The notes beneath the pieces are model-generated. The model ran no database searches. It worked only from the letters and a program-made list of their open reading frames with translations, and was not told the origin of the DNA. Both the position numbers and the translations under genes were made by a program. Shown here piece by piece: positions 1 to 64,000 of a stretch of 64,000 nt of DNA (positions within the stretch are counted from its first letter, which is position 1; every line of letters starts with the position of its first letter). The DNA is taken from positions 9,300,001 to 9,364,000 of the forward strand of contig CM060734.1 of NCBI GenBank assembly GCA_030704615.1, in the 5' to 3' direction. The DNA comes from Takakia lepidozioides. Taxonomy: Eukaryota; Plantae; Bryophyta.

Positions 1-1319
1 CAAATGACGTTTTCACATAATTGAAATTTCAATGGTACAGTGGTGATTGAGAGGAGGAAGAGGGCAATTTTGTTGGTACCAACAAGGCATGAAAGGTCAT
101 CCCTGTTTCATTGGACTTCCCTTTTCTCGCTTGTGTATGAGTCTATGAGGCCACCTTCAAGGCCATCTTGCTCTGCCTAATAATTAGTTCAGCGGAATTC
201 CTCAAAATTATCAAGGCCCTTTCAAGCCTCTTGCTCCTCTTAACCACCAGTGTAACCCTTGGTAATGGCGACCTTGGCTTTATTACCCTATCTATATAGT
301 CGACCCATAATTCAAGTCTATGGCTGTTGACACCAACATGCCCAGGCTGCAGTAGACTACTGTCAAAAATCAGGTGTTATCCACAACTGTAGAGGGATTA
401 GGAGTAAATCTATAGAGCTCCTTCAACATACTTAGCATAAACACCCCTTCCTAGCCAAAGAACTGCTGAGTGGACTCCAAGAGATTGGAAGCTGTAAGGA
501 TATTGTTTGGCAACCATTATTGGGATGATCAGTGTTGATAGTACGCTAAAGTATGGGAAGAATCCCTGGCCGAGGGAGGGGCATCTTTGTCTTCCCATAA
601 CTCCTTGTAACATGTAATCTCTTTATCACCTCACAAACCATCTTGCAAGGGCTTGTAGACGTGGCCAGAATCATCCACAAGTGAGACCAAGCGCCCCTCT
701 GCAGCCCCTCCAAATTGAATGCAAAAATCATGAGGTGCAAAGCATAGGCCCAAACCAACACTGCTTTCCTATAGATAATTCACTTTCTTCAGTATTATAA
801 ATGCTTCGAGACCAATATATATACTTATATGCTCTGACAGTCCATGGACGTCACCACAAATACAAAGGTGTTGTTCTTAAGTTTAAGACGTCTACCACAT
901 ATAAGAATGGGAAGGCAAGTACTGAGTACTATTGGAGTGTGGCCCTGGAGGATTGGACTTGCATTGGTCAAGAAGGAAGCTAAAGTTGCCCGAAGTCTTC
1001 GCCCCTGCAGGGGAATATGCTCATGTAAAATGCAACTGGGATTTCTTCTTGAGCCTAACCAGAAGGCTTGTAGTAGCGCCTCTGCCATGCATCACTGTCA
1101 GGGTAAAAATCCCTGCTGAAAATGATGGAGTACATGATGAACTGAATTGAAGTAAGACCTATATGTCTTATTGACCAAGATACAGTTACGTAGATTCACC
1201 TTCAAATCACTTTCAGGAAGAATAACCCGCCTCTAAGGCAATGTTCAATGTCGAGAATTGGCTGCCATGCCCACTGATATGTTGGAACTACCCACTCTTC
1301 ATGTTTCAGCACTTATTAT

Positions 1320-3188
1320 TTAGTGTACCAATTCTGGTATTACCCCGGAGGAAAAATACTCCAAGGTCAAACCGGATCTTTCCTTTTTGAGAGTGTTTGG
1401 TTGCACTGCTTATGTGCATATTCCCAAAGAAGAAAGAGGAAAGATGGAGGCCAGGTCTAGAAAATGTATCTTTCTGGGATACGACACAAATTCAAAAGCC
1501 TACAGATGTTTTGACTCAGTGAAGAAAAAAATTGTTATCTCCAGAGACGTGGTCTTTGATGAGAGTTCATTGCAGATCTTTGATCGCAACCTCTCGACCA
1601 CACCAGAGGTAATTACAGGCCTTGGGGATTTCATCCCACCATCTCCAGGGAACTTAGTTCCTCCTCAAGAAAAGGAGACTACTCCTCAAGGTGACACCCC
1701 TCCATATCAACCAGTGATTCGTCATACAATCATTGTACATGATCCATTCATAGAGACAGATGGGAGTACGCATGAGGAAGGGTCCACTCCGGCACCCGAG
1801 GATGTAAATCCAACTCAAGAAACTGCAATAAATATTCCAACTAATCAGGAGACTACAGTAAATATTCCAATTGATCAGGAGACTGCATTAAATATTCCAA
1901 CTGATCAGGAGACTGCGGTGCCAGCACCTCAACGATATCCGACTCGTGAAAGACATGCACCTGATTGGCACAAGGATTATGTCATCTCTGGAATCACAAA
2001 GCCTGCAGCTCATGCAATCACCGTCACCACTTCCGAGGAACCTGTGATTTTTGAACATGCATGCAAGGATCCAGCTTGGATCACTGCTATGATCGAGAAA
2101 ATGCGCAGTATTGATCGAAACTCTACATGATATCTGGTAGACCTTCCAAGAGGAACGAAGCCCATTAGTGCAAAATAAGTTTACAAGCCGAAACAAGGCT
2201 TAGGTGAAGCTCAACCAATCTACAAAGCTCAGTTGGTGGCTCGTGGATTTGAGCAACGTCAAGGAGTGGACTACGAGGAAACGTTCGCCCCAGTGGTCAA
2301 GTGGAGCACTTTGAGAGCTCTAGTGGCCCTTGCAGCTCAACGGAACTGGCCCACGTATCACATGGATGTTAAAACAACATTTCCAACGGTCACCTAAAGC
2401 AGTTGGTCTACATGCTGCAGCCACAAGGTTTCATCGTCCAAGGAAAAGAGAGCAAGATATGCAGACTCAACAAAGCACTCTACGGACTGAAGCAAGCTCC
2501 CCGTGAATGGTATGAAATAATAGACGCCTATCTTAAAGCTCAAGGTCTACATAGGAGTAATGCAGACTACAATCTATATTATTGTATAGAAGATGGAAAG
2601 ATTATGGTTATTGTCCTGTATGTAGACGACCTTCTCATTACTGGAGATCATGCTAAGAAAATCGAGTGGATACAGACATAGCTAAGCAAAAGGTTGGACA
2701 TGACAAACATAGGCCTCATGAATCATTATCTCCGCATTGAGTTTATCTATTTTGTAGTGGAATCTTTATGATACAGAGAGTCCATGTATTGCAGCTATTG
2801 GAACAGTTTGGCATGTCAAACTGTAATCCAGCCTCAACACATATGCTAGAGCAAGTAAAATTGGTAGCTAACATGGGGGCAGCTCCCGCTGACACACTCC
2901 TCTATCAGACCATGGTAGGAAAGCTAATTCATCTTACAAACACTAGGCCTGACATTGCTTTTGCGGTAGGAGTGATCAGCCGTTTCATGACAGCCCCCCA
3001 GGAGGCTCATATGGCTGCAGCCAAGCATGTTCTTAGATACCTCAAGGGTACAGTAGAATTTGGGTTGTTTTATGGAAAAGGGGGAGAAACGAAGATAACA
3101 GGGTTTACCGACGCTGACTGGGCTGGAGATTCGGACACCAGAAGGTCCACAACAGGCCACGTTTTTTACTTGGGATGAGCCCTATTGT
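1320..3188 (+). mobile_element. Ty1/copia retrotransposon pol relic (integrase C-terminus, RT, start of RNase H), degenerate and truncated at both ends
   Basis: LRVFGCTAYVHIP...CIFLGY (integrase tail), KAQLVARGFEQRQGVDYEETFAPV, LYGLKQAPREW, YVDDLL (RT), FTDADWAGD..RRSTTG (RNase H). Several in-frame stops and frameshifts. Ends abruptly at about 3188; no LTR seen. Confidence 0.95.
1813..1917 (+). repeat. 30-bp in-frame tandem repeat (about 3.5 copies) in the copia integrase-RT linker
   Basis: Encodes QETAINIPTN/QETTVNIPID/QETALNIPTD/QETA. Confidence 0.85.
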
Positions 3189-3985
3189 CAAATACTCGAT
3201 GTGCATCGACAAAACTCTCACATTTGGCATACATATCAGCAGGAGAATCACATCTCGAGCAATCCCAGCTTTCATGATGTTACCATGAATCCCATTGCAC
3301 TTTTCCAGGGCTCCAACGATGGCGCATGCATTGAGAATGCAAGTGACTGTGACCTTGTCAGGTGTGACCGCTTCCTGTATCATTTACTTGTAGATCTCTA
3401 CAGCCTCCCTATCACAGCTGAGCATATCCTGCAATCATAGTGGTCCATGAAATGATGTTTCCTCTAACCATACTGTCAAATACTTCCCGTGCCTCCCTTA
3501 CACTCCCACACTTAGCATACATGTCAGCAAGGGAAATCTCTAGAACAACATCTGATGCATTTTCAGCTTTAATAATCTCTGCATAGACCCCTCTGCCCCT
3601 TTCCAGGACTCCTCGGCTTGCACGCACATTGAGAATGCACATGATTGTGACTTTATCACGTACCACTCCTTGTCCTATCATTTGCTGATACATCTCGAAT
3701 ACCTCCTCCTGAGCATATCCTGTGATCATGGCGCTCCATAAGACCACATTTTATCTAGCCATATTGTTGAACACTTGACGCACATCCCTCATGCTCCCAC
3801 ATTTCACATACATGTCAGCAAGTCTCCACAACAATATCTGGCGCAATTCCAGCTTTGATGATGCCATTATGAACCTCTTACCCATTTTCCAGCACTCATA
3901 GACTGGCACATGCCTTGAGAACACAAATGAATGTCACCTTCTCTATGACCTCCCTATGACAATCATGTTGGGCATATCCTGCGGA
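3189..3985 (-). pseudogene. PLS-class pentatricopeptide repeat (PPR) pseudogene segment
   Basis: WSAMITGYAQ, DKVTIMCILN, LADMYAKCGSVREAREVFDSM..NIISWTTMIAGYAQ, PDKVTVTCILNACA..ALEK..IH. Broken by frameshifts and deletions. Confidence 0.9.
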
Positions 3986-4952
3986 CAACATCCACAATCC
4001 CTCTTTATTCATCCACAAAGAGCTTCATCTCTTTCAGTAGGTGACCTAACTGATGAAAATTGAGAGAAAAATGCAACTCCACCAAGACATCTACTGATGC
4101 TCATGCTATTCAAGAACAATACATGGAAATGTTCAGTATGGCATCCCAGTCTGTTATCTTGCACACCATTACGGCTTCTCAAAGTTATCAAACCTCTAAA
4201 GTTCGGTTGCATTAAACAGTGGATGTGGTTGTTGTGAGCTAGGCCTACCATCTGTGGTTGATTGACCAAAGCCTAACCCAGCAAGCAAGGAGCTGCTCTC
4301 ATCACCGAATCCAAGTTTACCCATCAGTTCCTTGACCCGTAGCTTGAGTCTTATCTATGCATAACAGCACTCAGAATCTAACCCTTGCTCATCATGGCAG
4401 AGACATTTAGACCTCATTTCTCTTGTTCTTTGTTATTCATTATTCTTCTATCGGTGTTCCCTGGAGTCTTCTGCAGAATGCAATAAATTCCTTATTCTTT
4501 CTCTAGCTGAGGTCTTAGCATAGAGAAGTTGATATGCTATTTACTCCAAATAGGTTTTGATATTTTGTACAACAGCAGGTCTTATCCGTATTCATAGAGT
4601 TGTCAGTTGAAATTGGCCGTTTGCCTCACTGACACATATACATATAATTTCCCATTTACATAAATCACAATGATGACTCAAACAATTCTAAGGTAGATAG
4701 TCACATCAATTAGCAGTAGTGGAATAGCAGAAGTCCAGCCTTTTCTCTTCAAAGGCACATCAGAAAGAGAGAAGAGGGGCCTTACAAGAGTTTCCAAGGA
4801 CGATGCACTCCTGTACACTGCTACTCCAACTCGCCTCATTGCACATCTTTGCCCTGATTCAATGTTATTTCCCCACCTGACCACGTTCTTGCCAACCACC
4901 CCAATTCTTGGTTTGTGATAAAGTTAACATCCACTTTACATCAGGCATTCAC

Positions 4953-5925
4953 CTTTTGGCCTCGGTTGTCCCACCATTGACTGGGGTCAGAAAAGTATTC
5001 TTTCCACACCTTCTCCTCGTCTCTGTTACCTGTATCTGGATACTTTCCTGTTGTCATATTGGTAGTATCATGTCAAAGTCACCATTGCAGAATTCAACAT
5101 GGAATTAGGGCCGGTTCTGATAAGAGAAAAAAACAGGGTGAAATGTGTTGAAAAAAATGCCTTCAGTAACATGCCTGATTTTATCAACTGTGCCGCTGCT
5201 GCTGCGGCTTCCAGTTGACCATCTACCCATGCAGGTTTCTTCCAGCTATCGATGCACAGGAAACCATAGCTAATCTTGAGCTTAAAATCCAGCCCTCTTG
5301 AATGAATCTAAACCCACACTCTACCCCTGCTTCTTCAGCTATCCATGCTCTGCACAAATCATGCATACATCCTTGCAAACACCCCAACCCTACTTATTAC
5401 AGTAATTCCAATTCAGAATTGCATCTACTCCTCTCGTAATCCAACAGGCATGCACCTTTTTGTCTCCATTGTCCCACCATTCACTGGGGTCGGAAAAGTG
5501 TTCATTCCAAAGCTTTCCTCATCTATGTTATCTGTTTTTGGGTACTTTCCTACTGCCACATCTATAGTAACGTATTAAAGTCAATCCAAACCACCACAGA
5601 TCCAGCCAACGAGCTAACTTATAGAATCCAATATCCAAATTCAAGACCGAGTCTGATGAGAGTGCAAAACAGGCTGAAAAGAAAAAGATGCCCTCACCAC
5701 ATTGTCATTGACCTTGTGTCATGACCCATGACCATCAACCCAAAAGGACCTCTTGTGTGTGCTGCTTGTGTGTGTATCTGTGAGAACACGGTACTAACAA
5801 GAAGAGCCAAGAGCCCACATCTGCAAGATGGACAAACTTCTTCACATCGTACATTAAGAGAAAGCCCACATCTTGCGATTGCGGTTGTCCCACCATCGTG
5901 AATAATCTTTAAAAAACTTATGCCA
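4953..5925 (-). pseudogene. Three degenerate OSB-type 'PDF' ssDNA-binding motifs on short exons, upstream of and co-oriented with the PPR relic
   Basis: Manual minus-strand translation: WHKFFKDYSRWWDNRNRK (5925-5872), WNEHFSDPSEWWDNGDKK|gt (5512-5456), ag|IHSRGLDFKLKISYGFLCIDSWKKPAWVDGQL (about 5308-5205), VWKEYFSDPSQWWDNRGQK|gt (about 5010-4953). These match the W..FF..P..WWDNR..K.NP..PDFKHK....LW.....P.WV...L pattern. Confidence 0.75.
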
Positions 5926-8072
5926 GCTCTGCCCCCAAAATACGAGTTCACCAATTGCTATGAAGCCCGAGAGTACCTAAACTCGATGTCCACGGCCTGC
6001 ACACAATTCCCATCATACTCCTTGCCACGGTCACCATGTAGCAACAGATGCAGACACGGATGTCATTCATTAAAAGACAAAATATTCTATTAACAGCTGT
6101 CTCGATCGAATTGAAAGTGTAATCAAAAGTATCGGTGCTAAACAAGCCACAAGCAGGTGAACCCTTTGCGTAGTCCTGCCTTGAGAAGGTTGTTTTATTC
6201 CGCTTTGTCTTGTAACTCATCCAAGTGGATGAATGTGGGCATATTAAGAAGATCATCCACCGGTTAAGCTTGGGAGCTAGTTCTCCCCGCCGTTAAGAGT
6301 GGTTCCCTGCAAAAAAGGACGTTCCCACTAGTTTTTGTGTTCCCCTAGAGATGCCTGTGTGATCTTTGGAATCCCCTCGAGATTCTCTAATCTTAGGTGT
6401 TTTTCTTTATTTTCTGTTTTAATTATTATTTGTTATTATTTAGTTGCATTGTTTAAAGCTGGTAATTAGAGCCATTGTGAACTAACTTATCCGGACCCCC
6501 TTAAAATCAAAATTTGAGTTTTAAGGAGTGATTTGAACCCTCTAAAAGGTAGGCTTGAATTCAATCACCCAGGAGTGGAGGGGCATTCGGAAAGGGTCTT
6601 TACCCTTCCTCCCTAAACTCGGTTAAGCACTTTGGGAAGAGGCTTGAACTGATTCGCCCCGGCTATAAGCACCTCTTGAGTTTAGGCTTGTAGGATTTAG
6701 TAATTGGAAGGCAATAAAAAATCATAAAAATACATAAAAATATTGTAGGACTAGGAAATGCAATCTCGCCCTGTAAGGAAGAGGCATCGACTTCTCTCCT
6801 TGCCGGTAGGACTTAGATTTGGTATTCGAGAATGATGAACAGATGCTAACCAATGAATTTTTCCATAGATTGACTGACTTACCAAGTGGGTGTAAGGAAA
6901 ATATAATTAGTATGGATACCAGTATCCCCAGATAGCAGCTCCTGCACGGATGGAGTGACTGCCTACAAATGTCCATAGTGGAACCCACAAGAAATGAAAA
7001 AAATGTAGAATGTTTGTCTTCCCATCAACAGACCCAACAACACAAAAATGCAGCAGAAATATGTCCATGGCGACCTACACTTACCAACAATTTGGCTCAA
7101 AGAATGATACAGAGAAAAGAAAATATGTCCACAGAAGGCCCAAAGACATAGGGGACACATGGAAAAATTATGAGTTACTGAAAGAATCATTGGATACACC
7201 TAAGACTTACAATTTCCGCATCTGACAACATATGCAAGGGATTGAACGTGAGGGGGAGAACTCTTACCATGGAATTCGCTGTCGATTTAGGCTGATTTCA
7301 AGCATGCTTAGACAAAAAATCCATGTCGTCACAGAGATCCTTCCCAAAGGACTTAGGAAGCCCGGCAGCTACACGCTCCACATAGGAGAGCTTCCAATAA
7401 TCCAGAGTCCCCGTTGAGTATAGTTGATGATCTTTTATCTGTCGGTACAACTTGAGTATTGCAACCTCAGTTCTCTAGTTCATTCCATTGTTGACATACT
7501 TACATTTCAATATTCTATTTATTCTTTGTGTCCGTGGGTGACAGGGGTTCGGCACGAACAGGAGGGTTGAAGGTCTAAAACTATGTTATGCAGGGGAATG
7601 TATGCGGTCACCAAATATTTTTATTATGGTGCAAGATGTGTATGTGGCTATAATTTTTCTGCCCAAAATTACATTTGCAATGGAGTTTGTTATATTCCAT
7701 TACGATGCCCTATCAGTCTACATCAATTTTATAAAGGATTAGAGGCGAATAATATGGGTCCACAGCCTGCGACCTTGCGCTTGTGTCTCTCAATTGATGT
7801 ACTTTGAAATACGATCCATTGGGCCACCACGGCCCTAACTTTGCCGGGTGGGGCCGCGACCGCCCTTTGATGTGTCGGGCCCGCGGCGATCTATTCAAAT
7901 ATCGACGAGGGGGTTCATAAAAGTCCGGTGGTTACAACAGCGATGGGTGCACCAATCCCGCAGCGCAGCACCACCCTTGCAACTCGCACAATATCTCAGA
8001 CGCGCGTCTTGGAAAACGCCGCGTGGAACACAATGCTCAGGTAACCCTAGAAACTAATAGAGCGTTACGTAT

Positions 8073-8292
8073 AGTGTAATGCCCTGAGTGGAGGGCATTC
8101 CCGGATTTGAGGGCACCGGCCTGAATGGCGGTAGCTTGAGGGAAGGCTCGAAAATCTGGGAATGCCTTCCACTCGGCGCATTACACTGCATAAAGCACGT
8201 GCAACAAAAAGGTACAAAAAGGTACGGCGGGCATTACACCGAGTGTAATGCACCAGCCTCGCTGCCCAGTGCATTATAGGGGAGTGTAATGC
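8073..8292. repeat. Foldback/inverted repeat with reiterated GTGTAATGC/GCATTACAC motifs upstream of beta-tubulin
   Basis: 36-bp imperfect inverted arms at 8073-8108 and 8152-8187, plus shorter palindromes at about 8226-8258 and 8271-8292. Confidence 0.7.
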
Positions 8293-8609
8293 CCCGCCCG
8301 GCCAAGCGATGAATTCTGGTATTTGATGGCACGATAAATACAAAGAGAAAAAATGCAAAGTGCTTTATGATTTACTCAGCCTTCTTCGTCTTCCCGCGCT
8401 GTGCTTCTTGGGATTACCTCTTCCTCAAAGCTGACTCCTTCACCTCCTCTTTCCCACATCAAGGCGCGGGGGCTTGAGCTGTTCTTGCGCTGCCGTTGTA
8501 GCGATTGTGTGTTGATCTCAGCCTTAGGACATCGTCGTTCGTTCTTCGTTGTTTGCTTGACGTTGGTTGTGTTTCTTGCTTGTGTTCAGTCTCTTTTTTT
8601 CACGCGAAA

Positions 8610-10728
<2,119 letters not shown>

Positions 10729-11335
10729 GAGTTTGATGCCCTGGAGGAGTTTACTTTTTGAGTGGGTCCGAGTATTATATGCCATGAATCAGAGATCTTT
10801 GATAACAAGTTAGTTCGAAGTCTGGATTAGATGGCACAGTTGAGTATATAGGGAGGAGGGTAGGACCTCATCTTGTAACATGCACACATACCTGATGATT
10901 TATCCCCAGCCATCTTGGTGTGAGTTAATGCGATGTATACACATCCAGGCCTCATTTTCTTGTGATCATGCATTTTCCTCTGTTTGGCCAGATTAGGAGT
11001 GTCGGTGAGGTCTGTGACAGGAGACCACAGGTGAAAAAATTTCATGAACTGCTTGGAACTTTTCCCATTACACTGCTGAATGTGTTTGCATCCAAATTGT
11101 CATTTACGTGTGAGTGGTTTGAAACAGTTTGTTCCAAGCTCTTCTGAAGGTCTTCCACTTGTGGGCAGCACAAAGGAGAGCTGGAGGGTTTCCTCTGTCC
11201 TATGAGGTCTGTACTCTGATTTGACCATGCATGGTGTAGTTATTCTCTTGGAGTCTATTTTAAGTTGATGCACATGAACCTTTAATCATGTCGAAGAGCA
11301 GACTGAAAAGGGCCTGCAGTGACATAGCACTCATA

Positions 11336-12578
11336 GAGCCGGGTACCATGGGCACTCCCAATAGCCCCCCCAAGCAACCGCCCCAGGAGGGAATCGCCCC
11401 TTAAAAATGAGAAAGGGTGGTTTCATGGACACCTTTCCGTTCACCCCTCCAAAATCTTGGCACCAATTGCCATGTGGGCCCATGACATAGTAAATGATAA
11501 TTATTCCAAAATTATTGAATCTATCCCTGATTCTTGGAAGATCACACTAGGGGGGGTAAGGATCAGCCCAGACCTCACCCATGGTTTACATCTCCTGTCC
11601 CAGAAATCCCAATAGTCTACATCACGGACATGGAGAATGATTCTACCAACTCCTTCCGGGGCTATGGGTTCCAAGCGGACACATTCTCTGGTTCTCTCTC
11701 TCTTCACTCCTGCCAGAAGATCTATATTCAAAATCCTTCCGCTCGGCCAGCCAGGATATGTCATTGGTCAAAAGCTACCAAAAACTTCAACCCAATGGCG
11801 CCTATGGATAGACCACTGCTCTCTTGGCTGGCAGCTGGTATTTGTCTGCAACCCACTCAGGCCCTGCAACTTGACCCTGCTGAATGGAGGTGGGCATTTG
11901 GTGCAAACCTAGACCCCTTTTTTAGTTTCACAGCCAAAAGGGCATACAGAGCTCTGTGGAACGCCGCACCCCTCACTCAAAAATGGGATGACAAATGGGG
12001 GCACGTTTTTTCGGTCTTCTCTGGAGGCTCTATGGAACCCGCTGGACCCTGGGCTATCCTCGAGTTTATCGCTCCTGGATTGCTGATCATATGTTATCAG
12101 TTGTCGGATTCTCCGTTACGGGTTACCATTCAGGCCTTATGGCAGCCTTCGGGCCTATAAGGGTTTTAATTTTTCTCCCTTCAATAATTCAAATAAAGTT
12201 AATTGAGGCCACTGTCCCTCTTTCACCTTTTTTTCAAAAAAAATGATAATTAATATAAGTTTTAGATGAAGGTGTCAAAAATAATTTCATCTCCTAAAAT
12301 CTAACTTACTTTGGATGGAAATCAATAGCATTTTGTAAGGCTGTGGGCTCCGCTATAGGAAAAGACAAAGGTGAAAAGACAAAGGTGTCAGTTGGGGGCG
12401 CTCCACAAAACTTGATCGCCCTATGTCTTTTTTGCGCCCAATAGCCAGGGGCAATTCCGTGGGGGCGCCCCTTACATAATATTCTATCTAAGCCAATAGC
12501 ACCTCTTTAATCATGGGGGCGATTCACGTAGGGGCGCTTCACGTAGGGGCGCTTGCAGCTACCCATGGAACCCGGCTC
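11336..12578. mobile_element. Non-autonomous TIR DNA transposon, PIF/Harbinger-like
   Basis: 17-bp TIRs GAGCCGGGTACCATGGG / revcomp GAGCCGGGTTCCATGGG (1 mismatch), 3-bp TSD ATA (11333-11335 and 12579-12581), subterminal GGGGCG repeats. Confidence 0.75.
11470..12150 (+). mobile_element. LINE (L1-like) ORF2 C-terminal fragment inside the Harbinger-like element
   Basis: Trp-rich segment WRWAFG....FFSFTAKRAYRALW....KW..KWG, resembling the FSVKSAY region preceding zf-RVT. Frameshifted. Confidence 0.55.
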
Positions 12579-12606
12579 ATAGCCTCCTTCACTTTTTCTC
12601 ACTTGA

Positions 12607-12760
12607 GCAGGCAGCCCAGCGGTTGGGAGTTTGTGTTTGGCCTGGGCATAACCAGGATGATCCTAGTTGAATCCTTCAACCGTCCATAGGGCCCTCAAAG
12701 ACCTGTCCGTTGAGTTGTAGGCTCTGTAAATTCGCATGACGTTAAACATACTGTAATCTT
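12607..12760 (+). mobile_element. Possible degenerate tRNA-derived SINE
   Basis: A-box-like GGCAGCCCAGCGGTTGG and B-box-like TAGTTGAATCC at tRNA-like spacing. Weak. Confidence 0.3.
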
Positions 12761-14001
12761 TTACATTAAGCGTTTTGCTGCGGTTAATTTGGCGGGTTGT
12801 TTTATGCATGATGTTTGCTAAGCTTTTAGTGCATGTTCAGTTAAGGGATGTAACTAGCATGTCAGTTATAAGCCGGATTGCATCAGTCTCATCAGTTGGA
12901 TTTTCATCAGTACCAAAAATCAATGAAGGATGGTATTTCTCTCAATCTGCCTGACGAAGTTGCCTGGAAATATGAGGAAGTGTTGAGCGGATATATCTTT
13001 TACCCAGAAATACCCGCTGGGTATCAATCCTGATATTGTAGAGTTAAAAAGAGGGGTCCCTGTACTTCTTGCTATCACACATGCCACTTAGTCAGTCCTT
13101 GAGGAATAGATGATGTTGCAGCGAAAGAAGAAAACAACATCTACACCCCTAGTTCCTACCTTTGTCTAAGTTCCACACTCTGAAGGTCATCCATTCTCTT
13201 TCATTTTTTCCTTTCTTAATTTCCTTTCCGCTCATCCACATGACGGGGAGTCAGCGCTGAATGGTTCGTCTCATCCGTATGCCTGCATGCTTGTCCTTCG
13301 CGGTCCTGATGTCACCTTCCTTCTTTCATCAGGTGGTGCTACATGATACTCTCCACTCGAATTATTATTTCGCAAGTGCTCAACACTAGAAACTGCCCTC
13401 ATGCATTCTAATCTAGCCTATCTATATTACACCCTTTTGCTGAATGCTCACTGTTGTGTAACCAAGACTTCTATTTCATGATGCTCCTAACTATTTCCCC
13501 ATGAACTCAAATCAACACAGCAAGGAACAAGTTACCCCATCACTCTACTGCACAATGCCCATCCTCATACAATCCTCCTCCATGTCGTCACAACTCGTAC
13601 GGAAAAGAGAGCTTCTCCTACCTTCCTCCTCGGCCATGCCACCAGTCGGCCATGCTCCACCGACGTCCGTAAACTTTGGATAACTTGGCCGATTTGGCCG
13701 GGACATGGAAGTTGGCCCTAAATCCTCTTCAGCCAGCCTTATCCACCGGACGTAATTCTCCATGCTAGTGCCACGTGATTATTTACTAAGACCATTCATG
13801 GCAAGACTGCGGGTATCATATGTCTTAGTTTAGCGCCTATCTTCTATAAGAATCTGCCAGCTACTAGGTGATAACTAGTTGGATGAACTATACCAGTGTC
13901 ATCCAATCTACAAACTGCATGCTCATTGAATGTGTTGGCGTGTCTACATCATTTGATAACATGTATGGTGTTTGTTTTTAAACAGACAATGTCTACTGTA
14001 G

Positions 14002-15473
14002 GATTTATGCTATGCCAATGTTCACTCGTGATCTCAGGGCAGAGAGAATGTAAACCTTTTATCTTTTTGGTATTCAAGTCCAAGGATAGAACTACATTGT
14101 AGAGGGAGAGCCTTATGAGAATGGGTCTGGTATGCACTCCCTTACGGGGTGAGTGCATACCACACTCACTCCATAAGGGACTGCCATGCCAGGGGTTGGA
14201 TGGTGGGCGCCCCCTCTCTCCCTCTCTCTCCCTCTCTCCAATTATCTGTTTGGGATTAACAAATTTTTTCCTAGCCTACCTGGTTTGGAAATACCTTCTT
14301 TCTAATCCCTGATGGAATATGTTTTGAATTTCATCCATACCGGATGAAAAATTTGCCAGGTATAATCCCTAACTGGATGAATTATTGTCTTGAGCTTTAC
14401 CACTAAGGATGTAGCCTGCAATTCTTCATCCATGACGGATTACATCCATCATGGATGTTACCCTAACGGATGTAAACCTAAGAGGATGTAACTCTAATGA
14501 AGTGCAAAATTTCATCCCAATGGATGAAATCACATGATGGTTTGCTAACAGCCTCTCTACCCTAAGCACGGCACGATACTCGTGCTTGTTTTCTCTGGAG
14601 GATGGCGATGGCGGCTGAGCTGAGTGCTCGAGCATCACGATCCGCGTGCATTTTGTTTTTTCTTGCGCGATGGCGGCAGGCCCTTCCATTTCCCGCACTG
14701 GCAAATGACCTACTGCTGTGTTTGCATGCAATCTTTCTTATTCATGAAGCAGCAGCGCTCATAAGGTGATGGGGGAAGTATCATGCACTTTGTAAATATG
14801 CAATTGTCCTCAAGTATCCCAATTTGTTGCATTCTGCTGCGATCTCTTGAGATTCAGGTGTTGAATGCCGCAGCGTCCCACTCCACAAACGATTAAAGTT
14901 CTTTGTGGTGTCGCATCTATGTTTTACTTTTGATCAATTTATGCATGTTGGACATGGATAGCAACTGTGAAGACCTGCTACTCACCTCGTGCATCCTCAC
15001 TAACACACATCTTGATGTGGTGGTTTTTGGGACGGGCACAGGTGAGGGTCTTCACTTGATGTGTATTTTTTTTCAGTTTGCAGATGATCAAAGGACTTGG
15101 CGATGGTGACGATTGACGCTACATACTGCTTCAGTGGGGCATCTGATACGATTCGGCCTCTCAACCTTAATCCTTTTTGGTTTTTATGGGTTGTAACCTG
15201 ATTATAAGTCAGTTTTCTGGTATGATACCAGTCTGAACTTTGGCACCATATTAGTGGGGTTTTCGACCCGATTGTAAATCAGTTTTCTGGCATGATACCA
15301 GTCTGAGCTTCGGCTGCATTTTGATATGGTGCTGGAGTACCATCTCCAGACCTTATAAGGCTATCCAATGATGCTTAAGATAGGCCTTCTTATGCTGATT
15401 TAACACGGTAAGTACCAAGCGGTAGTTTTTGAACATTGAGGTCAGAGTTCTAAATTTAAAACAGCCCTGGTTA
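14002..15473 (-). repeat. Repeat family R, inverted partial copy
   Basis: Reverse complement of about 37390-38861; near-identical. Confidence 0.9.
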
Positions 15474-15482
15474 AAACAGCCT

Positions 15483-17467
15483 TCCCTCTACAATGTAGTT
15501 CTATCCTTGGACTTGAATACCAAAAAGATAAAAGGTCTACATTCTCTCTGCCCTCAGATCACGAGTGAACATTGGCATAGCATAAATCAAACTTGGCAAG
15601 AATATAGAGTCATGCGTTTTCCATGTTACCTCTTATCTTGTCAACGAGCTCTTGTAAAGAAGTAGAGACCAAGGAAGGATCTCCGTGCGATGTAGTTTTA
15701 TCTTTGGTTAAAAAGCTACAGTCTCTGCTTCCCAAGTCAAGAGAAAATATGGACCAAACATTCATATAGCTGGGCACGCAAGAGTTCAGAAATTACAGGT
15801 GTTCTTCAACCGATGGCAGTAAATTACTGCACATTTTTCCACCATATCAGCCAACTTTATGGTTAGAACCGTTTTTCCAAAGGTATGAATAAGAACTTGT
15901 GTTCTTCAGCCAGTGGCAGTAGTCTACTGCCCGTGATTCACAACATGAACATGTGAATAAGAACATTGGCAACAATCTGCTGCCCATCTTTTCACCATAT
16001 CAGCCAGCTTTATGGTTTTAAAACCAGATTTCCTTAAGGTATGGAAAAAAGACATATCGCGTTACACCTGGGCATTTTTTTAGTGGTGCTATAAAGAGCA
16101 AACCCACATCCAGGAGAAGTATTAAAGCCCACGAGTAGGGAAGGTTTTTCATCATAAGGGATCTGATGCTGACATAAGGCATCAACTACAGGTTACCAGT
16201 TAACAGGAGTAATGTGCATTGACCGGATCATGTAGAAGATGTACACACATACTCTAACGGGCTGTTTTACCCGGGCCTAGCTCATAATATCAGTATGCAA
16301 GAAACCCTTAGATGTTCTTCAAGTAATATCAGCGATGCCTTTCTCTCGTTGTCCAATCCGCCAACAAATTTTTGTTGGAGAGGATCATCATACCTTATGA
16401 GGTATTTGTTGCTCCACACTATTGTTATGGAGGTATAGGGGGCTGATACCCCATGGCTTTCCTAGACCCATGCAAAAGCCATTAAAGGTGTTAGTACATC
16501 ATAGTAAGAAAACTGGAAAATGGCAGGTGAGAGAGAGAGAGTGTGTGTACAGAAACCACTAAGTACACTGGTCAAGAATAGAGAGGGAAGATACTACGTC
16601 TCGTCGGGACATGGACAAGACCAAACAAGGTCTTTGTCAAATTAACGACAAATCAGCCTCATAACAAGGAACTATCTAACTTCACCTTCCATAGGCAGTA
16701 TCTTACCTGATAAAAACTCATGTCATCTTCCTGAAAACACGTGAAAAATTAGGGTGGGAGGGTGGGATTTCCAAGACAACCATCACCCTAGATTCAGAAT
16801 ATGTCATTCATCATTGAAGGAGTCTTGTTTTTCTTATAAAACAATCGGGACCAACACCACCTTTGGTACATACCAGATCAGCATAAACACTTGAGCCTTT
16901 AAGAATGAGTTGCAGGTGTTGCAATTCCAAGAGCCCAGCCTGATAATGTAGACCAGCCAGCATGCTATGTCTATGTTCCATGAATGCACAAAGGTCTGGA
17001 TCTGGTTTTCCAATCATCTCTCCAAAACTCAATCAGAGTGGAGTGCTACAATGAGCATAATCAGAATTTTATAGACAACACCAACTCAAAGGGTATTCCA
17101 AAAGGCTAGTTTGATAAGTTAAACCAGCCCCTGTGTATTTTGAAAAAACCCAACAAGACCACTGCTTGGTATTCTTCCAAGTCAAGTACTGCTTGGTACT
17201 TTCCAAGTCAACATAGTAAAACTGAACCTGTTTCAAATTCAAAGGATGGTTCCAATGGCATCGCTTGGCAACCTTAAAACAGGTGTTATGTAATCTGAAA
17301 AGCCCATCACGCCAGCTGCTTGGTAATCTCCAAGTTAAAACAGTGTAACCAGTGCTGTTTTAAATTTAGAACTCTGACCTCAATGTTCAAAAACTACCGC
17401 TTGGTACTTACCGTGTTAAATCAGCATAAGAAGGCCTATCTTAAGCATCATTGGATAGCCTTATAAG
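15483..17467 (+). repeat. Repeat family R, forward partial copy
   Basis: Near-identical to about 38756-40731; identical spurious ORFs recur in the ORF track. Confidence 0.9.
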
Positions 17468-20400
17468 CCTTACAAGTGCTCATTCTTAGAGCTGTACACA
17501 CTGAAATCATCCAAGAACACCTGCATGAAATCATCCAGATACTCATGAAAAGATTCACTTATCACTCTCTGAAAGGTTGCTGGTGCATTACAAAGTCCAA
17601 AGGGCATGACTTTGTATGCATAAGCACCCCAGTCTGTGATGAAAGCTGTCTTTGCTTGGTCTTTTTCTGCCACTTGCACTTGATTATAACCACTGAAGCC
17701 ATCCATGAATGAGTACATCTCATGGCCTGCCACAGTGTCCAATACTGCTTCTGTGAATGGCAAAGGGAAAGGATCTTTCTTCGTACAAGCATTCAGCTTC
17801 TTGTAGTTCACACAAACTCTTAGTTTACCATTCTTCTTGGGAACTATCACAATGGGTGACAACCAAATTGTATACTCTATTGGGTATATAAACGTAGCCT
17901 CAGCCAACTTCTTGATCTCTTCTCCAACCTTCTGTGCATGGTTGGGATTCATTCTGTATCTTGTCTGCTTGATTGGTACTGATCATGGTTCCAGTTCAAT
18001 CTTATGCTGACAGATCTCAGGTGGTATCCCTTTTAGATCCTCGTAGCTCTAAGCAAATACATCTCTGTATTTGATGAACAAACTTTTAGCTTCTTCAAAG
18101 AATTCTGGCTCCAAATCAGCTCCTACCTCCACCATCCTTGGTTCCTCTTTAGTTCCCACATTCACTTCCCTCACCTGCTCATCAGCTGTGATTGTCAACC
18201 AGTCACCACTTCATCCTGTAAACTCACAGTGGCTGGTTCCTCTAGGATTTCCATTTCTCCTTCTCTTTCTTCATAGAAATGTGATGGGTAACTGCTGGTT
18301 TCCTCTTCAATTGGTGTTGCTGACACTACACCACAGCAGATACCTCTTAAACAACTTAGGCCTTCCAGTCGCATCTCTGCAACCTGCTCCCACTCTGGGT
18401 GTGCAGCGAACAGGGTAGCTTCTTGCTTCTCATCCAGTCCTCCTCTCCAGTCATACTCTCTGACCCCTCGAGGTCTTCTCGTAGCAGGTAATCTACTAGA
18501 TTTCTTTGTGGTAATTTGTATCTCGTGCATCCCATTATGCACGGTTAGTAACTGAGAATTCCAGTCATGGAATACCCTGTCCTGTTTCAGCCACGGACGT
18601 CCCAATAATAAGGAGTAAGCCTCCATGACTTCATCCATCTTCAACACAGTTACTGTGATCATAAAGATCATCTTCTGTATCTGTATCTTAACTCCTCTTA
18701 TCAATCCCATGGCTGTACACTTCTTTGATCTGCCATTGTTACTGTAAATGGGGCGGGTTTCATGTTACTTAGACCAAGCTTCTTCCTTAATTGGTTTGTC
18801 ATGATATTTACTCCAAAGCCTCCATCTATCAGTACATCAGTTAGTTCTGTGCTTCCAATTCTCAATTGGATTACTGGCATAGAATCATCAAAGTCCATGA
18901 CTATTTCTCGCCCTTCCGGCTTCACATTATAACTGGTCACCTTGCTGTTCAGGTCTGTGTTTCCTGTCTCCTGGGCAATTCGATTGATTGCTTGATACAG
19001 CCTGTGTCTACAATAAGGTGCCACAGCCAATAGCTGTCCAATGGTAATCTCTGCTGTGGTCTGGCATATACTTCATCAGCCAAAGTCCCTTCATTACTTT
19101 GCATGTCTGTAGCTTCTTTCTTCCTTTCATCCTCACTCACTTCTTCTTCTCCATCAGAATCAGAGGAATCTGCCACAGGAATATCAGTACTCTTCTGCAT
19201 TCCCTTATGGTATCTGCCACTTCCTTGTGCAGTTCCTTCTCATCTCTCCAAGCCTCATCATCTTCAGGCATATCACTGCCATTTCCATTATCATCATTTT
19301 CCTCAAACTACTGGAGGTATTGGTTGGCTTTGCTTCTTGTTACTATCATTGTACTTACTTCTGGTACAACACATGGCCTAACCATGTGAGCTGCCACCAC
19401 TTGGCCCTCATTCACAGGAGCTCTCATCTCATTCTGGTGTCTAATCCATAATGAACAGGCTGCCTTGCGATGTCCTGGCTGATTACAATAGTAAACACAG
19501 TTCTTCACCATTGGGTCCTCGCCCTTGGTCTGCTCTTGGATTATTTCTGTAATCCTGCCCTGGTCTGCTCTTGGATTATTTCTGTAATCCTGATTCCCTG
19601 GCTGGTAATTCCCTTGGATTACCCTGATAGTTGCCTCTGGAATTTCTTGGTAATTCCCTCTTGAATTACCTCTCCCTTCCATGCCATTGTTATAACCACC
19701 AGGCCTACCATAGTGGTCCTGATCACTGTTTCTTCTTGGCTGGGGTTGCACTTGATGCACCCTTACTTGCCTAGGTTCTCTTGCAGTTGTCCTTCTGTTG
19801 TAGTAACAATTCTCAGTAGAATGGTTATCCATTTTACAGATAGTACAATGTTTCTCCTTCATGTGGCATTCAGTGGTGGTATGGCCTTCATTCTGGCACT
19901 TTGCACACCAAAACACCCTTCCTCCAATGTGTTGCAGCTCTGTGGCATACTTCTTCAAGATTTCTTTAATCTTTTCTCATAGTTATCCCTCTTCAAACTT
20001 CTCCTTTCTCTTACTATTCCTTTTTAGTTCTTGCTCTTCTTCTTCATCTGACTCATCCTCAGAGTCCTCATCATCCCTTTTCTCTCTCCTGAGCATTCCC
20101 AATTGCTCAATTCTGTTTGCAGTTTCAAATGCCTCCTCCACTGTATATGGGGTAACATATCCACTTTCTTCTGCAACTCTGGTCTTAGTCCACTCACAAA
20201 CCAAGTCTTCTGTAAACCTGGTGCTGGTACAGCAGCCAGCTTTTTCATCATCAATTCCATCTTTTCCATATACTCCTCAACAGTTCATGCTTCTTTTGCT
20301 TTAACTGTTGTAAACTTCCATACACTTCATCCTCAGTTTTTACTTGTCCTGAACCTATTTCGGAATGTTGTATTCAAGCCATTCCAGAATAGGAAATGAT

Positions 20401-22145
20401 TATCAGGGAATCTTGCATACCATTCACTTGCTTTCTTGATAAGTGAACAAGGAAACAAATCTATCTTGGCATCATCGCCATTCTCATTGTTCACAATACA
20501 CATGGGCTCAAATTGGCTAATGTGTACATCGGGATCCCCTTTTCCTGAATATATTGGAAAAGGTGGTTTTGCCCGTTGTGGTTTGTAACGCCATCTGTGG
20601 CCCTACCTCTGCCCACTGACAGGTACTGGCACCTTGCTGGTGCTGGTCCTTGAGGACCTGTTGTAGTTGTGGTGGATCTTCCACCAAGTGGTGGCCCCTG
20701 AGCACTCCTTGCTACTGGCCCCACGATATTCACAGTATTCCCAGCTCCAGTTGCACTACTTCCCACACTCCCTGTCCCCCCAGAGCCAGATCCAGGCAGC
20801 CCGCCTGATCCCCCTGAGCCGACACCTTCGTTGGCCTATGATCCAAGTGCTCCACTTGATCCAGGTCCAACGGGTTGGGATGTCCTGGTTGTAGTCTCAA
20901 CCTCAGCTGTTGGGTCTACTTCTTTATACTCTTCATCTTCCAATTTCTTTCTCTATTTTATCCTCCAAGTTCTGCCCTTGGGTTTATTTTTTCACTCATG
21001 AACTCAACTGCAATGGTGTTGGAGAGTCTGAACTCTCCGTTGGCTCTGCCGCATCCTCTCCTCCTTCTTCACCTTCCGCTTCATAAATTGGAGTTCCTGC
21101 TTTTGGTGTTCCATGCCAACTCTTATCAAAGATTTCTGTCAAATCTTTTATCCAGGGATGTACCTCAGATCTTCTTCCCGTACCAATTCCCTTAATCTTT
21201 CTTGCAAAGAAAAAGAAGGAGTGGCATCCACTTAGTTCTTCCGGTATGGGTGATGTACTCTCTGATCTTAATGGTGTGAGAGGTCCAGATGATTCCCCTA
21301 TTGTCTATTCCTCTCTCCCAAAGATATGGATAATTAGCTTTCAGATAGCTTCTCTTTTTTTGCTGAATATCTCTGGCATCTAGCTTCTCTTTCATCACTC
21401 ATGTCCCATGTCTTTTCATTCTTTTTTAAAGTGGCAATACCAAAACTCTCTTCTGTAATATCTCTCGTAATGCCTGGGTTTCTTTCCAAGCTTCAATGAC
21501 CCTTGGCTATACTAGAAGTCTCCGTTACCATTATAACCATATGGCAAACAAGTCTGGAAAGCTGTTCTTGGTGTGAGTTTTTTTTGATCCACAAAATATC
21601 CTTTGGAATCCAATTCTTAACCAGTACAAGCTCTTCATGCCATATGAGTATAAAACATTCACCTTTCTTTCCTCCCCCAGCCTTCAAACTCTACTCGCTT
21701 AATGGAGGCAATGCTATCCATAAACCAGTGTTGGTAACCAACGTGCTCTTCCTCTACAGGCCACCTGATAAATCTTTATCACTCCTTTTCTCCAGACCCC
21801 ACTCAGGGTCAGCATCATGCACTCTCTTAAGAATGTTTTCTTTACAACCGTCTGGCAATTCCAAGACCTCTGAAAGAATCGTTAGACAATCTTTCCTTCT
21901 CAGTTTCACAGGGAATTGAATCACATCAAATTCTTTAATTCTCCATCCACCATGATCCCACCAGATGCCTGTCACATCTGGTTGTCAGACCCAGTTCCCC
22001 AGTATGGTCGCCAATGTTCGCGCGGCTTTTACTCACCCATCCATTGGCTATCCGAGGTGGGAACTCCAAGATAGAAGAGTTGGAAATCTCTAAGCACTCA
22101 GCCCGCTCAGAACAATCAGTGATGACCTACAGCTAGTGTATCAGC
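17468..22145 (-). mobile_element. Ty3/gypsy (non-chromovirus-like) retrotransposon 5' half: LTR remnant, PBS, gag, protease, truncated RT
   Basis: LTR end ...AACA at 22015 followed by PBS TGGCGACCATACTGGGGA (22013-21996). CCHC knuckles, protease VLIDGGFGVNIM, RT WLSPIVIVPKKNGKLRVCV..SFMDGFSGYNQV..MPFGLCNAPATFQR..FLDDF. Cut at 17468; many stops and frameshifts. Confidence 0.93.
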
Positions 22146-24325
22146 TATTGTTATGGAGGTATAGGGGGCTGATACCCCATGGCTTTCCTAGACCCATGCA
22201 AAAGCCATTAAGGTGTAGTTGTTAGTACCATCATAGTAAGAAAACTGGAAAATGGCAGGTGAGAGAGTGAGAGAGTGTGTGTACAGAAACCCACTAAAGT
22301 ACACTGGTCAAGAATAGAGAGGGAAGATACTGGTGTCTTGTGGGACATGGACAAGACCAAACAAGGTCTATGTCAAATTAACGACAAATCAGCCTCAAAC
22401 AAGGCACTATCTAACTTCACCCTTCCATAGGCAGTATCTTACCTGATAAAAAATCATGTCATCTTCCTGAAAACACCTGAAAAATTAGGGTGGGGGGTGG
22501 GATTCAAGGACAACCATCACCCTAGATTCAGAATATGTCATTCATCATTGAAGGAGTCTTGTTTTTTCATAAAACAATCGGGACCAAAACCACCTTTGGT
22601 ACATACCAGATCAGCATAACACTTGAGCCTTAAGAATGAGTTGCAGGTGTTGCAATTCCAAGAGCCCAGCCTGATAATGTAGACCAGCCAGCATGCTATG
22701 TCTTGTTCCATGAATGCACAAAGGTTTTGGATCTGGTTTTCCACTCATCTCTCCAAAAACTCAATCAGAGTGGAGTGCTACAATGAGCATAATCAGAATT
22801 TTATAGACAACACCAACTCAAAGGGTATTCCAAAAGGCTAGTTTGATACGTTAAACCAGCCCCTGTGTATTTTGAAAAAAGCCCAACAAGACCACTGCTT
22901 GGTATCTTCCAAGTCAAGTATTGCTTGGCTTTTCCCAAGTCAACATAGTAAAACTGAACCTGTTTCAAATTCAAAAGATGGTTCCAATGGCATCGCTTGG
23001 CAACCTTAAAACAAGTGTTATGTAATCTGAAAAGCCCATCACGCTAGCTGCTTGGTAATCTCTAAGTTAAAACAGTGTAACCAGGGCTGTTTTAAATTTA
23101 GAACTCTGACCTCAATGTTCAAAAACTACCGCTTGGTACTTACCGTGTTAAATCAGCATAAGAAGGCCTATCTTAAGCATCATTGGATAGCCTTATAAGG
23201 TCTGGAGATGGTACTCCAGCACCATATCAAAATGCAGCCGAAGCTCAGACTGGTATCATGCCAGAAAACTGATTTACAATCGGGTCGAAAACCCCACTAA
23301 TATGGTGCCAAAGTTCAGACTGGTATCATACCAGAAAACTAACTTATAATCAGGTTACAACCCATAAAAACCAAAAAGGACTAAGGTTGAGAGGCCGAAT
23401 CGTATCAGATGCCCCACTGAAGCAGTATGTAGCGTCAATCGTCACCATCGCCAAGTCCTTTGATCATCTGCAAACTGAAAAAAAATACACATCAAGTGAA
23501 GACCCTCACCTGTGCCCGTCCCAAAAACACCACATCAAGATGTGTGTTAGTGAGGATGCACGAGGTGAGTAGCAGGTCTTCACAGTTGCTATCCATGTCC
23601 AACATGCATAAATTGATCAAAAGTAAAACATAGATGCGACACCACAAAGAACTTTAATCGTTTGTGGAGTGGGACGCTGCGGCATTCAACACCTGAATCT
23701 CAAGAGATCGCAGCAGAATGCAACAAATTGGGATACTTGAGGACAAATTGCATATTTACAAAGTGCATGATACTTCCCCCATCACCTTATGAGCGCTGCT
23801 GCTTCATGAATAAGAAAGATTGCATGCAAACACAGCAGTAGGTCATTTGCCAGTGCGGGAAATGGAAGGGCCTGCCGCCATCGCGCAAGAAAAAACAAAA
23901 TGCACGCGGATCGTGATGCTCAAGCACTCAGCTCAGCCGCCATCGCCATCCTCCAGAGAAAACAAGCACGAGTATCGTGCCGTGCTTAGGGTAGAGAGGC
24001 GGTTAGCAAACCATCCCGTGATTTCATCCACTGGGATGAAATTTTGCACTTCATTAGAGTTACATCCTCTTAGGTTTACATCCGTTAGGGTAACATCCAT
24101 GAGGGATGTAATCCGTCATGGATGAAGAATTGCAAGCTACATCCTTAGTGGTAAAACTCAAGACAATAATTCATCCAATTAGGGATTATACCTGGCATAT
24201 TTTTCATCCGGTATGGATGAAATTCAAAACATATTCCATCAGGGATTAGAAAGAAGGTATTTCCAAACCAGGTAGGCTTAGGAAAATTTTTGTTAATCCC
24301 AAACAGATAATTGGAGAGAGGGAAG
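22146..24325 (+). repeat. Repeat family R, forward partial copy
   Basis: Matches about 36462-38632 with many small indels. Confidence 0.9.
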
Positions 24326-24332
24326 ATATACA

Positions 24333-25231
24333 TGTCATGTCAAGACATGGACAAGACCGCTAAGGTCATTGTCATTGAAAGACAAAACAGCCCTTTACAG
24401 GGCACCATCTAACATTCTCTTTCATGTTTACAATCTCATTTGAATACCCAATTACATTTCAGGGTCTCTGAAAAAACAGGGCGGGAGGGTGGGATTCCAG
24501 GTCATTCATATCATGAAAGCACCATAGTACACATCATCATCTCAAGAATCCATTTTAAACTCATTTCAAAAACCAGATTGCAGGTTTGGTTTGAAGATGA
24601 TGTTTTAGAACCAAGATATAAGCAAGATTCTTAAAAAGGAAGAAGAAACAACAGTGTAGAGCCCCCTTAAGCAGGTATAGGCCTAGAATGGTATTTTAAG
24701 GCCACATAAAGTAGTTATGCCAAGGTGAAAGAGCAGCTCAGAACCCCAGTTTGTTATCAAGCCATGAAACCAAAATGATATGAGGGCCTTGAAGAATGTG
24801 TGTTATCTATCAAAGCCTATCCTTTTGATCCATTAGAGTCATACCAAGAGTTCTCATTTCAGAGCCAAGTATCAAGGCAGTCAAAGTAATAACTGCTATT
24901 TGTATCCTTGTATCCTTCATAGCTAAACTCCTACACATGCAAATGTGGTTGTAAAAAACCGTAAACAGGGGTAAGGAAAGAAGCAGATCCTCATTGGAGC
25001 AATCTTGGAGCAGGTCTGAAGCGGCATGGTGGCAGTTTGAAACAGCAGATGGCATCAGCAGCTTAGGCAGCAGCAGTATCCACACTTGCAAGAACAGGAA
25101 CTGCAAGCTTCAAGAAATCAAGACAAGTGAAGACCCTCACCTGTGCCCGTCCCAAAAACCACCACATAGCAATGTGTGTTAGTGAGGATGCAGCAGGTAA
25201 GTGGCAGGTCTTCACAGTTGCTATCCATGTC
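24333..25231 (+). mobile_element. Diverged LTR-like module related to the one embedded in repeat R
   Basis: Starts TGTCATGTCAAGACATGGACAAGACC and ends ...GTTGCTATCCATGTCA. Both ends are homologous to 36639-37919; preceded by a purine tract. Confidence 0.5.
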
Positions 25232-26170
25232 AGTGTTGAATTCTAAAGCAAGTACAGATCACAATTCAAGCAATGGTAAACTCAAAAAACCTTGAGTGTT
25301 TGTGGTATGCCCTGCGCCATGGCGTCCAACAGATTGTCTCCGACAGAACGCAATCAGAGTAGAAGCATTCACAACTAGAGAGTGGCTCATACACGAAGAG
25401 AGAGCAACAAGTAATCTGTAGATAAATAGGGATAGAGTACTTCCCAACAAGGAGTAAAAGCGCCGCTGCAAAATAAAGAACCATGAATTCCTGATCAGAG
25501 CAATCACGGCTTTGTCGTCTGCCATAGAAGAATCTGTTTAACCACCACTGCGCATCCCAAGAGCCAGCAATCACGAGTACCATGTAGCAGCAGGGGAGTA
25601 GGTTTATACGGCGCATCATCCGATCCAATCCGCATTTTTGTTGGAGGTAGCCTATACTATATGCGCACACAACTGCATGCATATGGAGGAATGTATGCGT
25701 GCATACAAATTTTAGATATGCATAGGAACAATTTTATATGCACAACACTTAAATAAGGGTACCAAAAATAAATAAATAAATTGTGATTCATCTAATCTTA
25801 GGGTCCATAGTCAAAATATCAAAGGATGGAATAAGAATATTCTATATAGAATATTCCATATTCATTGTATTATTGTTCCACATGGGTGAGTGTAGGAATG
25901 GGAGAGGAACATGTTGCTTTTATGGCTTTCCAACATGAGAAAAAAGGTCGAAAAATTAAAAAGTGACGAGGCACGGCTCCTTGTTAGATACAGATGGTGA
26001 AGGTACGGGCTCTTCCAATGGTGGGAGTCTAGTTTGAAGTTCAGAATGGAGCAATGCTAAGGGAATGCTAGGGAGCTTGACAATGTTAGGGAGCTTGTTA
26101 CATAGGTTTTGCAGTATCTATATATCTATCTTCTGAAACATTTTTATTTTACAAAAACATAATGTCCATC

Positions 26171-26228
26171 AGAGATAGAACCCACAACCTATCGGGTATC
26201 AAGCCTAGTTCATACCACTACACTACCC
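26171..26228 (-). other. tRNA-derived (Pol III A/B-box) sequence
   Basis: Minus strand GGGTAGTGTAGTGGTA...AGGTTGTGGGTTCTATCTC; no complete cloverleaf. Confidence 0.5.
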
Positions 26229-26595
26229 ATTCAGACTTGAAACACTAATGAAATGAAACACTAATGAGATAAAGATAGTCACCCTGTGTGTACATAACAT
26301 GCCACAATACTCATAAGGGTTGATCTTATTAATGATGAAATTTGATAGTGCTGAAGTGCATGTCGAACTTGCATTAAGGTAAAGGGATCTATGAAATGCA
26401 GTAGAGATCTATGTACAAACTATTACATAGATAAATCAAATGACAGGAAGATAACATGAAATCTGATTTCAACACCATGTCATTTGCCCCATTTGTTTTA
26501 CCTTACACTAGAGAGAAATACATGTATCATAAAAAATAACAAAAAATTCGGACTGACAATGAGGACAATGTATTGTATATGTAATTTCTAATTAC

Positions 26596-29500
26596 CTACA
26601 TAATATCATCAGCTGATACTTCATCATCCGTGTCATAAGCTTGTGATTCAGAGGCATACACATCCATGAAAGCCTCAACTCTACGCAACCTATCCACGGA
26701 TTGTCCAACAATAGCTGCTCTTCGGTCAAACAATAGATCATTGGAAAGACCTACATCACGTTGTTGATGTATTGAATGCAAAGCTTGGGACTTGGCATAC
26801 GAAGGTAGATAAAACGATGAAAGAGGACTTTGGGGTAGACTATCGTAGATGGTCCGCACAATCCCATCACTGCATCACACATACATGTATACTTATGTTA
26901 ACAAATCAAATGGGAATGGTTTGCTTTGCAAATAATATAGAGATTGCAACAAAGGGAATGGAGGCGAGACATACTCACTAGGAAGTACTGCCGAGATGAA
27001 GACCAAGCTTGCGCGCCACCTTAGGAGCGGGGGGTTCCAACAAACTCACAGGACGTTGAATGGTTGGAGTTACCACAGATGAAACCAAAACGGGTTGAGT
27101 ATTTTGAAGTGCAGAGAGACGTGCTGCATACAACGTCTGGTCCCCCTCAAGACCAAATACGTGACGTCCAGACTCGCGAGCAGCAATAAATGTAGAACCT
27201 GCAGGAAAAAAACATGCAATGATGATATTATATCGGATAACAGTTAATGATCATGAATCAACTCAGAAGATTTTAATTACAAAATGGAGACAACTGATTT
27301 GAAGGATGTGAAGAACTACCAATAGGACCAGCAATAGAAGCCACACCTGCATTGACATCCGCACATTTTCTTTTTCGTGATTTGCGTTTTGGTACACCCA
27401 CAACGGCAGGGACCACTTGGGCTACAGCGTCAGCGGCCTGTGTAGCAATCTGTTCTGCATGCTCCAGATCAAGAACAGGGACTTCAGTGGAGATACCCCC
27501 TTCATCACTCACTGACTGCCTGCGAACACATTCCTTATGAAGTCCCATTTCTGCATAGGGGATAGTACCCTTGGGGCATATCCAAATACCAACCCCCCCC
27601 CCTTCCCGGTGTTCCACACCCCAATCTTCCTCAATTGCAGGTGTGTACATGGAAGCTTGTTGAGCACCAAACTTCCAGGCCATCAGAAACTTGGGCTCAG
27701 CCTTAAGTCGATCACTCGGTACAAGCACAAATCTCATGTACCTAAAATACAAACACATTTAAAGTTATTGTGGAGACAAATATTTGTGCAACATGTTCAA
27801 CAATTGAACAAGCACATTAAGAAACATGTATATCCCAATGTACTAGAAAATACTTGAAGCATAGACATTTTTGACTTACAAGGTGTATACACTATCCATG
27901 TACAATGCAATGGAAAGATGGTACCTGAATAAAATCCGTCTCACCACCTTCTCCCCACCTGTTTGTTGTTCCCAATCATTGCCTCTGAATGGCCCCTTTG
28001 GCAATGAGAACTCTCTATGAAACAACTCATTGAAATGAGTCATCTTCCATGTATCCATGTAGTCTCCTAGACTCTCACTCTCTCCTTCCTCCAAGGCAAC
28101 ATGAAATTGGCCAAGCTGAGTGGTGTACAAGGCAAACTGAGCCAAGGCAACCTTGCGAAGCTGCCAGAAAATACAGTCAGTTAAATAACTATGTTAATGT
28201 GTCATCAACAAAATGAACTAATTGCATTGAGAAGATAGTGATTGTATATGTACCTGCCACCAAAAAGTCCTTCTATTCAGCCAAGGATCAAGTGTTGGCC
28301 CACTGATAGGCCCGGGTGGAAAAAAATTACGGTCGTGAAGTGTTCGGTCTCCATTCCATATATGTAGCCATTCCACCTTTTCTTCAGGATCCACCCGGGC
28401 GGTAGCAATGTTCACCATTTTCTCTTGGGTCATTTCCTCTGATCCTGCCTTTACACGTGACCAATGCAGTTTAAGTTCTTGGAGAAACCCCTCTCCAAGG
28501 GTTGGATCAGCAATAGGAAGCAACTTCACAAGCTGACTCTTGTGTTGCTCCCTTGCTTTCAATCCAGCCTGTCTCATTGTATCTTCAAGGCCCTCTTGAC
28601 TCTTTGGCCCCTCAGCAAGTTTGTAAGCTTCCCCCGCCATGCGTTGGGCCTCAACAATATCATGTTGCCAAAAGAACCAAAACAGTTCATAACATGAACC
28701 AGAGGTGAATCTTGTCTATGGATGCAAAGAATGAAACTTGGTTAAGACATGATGTTACCTTGTACAAAATCTCTGTCATTGCATGGACTGTCAGGTTATA
28801 CCAAGTCTTTCCTGCTTTCTTGATGCATTCGTCGTGTTGCTCTTTCCTCAATACATTCTTCCATTCAGAGACAGGTGTAAGGCCAATCATATTGACCTTG
28901 CAAACCAAGTGCACAAATTTGGATGTAACATGTGCCCTCTCTATTGCCCTGCACATATAAAATATGATCATTAGAAAGAAGATGTGTATATGTACATCCA
29001 TTGAGCAAGAACATGACAACATTGAACATGAAAGTAAATGAAGAATAGAAAGGAAACTCATACATTCACTCCATCCATGATGGACCTGAGGGAACCACGA
29101 TTTTCAATGTCCGCATTGAGCACCCAACTTGTCACACAGATATGTCTTGACAAGTTGGCCCCATGAACTTCATTGATATAGGGATACCATGCTTGAAGCC
29201 TATGATTCCCATCCCAGACATGAAACATCTTCCCCCGAAGATGATGCAACTTTGGCTTGGACTCAAGATACTTCTCAAACTCATCATTGACTATTTTCCA
29301 ATGACTATCCCATGTAGAGATGATATCAGGACCTACATCTATAGTAGATCCATCAATCCCCTCAACAGAACATAGAACACGGCTGCTCCTGGATGGTATC
29401 CAGAATAGAAGTCTCCTCTAAGCTTTAGGATGTCGTTGGCAAGGGCGGGCCTAACAACCTGCATAGAAATCATGCGACACAATGGAATGTCCATAACTCC

Positions 29501-31198
29501 ATCCTCAATGAGGAGGGACCTGAAAGTTACATTCAGATCTTGTTTCTTTTCCAGAATAATTGCCTGTTTGGCATCTAGAGAAAGATGATCACTAGATGTT
29601 GTATCCTCTTCATACTCATCTGCCCCCCAATTCCCTGCATCAATGTCGTCAATAATGGTTGCAAGCGTCCCGGCCTCCACAGCTTCAGTTGTAGTAGTAA
29701 TTTCCTAATTCCATAGACCAAAACAGTTCAAGATGTCAGTGTATGAGGAGAGCACATGTGTGAATGTATAATATGTAAAAAGAGCAGTTCAGTGTCATGG
29801 TTGCATGAAGAAAACAAATGAATTTGGATAGTCAACTAATTCCATGAATATCCTTGTCTTTCAAAGCTTACAACTTGGAGCAGAATACAGGCGTGAGCAT
29901 CCCGACAGAGGACCTCCGACCACCTACGCCGGCGCATATGACACATATGTGCAACCAACTCAAAATTTGACAAGATTTGAGGCCCTTGAAGAAATTTTTG
30001 CTCAAGGAGCTCCAAGCATATGCGCCGGCGCATACCATGGAAGAGAGGTTGTAGCCAAACATACAGGAGCACCTTGAAAGATCAAACTAGGCCTATGGAA
30101 GCATGTGGAGTTGTGGAGGTGGCAACGTAGAAGCTTTGAGATACTTGAATACTGTGATCAACCAAAATAGGGAAGGTTCCCCAAGCGTCTGCGCCGACGG
30201 AGGTGGCAGCCTCGACACTTTGGAGCTTACGTAACACAAGGAATATACAACAAAAAACCAAGCTCCAAGCATCTCCGCCGGCGGAGATGCTTGCATGAGG
30301 TTCCTGAAACCTAGGAGCTAAGCAAAAAAAGATTGTGCTCAATGGGTATGCGCCGGCGGATATGGCAGCCCAGCCCCGCTCGAGCATCAACAACTTATGA
30401 GAATGCGGAGAAACAAAAGAGATGGAAGGGGGGAGAACTTCCTGAAATATGTGAGCAGCCCTGCTGCACGGGTCTGTGTTGACAGAGGTGGCAGCCTTGG
30501 CGCTTTGGAGCTTCCTAACACAGGGAATATGCGCAAAAAAAACAAGCTCTAAGTGTCTCCGCCGGCGGAGACGCTTGCAGGAGGTTCCTGAAACCTATTG
30601 AGCTGAGCAAAAAAAATGTACTCAATGGGTATGCGCCGGCGGATATGCCAGCGCAGCCCATCGGAGCATCAGCAACTTTTGAGCATGCGGAAAACAAAAG
30701 GAGATGGAAAGGGGAGAACTTCCTGAAACATTTGGCAGCCCTGCTGCACAGGTATGCGCCGGCGGATACGCCAGCCCAAACCCGCTCGGAGCATCAGCAA
30801 CGTATGAGCATCAAAAAAATAAACGGGATGGAGTAGAGGAGCACTTCCTGAAACATGCGAGCTCCCCAGCTCCAACGGTATGCGCCGGCGGAGGTGGCAG
30901 CCCAGCCCTTCCAAGCATCAGAAAAAACCAAGGGGAATGAGCTGTCTCCGCCGGCGGAGACGGTTGTGTGTATGTGTGGAGATTCGCAAACTTGTGAGAG
31001 TTGAAGTGACTTAGGCATCTGCGCCGGCGGAGGTGCTAGATTAGGAGCAGCTTGGTGGGGCTTATGCGATGGCGCATATGCCTAAGTGCAGGTCATGAAA
31101 AAAACAAAACTACAGCTTACCTTCTCCGTCCGCAGCTTGCCTCTACCACCACCACCACCAGCAACGCCTCCCCCTCGAGTGTCCTTCTTCCTCCCCAT
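26596..31198 (-). CDS. Transposon accessory gene encoding a ParB/Srx-like domain protein (multi-exon; at least one frameshift)
   Basis: Exon 1 31198-31121 (MGRKKDTRGGG...TEK|gtaag), intron 31120-29705, exon 2 from 29704 with IPLCRMISMQVVRP and FHVWDGNHRLQAW (about 29187-29216). Further exons at about 28949-28778, 28660-28253, 28163-27925, 27741-27340 and down to about 26596. Collinear homologue at 59-64 kb. 3' exon limits are approximate. Confidence 0.75.
29922..31078. repeat. Array of about 16-bp palindromes T(A/C)T(G/C)CGCCGGCG(G/C)A(T/G)A inside intron 1 of the ParB-like gene
   Basis: Perfect CGCCGGCG cores at 29927, 30023, 30276, 30351, 30560, 30634, 30757, 30883, 30949, 31022; variants at 30192, 30477, 31067. 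Embedded in degenerate ~284-bp and ~125-bp repeats. Confidence 0.92.
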
Positions 31199-31483
31199 CG
31201 CCGCAACAGCTCGTTGCCTCGGGGTGGTATAGTATAAGGCCGAGATGCGGCGCCTCCGTCTCCTCTTCGCAACGGGAGTCTCCAGGGTGTAGAGACTAGA
31301 GACGTGTTAAGTGCTTGTGTAGTTTGTGTGTGTTTGTTTGGGGGAGTGGCAAGGGATAATGTGCAAGTATACTAGACTACGTTAGTGTAGTAATGATACC
31401 GGGTTAGTCATGTAGTAATGGCAACAAGTTTAACTGAATAGAAACAGTTTATTAACAAAAAAGTAGAGGTTGTTTCATTGAAT

Positions 31484-31545
31484 AGAGCATGGCTTGTTGG
31501 TAAGGTTGTGGTGTATTTTCCACAAGGTTGCGGGTTCAAACCTGC
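31484..31545 (+). other. tRNA-derived (Pol III A/B-box) sequence between the two divergent transposon genes
   Basis: TGGCTTGTTGGTAAGG (A-box-like), stem TTGTGG/CCACAA, T-arm GCGGG-TTCAAA-CCTGC; no acceptor stem. Confidence 0.55.
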
Positions 31546-32260
31546 CCCGCCAAGGAGAGCGGGGGAAAGGGGGAGGGCGAAGGCTAAGGCCTTAAAAAGG
31601 CCAAATTGGCCAAATCTGAAATGTGAACCTTTTTTATACACTCTGGCGTTAGTGCTTTTTGGACTACATGGGTTACACGTGGATCCTCAGAAGATGGTTG
31701 TACGATTGACATGTTACTTTGTGGCGGCGCCTTCATAATACAATATAAAGTAAGTGATAAAGTAACTAAATATTTTGTTATGGGTGTCTTAATCAATTTA
31801 TTGGTTTTAGAGTCAATTGTCGCCACAAATACTTGTACTCATTACTCATACATGAGTAATCAAAGAACAAATCAACATACATGTCATGGGATTTGATTGT
31901 AAATAAATTGTGCCGTCTAGTGTGTCAGTTCATAGTTGGACGATTAATCAACGATTGGTTGTAAAATAAATGGAAACATGCAGAGCATTTATGTTTCATA
32001 TGCTCATAAGAAGAAGGCAGTACATTGGATTCTAAGATCTCAAACAACGGCGCCGTCGTCTTAAAAATAGGGGATAGTCCATTTAGTTGTTTCTGTCAGA
32101 GAATAATATGGATGGAGCACATGCCTCAAAAAATTTGGACCTTCTGGATTGATGATACACATAAGTAATGTAAGCCATTTAATGTATTTGCATAAGGTCT
32201 TGCAAGATGTGCGCTTTCATTCATTTTGCATCTTCTCTCAAACTTTGAGGGCATTGCCAA

Positions 32261-35200
32261 ATGTCTACACCAAAATATGCAGTGCTTTCATGTCCACCTG
32301 ATGCAAAAGTGGTTCGTTATCCTTGCAATGGAAACAAGTGCATTATCCCAGAACCTTGGTTATGCAATAGATTCAAACTTGTTCCGGGTTCAGTTTTTTT
32401 GGAGGATGATGGAGATGATGATGCCTCCACAGTGTTGCTTCCAGTTTTCAATGACGGCCAAAAGCAATGGGAGTTGTTTCCAGACACTTTCTCCAAGTAC
32501 CGTGTCACAGGTACGAGCTATACACAGTCACATGATGAGAGGCACACTTCTATTGCAAGAAAACGATCAAGCTGCAACAAATGGGAGTTGTAAATTGAAG
32601 GAGGAGGTTGCAGATTCGGCGAGCTTGGGGTCTCATAATTCGGATTGTGTTGAGGTTTCTAAGAGTGTATTTTTGGATCTCAACCTTCCTCATCTGCTCA
32701 TACGGTCTTGCTTCACGACATGAAGCCTCGGAAAACTCCATTGGACAACACCACGTCTGATTGTTGCGAATCTGCGAGGGGTTTATCTTCATCTCCACGA
32801 CTAGCAGGGGAGGCTACATCTGCATTTCCTTCTGGTGTGTTGTCCATTTTGAGTATCTTGGCCACTGCTCGGAGGAATGGATCAAAAGGAGAGCTTTCTA
32901 CCTTGGACTATAGTCACATTCCAGTGCATCGTGTTCGGTGTCTTCCTCGAGCTTTTGATGGAAAAGTGATCCACGAACTCCCCCCCGTGGTCAAACTACG
33001 TACGGACCGTGGTTCACAGTCCCTCCAAGGCATGGACCGCAAGTTTGATGGTCATCCTTGGTGCAAGACCAATACCTACAATATGTCTGGTGTTCCAGAT
33101 CATGTGAAATGTAGTAAGGTTTGTGTTGGAAAGCTCATATGTCAAAGCAGCACTTGCCCCTTCTTCAAGAAAGAAGGAGAACGGAATGACCGCTATTGGG
33201 AAGGCAATGCAGACAAGGTGTTCATTGCAGGAGCCCAAGTTCCATTCAACCAGTTCAAGTGTAGTTTCTGCAAAGAAAGACCTTTCTGTGAGGCGCATTG
33301 TGGGGCAAGAATGTACTATGTCACAAGTTCCCTTCCAACATATACACGTGTTGCAGTTCACGTTGGGTTTCATAACCATCCATGTGCCAAGGGCGAGAAT
33401 AGAGAGCGAAATGCATCAAGCATGATTCAAGAGCACGTTAAGATGAAGCCATGGTCGACCCCCGGAGCTATTTCCTTGTCAATGGCCCAAAAGCTCTTGA
33501 TTGATCGAGTTCTTGTGGCTGATGGCACAGAGACAGTACGTCTTGAGGGAGAGGCTTTGGAAGATATTCTTGAAGAGTTTGCCCATGTTTGTAGCCCCAA
33601 TGTGAAAAACAAGGTCGCATCTGCACGTGTCAATTCCATCATGTCCATATTGGAGTTGAAGCGTCTGAGTACATACCATTTCATTCACAGCAATCTCCTT
33701 CCAGGCCAGCATACTTCTCATCTCCCCCATGTTTTCAAGATGTCTGTTGCTGGTCCCGGGAGTGGTGTTGATCTTGTGCGTCGCATGAGTGAGGGGGATC
33801 TACGCACAAGTTGGGTAGTATTTGACCATGTCAAACGCATCAAGGATTGGACAACTCTTGCGTGTCATGTCTATGAACCATATGTCAAGCGAATGATGAC
33901 CATTGCCATTTGCGATATGAAAACAGAGGATGCAGATGCTCAGGTGTTATTCTGGGAGATGATCAATGAACAAGCAAAACTTGCTGGCTTGAACAAACCA
34001 AATTTTGCTGGCTTCATGGCGGATGCAGCAGGAGCGAATTGGGCTGCTGTTCGAAGGGTTTATGGATCTGATCCCAATGTCCCAATGGAAGGTAAAGAAA
34101 GAACATGTTTATATCATTGGGCTGAAAGCCTCCGAAGACACACCAACGACTATATCTTGGAGGACTTCCGTGAAAGGCACACTCAGCTCTGTTATGAATG
34201 GAAAGATAGTGCTACCTTGGAGGATGCTACAACCACATACATTGCAATTCGGGCTTGGTGGCTCTCTTCAGGAGCATGCACAGAAAAGAGTCTGCCAAAA
34301 CTAGATTCATGGCTTGCATGGTGGCACTACAGATATCGAATGTGGGGCCAATGGATGAGAGAGGACATGGATGTGGAGGCAGATGCAGATATGCCTACCA
34401 CTAATTTGTCTGAGGCAGTCCATTCTGCTTGGTGGAAGACAGCAGGCAATGGGAAAAAAATGAAGGTGGATCTATATGAGGCCACCATGCATGACATGTC
34501 ACGAGCTCTTTTGCAGCAGGCAACATTTTACAGGCACACCACAGGAAAGACATGGGGGACGGGGCCCGACAAAGAGGAGCTCATGTTGCGTCAAGCAGCT
34601 AGATCTAATAGCCCAGCAAAAATGGGTAAGGTTGTACGTGGCATAGTAGCTGGAACACCCATGCACACAAGGGGGGTTCAATTGGAGGGAGACAATCGCA
34701 CTATTCCAGTCAAACGCAAGTTAGGCGATGAGCATGGTGGGCCAAACGAATCTTGGAGGTGTGATATGAATGTAAAGACTGTTCCAGTGCGCGCCCACTG
34801 GGATGCCCAGTCCACACCAGCCATCTAGGTTTGTCAGCTCCAAATCAAGTCATGACATTCCTGGTTCTTCGACTTTCTGTGAGACAAATCCACATGTTGC
34901 TATCCCTCCTCAGCCAATGCAATGGGGAAATCCAGTGAGAGAGACACAAGACTTTTCCGATGCATTGTTCAGGATTCAGCGGACAGGTCCTGCTTCCATG
35001 GTTCGTTGTTCTGCCTTGGTTGGAGTTTCCAAAGATAAATGCAAAGCGCTCATCAGGAAAGGTAAAGGAAGTCCTGCACCTTGCTTCACTGGCAAGTTAC
35101 TAGCACCGAACATGAAAGAACCAAAACTGCAAGTTTTTTGGTTTTGCCCCACAGATGTTTTGTCGTGTGTTGGAGGGACCGTGCCATCCTATTGCTTGGG

Positions 35201-35792
35201 AAAACCGGGTATACCTAACGTGTGGCCTGTGAAGGTTGGAACCAACCTTACACAAGAAGAGGTGGACAACTTGACCCTTGCAGGTTTTTTCGACTAGTCC
35301 ATCCTCCCAACGTTCCTGATCCGAACTTTCCTGTGGGACCACTTCCAGTGGAACAACATATTCATCAAGGTGTTGTCCTTCCTGTGGGTAAGTATCCCAC
35401 TACACGCTATGGGGTGCGCATTCGGCGTCGGGATCCGACTCCTCGACACTTGAGTCGCCAAGAGTCAGCGGAGACTCTTATTGCTGAGGTTCGTGGATTC
35501 AGAAACGTGCCTCAGCCAGGTTATGGGAGAATTTACCAGCTACAAACAGAGGGATCTACCAGAGCAGGATTGGTTTACAATGTATACATTGGTCAGTTTC
35601 CATCTTGTGATTGTCCCGACTTTGATGAGCTATCTGTCAAGAAAAAAACAAACATATCTACCTTGTAAGCACATGTACTTCATGTACAACGTGCATCTAG
35701 GATGCGCCGGGGCTTATGAGATCCACCAACCTTCCCTTAGCCAGTTAGAGGTTAGGGCTATGCTAAAGAAGGACCCTAGTTCAACTTCTTAG
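32261..35792 (+). CDS. MULE-family DDE transposase with GCM-like N-terminal Zn domain and C-terminal SWIM finger (frameshifted in this assembly)
   Basis: ORF 32708-34828: W.KTNTYN..SKVCVGKLIC...C...CSFC...C.ARMY...VHVGFHNHP (WRKY/GCM fold), VFDHVK (D1), FMADAA (D2), CLYH (CxxH), TTNLSEAVH (E). SWIM CDC...CKH at about 35605-35673. Probable first exon 32261-32510. Confidence 0.88.
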
Positions 35793-36410
35793 TGACACAT
35801 GAAATGCACAAAAAAAGAACCTCTAACTTGTGCCGTTCATTTTCATGCATGTGACATGTAATCTGTTACTCTTGATTCCAAACATGACACATAGCATTTG
35901 TTAGTACAAAGTTCCTATTTTGGTTAAAATGGAACTTGTGTACCTGTCATACAAGTTTTCAAATTATAGAACTGCTGCTGGCATTACAAACAGACATGCA
36001 ATGTGGTGGTTCCAAACATGACACATATGCATTTGTTAGTACAAAAGTCCATATTTTGGTTAATATGAAACTGTTTTCCTTGAATACAAGTTTGCAAACT
36101 ATTACTTTGGCCAGGGATCTTGTATTCTCTTCAGTTTAAGGTGGTGCATTAGTTGGAGTTAGTGGTCACATGCATCTTTGACCATTGACTACTGATTTTG
36201 TTAGCTAAGATTTTTTTATTTTTTTTTTTTTTCTATACATATGATGTAACATTTGCATATGCAATAAATACGTCGTATTCTATGTTATATAACTCCACTG
36301 CATACAATCTACAATCTACAATGTGTGCATACAAATTTGTCACATGCATATATAATAAAGGATTTTGTGCATGCATGCACGCAACCTGTGCATATGGAAT
36401 AGCAACCTCC

Positions 36411-39400
36411 TTTTTGTTGGAGAGGATCATCATACCTTATGAGGTATTTGTTGCTCCACACTATTGTTATGGAGGTATAGGGGGCTGATACCCCATGGCT
36501 TTCCTAGACCCATGCAAAAGCCATTAAAGGTGTTAGTACATCATAGTAAGAAAACTGGAAAATGGCAGGTGAGAGAGTGAGAGAGTGTGTACAGAAACCA
36601 CTAAGTACACTGGTCAAGAATAGAGAGGGAAGATACTATGTCTCGTCGGGACATGGACAAGACCAAACCAGGTCTTTGTCAAATTAACGACAAATCAGCC
36701 TCATAACAAGGAACTATCTAACTTCACCTTCCATAGACAGTATCTTACCTGATAAAAACTCATGTCATCTTCCTGAAAACACATGAAAAATTAGGGTGGG
36801 AGGGTGGGATTTCCAAGACAACCATCACCCTAGATTCAGAATATGTCATTCATCATTGAAGGAGTCTTGTTTTTCTTATAAAACAATCGGACCAACACCA
36901 CCTTTGGTACATACCAGATCAGCATAAACACTTGAGCCTTTAAGAATGAGTTGCAGGTGTTTGCAATTCCAAGAGCCCAGCCTGATAATGTAGACCAGCC
37001 AGCATGCTATGTCAATGTTCCATGAATGCACAAAGGTCTGGATCTGGTTTTCCAATCATCTCTCCAAAACTCAATCAGAGTGGAATGCTACAATGAGCAT
37101 AATCACAACTTTATAGACAACACCAACTCAAAGGGTATTCCAAAAGGCTAGTTTGATAAGTTAAACCAGCCCCTGTGTATTTTGAAAAAGCCCAACAAGA
37201 CCACTGCTCGGTATTCTTCCAAGTCAAGTACTGCTTGGTACTTTCCAAGTCAACATAGTAAAACTGAACCTGTTTCAAATTCAAAGGATGGTTCCAATGG
37301 CATCGCTTGGCAACTTAAAAACATTGTTATGTAATCTGAAAAGCCCATCACGCCAGCTGCTTGGTAATCTCTAAGTTAAAACAGTGTAACCAGGGCTGTT
37401 TTAAATTTAGAACTCTGACCTCAATGTTCAAAAACTACCGCTTGGTACTTACCGTGTTAAATCAGCATAAGAAGGCCTATCTTAAGCATCATTGGATAGC
37501 CTTATAAGGTCTGGAGATGGTACTCCAGCACCATATCAAAATGCAGCCGAAGCTCAGACTGGTATCATGCCAGAAAACTGATTTACAATCGGGTCGAAAA
37601 CCCCACTAATATGGTGCCAAAGTTCAGACTGGTATCATACCAGAAAACTGACTTATAATCAGGTTACAACCCATAAAAACCAAAAAGGACTAAGGTTGAG
37701 AGGCCGAATCGTATCAGATGCCCCACTGAAGCAGTATGTAGCGTCAATCGTCACCATCGCCAAGTCCTTTGATCATCTGCAAACTGAATAAAAAATACGC
37801 ATCAAGTGAAGACCCTCACCTGTGCCCGTCCCAAAAACCACCACATCAAGATGTGTGTTAGTGAGGATGCACGAGGTGAGTAGCAGGTCTTCACAGTTGC
37901 TATCCATGTCCAACATGCATAAATTGATCAAAAGTAAAACATAGATGCGACACCACAAAGAACTTTGATCGTTTGTGGAGTGGGACGCTGCGGCATTCAA
38001 CACCTGAATCTCAAGAGATCGCAGCAGAATGCAACAAATTGGGATACTTGAGGACAAATTGCATATTTACAAAGTGCATGATACTTCCCCCATCACCTTA
38101 TGAGCGCTGCTGCTTCATGAATAAGAAAGATTGCATGCAAACACAACAGTAGGTCACTTGCCAGTGCGGGAAATGGAAGGGCCTGCCGCCATCGCGCAAG
38201 AAAAAACAAAATGCACGCGGATCGTGATGCTCGAGCACTTAGCTCAGCTGCCGTCGCCATCCTCCAGAGAAAACTAGCACGAGTATCGTGCCGTGCTTAG
38301 GGTAGAGAGGCGGTTAGCAAACCATCCCGTGATTTCATCCACTGGGATGAAATTTTGCACTTCATTAGAGTTACATCCTCTTAGGTTTACATCCGTTACG
38401 GTAACAACCATGATGGATGTAATCCGTCATGGATGAAGAATTGCCGGCTACATCCTTAGTGGTAAAGCTCAAGACAATAATTCATCCAGTTAGGGATTAT
38501 ACCTGGCATATTTTTCATCCGGTATGGATGAAATTCAAAACATGTTCCATCAGGGATTAGAAAGAAGGTATTTCCAAACCAGGTAGGCTTAGGAATTTTT
38601 TTGTTAATCCCAAACAGATAATTGGAGAGAGGGAGAGAGAGGGAGAGAGGGGGCGCCCACCATCCAACCCCTGGCATGGCAGTCCCTTATGGAGTGAGTG
38701 TGGTATGCACTCACCCCGTAAGGGAGTGCATACCAGACCCATTCTCATAAGGCTCTCCCTCTACAATGTAGTTCTATCCTTGGACTTGAATACCAAAAAG
38801 ATAAAAGGTCTACATTCTCTCTGCCCTCAGATCACGAGTGAACATTGGCATAGCATAAATCAAACTTGGCAAGAATATAGAGTCATGCGTTTTCCATGTT
38901 ACCTCTTATCTTGTCAACGAGCTCTTGTAAAGAAGTAGAGAACAAGGAAGGATCTCCGCGCGATGTAGTTTTATCTTTGGTTAAAAAGCTACAGTCTTTG
39001 CTTCCCAAGTCAAGAGAAAATATGGACAAAACATTCATATAGCTGGGCACGCAAGAGTTCAGAAATTACAGGTGTTCTTCAACCGATGGCAGTAAATTAC
39101 TACACATTTTTCCACCATTTCAGCCAACTTTATGGTTAGAACCGTTTTTCCAAAGGTATGAATAAGAACTTGTGTTCTTCAGCCAGTGGCAGTAGCCTAC
39201 TGCCCGTGATTCACAACATGAACATGTGAATAAAATTGGCAACAATCTGCTGCCCATCTTTTCACCATATCAGCCAGCTTTATGGTTTTAAAACCAGATT
39301 TCCTTCAGGTATAGAAAAAGGACATATCACGTTACACCTGGGCATTTTTTTAGTGGTGCTATAAAGAGCAAACCCACATCCAGGAGAAGTATTAAAGCCC

Positions 39401-42345
39401 ACGAGTAGGGAAGGCTTTTCATCATAAGGGATCTGATGCTGACATAAGGCATCAACTACAGGTTACCAGTTAACAGGAGTAATGTGCATTGACCGGATCA
39501 TGTAGAAGGTGTACACACATACTCTAACGGGCTGTTTTACCCGGGCCTAGCTCATAATATCAGTATGCAAGAAACCCTTAGATGTTCTTCAAGTAATATC
39601 AGCGATGCCTTTCTCTCGTTGTCCAATCCGCCAACAAATTTTTGTTGGGGAGGATCATCATACCTTATGAGGTATTTGTTGCTCCACACTATTGTTATGG
39701 AGGTAATAGGGGGCTGATACCCCATGGCTTTCCTAGACCCATGCAAAAGCCATTAAAGGTGTTAGTACATCATAGTAAGAAAACTGGAAAATGGCAGGTG
39801 AGAGAGAGTGAGAGAGTGTGTACAGAAACCACTAAGTACACTGGTCAAGAATAGAGAGGGAAGATAATATGTCTGGTCGGGACATGGACAAGACCAAACA
39901 AGGTCTTTGTCAAATTAACGACAAATCAGCCTCATAACAAGGCACTATCTAACTTCACCTTCCATAGGCAGTATCTTACCTGATAAAAACTCATGTCAAC
40001 TTCCTGAAAACACATGAAAAATTAGGGTGGGAGGGTGGGATTTCCAAGACAACCATCACCCTAGATTCAGAATATGTCATTCATCATTGAAGGAGTCTTG
40101 TTTTTCTTATAAAACAATCGGGACCAACACCACCTTTGTACATACCAGATCAGCATAAACACTTGAGCCTTTAAGAATGAGTTGCAGGTGTTGCAATTCC
40201 AAGAGCCCAGCCTGATAATGTAGACCAGCCAGCATGCTATGTCTATGTTCCATGAATGCACAAAGGTCTGGATCTGGTTTTCCAATCATCTCTCCAAAAC
40301 TCAATCAGAGTGGAGTGCTACAATGAGCATAATCAGAACTTTATAGACAACACCAACTCAAAGGGTATTCCAAAAGGCTAGTTTGATAAGTTAAACCAGC
40401 CCCTGTGTATTTTGAAAAAGCCCAACAAGACCACTGCTCGGTATTCTTCCAAGTCAAGTATTGCTTGGTACTTTCCAAGTCAACATAGTAAAACTGAACC
40501 TGTTTCAAATTCAAAGGATGGTTCCAATGGCATCGCTTGGCAACCTTAAAACAGGTGTTATGTAAACCCATCACGCCAGCTGCTTGGTAATCTCTAAGTT
40601 AAAACAGTGTAACCAGGGCTGTTTTAAATTTAGAACTCTGACCTCAATGTTCAGAAACTACCGCTTGGTACTTACCGTGTTAAATCAGCATAAGAAGGCC
40701 TATCTTAAGCATCATTGGATAGCCTTATAAGGTCTGGAGCATATTTTTCATCCGGTATGGATGAAATTCAAAACATGTTCCATCAGGGATTAGAAAGAAG
40801 GTATTTCCAAACCAGGTAGGCTTAGGAATTTTTTTGTTAATCCCAAACAGATAATTGGAGAGAGGGAGAGAGAGGGAGAGAGGGGGCGCCCACCATCCAA
40901 CCCCTGGCATGGCAGTCCCTTATGGAGTGAGTGTGGTATGCACTCACCCCGTAAGGGAGTGCATACCAGACCCATTCTCATAAGGCTCTCCCTCTACAAT
41001 GTAGTTCTATCCTTGGACTTGAATACCAAAAAGATAAAAGGTCTACATTCTCTCTGCCCTCAGATCACGAGTGAACATTGCCATAGCATAAATCAAACTT
41101 GGCAAGAATATAGAGTCATGTGTTTTCCATGTTACCTCTTATCTTGTCAACGAGCTCTTGTAAAGAAGTAGAGAACAAGGAAGGATCTCCGTGCGATGTA
41201 GTTTTATCTTTGGTTAAAAAGCTATAGTCTCTGCTTCCCAAGTCAAGAGAAAATATGGACAAAACATTCATATAGCTGGGCACGCAAGAGTTCAGAAATT
41301 AGAGGTGTTCTTCAACCGATGGCAGTAAATTACTGCACATTTTTCCACCATATCAGCCAACTTTATGGTTAGAACCGTTTTTCCAAAGGTATGAATAAGA
41401 ACTTGTGTTCTTCAGCCAGTGGCAGTAGCCTACTGCCCGTGATTCACAACATGAACATGTGAATAAAAACATTGGCAACAATCTGTTGCCCATCTTTTCA
41501 CCATATCAGCGAGCTTTATGGTTTTAAAACCAGATTTCCTTAAGGTATGGAAAAAGGACATATCGCGTTACACCTGGGCATTTTTTTAGTGGTGCTATAA
41601 AGAGCAAACCCACATCCAGGGAGAAGTATTAAAGCCCACGAGTAGGGAAGGCTTTTCATCATAAGGGATCTGATGCTGACATAAGGCATCAACTACAGGT
41701 TACCAGTTAACAGGAGTAATGTGCATTGACCGGATCATGTAGAAGGTGTACACACATACTCTAACGGCTGTTTTACCCGGGCCTAGCTCATAATATCAGT
41801 ATGCAAGAAACCCTTAGATGTTCTTCAAGTAATATCAGCGATGCCTTTCTCTCGTTGTCCAATCCGCCAACAAATTTTTGTTGGGGAGGATCATCATACC
41901 TTATGAGGTATTTGTTGCTCCACATTATTGTTATGGAGGTATAGGGGGCTGATACCCCATGGCTTTCCTAGACCCATGCAAAAGCCATTAAAGGTGTTAG
42001 TACATCATAGTAAGAAAACTGGAAAATGGCAGGTGAGAGAGAGTGAGAGAGTGTGTACAGAAACCACTAAGTACACTGGTCAAGAATAGAGAGGGAAGAT
42101 ACTATGTCTGGTCGGGACATGGACAAGACCAAACAAGGTCTTTGTCAAATTAACGACAAATCAGCCTCATAACAAGGCACTATCTAACTTCACCTTCCAT
42201 AGGCAGTATCTTACCTGATAAAAACTCATGTCATCTTCCTGAAAACACATGAAAAATTAGGGTGGGAGGGTGGGATTTCCAAGACAACCATCACCCTAGA
42301 TTCATAATATGTCATCCATCATTGAAGGAGTCTTGTTTTTCTTAT
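36411..42345 (+). repeat. Tandem array of repeat family R (about 3.23-kb unit; one full unit, one with ~1-kb internal deletion, one partial)
   Basis: Unit restarts (TTTTTGTTGG..GGATCATCATACC) at about 36411, 39638, 41875. Deletion junction GGTCTGGAG|CATATTTTTC at about 40739. Confidence 0.92.
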
Positions 42346-42837
42346 TCCGCATCTCCATGCGACGTTCGGGCTATCAGTCTAGTTGTTTCTAGCATAGACG
42401 CGGGTTGCGCAAGAGGGAGAGTGATCACACTAGGGCTTCAAGCACGAGGTGTGTGCGTAAGGGTTTTGAAGGAGGCGTTTTCTTTATATTTGGCAGTTAG
42501 CATTTACAGCACAAGAGGCTGCATCTTGTTTTTGTGTCAACATGGTGTCTGGCGGGAATTAGCAGAGCTGGGCCGGGAGCAGTGAGTAGCAGGAAAGGGC
42601 GGCAAGGAATTATGAGCGTGACAAGGCTCCTAGGATATATGCAAAATGGTGGCATCGGATAGCAGCTTTTGCGACTCTGTTAACTGCGGGTTCGTGACTT
42701 AGGCGAAATGGGCTTTCATCAGAGCAGCCCATTTCCCGAGGCACTTATCAGAGGTTGTCCGATGGTATGTCTGCAGGACAATTACAAAGTAATCATCAAT
42801 GGCCGTAGAACACTCGTGTTCCGTGAATCAACATCCA

Positions 42838-43633
42838 TGTTATTGCTTAAGTCCTTGGACTGATCATAATCAGTATCCTATAACCAATCAGTAGTACTAG
42901 GAACTTAGGCAAAGCTGTATTGCTACAGCTGTGACTAAGTTCTGTCTAAGCATACAACAATGCAGTACACTATATGTGATTGCAGATAAGATCTATCCGT
43001 AGATGATACACATTCTCACCATCTCACGTTCTCTCATAATACACATTATCTCTATTTCTCAAGCACTCTACACATAAGCACTTGGAAAAACATTGCTTTA
43101 CTTTAGAGTCACCACATCATAGCATAAGTACACATTGGATCGCTCTGATCACACCCTGATACACTGATGATTCCTAAGTTGCGTGCAATCCTTTTATACT
43201 ATGCTCGAAAGAGCCGTTTACAGCCTGCGGTCGTTAATGACTGTTGCCTAACTACCTACGCAACCTAAAAGGTTTGCCAAAAAAGTGGCCCGTGGTAGTG
43301 GCTTGTGATCGCACGGTCGTGGTCATGGTTCGTGGTCGTGTGCCTTAGTAACACCCATGGTCCCTCACTACTTCTCCTACTAGTAAGGCCTATGTTACCG
43401 TGGCCGTGTGATATCGTGGTTCCCGGCCCTTGGCTGCTACACTACCCACTACTGCTCCACGTGGTAGTGTGGCCCGTCCTCTGCTACTGCCAAATGCCGA
43501 GCACTTAGCCATTTCTGCCTCATGGCCGGGTAGTGTGAAGTCAATCACTACCCGCCATTATCCCATTGTGGCTCAAGCTGCCCTGCCCTCGTGGCACTGG
43601 CACTTAGCCGTTATCATTTATCCTCCCCCCTCA
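42838..43633 (-). mobile_element. 3' LTR (about 42838-43616) and polypurine tract of an LTR retrotransposon
   Basis: Minus strand PPT TGAGGGGGGAGGA then TGATAAC...; candidate end ...AATAACA at 42838; internal TATAAAA on the minus strand at about 43191-43198. Confidence 0.6.
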
Positions 43634-43639
43634 TTTGAA

Positions 43640-44830
43640 ATTGTGTCCGCACAATTTTGTCAGTGCCTGTGGCTCTGGGGAATGTAGGGTGGTGGCATGC
43701 CCTGCTGTTAGCTTGTCTGCTGGTTGAGGAGTGCCTCCCATGTTGGTGATGGCTTTGGTGGCAGCTTCTTGTTCCTGTTATCGTCGCTGTCTGGTGCCTC
43801 CTTTGGCTCCTGTATGGGCCATCTCTCCTCATCCGGGTGTTCTGATTTCCGTCCCTGCATAGTGTATCTATCTTGGTGGACATGGCCTTGCAGTAACTGA
43901 GTAGCTCCTCCATGGTCCAAGGCACAATGTCTCAGGTTGCCCTGCTACTCATTAACCAGTTAACTGCTTGTGTCGCTGTCTCCTTGAAGGGGTGGTCTCT
44001 ATCCAGTACCAACGGTGAGAAGTGCTCTTTTGCCTAGCGCCACGCTTCAGCATAGAGTGGTCTGTCTACATATGCTAAAGTGCCCGAGACTCTCTCTGGT
44101 GGATGGAATTTGGGCAATTCCCAGTGGGTATCCTTGTCAATGCTCTTGTATCGCTGCCAACTTGCCCGCATTGTGGTGAGCATCCTGTACAGGTAACTGC
44201 CAATGTAAAAGCTTGGGGAGCCCATTACCACATCAACTGCTGGGGTGGGGTTGATCTTCAATTGCCCCACTGCCCACATGTAGGCTACCAACTCCTTGTA
44301 CTCCAGGGGAGCTTGGCGCCAAAATTCTACCAATTCTGCCCTTGACCATGTCTCATCCTTGCCAAGTGGCCGCATTCTGTATCTCAGGGGTATGAGCGTC
44401 TGATTGAGCATATGCAGCTGGCCTAATGACTTGCAGGAGGTTAAGGCCTTGAATGCCTTTTCCAACATGTCTAGGATTTGCTGGGCTGGCATGATCATCA
44501 TCTTGAAGTATTCCTCTGAATACTTGAGCCATTCCCATCTCGTTTGCATGGCATGATTTGAAAATCATCCACTGCTACTGAAGCTGATGCCACAAGAATG
44601 CTTGGTAATGGCACAGTGGTTACCTCTTGGTTGGATGGCCCTGCTGTGGCCTGTACCTATTCATGTTCAAGCTGTGGTGGTTGTACCGCTGGTGGTGTTT
44701 GTGCTGGAGTTGTTGTTGTTGATTGTATTGGTGCTTCTTATTTTTGTTCATGGTCTTGTTCCTCCTGTTGATCCTCGTCCATTAGTTCCTCTTGTTCTAG
44801 AATTGGTGGGGGGGGGGGGGGGGGGTGGGT
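43640..44830 (-). pseudogene. Degenerate unknown ORF immediately upstream of the PPT (extra 3' ORF of a gypsy-type element)
   Basis: Overlapping minus-strand ORF pieces (44549-44034, 43925-43614) with helical, protein-like composition; no recognised pol motifs. Confidence 0.45.
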
Positions 44831-45138
44831 TTCTATGAGCAGTGAGCACCCAAAAACATGAGCAGAGGCCGAATAATGGGCTAAAAGTGGATTTTTTAAG
44901 AATATTCCCTCCAAAACACTCAATATCGGGGGTGTTTATGGGCCCAAAACGCCTTATTTTGGGCTAAAAAATAGAGCACAAATTGTCAGTTCCGCATGCA
45001 AGACGGGTTCGGCGGCGTTGGCACTTCCGCAAGTTGGCAACGATTTGCAGGCAAGAAACCGTGGTTGCAGCCACGTGAACGTACCCACGGTAATAGGTGG
45101 GGTTTCTATAACCGTGGAAAATTACATGGCTTAACATG

Positions 45139-45491
45139 GGAAGTCGGCGCATAATTGGATGTGTGCTGGACAAGACACTCAGAACTGACAAGTCGGCACA
45201 GCCTTTGTGATGGCCCGTACAGTTGTATAGGGTTTGGGAAGTCTGCACAAACTTCTCCATGGTCCATACAGTTTGGGAAGTTGGCACAGACTTCTCCAAT
45301 GAGCGGAAGAAGTATATTTCAAATGGTAAGTCGGCACTGTATTCGACATGGCCTTCAGGCCTCATTTTGAGATGGGAAGTCGGCACAGACTTCCCCATAT
45401 CCTTCAGAAGATTCTTTGGAATGGTAAGTGGGCATCGCATAGAAGATGGTCTCCAGGTGTGACAGAGAATTGGAAGTCGGCACAGACTTCT
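45139..45491. repeat. Dispersed array of hyphenated palindrome GAAGTC-GGCACA-GACTTC
   Basis: About 7 full or half copies at about 45140, 45190, 45237, 45276, 45327, 45374, 45472. Confidence 0.8.
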
Positions 45492-46313
45492 ACATATCAC
45501 TTGCATGTTTAGGTGGGATCTGAAATCCGTGCAAAATTGTGGGGTGTGCGAGAAAAAGAGCACCTTGCGGCATTTCACAGAGTTCGTTCCGGACTTAGTA
45601 CAAGATCTACTGCCTGCACCCTCTCAGGCAAAAGTGAACATGCAACAAAACTCAACATTGCAGAAAAAATGGATCTTTTGCCGAGGATCGAAACGCCTTA
45701 CTGCAACAACATTGCTTACGACCACTCATGATACCGCTTTTTGGCGTCACTTGAGCAAGGGTTCACCTTGAACCTTTTTTGACTAGGAAGATAACCTTGA
45801 ACCAACCTTGCGCCCCAATCACTGGAATTGGGTCCGCCTTGGAATGCTGGCATGAGGTATGAGAACACGCCGAAGCCGCACTACGACTTCGTCTCAAGGT
45901 TACACGATTATAGTACGTGAACGGAAGCACGTAGCTTCCGCGTTAGCCCGCACTACAAGGCAACCCTCCGGTAGCGCAGTTTTAGAATGCGCACGCGCCA
46001 GGTGCGCACTAGCACGTGAATTCCCAAGGAAGGCGCAAGTTTCCTTGCCCCTTGGATGGGAGTCACCCGATTTCGGCGCTGCGCAAACACACAATTAATC
46101 CAATTTACCTCTCCCACTTTTTGTAAGCTAGCATGCATTCTACACACTAGCCAACCAGACCATGCATCACCATTCCAAACAAAATAGGAAGCACAACATT
46201 TGGAAACAATTTCATTTATAAACAAAATTTGTACAACACAAGTCTTTGCAATCGGATTCCTAAGCTAGCTAAGCCGGACTAAGCATGCATTTCCTCCCCT
46301 ACGATCCAAGGTT

Positions 46314-46443
46314 CATTTGGCATACATGTCAACAATGGTGTTCTCTAAAATGATGTCTAGGGCAATTCCACATTTGATGATGTCAGCATGAACCTTTGTA
46401 CCCTTCTCCAGGGCTCCTAGGCTGGCACACGCATTGAAAACCC
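46314..46443 (-). pseudogene. Isolated PPR fragment (about one repeat)
   Basis: Manual translation VFNACASLGALEKGTKVHADIIKCGIALDIILENTIVDMYAK. Confidence 0.8.
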
Positions 46444-46444
46444 A

Positions 46445-46893
46445 TCAACACTTCTTCCGCTTTTGAGGTCGCCCTTCGAAAGCTACAACCGCCTCGGATA
46501 CGTTTCCCATTTCTGAGGCACGCACCCAAGTTGCCTCCACTTGATGATAGCCCTTCCATTTCACGAGATACTCCGTTTCTCGATTCTTGAACCTCCTCGA
46601 CTTAAGCACTGCCTCCACCTCGTACTCAGGTTCATTTTCATGATCCAACGGCACAGGTGGCGGATGTAACACTTGATGCCGATTCGGACGCGCTTCATGT
46701 TTGAAGTAAGGCTTCAAAAGGGAAACGTGGAATATCGGATGCACCGTGCTGTTTGCCGGCAGCTCCAATTCATAAACATCCTCATTCATAACCTTCCGGA
46801 TGCAAAAATGCCCCGCATACGGAGGTACGAACTTTGGACTCACTTCCGGAGGTAGTCCAAAATTCTTGATGTTCAACCAGACCTCCATGCCTG
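46445..46893 (-). mobile_element. Chromovirus (Ty3/gypsy) integrase C-terminus with chromodomain
   Basis: KFVPPYAGHF (GPY/F region), YELELP...HPIFHVSLLKPY, EYEVEAVL..R.....EYLVKWKGY...ATW. Confidence 0.92.
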
Positions 46894-48629
46894 TGTCGTG
46901 GCCCTTTGCCTTGAGGGCGGGGGGTCGGGACACAAGAGGGGCTTCCCCTGTGGTGGGGGCAGTGGCAGCAAATAGGAAAGGGGACTGAAGCACCCTTGAG
47001 TGCCGAAGGCACTCAAGGAAGCGGTGGTGCTCACTAGGTGGAGCCCCGCAAACCGGGTTGCGGTGGTGGGGGCTCCACAAGGGGTGGTGGTAGCGTAGGG
47101 AGTCATAGTGGGGGTGACATAGGACTCACCATGAGGCTGAGGCCTTGTGGTGGGAGTCGTGGGGAGTCTTGGGACTCGCCACGGTCCATTGGGGCCGTGG
47201 TGGGTGGGCCAAGACTCACCACGGCTCACCATTGGGACGATTGAGGGTCTAAGTGGTGGTGCACCAGATTTGGACTGTGCTACTTGTGGAACCCCCCCGG
47301 ACACCTACAAAAGTATATATAGGGAGTAGTAACCCCGAGAACGGTGCAAGCCCGTTGGTGACCAAAAACTAGTGAGTAAGCGTGCGAGCCGGAAAGCAAC
47401 CAAGGTGTGGGGAACTGTTCCGAAGTGCCATCTATCAAAGGGAATTTCCACTGAGCCCGACAGGTTGAGGATCGAGTGGGAGTGTGAGGGGGATGGTTAT
47501 GCCCCGGTGAGCAGCCGAAGCTCCGAGTTGGCCCGGCGGCCGGTTTGGGAGTTAGGCGTGCGCATCAAAGTGAGTAACTATGACTTGAAGGGGAGTTTAC
47601 CGAAGTGAGGTGCGCGACATTTGGTATCAGAGCTTAAAGTTTAGTACGCGATTGTCCTTGAGATCGGCCTCACCATGGGGTCGGGCAAGACAAAGCGAAA
47701 GCGGAACGGCCCGAAAGACGATGATCCTGGTGAGCCCGGTGGGGGCGACGTGTCACCACTGCGGCAAATGGAAGAGGCGATTTATGCTTCTGAAAAGCAA
47801 GGCCGCTCAAGAACGGGAGGAATTTGGGGAGTCGGAGCCCGAGGACTTCCCAAAGGCTCCGCCAGACCAACAGATGTCTCCCATGCCAGCAGCGGGAAGG
47901 GTTGTTGGCGCAGTTTGGCGGGACGTTGAAAGACGTGATGAGGGCGGCTAATGCCACTTCCACTAATGCAAAAGTTTAAGGTGAAGCCTAAGGAACCCGA
48001 CACCTTCGAGGGCGTCCAAAATTGGAAGGCACTCAACACTTGGCTCTTGGAGCTGGAGCAGTACTTCCGGGCGCCAAGTTGAGTGACGAGGATCGGGTGG
48101 AAGTGGCTCCCACCTATTTGAGGGGCTATGCTCAACAATGGTGGCAGAAGTGTCTTCATGACCAAGGGCCAAACCCAGAAACCTTGAGCTGTAGTGGGTT
48201 CAAGGAACTTATGAAAAGACAGTTTGTGCCCCTCAATGCGTCCTGGCTCGCCCAGGACAAGATGAGGAACTTGAAGCAAACGGATGACATTCGGGGATAT
48301 GTTCAGGCTTTCAATGTGTTGTTGCTCGAAGTCGCGGATATGGCAAAACCAGAAATGGTCTTCAACTTTGTGGCGGGACTGGCCCCATGGGCCAGACGGA
48401 AGTTGGAGGAGAGGCCACCAAAGACTTTGAAGGAGGCAATTGAAAGGGCTGAATGTTTCTCGGATGTCCCTAGGAGCGAAAGACGGGGCCGTACGGAGCT
48501 GAACCACAAGAAGGTCCGGCAAAGAAGTGGGATAGGCCACGCGGGCGCAATGACACATGGAAATCGAAGGGAGGGCCTTCGCACGTCAAGGCGGCGCCCG
48601 GTGCTCCGAAAGGAAAATCAGGTGCAGCG
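46894..48629 (+). mobile_element. Gypsy 5' LTR (46894-47619), tRNA-iMet PBS (47622-47633) and truncated gag
   Basis: LTR TGTCGTG...CGCGACA, PBS TGGTATCAGAGC, retrotransposon gag motifs (PDTFEG..WLLELEQYF, YLRGYAQQWW, LKQT..IRGY..F, FVAGL). Confidence 0.88.
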
Positions 48630-48802
48630 GTGGCGGTGCGTCAGAAGGAGGACATGAAGGGATTGCTTAGGTGGATTGAGCATTTCATGGTCAAGTACTG
48701 GAACAAGCTTTTCCACTACGAGATGGTGGAGGGCCCACATAGGAGCTGGGGTGTCCTTGAGCAGCCAGGGGGGATGCAGCCTGCACGTCAATTTGTCTAC
48801 AG
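48630..48802 (+). pseudogene. Exon fragment of a third homologue of the ParB-like transposon accessory gene
   Basis: LLRWIEHFMVKYWNKLFHYEMVEGPHRSWGVLEQPGGMQPARQFVYR|gt aligns by eye with LRDYVTRYFLLYKTDLFFREIPHAHRSHEFTDQPNGDKAAMRLLYR|gt and ...HFNELFHREFSLPKGPFRGNDWEQQTGGEKVVRRILFR|gt, with the same splice position. Confidence 0.7.
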
Positions 48803-50468
48803 GTATGACAATGCAGTCCCTGTGTTGTTTTTGTAGAGGTGGTAGTTGGGAAGTCTGCACAAATTTCTCGATAGGATGCGGACAATGGCGAAAGTCTGGG
48901 CCGATTTCTGAATGTGCAATGCCTCGCTTTTTTTAGGGTACATCAACTTCTACCTTCTGCCCAACAAACACATTCAAGCTATTCCGGCGATGGTTTCCCC
49001 GTCGCCAAGGGCTGGATCACAGATTGAATTATACTTCGCAATCTTTGAGTGCCATTTCGCATACTGCCAGATTTGCATCCAGAGCTGATTCCACAATCTC
49101 TGCATTCTCCAGGGTGTTGGAGAGGTGGGAATACTCCGCCAGTGTGTCATCCGTTATCTCCCAAAATGACTCATGTGCCATGAACTCAACAAGGCTCTCC
49201 CGTGTCAATGTCATCGAATTGGTGTCTCGTTTGTTGAGGTGTAGTGTGAATATGTGGTTATTTTGCAGCTGTTCGATGGGCTAAGTACTTAAGATTTTAC
49301 AACATTTAAGTAGTTGGATGAATAGCAGTGATGGATGAATTATGACTCATTGGATGAAGACATCCATCCGCCAAACATCCATGTGCCTAGATCGGCGGGA
49401 TTGATGAGTGACGGCGTTTTTCATGCAAGCACACAAGCACGGGTATGGCGAGCTCCTGACACTTTGTATTCTGGAGCAGACATCAGCCTACATGCCTCAG
49501 TTTTTTGTTGCAATTTATTTTCATGTTCCTTAGTCAGTATCTGCGATGGCGGCTGAGTTAGTTTTCTGGACAGAGCTAGTTGATATGGTCGACTATAGGA
49601 GCTGCAGGTGTAGTAATTGCACAGGCAAGTGGGGTTTGGGTTCTAAGGCAGTTTTTGGTGAGAAGGTGGCTCTTCTTACTTTTCGGCAGATGGTAGTGAG
49701 GTAGGAAGGATGAGATAGAGAAGAGGAGGTGCTGATGGTGACGTGAACGAGAGACTTGGGCTTTAAGCTCCACACTCGTTATTTTGTGCAGAGGAAGGAT
49801 TATGCTGATGAAGAAGTAAAAATTGACTGTTTGGGTCACTGCTTGGTTTTTGAGTTTGAAATCGCACTTGCATGATGCATTAGTTCCTGCATTGGTGCAT
49901 GAGGGAAGTCTGATTGCAGCTATGGTCAGTTTGAGCATGTAAAAGGTGTGGGTGCAATAGCTGGGAAATCTGGGCATGTAGGTAGTGCATCACTCAAACC
50001 ACCTAGTGGGGAGACTCCACATTGCATAGATGGAATATTATGGTGCATCTGTATAGTGGCAGCATTGTTGATTGTTTCCAAAAGGTCAGTCGAACCTGCA
50101 GCTCGTGCGTAACTGACGAGTGTATTTGGATCTGACCCTTGGACTCGAGAGGTAAAAGATGAGAGGGAGTGCGAGAAAATGAGCGGATGCCGGGTAGGCT
50201 CGGGTAGTTCGATCAGGCTGTCTGACGGGGGTGCCATGAATACAAGAGGGTGACTGCTCTTCACGGGCAAGGCCCACCCTTCAAGGGGGAATCTATGAAG
50301 GATATGCTGGGTGTTTGTAGCATGCGAGATCACATGCAAGGCAATTGTTTATTTGTGACGGATGTGTGTCCTACCTATGTCTTCTCTTCCACTGCGGCAT
50401 GGGTGGGACGGAATGGTACTCTAGTGACTTGAAGTGAATGTTGTGGGGAAACGTTTTGCCCCTTTCTT

Positions 50469-51300
50469 TGGTATCAGAGCTGATGTTGTCCTCTGGCTCT
50501 GTTGAGTTCCTTTGTGACAGATTGCTTTGTGCATGTGTGAATACATAGCCCGGATCGTGTTGATTTGACCTACTTGTAGTAACGAAGCAACTTGCAGGAT
50601 GTTGGGTCTTTAGCTGTGAACAAGAAACTCTACAGGTTGGGTCTTCAAGTAATCCAGGTTCAGAAGGGAACAACGGCTGAGAAGGGAGAGTCCAAATAGT
50701 GCGCATCCGAGAATCTTCCACGGGCCAGGCTTTCCACAACAAGCCCTTAGACAGCGGCAAGTGCAACTCCACAAAGAAGGAGGCATTAAAATTGTTGAAT
50801 GAAAAGCTGGACGTGAAGAAGTAATCAGCTAAGTAGGCAACAGACATCCTGAGAAGACCGGTACATGCTGAAGTGGTGCATGAGGGAGAGACGCTAACTG
50901 GAGGAGAGATTTGTTCAAGCAAAAACTGACATTCACGAGGAGCCTTTACAAAACACATGAGGCACTGGGAATCACAGGTGAAGGGAGTAATGTGAGCAAA
51001 AATATGCTCAAAACAAGCACCATGCAAGGTACCATCAGCCCTGCTGGGGTGGGTGTCCCTTTTTCTGGCACTCAATCCGAAGATGTGGTGGAATGGTTTG
51101 AAAGAGTGCAAAGGGCCATGGATGAGGCGATAAGTAAAGATAAGCTTCCCAAGGTGGCGAGACTAAATTTGTTTGGGAGGGCTGATACCTGGTACAGAAT
51201 GCAACAGCCACAACCATCAAACTGGCATGAATTACAAGCTGGGCTTTTGAAGAAGTTCGGTGGCACGAACGAGGAGAAGCTTGCTACTGCTACATCAAAC
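50469..51300 (+). mobile_element. LTR retrotransposon relic: iMet PBS and gag fragment
   Basis: TGGTATCAGAGC at 50469-50480; FSGTQSEDVVEWF...LFGRADTWY...WHELQAGLLKKF. Confidence 0.7.
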
Positions 51301-51538
51301 CCTCACGAGGAGATGACATGGAGGCAGCCGCTGAAAGGTTCAAAAGAAGGAGATCAAAATATTCTTGGTGGAAGGATGAAGTTATCAGATCCCAACAGGG
51401 ACAAAGGCGAGCTAGATGGCTCACCAAATCAGGTATGGAAGCCGGGAATCATGGCATCTAAGGAAGTCTACATTGATGGGCAGCCAGCAGCAGACACAAG
51501 AATTTGCACCATATATGTGGTGTGGCTCCCGTTTTAAG

Positions 51539-53005
51539 TGTCGTGCGCATACATATCACTACACAACTACATTGTTGTACAATCCTCACAACACATATAT
51601 AACCACAAACCAGTCTGTCACAATGATAGAGAAACTCCATAAATCACTCATACTTGGTTAAGCCCACTGCACCCCAAGGCCATGGGGAATCCACAGTACA
51701 CAACGCCATAGCTGCCAGACGTGGTGAGGCTCAACTCAAGAGAGATGAGCCTCACCTCATCTGATGCGAGGATAACTCCCCCCAGGGCCCATTATTAATT
51801 TTGGGCCTTGGATTGACACTCGGGCAAAATCAAGTGTCAATACGAAACAACTAGGTACTTCTTAGCTAGTTTCACACTAGCTACATTAAACTAGATATTT
51901 TTTTACTAACTAGTAAGTTAACTTGACAGTTGTCGTGCGCATACATATCGCTACACAACTACATCGTTGTCCAATCCACACAACACATGTATAACCACAA
52001 ACCAGTCTGTCACAGTCGCCCCCCTAGCTGGTGGTTAGGTCCCTCTAACTCCAGATAGCTACAAGAGGTAATAGCCACATCCTCACTAAGTCCTCTATCG
52101 TTGTCCTTATTGTAGTCAAACTCTATAGACCAAGAGGCCGGGTACAAGAGTAGCCCCATCGTCAGTCGCCGTCTTGCAATCTGTGAACTTGAGCCAAGAT
52201 CTCGTGTATTGGTCTCCTAGTAGCTTGGCCTTGCATTTCTTGTTAGCCTTCCATGGTTGTATTCACTCCCACTATCCAATGCAACGTGGACATAACCAAT
52301 CTCCATCAGGAGCCATCTGAAGAGGTGGCGTCAAGCATCCCATGTGCCAACCTCTTGAGCATCGATCACACACCAGCATGGTGGCTGCCCCTCTGGCAGA
52401 CCCACACAACATGCACCTCAAACCTGCAGGTACCACGGCCAAGTTTGGGTCAATCCTTTCATCAACATTTGGAATGTGACATGGCGCGCAATTACGCACA
52501 TGGTCCTTCCAAGTCCTGCCATCCCGACCCTCCAAGATCATGACTCCTAACGGCAACACCTCTCGAACCCTCAAGATAATATGTCCTGCTGTCACATCCA
52601 CGGTCATAGGAGCAGTCTGCTGCAGATAACATAGTCACCAGGGTTAAACCTCCGAACCCCGGGACGATAGCCTCTACCACATATAGTGGCATATCTCAAC
52701 GTATCGTGGTGTTGTGCAATGGCAAGGTTCTCGAAAGCCATGGGCATGACTTTCTTGAACAACTCCACGCACTAATCACAGGCACGTGCCCACACGTCCA
52801 GATCGTCAAGATTGAGGATTGAAGCAACGTCTCTATGAATGGATGTAGGCAAATCTGGCTCTCGGCCAAAGAGTAGAAAATATGGTGAGAAGGAGGCAAG
52901 TGATGCTTGCTTGCTGAAATTGTAGCCCATGACTAACCACGGTAGCTGAAGGTCCCAATCTCCCAGGTGACCCTTCTGCAAGCCATACTTGCGCAAACCT
53001 CTTGT
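51539..53005 (-). mobile_element. Gypsy element 3' end: integrase C-terminus with PHD finger, PPT and LTR
   Basis: WDLQLPWLVMGYN.S.QAS...SPYFLLFGREP; C4HC3 PHD CMLC...LVCDRCSRGWHMGCLTPPL...PDGDWLCPRC; PPT CTAGGGGGCGAC; LTR-like 51539-52014. Confidence 0.88.
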
Positions 53006-53910
53006 GAATCTTGTTTTTGACGTGCAGAATTCTCACGATTGAATTCTTTCTCTTCCCTGCATATGTTCTCCAATTAACCTTTGGCCCAAACAACAAAGAA
53101 GAAGCTCATGGACTCTGGGCAGATTGTCTCACTGAGTTCCAAGTATAATTCACAATGGCTCTTGCCACATTCCTGTCACACGATGAGTGCTCACAATACG
53201 TTTTTACATTTCAGTCATGTACAATTGCGAGATAGCACCTCACACCCAACTTTCTCTCAAGTTCCAGCAAACCAAAATTCCATGGACAGGTTTAGTACGA
53301 ATTCACAACTACGGCACATGGTATTGGAATATATCCAGTCATCCCAGCCTCCACACCATGCACGATTCTCCCCCGTTCCAATTTTGTTCTTCCCTCACGG
53401 CACTTTCTCGATGTCTTTTCTCTATCCCTGTTCACAGCTCGTGTCTACAAATTTTTCACACCAAGGAGAGAGAGGGAGAGAATCCCTAATCTTTTCTACA
53501 TCACAATTATATTCTCATGTAGCCACGATCACTTGGAGCCTGCTACCTCATGCTGCATCACATGACAACCCCTTTCTTCTCGCCAGACATTTGTTGAACC
53601 GAGCTGAACGCTTCAACGCCCCGTCAAACTTGTCACAGGTTCGAGTTCCCATAAATGTTACAGTTAGGGTACATATGCATCAAGTTCATGCCAATAACAT
53701 GTATCAATGATATTTCAAAATGGATGAATGTAGTGCAATCCATCCATATTTTTTTTTAAATATTTTATCATTATTTTTTCAAATAATATATGACACCATA
53801 CTCTTAAACCCAACCATCCACTTATATTAAAAATACAGTCCCCCAAATAAAAACAGAGAAAACACTTTCATATTCTCCTAAAATGATATATGGGAGTAGT
53901 GTTCTATACT

Positions 53911-53982
53911 TTTCCATACCCTGTCTAAAAAGGACATGGCTCAATCTGGTTTAGCCATATTCTTTTGAGACAGGGTATGGGA
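53911..53982. repeat. Imperfect hairpin with about 30-bp arms
   Basis: CCATACCCTGTCTAAAAAGGACATGGCT ... AGCCATATTCTTTTGAGACAGGGTATGG. Confidence 0.75.
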
Positions 53983-54306
53983 GAGTGTACCTATAGGAGA
54001 GCCCGTTGTGCAGCAGGCTGCGGGAGGGCGACGTGGCGGATAGGGAGGCGAGGACATGGCAAGGCGTGGGCGTGGGCGAGGAAGGCTGGAGGGCAGGCCA
54101 GCCTTGTGCCCGCGTGGCGCTGAGGAGCAGGGAGTCAACGGGGAGGAGGGCAAGGGCTGTGAGCCAACGTGGTGCGGAGTACGTGGCAGGGCGGCAGTTT
54201 TTGCCCGGGCATCCCCGGCACTATCCTTCTTGTATCTGGGACATAGTGCCGAGGCCCGCCCGCCCCCCCCTCGCTCGCCCGACCGCCCCATCTCCCGCCA
54301 CTTGCC

Positions 54307-55024
54307 GATCCCGCCACCGTCGATCCCCACCTCTTCAAAATGCCCGATCCCCCCACCGCTCCGATCCCCCCTACATCGATCCCCCGCCGAGCAGGGACTG
54401 CTCCCCCCCATCACCCCCATGTGACACTCCCCCCTATGTTGATCCCCCCTCCCATACAGGGACTGATCCCCCAGCCCAGGGGATCCCGCCACGTGCTCCC
54501 CCGCATCGTCCACGTCCCCTCCATTGATACCCTCCTGCGATGGGGATGGATGAGGGTAGGATGAACGGAAAATGACACCAAAGGGCCACGTAGCGGTCCC
54601 CTCACCATCGATCCCCTACTCCCATCAAACGACGCGATGCCCCTCCCCTCCGCTCCCCCTCGGTTTATCCCCCTCCAACTCGGGGACTGATCCCCCTGGG
54701 GTTATCCGGAGCCACGTGGTGGTCCCTCGATCCCCTGCGCATCCATCCAACCTTAAAAAAAAGGGATGATGTGGGTCATCTGCCCCATCCCCCGTCATCC
54801 TCCTGTGGTCCCCTCGTCGTCAGTCCCCCCCACCCACCCTCCCATCACCGGCGCGATCCCCCGCAGGAGATCCCCCTTGGCCCTCTTCAACACCATGTGG
54901 CTGTCCCCCCGCCGCCGATCGTGCCTCCTGATCGCCCACTGCATGGCACTGCCCCTGCCGCCCATCTCCCTCCATGGCCTTGTGGCCGATCTCCTGCTTT
55001 GATCCCCCCTTCGACTGATCCCCC
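54307..55024 (+). repeat. GC-rich island with about 13 co-oriented GATCCCC motifs
   Basis: Counted by eye; all on the plus strand, irregular spacing. Confidence 0.75.
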
Positions 55025-55864
55025 AAGCTGTTTACACAACCAACGATGGGGTTCGCGCCACGTGGCCCTGCATGTGATGATGACTTTGTCGTAGAGGTAG
55101 GGTTGTCCATTCCCTTGTTCACGGTTTGCAACTGTCTTGCCTCTTTGTGCTCCTCCTTGGACGGGTTTGGGATGACCTCTCACTGCCTGAATCATGTCCG
55201 GTCTACGGCGTTTGTTACTCTCTTGCGAGGAACGTCTTGCACACGAGGCGTACATGGGATTTTCTTGTTCTCCTTTTGTTGTTGTTTCTTGTTTTCCTCT
55301 TTGTTGTTTGTTGTTTATTGTTTTCAAAGCTGAAATGGAGGAATGCAGTAGGCTGTAGCTAATCTTATGTGCAAGGAGATGATGGGCTATAACTATAGTA
55401 GCTTTCTCGTATGAAACTTCAGCCTCAACTTCATGTTTGCTTTTATATACTACTTACCTTACGAGATTGTTTTGTAAACATGGCTTCATAATATTATTTA
55501 CGTGCATTTTGCAGATTCGAAGATGGTTGCATATCAGGCAGCTGAATATGATTGTTGATGTGCAGTTTTCAGAGTCAAAGATGGTTGTATACGCCAGCTC
55601 ATAATGCATGCACTTATAGGGATTTTTTTTTCGCAGGGTTGCACACGTCAGTGACGTCACGTCACGTCGAACTTGACGCTGATGCGACCAACGTCACGTC
55701 AGTTTTGTCGAAAAATCAGTAAAACATGAGTTAAGTGAAAAATATGCCACGTAGGTGGACACGTTGTGTTCCAAGCGACACCTTGGCAAGTGAATGAATT
55801 GTTTTATAAATTACTCCATCCGCCAGTATTTGAGGTCATTTTAAAATCATTATTGTTAAATTGG

Positions 55865-56200
55865 TGCGACCTCCAAATGGTGGTGGTCGCAGAATTTATC
55901 TTATTTTTATCAGTTGCGACCACCAGCAGAGGGGTTGTCGCAGCATTTAAAAAAAATAAAAATAGATGCGACCACCAGCAGGGGCGGTCGCATTTTTTTC
56001 TTTTCTTAAACAGTTGCGACCACCGCTACTGGTGGTCGCACAATTTTTATTTTATTTGTAATAGGTGCGACCACCATCAGGGGGGTGGACGCAACATTTT
56101 TCTGTTTTTTAATATTTGCGACCACCAGCATGGGGGTGGTCACAACATTTTTCTGTTTTTAATAGGTGCGACCACCAGGAGGGGGGGGGGGGAAATGATT
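55865..56200. repeat. Seven ~50-bp units, each a TGCGACC...GGTCGCA hairpin separated by A/T tracts
   Basis: TGCGACC at about 55865, 55915, 55967, 56015, 56066, 56117, 56167. Confidence 0.85.
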
Positions 56201-56739
56201 TTTTCTTCGCTTGCAACTTTGTGTATGTGATTTGTACGTACTTAAGCACATATGGACCAAAGTTTAACTTCAACAAAGTTGTTTGAATGTGTTATTCAAA
56301 TTCATAACGGAGGTATGTGTCATATAGACGAGAAACAATCTTTCGCTTGCACATGAATTGTTTTTTATTCCATTCTGAAGCCATATGCTTGATAACAACA
56401 TGAAGAGTTGCATGCAAAATATCACCATGAACAGACATCGTCTGCATCCAAAACACATTTTATTCCCTCATTTGCACTCCAAGGTGAAGTTATCTTCAAC
56501 TTCATGCACTCTTCATAGAGAGTTCTGCAATAGTGAGCATAAAGCAAATGATGAACGTTTTTTTTCAAACATTTTTCTTTGGTACATTTTTTTGCAAGGA
56601 TGTGGTGGTGTGAGGGTTCAACTCACAGAACAAAATCAAGCCAAAAACAAAATCATTGCGCCCCACACCATTGCGCCCCACAATCCTATGCCCTCTAAAT
56701 CATTTTATTTAGTAAAAATCCAGTTCAATTCAAAATTGG

Positions 56740-58950
56740 ATGAAAGGGTGAACGGAAACTTCCCCGATGAAATGATATTTTATTGCTCCGAAACTTTGCA
56801 AGTGTCTTCTACATGCCCTCTTACACGTCTTTGAGAAATATGACATCAATCTAAAATGGCTTAAAGGGTGAACCAATCGTCCCCCTACCAAATGATTTTA
56901 AATTGATTTGAAACTTTGCAAGTGTCTTGCATGCCCTCTTACAGGTCTTTCACAAGTTTCAAGTCAATCTAAAATGGTTGAAAGGGTGAATCAATCATGA
57001 ACATATCAAATGATTTTTTAGTGCTTTAAAGCTTTGCAAGTGTCTTTCACATGCCCTCTTAAAGGTACTGGACAAGTATGAGGTCAGTAAAATATGGTTG
57101 AAAGGGTGAACCAATTGTTCCCCTATCAAATGATTTTATATTGCTTTGAAGCTTTGCAAGTGTCAGCCACATGCCCTCTTACAAGTACCGGACAAGTATG
57201 ACGTGAATAAAAAATGGTTGAAAGAGTGAATCAATCATTCCGCTATCAAATGATTTTATATTGCTTTGGATGTCATTGCTTTGGTAATTCTAGCCCTCTA
57301 ATGGCCCATTCTAACCCTTGAATTACAATTCAAGATGCAATTCAAGCCCTTAAAATTGGTAATGCCAGTCCTTAAAATGACCAACCCCGGCCGCCCCTCA
57401 AATTGTAATTTGAGCCCTTGAAATTGTCAATTCCAACCCCTCAAAATTGCAATTCTAGCCCCTGAAATGGCAATTCCCGCCCCTCAAATTACAATTGTAG
57501 CTTGTGAAATGGCAATTGCTAGTGCAGCCCCTGAAATTGGCTATGGGTGAACCAATCATTCCCCTGCCAAATGATTTTGGATTGATTTGAAACTTTGCGA
57601 GTATCTTGTACATGCCCTCTTAAAGTTAATGGACAAGTATGATGTCAATGTAAAATGGTTCAAAGGGTGAACCAACAGTTCCCCTGTTGGATGATTCATG
57701 ATTAATCGTTAACGATTGATCTCATATTACACTGGGACCTATCATAGGGTACATTGAACACACTGGCCAAGTTTCAAAACGAACAAAAATCATTTGGATG
57801 GGCAACCATCCGTTGGCCCATTGAACGAATTTCAATTGATCTCATATTACTCTGGGGCCTCTTCCATGGTACATTAAATATACTGGCCAAGTCTCAAAGC
57901 GAACCAAAATCATTTCGATGGCCAACCATCCATTGAGCCATCGAATGAATTTCGATTGATTTGATATTAGTCCGGGACCTGTGAGAATGTGTCTCAAACG
58001 TACTGGAAAGTTTGGAAGCAAACAAAAATGATTTGGATGGGCAACCATCCGTTCACCCATTGAATGTATTCTATTGGATCTGCTATTACTTTGGGACCTG
58101 TTGGACTGCATTTCGCATGCTCATGTTTTTTTTTTTCATTCCATTTTTGAATGGGGCGTGTAATGACTCCATATGCAATGTGCGTGCCAAATTTGGGAGC
58201 GATCAAAATTCATTTGGACCCAAAACCACAGTTTCTTGCCTGTTTTGCACTCCAAACTTGATTTGTGCTCTACTTCATGCACTCTTCATAGAGAGTTCTG
58301 CAATAGTGAGTGAAGAGAACACTTTTTTTTAGGGGCATTTTTTATTGGTCCAAATTTTGGCGGGGGAGTAGCAATGGGATGTTTGAAGCCGCAAAACAAA
58401 ATTGAGCCAAAAACAAAATCGATACGTGCCAGAAACCCCCAATGAAAGGCATTACAAACCTATTTATTGGCTTAAAATTAATTTAAATTGGAATGGCTCG
58501 AGGGGTGAGCGCGTCGATGGGGAGGCAAATGATTTATTCGTCTGTTCATTTATTTGTGATTAATCATTAATGGTGAAAAGGATAAACCAAAGGTTCTTTG
58601 ATCAAAAAAAATTTGAATGATTTGAAATTTTGCCAGTATGTTTTACATGCCCTCTTACATGGACCGGACAAGTATGAGATCAATAAAAAATGGTTCACAG
58701 GATGAACCAATGGTTACTTGATGTGCCAATTTCTGAATGCTTTCAAACTTTGCCATTGTATTGTACATGCCCTCTTAAAGGTACCGGACAAGTATGAGTT
58801 CGATTTAAAATATTGCAATGGGTGAACCAATGGTATCTTCATTCAGCAATTTTTGATTGTTTTGAAACTTTGCCAGTATATTGTACATGCCGTCGAACAG
58901 GTACCGAACAAATATGAGGTCATTCAAAAATGGTTCAAGGGATGAACCTC
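56740..58950. repeat. ~120-bp tandem repeat arrays in both orientations, with an inserted ~21-bp repeat block
   Basis: Forward units at about 56743-57270, 57545-57700 and 58577-58950; diverged inverted units at about 57716-58100; short repeats at about 57280-57545. Confidence 0.85.
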
Positions 58951-59044
58951 GTATTTCCAAAAATTACGTAGACTATACAGTGGGTTGCACATTTAAGTTT
59001 TCCAACCTGAGACCGTTGGCCTACTCCCTACGTTTCTAGCCTTT

Positions 59045-62000
59045 CTAGTCATCTTCATCTAGATTAATTACTTCGTTGTCGTCATCTCCAGATGTCGATG
59101 AAGATGCTGCGGGTGTAGAGGACGTGCCTCCACCAGTACGGAGAGTTCGAGCCTGGGCTCGAGTGGTTAAAGAGGGACCCAGTGTTGTGTGGTCCACCCT
59201 TGCCATCATGCGTAGCGTTCTAGGCGAGTGCTGACTCTCTTCCATTTGCCAGAGCCGGGTTTGTCGCTCTTACTATGGCTTCATGCAATTTTTCAAATAA
59301 ATCCGATATGTTTGGAAGTGGCAAGAACCCCCCTGGAATAGGGGCAACTTGGTCACGCCATGTGTTCTGCCAATACTTTACAACACTCGTGATGGTAGCC
59401 ATGAAATTGTCTAACACCTCCTCCTACTGGGGGTCTCTGCGCAACTCTGGAGGAAATGGCCCTTCATCCCGACGAGGCACCCAATACCTCTCATTCATAT
59501 CATCCCAACGGATGCTAACGTTCTCCAACTCCCTCAGAAATAGGTCTCTCCCAATCGGTTCGCGATTGTATGGGTCGTTTTCCCCTGACACCCATGGATC
59601 CTCAGGCAGTCAGAAGAATCTTTGTCTGGTACAGCTCCAATGCCCTCCCAAGTTCTGGCAAAAAAGCTCCCTTTGGATTGGTCTCGTATGCCTCTAGCAC
59701 GCACGGTTATTTCCCAGTTGGATGTCACCCAAAAGGTCACCGGATCTTTAACCCTAGATAACGTCATAGCATTCAAGGCGTGCATCTCTCTTGGAGCATC
59801 CCATGTCATTGTCTCCCCCCAGTGCTGACAATTTAAAAAATCGTAAGGCTCCACATCCAATGGCATGTTGTACCGGTTGTACTTGTATCCCGTGGGCATA
59901 TTGTCTTGCAACCCAAACAACTCGTAGAAACGTCGATGGATTGGTCCACGGCAGTCAGGGCATTGGCTGGCTCGCATGGCTGTCGATATGAGACATGTGG
60001 GGTGGAACAAATGGCCACATGAACCAAGCATATAGCCTCCCTCCGGTCCGTAAGGGTTTAGGCACATTGTGCACACCGTACCATCTGTTACCCATGTCGC
60101 TGGATTGCTCCGTGGTATCCACGTCCGCGATTCCTCATGAATGTCAGATGACATCCTCGGCCTGCTGTCCCACTCCACCTTGACTTCCAAATCCCAGTTT
60201 ATGTTCTTATTGGTATCGGAAATTGTATGCACACAGTGCTCAAACATGGCATCCTCATCACCCCATGTGGTGAATCCAGTGTACTTCGACGTGAATACAT
60301 CACGCATAGTGTCATGTCTTTGCTCATGGATTCAAAACCAGGGGTGTCTTTAGGCTCTGTACTGGGAGCCCTCTTCTTGGCTTTCCCCTTCAGCTCCTCC
60401 ATAGACTTGTTGTGTGCCACCTTCTTCGCCCTGGCAGCCAGAGCGTCAAGGAAGCTCTCATTGACACATTGGATGATGGTTGGGGGTTCTAGCTTTGGCC
60501 TCTGTGGAAACGTCACCGCCGAATACCGCCGTGTAGGCTCGCCCTCAAATGCCAACTTCTTGGCAGAGCCAGTCCTAGTCCGAACTGACTTGGGAACCTG
60601 GACAACTGGTGACTTGGTACCAGCAGCAGCAGTCGCAGGACCTTGCACAAAGTCGTCATCGGAGTCATTCCCTTGGGGGTTATTTTACTCCCCTGTTTCC
60701 GTGTCCTTTTCTTTTGACCTTTATTCTTCTCATTCAATTTCTCCTGAATACCTGCCTGAGCAAGCTCTGCCGCTTTCCTGGACTTGGCAAGCGCTTTTGC
60801 CTCCTTTGGACCCAGCGGAGGCAGTGGAGCCCGTTTTCGTCGGGCCTCCGCATCCAGCTTCAATTGAAACTCGGATGAGTCGAGCGAGCCGGGCGGAAGG
60901 TCCACATACCAAGAGCAGTCGCGCAAATGTTCCAGATGCCACTCCTTCACGATAACGTCAGTGTACATGGAGTCAGCCCCAGGGTTCCTCCATGCGAGGA
61001 AGAATGGCGGCTCAAAGGACAGATGACCTTTCTCCAAAAGGGAGAACTTGCAGTACCTGCATTCAAGAAACACACACAGAATGAGGTCCCGGGAACAAGG
61101 TAAATTATAGGGAATGAAACTGCAAAATAGACGCGAAAAATGGCGCCGAATAAACGAATAGACGCCGAACTGACTGGGCCCGGAACTGGAAAAATGGCGC
61201 TGAATTTCCAGTTTCGGTGCCAGCCACCCCAGGGACTTAGCCATTTTCGGGGCCCTGAAGTGGAAATTCGGCGCCATTTTCCCAGATTGGGGCCAAAAAT
61301 GGCTAAGTCCCAGAACTGACTGGGGCCGGAATTGGAAAAATGGCGCCGAATTTCCGGTTTTGGTGTCAGCCACCCAAGGGACTTAGCCATTTTCGGGGCC
61401 CTGAACTGGAAATTCAGCGCCATTTTCCCAGCTTGGGGCTGAAAATGGCTAAGTCCCAGAACTGACTGGGCCCGGGAGTAGAAAAATGGCGCCGAATTTC
61501 CAGTTTCGGTGCCAGACACCCCAATGACAGCCATTTTCGGGGCCCTGAACTGGAAATGTGGCGCCATTTTCCCAGGTTGGGGCCGAGAATGGCTAAGTCC
61601 CAGATCTGACTGGGCCTGCAACTAGAAAAATGGCGCCAAATTTCCAGACTAAGTGCCAGCCACCCCCTGGATAGCCATCCCCCAGGGCCCGAATCCGGAA
61701 ATTCGGCGCCATTTTTCCAAGGACTTCTTCACAACTAATTTTCATGCGCCACATAAGGCCTCTTAAATCCTCGAAATGTAGGGACTAAAAAGAAAGGCAT
61801 CGCGTATGTACCTGTACAGAAGGCGCATTGCCGCTTTGTCCCCGTTCGGCTGGTCGGTGAACTCGTGGCTCCGGTGGGCATGGGGTATCTCTCGAAAGAA
61901 TAGGTCGGTTTTGTAGAGCAGAAAGTACCTCGTCACATAGTCGCGTAGGCTCTCTGCTTCACCAGAAATCTCCAGCTTGAACTGATGTGATTGTGTGTCA

Positions 62001-64000
62001 AGCTGCTCTTGCGCATTCGTCATCACCTGTGGACATTCTCCATCAGACCGCTTTCCTCAAAAAATACAATAAATCCATCTGATACAAGAGTAGAAGCCCC
62101 AAATGAAGCGTGGGAAAGTACCTGAAACCACCATGTCATGCGGTTCATCCACATGTCGAATGTGGGGTCGGACAGTTTGTCGGGTTTGGGGAAGCTCCAC
62201 ATGTCCCTTGTACTTTGGGAACCATTCCAGATTTGGAGCTACCGGGTCTGTCCAACCACCTAGCATATTAGTAAGCGCCAAACACCACAAAAACGAATTG
62301 CTGCCACGACATTTTTGGTTAAGAATGTATAACCTTTTCTGTTGCATCCACACATGATGTGGCTAGACGATGCAGCTTCTCCAATGTCATCATGGGCTTC
62401 AGAGCGCGGGAGTAGTGCTTCCCCACCTCCACCAGAAAGTCGGCACCAAGGGCGGGATCAGCTATGGCCATGTACTTTACCATCCGCGACTTGTACTTTA
62501 TGCAGGCCTTCGCCTTCGCAACTTTGAGATACGATTCCAGTGCTGGGAGGGTTAGTTTCTTCTCCTTTGACTCCATGTAGAACCTCCGTGCATGTGCCAA
62601 ATCTTGCTGAATTTTCGTCTGTCAAGAATGCACAGATATGATTAGAAATCCTGGTCAACACTTTATCTTCTATTGGGGAAGGTGAGACAGATAAGCTGAA
62701 CAAAACAGTCAGGAGCTTTACCCAAAATATGTAGTCCACCATGGCATCCATGCTCAGCCTATACCAGATTCTGTCTGCCTTTGCCTCCGACTTGCGCAGC
62801 AGGTCGACACTGAGCAAATTGGCAAACTCTTGCACCCCCTGCTTCTCGACATCCTTCACTCGGAAGAGCATATGGGACAAGTTGGTGGCAAAGAAGGCAT
62901 TCTCAGTCACCCTGCAATGCCACATTTCCATTAAACAATACAGAAATGAGAATTTGCAACAAATATGACGATTGGCAATGAAGTGACTGTTTCAAATTCA
63001 AAGTTCCAAAGCAAGAGGCATTGTAACTTACGAGTTGATGTCTGCCATTGCCGCTTTGAGAAGACTGCAATCTTTGGGCCCCGCAACCTTGAGCACAACA
63101 CACTCCATGGCGAAACGCCAATCCAGGACGTTGGGGTGGGCTTGGGCTATGTACTCCATCCATGCCAGGAGGCGATGATTGCCGTCCCACACGTAAAACA
63201 TCTTTCTGGACAAGTGCTGGAAAAAGGATCAGTAGCAATCAATCTCTCGAACTCCTCATTTCGCCTTTGCCAATGGGGACCCCATTTGTCCACCTCATCG
63301 GAAGTGTAGGGACGAAAAGCTCCGTGGTCGTTCTCCATGGAAACGTAAAACGTGGCAGACCCCATTCGATATCCCTCCCGGAAAGAGAATTTCAGCTTGT
63401 CGATATCGCCTGGGAGGGCAGGTCTCACCACCTGGACAAAGGGGAATCCGAAAGCTTGGCCGGGTACACCATGCCCCCTAGGACCCTGCCAATGTTGCTG
63501 TGGGTTGCCTCCAACATCTTGGCAGCGGCCAACTTCATATCCGCCTCCGACATGACGTCTGTTGCAAGGGGGGTTCTCCGGTAGCCCACCCGGACCGCCA
63601 AATCCAGCATGTATGCTCCGGGTTTGGGGCCTGGGGATGTCCGGGAGGAGGTCATCCTGGTCAGAAAGCTACCTCTCGTCGTCCTCAACATGGTCAACCA
63701 CCGCCGGAACCACCTCGAGCACTCTCCCCGTCTCTACTGCCCTCTCCCCGGCTTCACCTCGAACTTCCACAATCCGTGCTCTTTGTGGTGTTCTTTCCCC
63801 TCCTCCAGTCTCCACCATATGAGTAATTTGGTGGGCTGCTCCCACCTGCGATGGTGTAACCGGTGTGTTACTGCCTGTTTGTGGTGTCTTGGAGGGATCC
63901 ACCGTCTCTATGCGTCCCTCGCTTACATGGGCATCTGTCATTTCAACAACCCTGGCTTCTTCAGTGGCCTTTTCTGTTGCCTCCTGGCTAGCCTTATGTC
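59045..64000 (-). CDS. ParB/Srx-like domain protein with C-terminal RING-H2 finger (multi-exon, frameshifted, 5' end outside window)
   Basis: VRPALPGDIDKLKFSFREGYRMGSATFYVS, FYVWDGNHRLLAW (about 63160-63189). Introns at the same positions as in 26596-31198. Last long exon from 61056 leads to CTMC...SCGHLFHPTC......CPDC. Confidence 0.75.
61137..61716. repeat. Intronic ~145-bp tandem repeat with AAAATGGCGCCGAAT motif alternating in orientation
   Basis: Nine copies at about 61137, 61191, 61263(rev), 61337, 61409(rev), 61483, 61553(rev), 61627, 61699(rev), within intron 61057-61811. Confidence 0.9.

Follow-up and report, generated by a model that had tools for sequence, protein, structure and literature searches.

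Why would a plant transposon carry a gene that resembles bacterial parB? The locus lies in Takakia lepidozioides, in a window of 64,000 nucleotides (the whole stretch of contig CM060734.1 that was analyzed), for which the original prediction described a Mutator-like transposon with a divergent, spliced gene for a ParB-type protein that may act on the element's own DNA. The element and the gene were read correctly, and the methyltransferase-like C terminus, the palindrome array, and the extent of decay were missed. The element spans positions 25643 to 36410 and is bounded, as proposed, by an 8-bp target duplication and short, imperfect termini, with a transposase on the plus strand and a divergent gene of eight exons on the minus strand. 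The termini (GGAGGTAGC.. and GGAGGTTGC..) pair over only ~26 bp with one gap, and the terminal inverted repeats (TIRs) are therefore called short and imperfect. In another sample (run X4), contigs that cross position 25643 pass from the element into five different flanks. These ends agree with the Mutator/MULE pattern of TIRs and a target duplication of ~8 to 10 bp, of which 8 bp is the low end and also the length typical of Zisupton.

25635-25642, no strand: left target-site duplication TTTTTGTT, 8 bp
25643-25668, plus strand: left terminal inverted repeat, short and imperfect, from end comparison and the flanks at 25643
32708-34828, plus strand: main ORF of the MULE-like transposase, 706 aa, with a GCM-like Zn finger and a D..D..CxxH..W..E core
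34803-35792, plus strand: C-terminal part of the transposase, SWIM-like CxC..CxH, in three frames, from a match to L001
36386-36410, minus strand: right terminal inverted repeat, from end comparison
36411-36418, no strand: right target-site duplication TTTTTGTT, 8 bp

The MULE-like transposase has a GCM-like finger, a putative DDE core with CxxH, a third acidic motif of the TTNxxE type, and a SWIM-like motif, all visible by eye and conserved, and sequence searches gave no Pfam, NCBIfam, or PDB match. The reference architecture for MULEs is an N-terminal WRKY-GCM1 finger, a DDE core, and a C-terminal SWIM motif (PMC1702500). The C-terminal part continues in shifted frames to ~35790 and matches the continuous second ORF of the relative L001.

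The accessory gene model on the minus strand was searched exon by exon, and the structure models are those of its homologues P0033 and P0190. Its exon order is conserved in L002, and a search of sequencing runs found the gene in no RNA run.

31121-31198, minus strand: exon 1, predicted from an ATG and a donor site
29062-29704, minus strand: exon 2, ParB/Srx-fold domain, with a frameshift near 29368 and the donor broken at 29061
28759-28948, minus strand: exon 3, first half of the putative ParB-type HTH, 79% to L002
28254-28664, minus strand: exon 4, second half of the putative ParB-type HTH, with the acceptor broken at 28665
27925-28160, minus strand: exon 5, 75% to L002
27340-27741, minus strand: exon 6, linker region, 3' end uncertain
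27291, no strand: junction left by a ~1,026-bp deletion that is specific to this copy, from X5 record 10 and the loose ends in X4 and X7
26979-27198, minus strand: exon coding for the last part of methyltransferase motif I, followed by motifs II-III (STFIAARESGRHVFGLEGD), from comparison with L002
26596-26869, minus strand: last exon, acidic tail and stop, 58% to L002

This copy is dead. Both exon-2 peptides quoted in the original prediction are present, and they lie in two frames split by a 1-nt deletion near 29368, where the extra base is present in contigs of two other samples. Two splice sites are also broken, a 1.03-kb deletion runs through the methyltransferase, and the transposase is frameshifted. 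Motifs IV and X have gone with the large deletion, as has the first half of motif I; L002 retains this interval, and it is because of this loss that the 3' end of exon 6 is uncertain. The copy is a pseudogene from which neither transposase nor accessory protein can be produced, and it would serve only as a target in trans.

The proposed ParB/Srx fold was assessed on a model of the homologue P0033 (pLDDT 94.6), and there it is borne out. The best 49 Foldseek rows all belong to the ParB/Srx superfamily (E values of 0.01 to 1.5), as do 12 of 12 VIA rows (best Z 7.1, rmsd 2.9, 95 residues aligned); no single match is significant alone, and it is their uniformity that constitutes the evidence. As modeled, the N-terminal domain of the accessory protein has the ParB/Srx fold. 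The GxxR P-motif, the box-I Arg, and the box-III Asn of the superfamily are all found: each of the five positions of [DE]GNHR is kept in 35 to 38 of the ~38 aligned homologues, the box-I-like Arg in 34 of ~38, and the downstream Asn in 31 of 33, with boxes I and III assigned by position. The GERR motif of canonical ParB, the glutamate of which is catalytic, is absent, with N at the Glu position (GNHR) in 38/38 homologues. We note that the nucleotide specificity of ParB-fold proteins (CTP) is not predictable from sequence (10.1101/2025.10.10.680097). There is no Pfam, NCBIfam, or PDB sequence match to a ParB domain, weak sequence matches to PelD and the RuBisCO small subunit are taken as chance, and a pattern scan of bacterial and archaeal genomes and IMG/VR, itself insensitive, found no relative.

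Behind the ParB/Srx domain the accessory protein has a helical domain that is probably, to judge from its model, a ParB-type HTH. Among the 50 rows listed for this middle domain, only 6s6h and 8qa8 span the whole model; these are a ParB DNA-binding domain on parS (112 residues aligned, Z 5.2) and the KorB DNA-binding domain (102 aligned, Z 4.9), each within the noise by score. Foldseek returned no matches for the middle domain.

The protein was originally read as ParB alone, which is incomplete, as the family protein is predicted to be a ParB-HTH-methyltransferase-like fusion. The lycophyte homologue P0190 matches Pfam N6_N4_Mtase (PF01555) above the cutoff (E 4e-8), and the domain also matches DpnA and phage methylase. 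The family has the beta-class motif order (IV ... X-I-II-III) with a SAM-binding motif I that reads DLTAGTG, as seen in L002 and in the loose contig ends where the deletion lies. The catalytic motif IV of PF01555, (D/N/S)PP(Y/F/W), is not found; the family motif is D/N-x-P-[E,S,M,T,I,F], mostly without the base-stacking aromatic (DCPM, DCPE, DIPE, DYPE, DVPS, NVPE, DLPT, DFPT, and DFPI), and the aromatic is present only in DLPF and DVPF. The intact family protein ends in a predicted beta-class N4C/N6A methyltransferase-like domain from which the catalytic aromatic is mostly lost.

Homologues form 265 clusters at 50% identity, and the family appears to be very abundant, with near-identical young copies. 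The accessory gene evolved under purifying selection, with dN/dS of ~0.1 (0.10 over 463 codons), and it lies head-to-head with a transposase in 12 of ~18 independent loci, ferns and moss-type contigs included; about one-third of the loci have no transposase nearby. Selection, head-to-head arrangement, and fern linkage support a true transposon accessory gene rather than a host gene captured once, in agreement with the original prediction. Divergences of ParB and transposase are weakly correlated (rho 0.33, p 0.054), and because this co-divergence is marginal and L038 and L051 are discordant, strict co-inheritance of the two genes is not claimed.

Intron 1 contains ten exact CGCCGGCG-centered palindromes, with 0.09 expected; they are perfect over 8 to 28 bp and spaced 66 to 209 bp.

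29920-31080, no strand: palindrome array in intron 1, with 10 exact CGCCGGCG cores and 1 to 3 degenerate ones

In each well-preserved subfamily a different palindrome forms the array, which lies between the two genes or inside them, and several decayed moss-type loci have no clear array. The suggestion that the ParB protein marks its own DNA gains support from these subfamily-specific arrays. With the sites removed, intron 1 is about as CpG depleted as the flanks (0.42 versus 0.35 to 0.38), and there is therefore no sign of long-term protection.

The element was also put forward as a candidate new system, which it is not, as ParB-methyltransferase genes and inverted-repeat arrays were reported for algal transposons in 2025; here, too, a ParB-like gene with a DNA-modifying domain lies in a DNA transposon beside inverted-repeat arrays. 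We found no paper on such land-plant elements. In Ectocarpus, the accessory gene of the giant DNA transposon Sola1-1_Ec32 likewise combines ParB-like and N4C/N6A methyltransferase domains on the strand opposite the transposase, and the proposal there is that the protein binds its own element and modifies it; the gene differs in being from a brown alga, with a Sola1 transposase and no mention of a palindrome array (PMC12477816). With PAG2/PAG3 of Bostrychia Plavaka elements, found also in Chondrus Mutator elements, a ParB-like accessory gene similarly adjoins tandem inverted-repeat arrays, in a cassette that includes an N6-adenine methylase and moves between transposon families; in contrast to the family here, the domain fused to ParB is a 2OG oxygenase, a separate gene encodes the methylase, and these are red algae with an EnSpm-type transposase (10.1101/2025.02.11.637652).

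Bacterial ParB-parS, KorB, Noc, and VirB share with the plant family the N-terminal fold, the GxxR P-motif, the probable HTH, and palindromes of the 16-bp class. They differ in having GERR rather than GNHR and in lacking insertions of ~50 residues (N-terminal) and ~35 residues (HTH), and the plant gene is a spliced eukaryotic gene without ParA. VirB is a ParB-type anti-silencer. The motifs of VANC, the accessory protein of VANDAL elements, are short rather than long palindromes. VANDAL elements of Arabidopsis resemble this family in being Mutator-like, with an accessory gene and with subfamily-specific motifs in noncoding tandem repeats that differ between related elements and are the VANC targets; the function of VANC is shown experimentally, and it is not described as ParB-like (PMC5735166). 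The domains of the accessory protein here differ from those described for VANC. No transposon system other than VANC is known to bind its own DNA and modify it (10.1101/2025.02.11.637652).

The element is a decayed member of a young and abundant Mutator-like family in which two genes diverge. We put at slightly better than even the reading in which the second gene, by analogy with VANC, would provide self-recognition and anti-silencing of its own element. The protein would dimerize, read the family palindrome through its ParB-type HTH, and use NTP binding (CTP or ATP) to load and perhaps slide, thus coating only its own element. On a coated element the two divergent promoters would be kept from silencing by host 5mC/heterochromatin. 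The protein might achieve this by writing 4mC/6mA or, as motif IV is degenerate, by binding or covering cytosines without catalysis. The function would be like that of VANDAL VANC, and like that of the bacterial anti-silencer VirB, but with unrelated parts.

A more general form of this proposal is tentative, and we hold it with considerable doubt: land-plant MULEs may have a complete ParB-parS-type system at work in the nucleus, in which a clamp gated by NTP loads on an array of subfamily-specific palindromes, slides along chromatin, and brings an exchangeable effector against silencing of its own element, this being methyltransferase-like here, a putative RING-H2 in the second ParB gene of the window, and in red algae a 2OG oxygenase. 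Together, the RING variant and the degenerate catalytic motif point to the ParB-HTH part as the constant targeting module. If the clamp reading is true, eukaryotes would here have their first DNA-sliding ParB clamp, which would also be a programmable module for chromatin targeting.

The same anatomy, with the array adjoining both promoters, would also suit a self-limiting regulator that loads at the palindromes, represses one or both of the divergent promoters at a distance like plasmid KorB, and limits transposition rather than opposing the host; for both domains the best structural matches include KorB, and ParB-fold gene regulators are known (10.1101/2025.10.10.680097). We consider this unlikely, given that the family looks very abundant and that a repressor needs neither a methyltransferase-like nor a RING domain. 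Less likely again is a helper of transposition that compacts or bridges the 11- to 15-kb element for TIR pairing, or retains or segregates excised copies. ParB proteins do bridge and condense DNA, and the TIRs are imperfect and of ~26 bp, but all ten exact CGCCGGCG sites are central with none near an element end, the methyltransferase-like domain is left unexplained, and no ParA-like ORF is in the element or among the called genes of related loci (ORF and gene lists). End synapsis and segregation of excised copies, both raised in the original prediction, are disfavored because the sites are central and no ParA is seen.

Similarly improbable, and if anything a shade more so, is that the palindromes are sites of the transposase GCM-like finger and that the ParB-methyltransferase-like protein acts on host DNA, insertion targets, or RNA. 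L001 and L088 have a transposase and an array with no ParB match within 10 kb, and MULE transposases can reportedly regulate their own copies. However, arrays are located inside accessory-gene introns, including those of the second ParB gene of the window, palindromes of 16 to 24 bp suit an HTH dimer, and ParB genes are paired with such arrays also in algal elements, where the transposases are unrelated (10.1101/2025.02.11.637652). That a host gene fragment was captured once and carried passively, as in Pack-MULEs, could account for the loci without a nearby transposase and for one lycophyte homologue fused to a host Myb domain, but it is largely refuted by the dN/dS, the cluster count, the linkage in ferns and moss-type contigs, and the exon order conserved in L002, and is very improbable.

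In proposing self-recognition and anti-silencing, we note that the same proposal of self-binding ParB cargo was made for algal elements (PMC12477816; 10.1101/2025.02.11.637652), and this family extends ParB-based cargo to bryophyte-type, lycophyte, and fern genomes. Its many subfamilies differ in their palindromes and share a conserved nucleotide pocket, and an intact gene can be picked from among the young, near-identical copies; the family bears on whether ParB clamps can work on eukaryotic chromatin and whether transposons add 4mC/6mA to plant genomes.

Several other proteins share parts of this architecture. Marchantia DN4MT1 is also a bacterial-type beta-class amino-methyltransferase in a land plant, but the DN4MT1 genes belong to the host, their TSPPY motif is canonical, and a ParB domain is not mentioned for them; no link was found in the paper describing them (10.1101/2021.02.12.428880). 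Phage ParB-N6/N4-methyltransferase fusions are common (10.1101/2025.10.10.680097), and the ParB-type HTH-Dam family of Iyer 2016 belongs to another methylase group and is not described as transposon cargo. We found no paper combining DUF3723 and a ParB-type fold. Fungal DUF3723 proteins are eukaryotic and have a similar predicted fold (TM 0.57, feature match 0.89), although without a methyltransferase, and they travel in Starship elements.

The element at 25643 to 36410 is, as the original prediction had it, a Mutator-like transposon bounded by a target-site duplication and matching ends, with a transposase and a divergent accessory gene; the duplication is 8 bp long and the accessory gene has eight recognisable exons. 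The accessory system adds land plants to a class of transposon cargo that was described only recently and has a putative function, and its earlier description as a candidate new system was overstated. In Ectocarpus, a Sola1 element encodes ParB and N4C/N6A methyltransferase domains in one gene on the strand opposite the transposase (PMC12477816), and ParB-like genes are present in red algal Plavaka, Mutator, and Zisupton elements, adjoining inverted-repeat arrays in Plavaka, with the same function proposed as for the family in the window (10.1101/2025.02.11.637652). We found no land-plant ParB-methyltransferase transposon cargo in the literature searched, a scope outside which most subscription journals and Repbase fall. 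The features are as follows.

8505-10728, +, host beta-tubulin gene, by sequence
1387-2130, 17470-19958, 44034-48657, 50911-51537, copia- and gypsy-type LTR retrotransposon fragments
25635-25642 and 36411-36418, target-site duplication TTTTTGTT, read in the sequence on both sides of 10,768 bp
31198 down to 26596, -, accessory gene, eight recognisable exons
32708-34828, +, transposase ORF, 706 aa, 23 homologues at 35-43% identity
59045-63515, -, second, diverged ParB-type gene, exon order as in the first, about 35-45% to it
61130-61720, array within an intron of that second gene, about nine palindromic GGAAAWTGGCGCCRAWTTTCC-like sites spaced 72-74 bp apart, their orientation alternating

The transposase is assigned to the MULEs by motifs and architecture (PMC1702500), as no library model matched it in Pfam, NCBIfam, and PDB searches. 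The homologue alignment keeps a GCM-type Cys/His finger and, in the core, a pair of aspartates plus CxxH; in the window protein TTNLSEAVH sits behind this core. A SWIM-like tail, continuous as the second ORF of the related locus L001, is frameshifted here and spread over three frames after the main ORF. A degenerate short tandem repeat (135-bp period, 35894-36102) lies downstream.

We infer that the family is young and abundant, because about 70% of sampled words are present in assemblies of merely 3-5 million letters, element contigs from other samples are mostly at least 95-99% alike, and their summed depth, which is not a copy number, is in the thousands. In sequencing run X4, contigs continue past the 25643 end of the element into flanks of five different kinds. 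Among named organisms, the closest relatives are in ferns and one lycophyte. Comparison with contigs of other samples shows that the window copy lacks one nucleotide at 29368, that its splice donor (29061) and acceptor (28665) are broken, and that it has a 1.03-kb deletion and more small indels; the copy is a pseudogene whose palindrome array is intact. The sequencing-run search found no RNA runs with the accessory gene.

The ParB-type reading of exon 2 proved correct in fold, and the anatomy given with it was incomplete, since both a methyltransferase-like C terminus and a helical middle domain had been overlooked. The spliced gene was searched one exon at a time and homologues were used for structure models. 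The best 49 Foldseek matches of the model of P0033, an intact homologue (pLDDT 94.6), are Noc, ParB, sulfiredoxin, PadC, KorB, SerK, and SbnI, and 12 of 12 VIA matches belong to the same superfamily; single scores are modest because of a 50-residue insertion, and the list is nonetheless uniform. The second half of exon 2 matches 265 clusters at 50% identity, and exons 2 to 8 all recur in unchanged order in the related locus L002 (47-79% identity). The family P-motif is [DE]GNHR. Among orphan ParB-fold proteins the bound nucleotide may be ATP, CTP, or GTP, a choice unpredictable from sequence (10.1101/2025.10.10.680097), and one phage ParB partner still functions with mutated nucleotide residues (PMC13229309), so the 'CTPase clamp' is best treated as hypothetical. 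Structure prediction gives fungal DUF3723 proteins a comparable fold (TM 0.57, model me9ace7c5a47c); a literature search for DUF3723 and ParB together found no paper linking them.

Full-length homologues (830-1,120 aa; Adiantum and Diphasiastrum) end in a beta-class N4C/N6A methyltransferase domain (Pfam E 4e-8 in the homologue P0190, above cut-off) that also matches DpnA structures and phage methylases; in the window only its tail is left. A contig of run X5 has about 1,026 extra letters at 27291, where the loose end encodes D-L-T-A-G-T, completing motif I with the next exon, and the matching interval of L002 has a motif IV-like MDMIIVDCPMG. Motif IV is non-canonical family-wide, keeping the acid and second proline. 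In place of its aromatic residue, the one that stacks against the flipped-out base, most members have E, S, M, T, or I, which puts methyl-transfer catalysis in doubt. P0190 (Diphasiastrum complanatum O6H91_08G053900; seven annotated isoforms, near-canonical motif I DPFVGCG) also has a fused N-terminal Myb domain, possibly through host domestication or a chimeric gene model. The helical region between the ParB and methyltransferase domains (model pLDDT 90) is a putative ParB-type DNA-binding domain, a lead supported by position: the only whole-domain matches among the best 50 listed are the DNA-binding domains of ParB on parS and of KorB, with Z-scores within noise, and the KorB match begins exactly where the N-terminal domain match ends.

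All 10 exact CGCCGGCG cores in the window (0.09 expected) lie within intron 1 (29927-31029) and widen into palindromes of up to 28 bp. Related loci have different palindromes in the same general position, weak or absent where decay is greater.

L005, GAGGTGCC-N6-GGCACCTC, 14 copies, spacing about 138 bp
L001, CTTGCGC-N2-GCGCAAG, 10 copies, spacing about 182 bp
L086, GCCTCGGATCCGAGGC
L085 and L090 (two ferns), TTTCGC-N2-GCGAAA
L088, 118-bp array

Linkage to a transposase was also borne out. Among ParB-anchored loci with several kb upstream and duplicates removed, 12 of about 18 have the two genes head-to-head (ferns 4/4, metagenome contigs 8), the others being L002, L033, L043, L072, L078, and L083; five further loci were anchored on the transposase, and among these a ParB-type gene is present in L003 and L086, an array alone lies within 10 kb in L001 and L088, and a retrotransposon interrupts L087. 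For the two genes, pairwise identities correlate weakly (rho 0.33, p 0.054), consistent with a long association and some exchange. In L038 and L051 the identities are discordant (L038 to the window, ParB 67%, transposase 38%), a hint that subfamilies may have exchanged modules.

We consider it somewhat probable that the accessory protein is a self-recognition factor, which would load onto palindromes of its own subfamily and oppose host silencing at the two divergent promoters, with methyl transfer an optional part. The anatomy is what was observed, and each functional step is inferred from it. The experimentally tested VANC system of Arabidopsis VANDAL elements (PMC5735166) is a functional analogue. 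CpG retention outside palindromic sites, as a proxy for protection, was negative. KorB-like self-repression is an unlikely alternative, bearing on the same promoters and sharing the KorB resemblance. Aid in pairing the element's poor ends, whose match spans some 26 bp and includes one gap, is less likely. Binding of the arrays by the transposase instead is at least as doubtful. In its favour, L001 (3000-9947) and L088 (4000-10000) have a transposase and a clear array with no ParB match within 10 kb upstream; these loci may have other cargo aboard or have lost the ParB gene. Passive cargo is very improbable, with dN/dS, a check proposed at the outset, at 0.10 over 463 codons against L002, synonymous sites being near saturation.

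Past its linker, the second ParB-type gene reaches a RING-H2 finger via frameshifts (Pfam E 3e-7), with no methyltransferase domain there, and this candidate fusion suggests that effector domains may be exchangeable. A degenerate short tandem repeat (120-bp period, 58569-58948) lies downstream of this gene, and one LTR retrotransposon fragment has a chromodomain-like end at 46445-47080.

Follow-up and report, generated by a model that had tools for sequence, protein, structure and literature searches.

The end of the window, a stretch of 64,000 nucleotides of Takakia lepidozioides DNA analysed as a whole, probably holds from position 59,048 to beyond 64,000 two dead transposon accessory genes, which abut on the same strand. 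The ParB-like gene and the RING piece found there are most likely two transposon remnants lying side by side and not a new fusion protein. The upstream part, which starts past 64,000 and reaches about 60,9xx, is a decayed copy (copy B) of a multi-exon accessory gene with a 'ParB-like' (DGNHR) domain, the methylase part of which appears to have been lost. Directly downstream, 60,322-59,048 is what remains of a large intronless RING-H2 gene, its C-terminal half; a gene of this type adjoins a hAT transposase elsewhere, and the piece here is frame-shifted and interrupted by a stop before a 120-bp satellite begins. The junction of the two may stem from truncation, deletion or nested insertion at the locus, or from the capture of a fragment, and a ParB-RING protein is presumably not produced today. 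This reading draws on the introns and homology blocks that copy B has in common with its paralogue, copy A, on the lesions in both parts, on the independence of the RING gene and on the lack of the combination in relatives. As it stands, the finding is ordinary, one more transposon accessory gene that is dead, with a fragment of a second one beside it.

Copy B (60,9xx-64,000, minus strand) was identified by tblastx as a diverged paralogue of copy A, located at 26,596-31,198. Eight collinear minus-strand blocks with a summed E of 6.9e-33 connect the two copies. The initial annotation had claimed block-by-block homology and common splice positions, and both claims were borne out. The blocks VRPAL..FYV, W.HW..N.EFE, KMF.VWDGNHRL.AW, IADP.LG and RY..F.L / EP.F..AW are all present in the tblastx alignments, and introns 2-4 agree exactly in position and phase. 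Intron 1 (63,031-62,912 in copy B and 29,063-28,949 in copy A) coincides within two bases. Introns 2 (62,721-62,619; copy A 28,758-28,650) and 3 (62,121-62,027; copy A 28,253-28,161, at the string WW.Q/GTAC) are both in phase 0, and intron 4 (61,811-61,057; copy A 27,924-27,742) is in phase 2 with the strings AG/GTAC ... AG/GTAC. Within the blocks, the proteins are about 40-65% identical; the exon order is the same, as are the blocks and the three identical intron positions and phases. The copies differ in their 3' parts, since copy A retains a remnant of an exon with methylase motif I and a different last exon, whereas a RING fragment stands in their place in copy B.

The exons of copy B can be followed along the minus strand from the window end, where the gene runs off at 64,000. 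The first of them is probably the 5' coding part of the gene, an acidic open frame at 63,672-63,998 (from the stop-to-stop frames) that ends in ..VEDDER, is cut by the window end and is only loosely similar to copy A's acidic N-terminal exon. Behind this frame and its in-frame TAG comes the exon of the N-terminal DGNHR domain (63,032-63,565, tblastx against copy A), which contains two frame breaks and shows 38% and 35% identity, in two frames, to the intact protein P0001. The second exon of the conserved set, between common introns 1 and 2, was placed at 62,722-62,911 from its splice strings and gives weak matches to the loci L009, L005 and L071. The exon with the IADPALG block (62,122-62,618, ending in ..WWFQ) and the exon ending in ..LLYR (61,812-62,026, with the donor AG/GTAC common to copy A) were both placed by tblastx and splice strings. 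The former is interrupted by a 95-nt GT..AG stretch (62,333-62,239), which is specific to copy B and absent in copy A, L001 and L009. The last clearly homologous stretch, RYCKFSLL..EPPFFLAW..SMYTDVIVKEWHLEH, lies at 60,890-61,056 (tblastx against copy A) and is 31-37% identical to relatives; the clear homology with copy A stops at 60,927.

Both copy B and the RING piece are damaged, with two in-frame stops and no fewer than six breaks of the frame in all. The frame changes near 63,44x, 63,22x, 60,68x, 60,33x-60,29x, 59,66x and 59,25x are accompanied by TAG codons at 63,669-63,671 and 59,424-59,426. The changes near 63,44x and 63,22x are frame breaks and not introns, because the intact relatives P0001, L009, L003 and L005 encode the N-terminal domain as one exon. 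It was also considered that the frame breaks could be assembly errors in an intact and expressed ParB-like-RING gene. Short homopolymers that are miscountable in long-read assemblies do lie near some of the breaks (T5 at 63,22x, C5 at 60,68x and T6 at 59,66x), and some of the breaks may have arisen in this way; however, runs of at least four bases are frequent enough to fall near any frame change by chance. The two stops are substitutions rather than length errors, and together with the junction interval, which lacks a long homopolymer, they argue against such an origin. A live fusion gene is further opposed by the 95-nt interruption unique to copy B and by the fact that copy A and most metagenome copies are likewise broken, which makes it extremely improbable.

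The RING-H2 finger itself was confirmed. The pattern C-x2-C-x14-C-x-H-x2-H-x2-C-x11-C-x2-C at 60,073-59,948 supplies the eight C3H2C3 ligands in canonical spacing, and the Pfam scores exceed the cut-offs for both zf-RING_2 (30.6 bits, cut-off 27.3) and zf-RING_5 (31.0 bits, cut-off 27.9). The finger lies in the remains of a large RING-H2 gene at 59,048-60,322 on the minus strand, delimited by HMM and protein matches; what is left is the C-terminal half, truncated at its 5' end and decayed. This piece has 248 relatives, the best being P0006, P0007, P0008 and P0017, and its best match, P0006 (1,077 aa), is aligned over residues 661-870 with E 7.6e-55. The proteins of the parent family have about 800-1,150 residues with their own conserved N-terminal domain and a coiled coil, neither of which accompanies the RING piece in the window. 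Positions 373-709 of the family HMM (709 positions) are matched collinearly in the window with E 2e-75, and positions 1-372 find nothing there. The N-terminal halves of P0006, P0017 and P0156 likewise match nothing in the window by tblastn; the window therefore holds a fragment and not a member gene.

On one metagenome contig, L002, an intact, intronless RING gene of 1,154 aa is convergent with a hAT transposase, which was recognised by DUF659 (E 1e-20) and Dimer_Tnp_hAT (E 7e-11). The C-terminal module in the window, RING-H2 and tail included, shows 34-43% identity to the long relatives and stays collinear to the end. Unlike the long relatives, the window has the last half alone and no hAT transposase or kinase nearby; neither was found anywhere in the window, which weighs against the reading as two remnants. 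RING genes of the kind that accompanies a hAT transposase form a lineage of their own, which is not to be counted in the ParB module.

The RING frame could also be read as a domesticated small gene with its own transcript, since it has its own ATG (60,307), spans 257 aa and contains all eight zinc ligands. The family homology, however, does not end at the stop of this frame but extends as far as 59,048 in other frames, interrupted by a frame break and a stop, which marks the open frame as one piece of a longer gene in decay. Moreover, a word search that started from the RING frame brought up no protein of comparable length, and an exact look-up of the 257-aa frame returned no identical recorded product. 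An independent RING-only gene is thus highly improbable.

The initial annotation had the last exon of the ParB-like gene continue through a Lys-rich linker into the RING as an added tail. This continuity did not hold, as the frame shifts near 60,68x and a second time between 60,331 and 60,289, and the RING is out of frame and belongs to an independent gene family. The frame of the last exon ends at 60,516, a second frame extends over 60,684-60,202, and the frame of the RING does not begin until 60,331, behind a TGA. A GT..AG intron joining 60,62x to 60,31x in frame was considered as a bridge and rejected, as the frame has probably already shifted by then and such pairs arise by chance. The Lys/Ala-rich linker at 60,332-60,889 (minus strand), with its frame break near 60,68x, was assigned to neither family, and the junction of copy B with the RING gene falls somewhere within it. 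Pairwise comparison of the linker with the L005 linker and the middle region of P0006 gave no significant match, and its similarity to copy A is weak, if collinear. That these 560 nt match neither gene family significantly counts against the two-remnant reading, as does the lack of a recognisable transposon end between copy B and the RING piece, where a domain swap would look alike.

Such a swap would mean that the copy B lineage once exchanged its methylase tail for the C-terminal RING module of a hAT element's RING gene, for instance by fragment capture inside a Mutator-like element, and that copy B is a decayed member of a lineage in which a ParB-like-RING protein was once functional. The RING piece is found on the same strand and in the exact place of the enzymatic, methylase-like tail of the relatives, which speaks for the swap and against two separate remnants; the intervening transposon end is not recognisable, the captured piece begins just ahead of the conserved module, and the lesion density is similar in both parts. 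ParB-like domains with varied tails are also known in algal transposons (PMC12477816; bioRxiv 10.1101/2025.02.11.637652). On the other side, the frames differ at the junction, with the change confined to 42 nt without a long homopolymer; the proteins of the RING family are complete with their own conserved N-terminus; and neither the 81 DGNHR loci nor the RING relatives, about 160 in number, supply a second example. An ancestral chimaera is accordingly unlikely. That a moss ParB-like sub-family exchanged its methylase tail for the RING-H2 module of another transposon, so that the site-specific DNA-binding domain would bring a ubiquitin-ligase-like module to the element's repeat array, is quite unlikely too. 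Should this junction recur in further copies, effector domains would be shown to move between accessory genes of different transposon superfamilies, and a ubiquitin-ligase-like protein targeted to DNA would become accessible to testing.

The reading as two adjacent remnants is supported by the survey of relatives. The family is old and widespread: moss-associated metagenomes contain 131 stretches that encode the DGNHR domain, in an unchanged exon order, which agrees with the earlier view of an old family rather than a one-off capture; most metagenome copies are broken, as is copy A. The initial annotation had suggested that the tail is swappable and that C-terminal domains should be surveyed across homologues, and in this survey the RING was linked to DGNHR in no other locus. 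The survey covered 81 DGNHR loci (810 kb in all), 43 of which have at least 3.5 kb downstream, and neither RING-family homology nor any RING-H2 pattern was found in any of the 81. Conversely, the DGNHR domain was present in none of the about 160 RING relatives, which gave no match to DGNHR loci either. Copy B has no close relative in this set: the best loci are 40-55% identical, and a word search with its N-terminal domain returned nothing. Because of this, the absence of the RING is seen in other branches of the family, a point that tells against the two-remnant reading.

Some relatives instead carry a different tail. In those of the L005 type, methylase-like exons follow a Lys-rich linker, and such exons occur in ten loci; the L005 match to N6_N4_Mtase is weak, with E 0.004, which is below the cut-off. 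Moss metagenomes contain ParB-like relatives whose tail is methylase-like, and neither methylase-like exons nor their remnants were found in or after copy B. The ParB-like DNA-binding domain is joined to a methylase in the Ectocarpus Sola1 element (PMC12477816) and to a 2OG oxygenase in the red-algal Plavaka (bioRxiv 10.1101/2025.02.11.637652). Sola1-1_Ec32 of Ectocarpus (PMC12477816) and Plavaka PAG3 (bioRxiv 10.1101/2025.02.11.637652) represent ParB-like and methyltransferase accessory genes of giant Sola/Mutator/Plavaka transposons. The moss family resembles them as a multi-domain, transposon-borne accessory gene with an N-terminal DGxHR-type domain, in the N6/N4 methylase-like tail into which the moss relatives extend, and in the inverted-repeat site array next to or inside the gene. 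In contrast to these algal genes, copy B is from a moss, the methylase is missing, there is no significant ParB match and no transposase is visible beside it. Another likeness is found in prokaryotic and viral fusions such as M.PhiCh1-I of the Natrialba phage PhiCh1, in which ParB_N is followed by a beta-class N6_N4 methylase. Its motif IADGEHRWRAA aligns with the moss VWDGNHRLQAW, and it is among the weak matches of the moss methylase-like exon. However, this similarity does not extend beyond the motif (hhalign P 0.006, probability 6%), and the moss genes differ in being spliced and in possessing a long middle region as well as a Lys-rich linker.

The assignment to ParB appears, from sequence comparison, to be a motif-level match only. 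The string KMF.VWDGNHRL.AW, which is conserved in both copies and in their relatives, corresponds to the strand-DGxHR-helix core motif of the ParB/Srx superfamily, and weak AlphaFold2 models predict a strand and then a helix for it. The mean pLDDT of these two models is only 39.9 and 50.8, and Foldseek gave no match for them at E <= 0.001. Neither the exons nor the intact relatives matched ParB_N (PF02195) in Pfam, even at E 10; no match in PDB was obtained by sequence or by profile, and tblastn against phages gave no significant ParB match. Alignment by hhalign with a nine-sequence phage ParB_N profile covered 14 columns around DGNHR/GEHR (P 0.006, probability 6%), and in the Atlas features ParB_N clusters appeared only at rank 25. 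CTP-dependent ParB clamps possess a GERRxRA arginine patch and further CTP-binding boxes. The moss genes have DGNHRLQAW at the equivalent place without a GERR-type arginine patch, and together with the lack of a significant ParB match this leaves the DNA-loading clamp proposed earlier unsupported.

The ParB-like genes carry family-specific near-palindromic site arrays. In copy B, nine copies of AAATGGCGCCGAATTTCC (motif matches, TRF) are located inside intron 4, at 61,138-61,714; nine matches compare with 0.08 expected, and there are none elsewhere in the window. The motif is a near-palindrome centred on GGCGCC, and its orientation alternates about every 72 bp with a period of 146. In intact family members, by analogy with the model in the literature, the N-terminal domain would bind the element's own repeat array and thereby recruit the enzymatic tail. 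Copy A has an array of its own, which differs in motif and position from that in intron 4 of copy B. The presence in one window of two copies with common introns and arrays differing in both respects points to an old ParB-like family. No transposase was found at 51-59 kb, where three blocks of the 120-bp satellite were identified by TRF (56,732-57,268; 57,715-58,099, inverted; 58,614-58,948), the satellite beginning 100 bp past the stop of the RING gene.

Copy B, the minus-strand DGNHR-domain gene that runs past the window end at 64,000, matches copy A (the 'ParB-like' gene at 26,596-31,198) over eight minus-strand blocks in collinear order (tblastx of 58.5-64.0 kb against 25.5-31.4 kb; summed E 6.9e-33). 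All homology blocks quoted in the initial annotation are among them, and the block-by-block homology claimed there is thus borne out. These blocks make copy B a genuine paralogue of copy A, though a diverged one. The splice strings were located in both copies. Introns 2 (62,721-62,619 in copy B; 28,758-28,650 in copy A) and 3 (62,121-62,027; 28,253-28,161) lie at the same codon position in phase 0, intron 4 (61,811-61,057; 27,924-27,742) lies at the same codon position in phase 2, and intron 1 (63,031-62,912; 29,063-28,949) agrees within two bases. The introns had thus been rightly described as conserved.

The remaining frame changes in copy B are not introns. The N-terminal domain (..IPLC..VVRP.L to ..DGVN/EVNW) is one exon in the intact relatives, namely the protein P0001 (from a JGI metagenome contig) and the loci L009, L003, L005 and L056. 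It is spread over three frames in copy B, with breaks near 63,44x and 63,22x, and over two frames in copy A, with a break near 29,369. Copy B also contains an in-frame TAG at 63,669-63,671 and a 95-nt GT..AG interruption at 62,333-62,239; at the latter point the sequence is unbroken in copy A, L001 and L009. Nine GGCGCC-centred near-palindromes of alternating orientation occupy 61,138-61,714 in intron 4 of copy B, and none was found elsewhere in the window. With nine sites found and 0.08 expected, this array supports placing copy B in the family in which each gene has a site array of its own.

The RING-H2 finger at 60,073-59,948 has all eight ligands and scores above the cut-offs of two Pfam RING models. 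The last exon of copy B had been claimed to continue through a Lys-rich linker into this finger. Read on from the exon starting at 61,056, the frame runs into a stop at 60,516; another is open over 60,684-60,202, and that of the RING opens at 60,331, immediately after a TGA. The earlier observation is therefore partly confirmed: paralogy, shared introns and the finger are real, but the continuous reading frame is not.

A word search with the RING frame gave no match; comparison with the representative library yielded 248 relatives, 62 of them with E below 1e-10. The best long relatives, P0006 (1,077 aa), P0156 (1,154 aa), P0017 (787 aa), P0020, P0026 and P0027, match the copy B region by their C-terminal parts only (residues 658-929 in P0006), and their N-terminal halves have no match anywhere in the window. 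Members of this family begin with a conserved N-terminal domain, continue through a long stretch of coiled coil or low complexity into the RING module, and finish in a tail whose last residues are acidic. Positions 373-709 of an HMM built from 21 members (709 positions) match collinearly from 60,289 to 59,114 in three frames, and positions 1-372 have no match at the copy B locus. Since both the relatives and the HMM match by the C-terminal half only, the RING piece (60,322-59,048, minus strand) is the 3' half of a gene distinct from copy B. The piece itself is broken, with frame changes near 59,66x and 59,25x and a TAG at 59,424-59,426. On the metagenome contig L083 (1-3,685), a gene of the RING family is split into four consecutive same-strand frames of 112, 482, 386 and 258 aa, from which decayed copies would seem to be common outside the T. 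lepidozioides genome too.

The 560 nt that separate the end of clear copy-A homology (60,927) from the start of clear RING-family homology (60,322) are Lys-rich and, when compared with both gene families, were assignable to neither. In L005, an exon homologous to the RYCKF..FLAW exon of copy B is followed by a Lys/Ala-rich linker and exons with methylase-like motifs. One of these has a weak N6_N4_Mtase match (E 0.004, below cut-off); its weak phage matches are mostly DNA methyltransferases, including M.PhiCh1-I, which is a ParB_N and N6_N4_Mtase fusion. Methylase-like exons occur in ten surveyed loci, copy A has only a remnant of them, and copy B has none. Because L005-type relatives carry such exons there, the RING fragment occupies the position of the enzymatic tail.

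This position is equally compatible with a domain swap and with truncation. The RING of copy B lies 3.1 kb downstream of the DGNHR motif. Metagenome contigs scanned with the DGNHR block gave 131 confirmed stretches. The 80 loci retained all come from moss-associated samples and have their exons in the order seen in copy B. Neither RING-family homology nor any RING-H2 pattern was found in the 43 loci with at least 3.5 kb downstream, and a RING tail was thus not recovered in the homologues, which are at most about 55% identical to copy B and include no close relative. Among the RING relatives, no DGNHR domain and no match to any surveyed DGNHR locus was found; a word search with the domain of copy B also gave no match. 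The loci compared came from other branches, none of them sister to copy B, which leaves an ancestral ParB-like-RING chimaera in the sub-family of copy B conceivable, if improbable. The most likely reading, with reasonable confidence, is that two decayed transposon accessory genes were joined by truncation or nested insertion.

On contig L002, the only one on which hAT linkage was seen, the 1,154-aa RING gene forms a single open frame and faces, in convergent orientation, a gene with DUF659 and the hAT dimerisation domain. Neither a hAT transposase nor kinase motifs were found in the window. A 120-bp satellite begins 100 bp past the stop of the RING gene and forms three blocks directly downstream of the remnant (58,614-58,948; 57,715-58,099, inverted; 56,732-57,268). 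A further family-specific palindrome array, tandem with period 51/101 and built of the inverted-repeat motif GGTGGTCGCAAC ... GTTGCGACCACC, lies at 55,882-56,203, 500 bp to the left of this satellite. It and the RING fragment may be parts of one transposon remnant.

The ParB likeness of the gene stays at the level of the motif in these tests. No ParB match was found by Pfam, PDB (sequence and profile) or phage tblastn, and two structure predictions were too weak to be of use (pLDDT 40 and 51). When profiles were compared, MF.VWDGNHRLQAW aligned to.IV.GEHRWRAA of nine phage ParB_N domains (P 0.006). CTP-dependent ParB clamps carry a GERRxRA motif. The idea of a DNA-loading clamp found no support, because the motif in the copy B family is of the DGxHR and not the GERRxRA type. 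In an Atlas search by language-model features with the intact N-terminal domain of L009 (4,284-4,727), the named clusters that came closest were fungal DUF3723 proteins (10/30 matches, score 0.95), and ParB_N clusters followed at rank 25. Starship giant transposons carry DUF3723 as a conserved cargo gene of unknown function (PMC9156397), and a distant link between plant and fungal giant-transposon accessory genes is possible. This kind of gene is already known, and the notion of one DNA-binding head with different tails is in print, since accessory genes that join a ParB-like domain to a methylase were described in a Sola1 element of Ectocarpus (PMC12477816), and red-algal Plavaka elements were described with a gene of ParB-like plus 2OG-oxygenase type next to inverted-repeat arrays (bioRxiv 10.1101/2025.02.11.637652).

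Adjoining copy A, a 706-aa plus-strand open frame at 32,708-34,828 has no Pfam match at E 0.01; this region had earlier been read as a Mutator-like transposase. Stretches 11,728-11,979 of L001 and 11,482-11,733 of L076 and L077 point to an internal inversion in that lineage. A decayed Ty3/Gypsy chromovirus occupies 44,000-51,100 on the minus strand; in its ORF at 46,445-47,080, a chromodomain accompanies an SH3 domain of the Tf2-1 type. On the same strand, an open frame at 52,275-52,634 ends in a PHD-type zinc finger of the C4HC3 pattern (..CMLCG..LVCDRCSRGWHMGC..WLCPRC), with a stretch resembling an integrase tail ahead of it, and is probably part of a retrotransposon.
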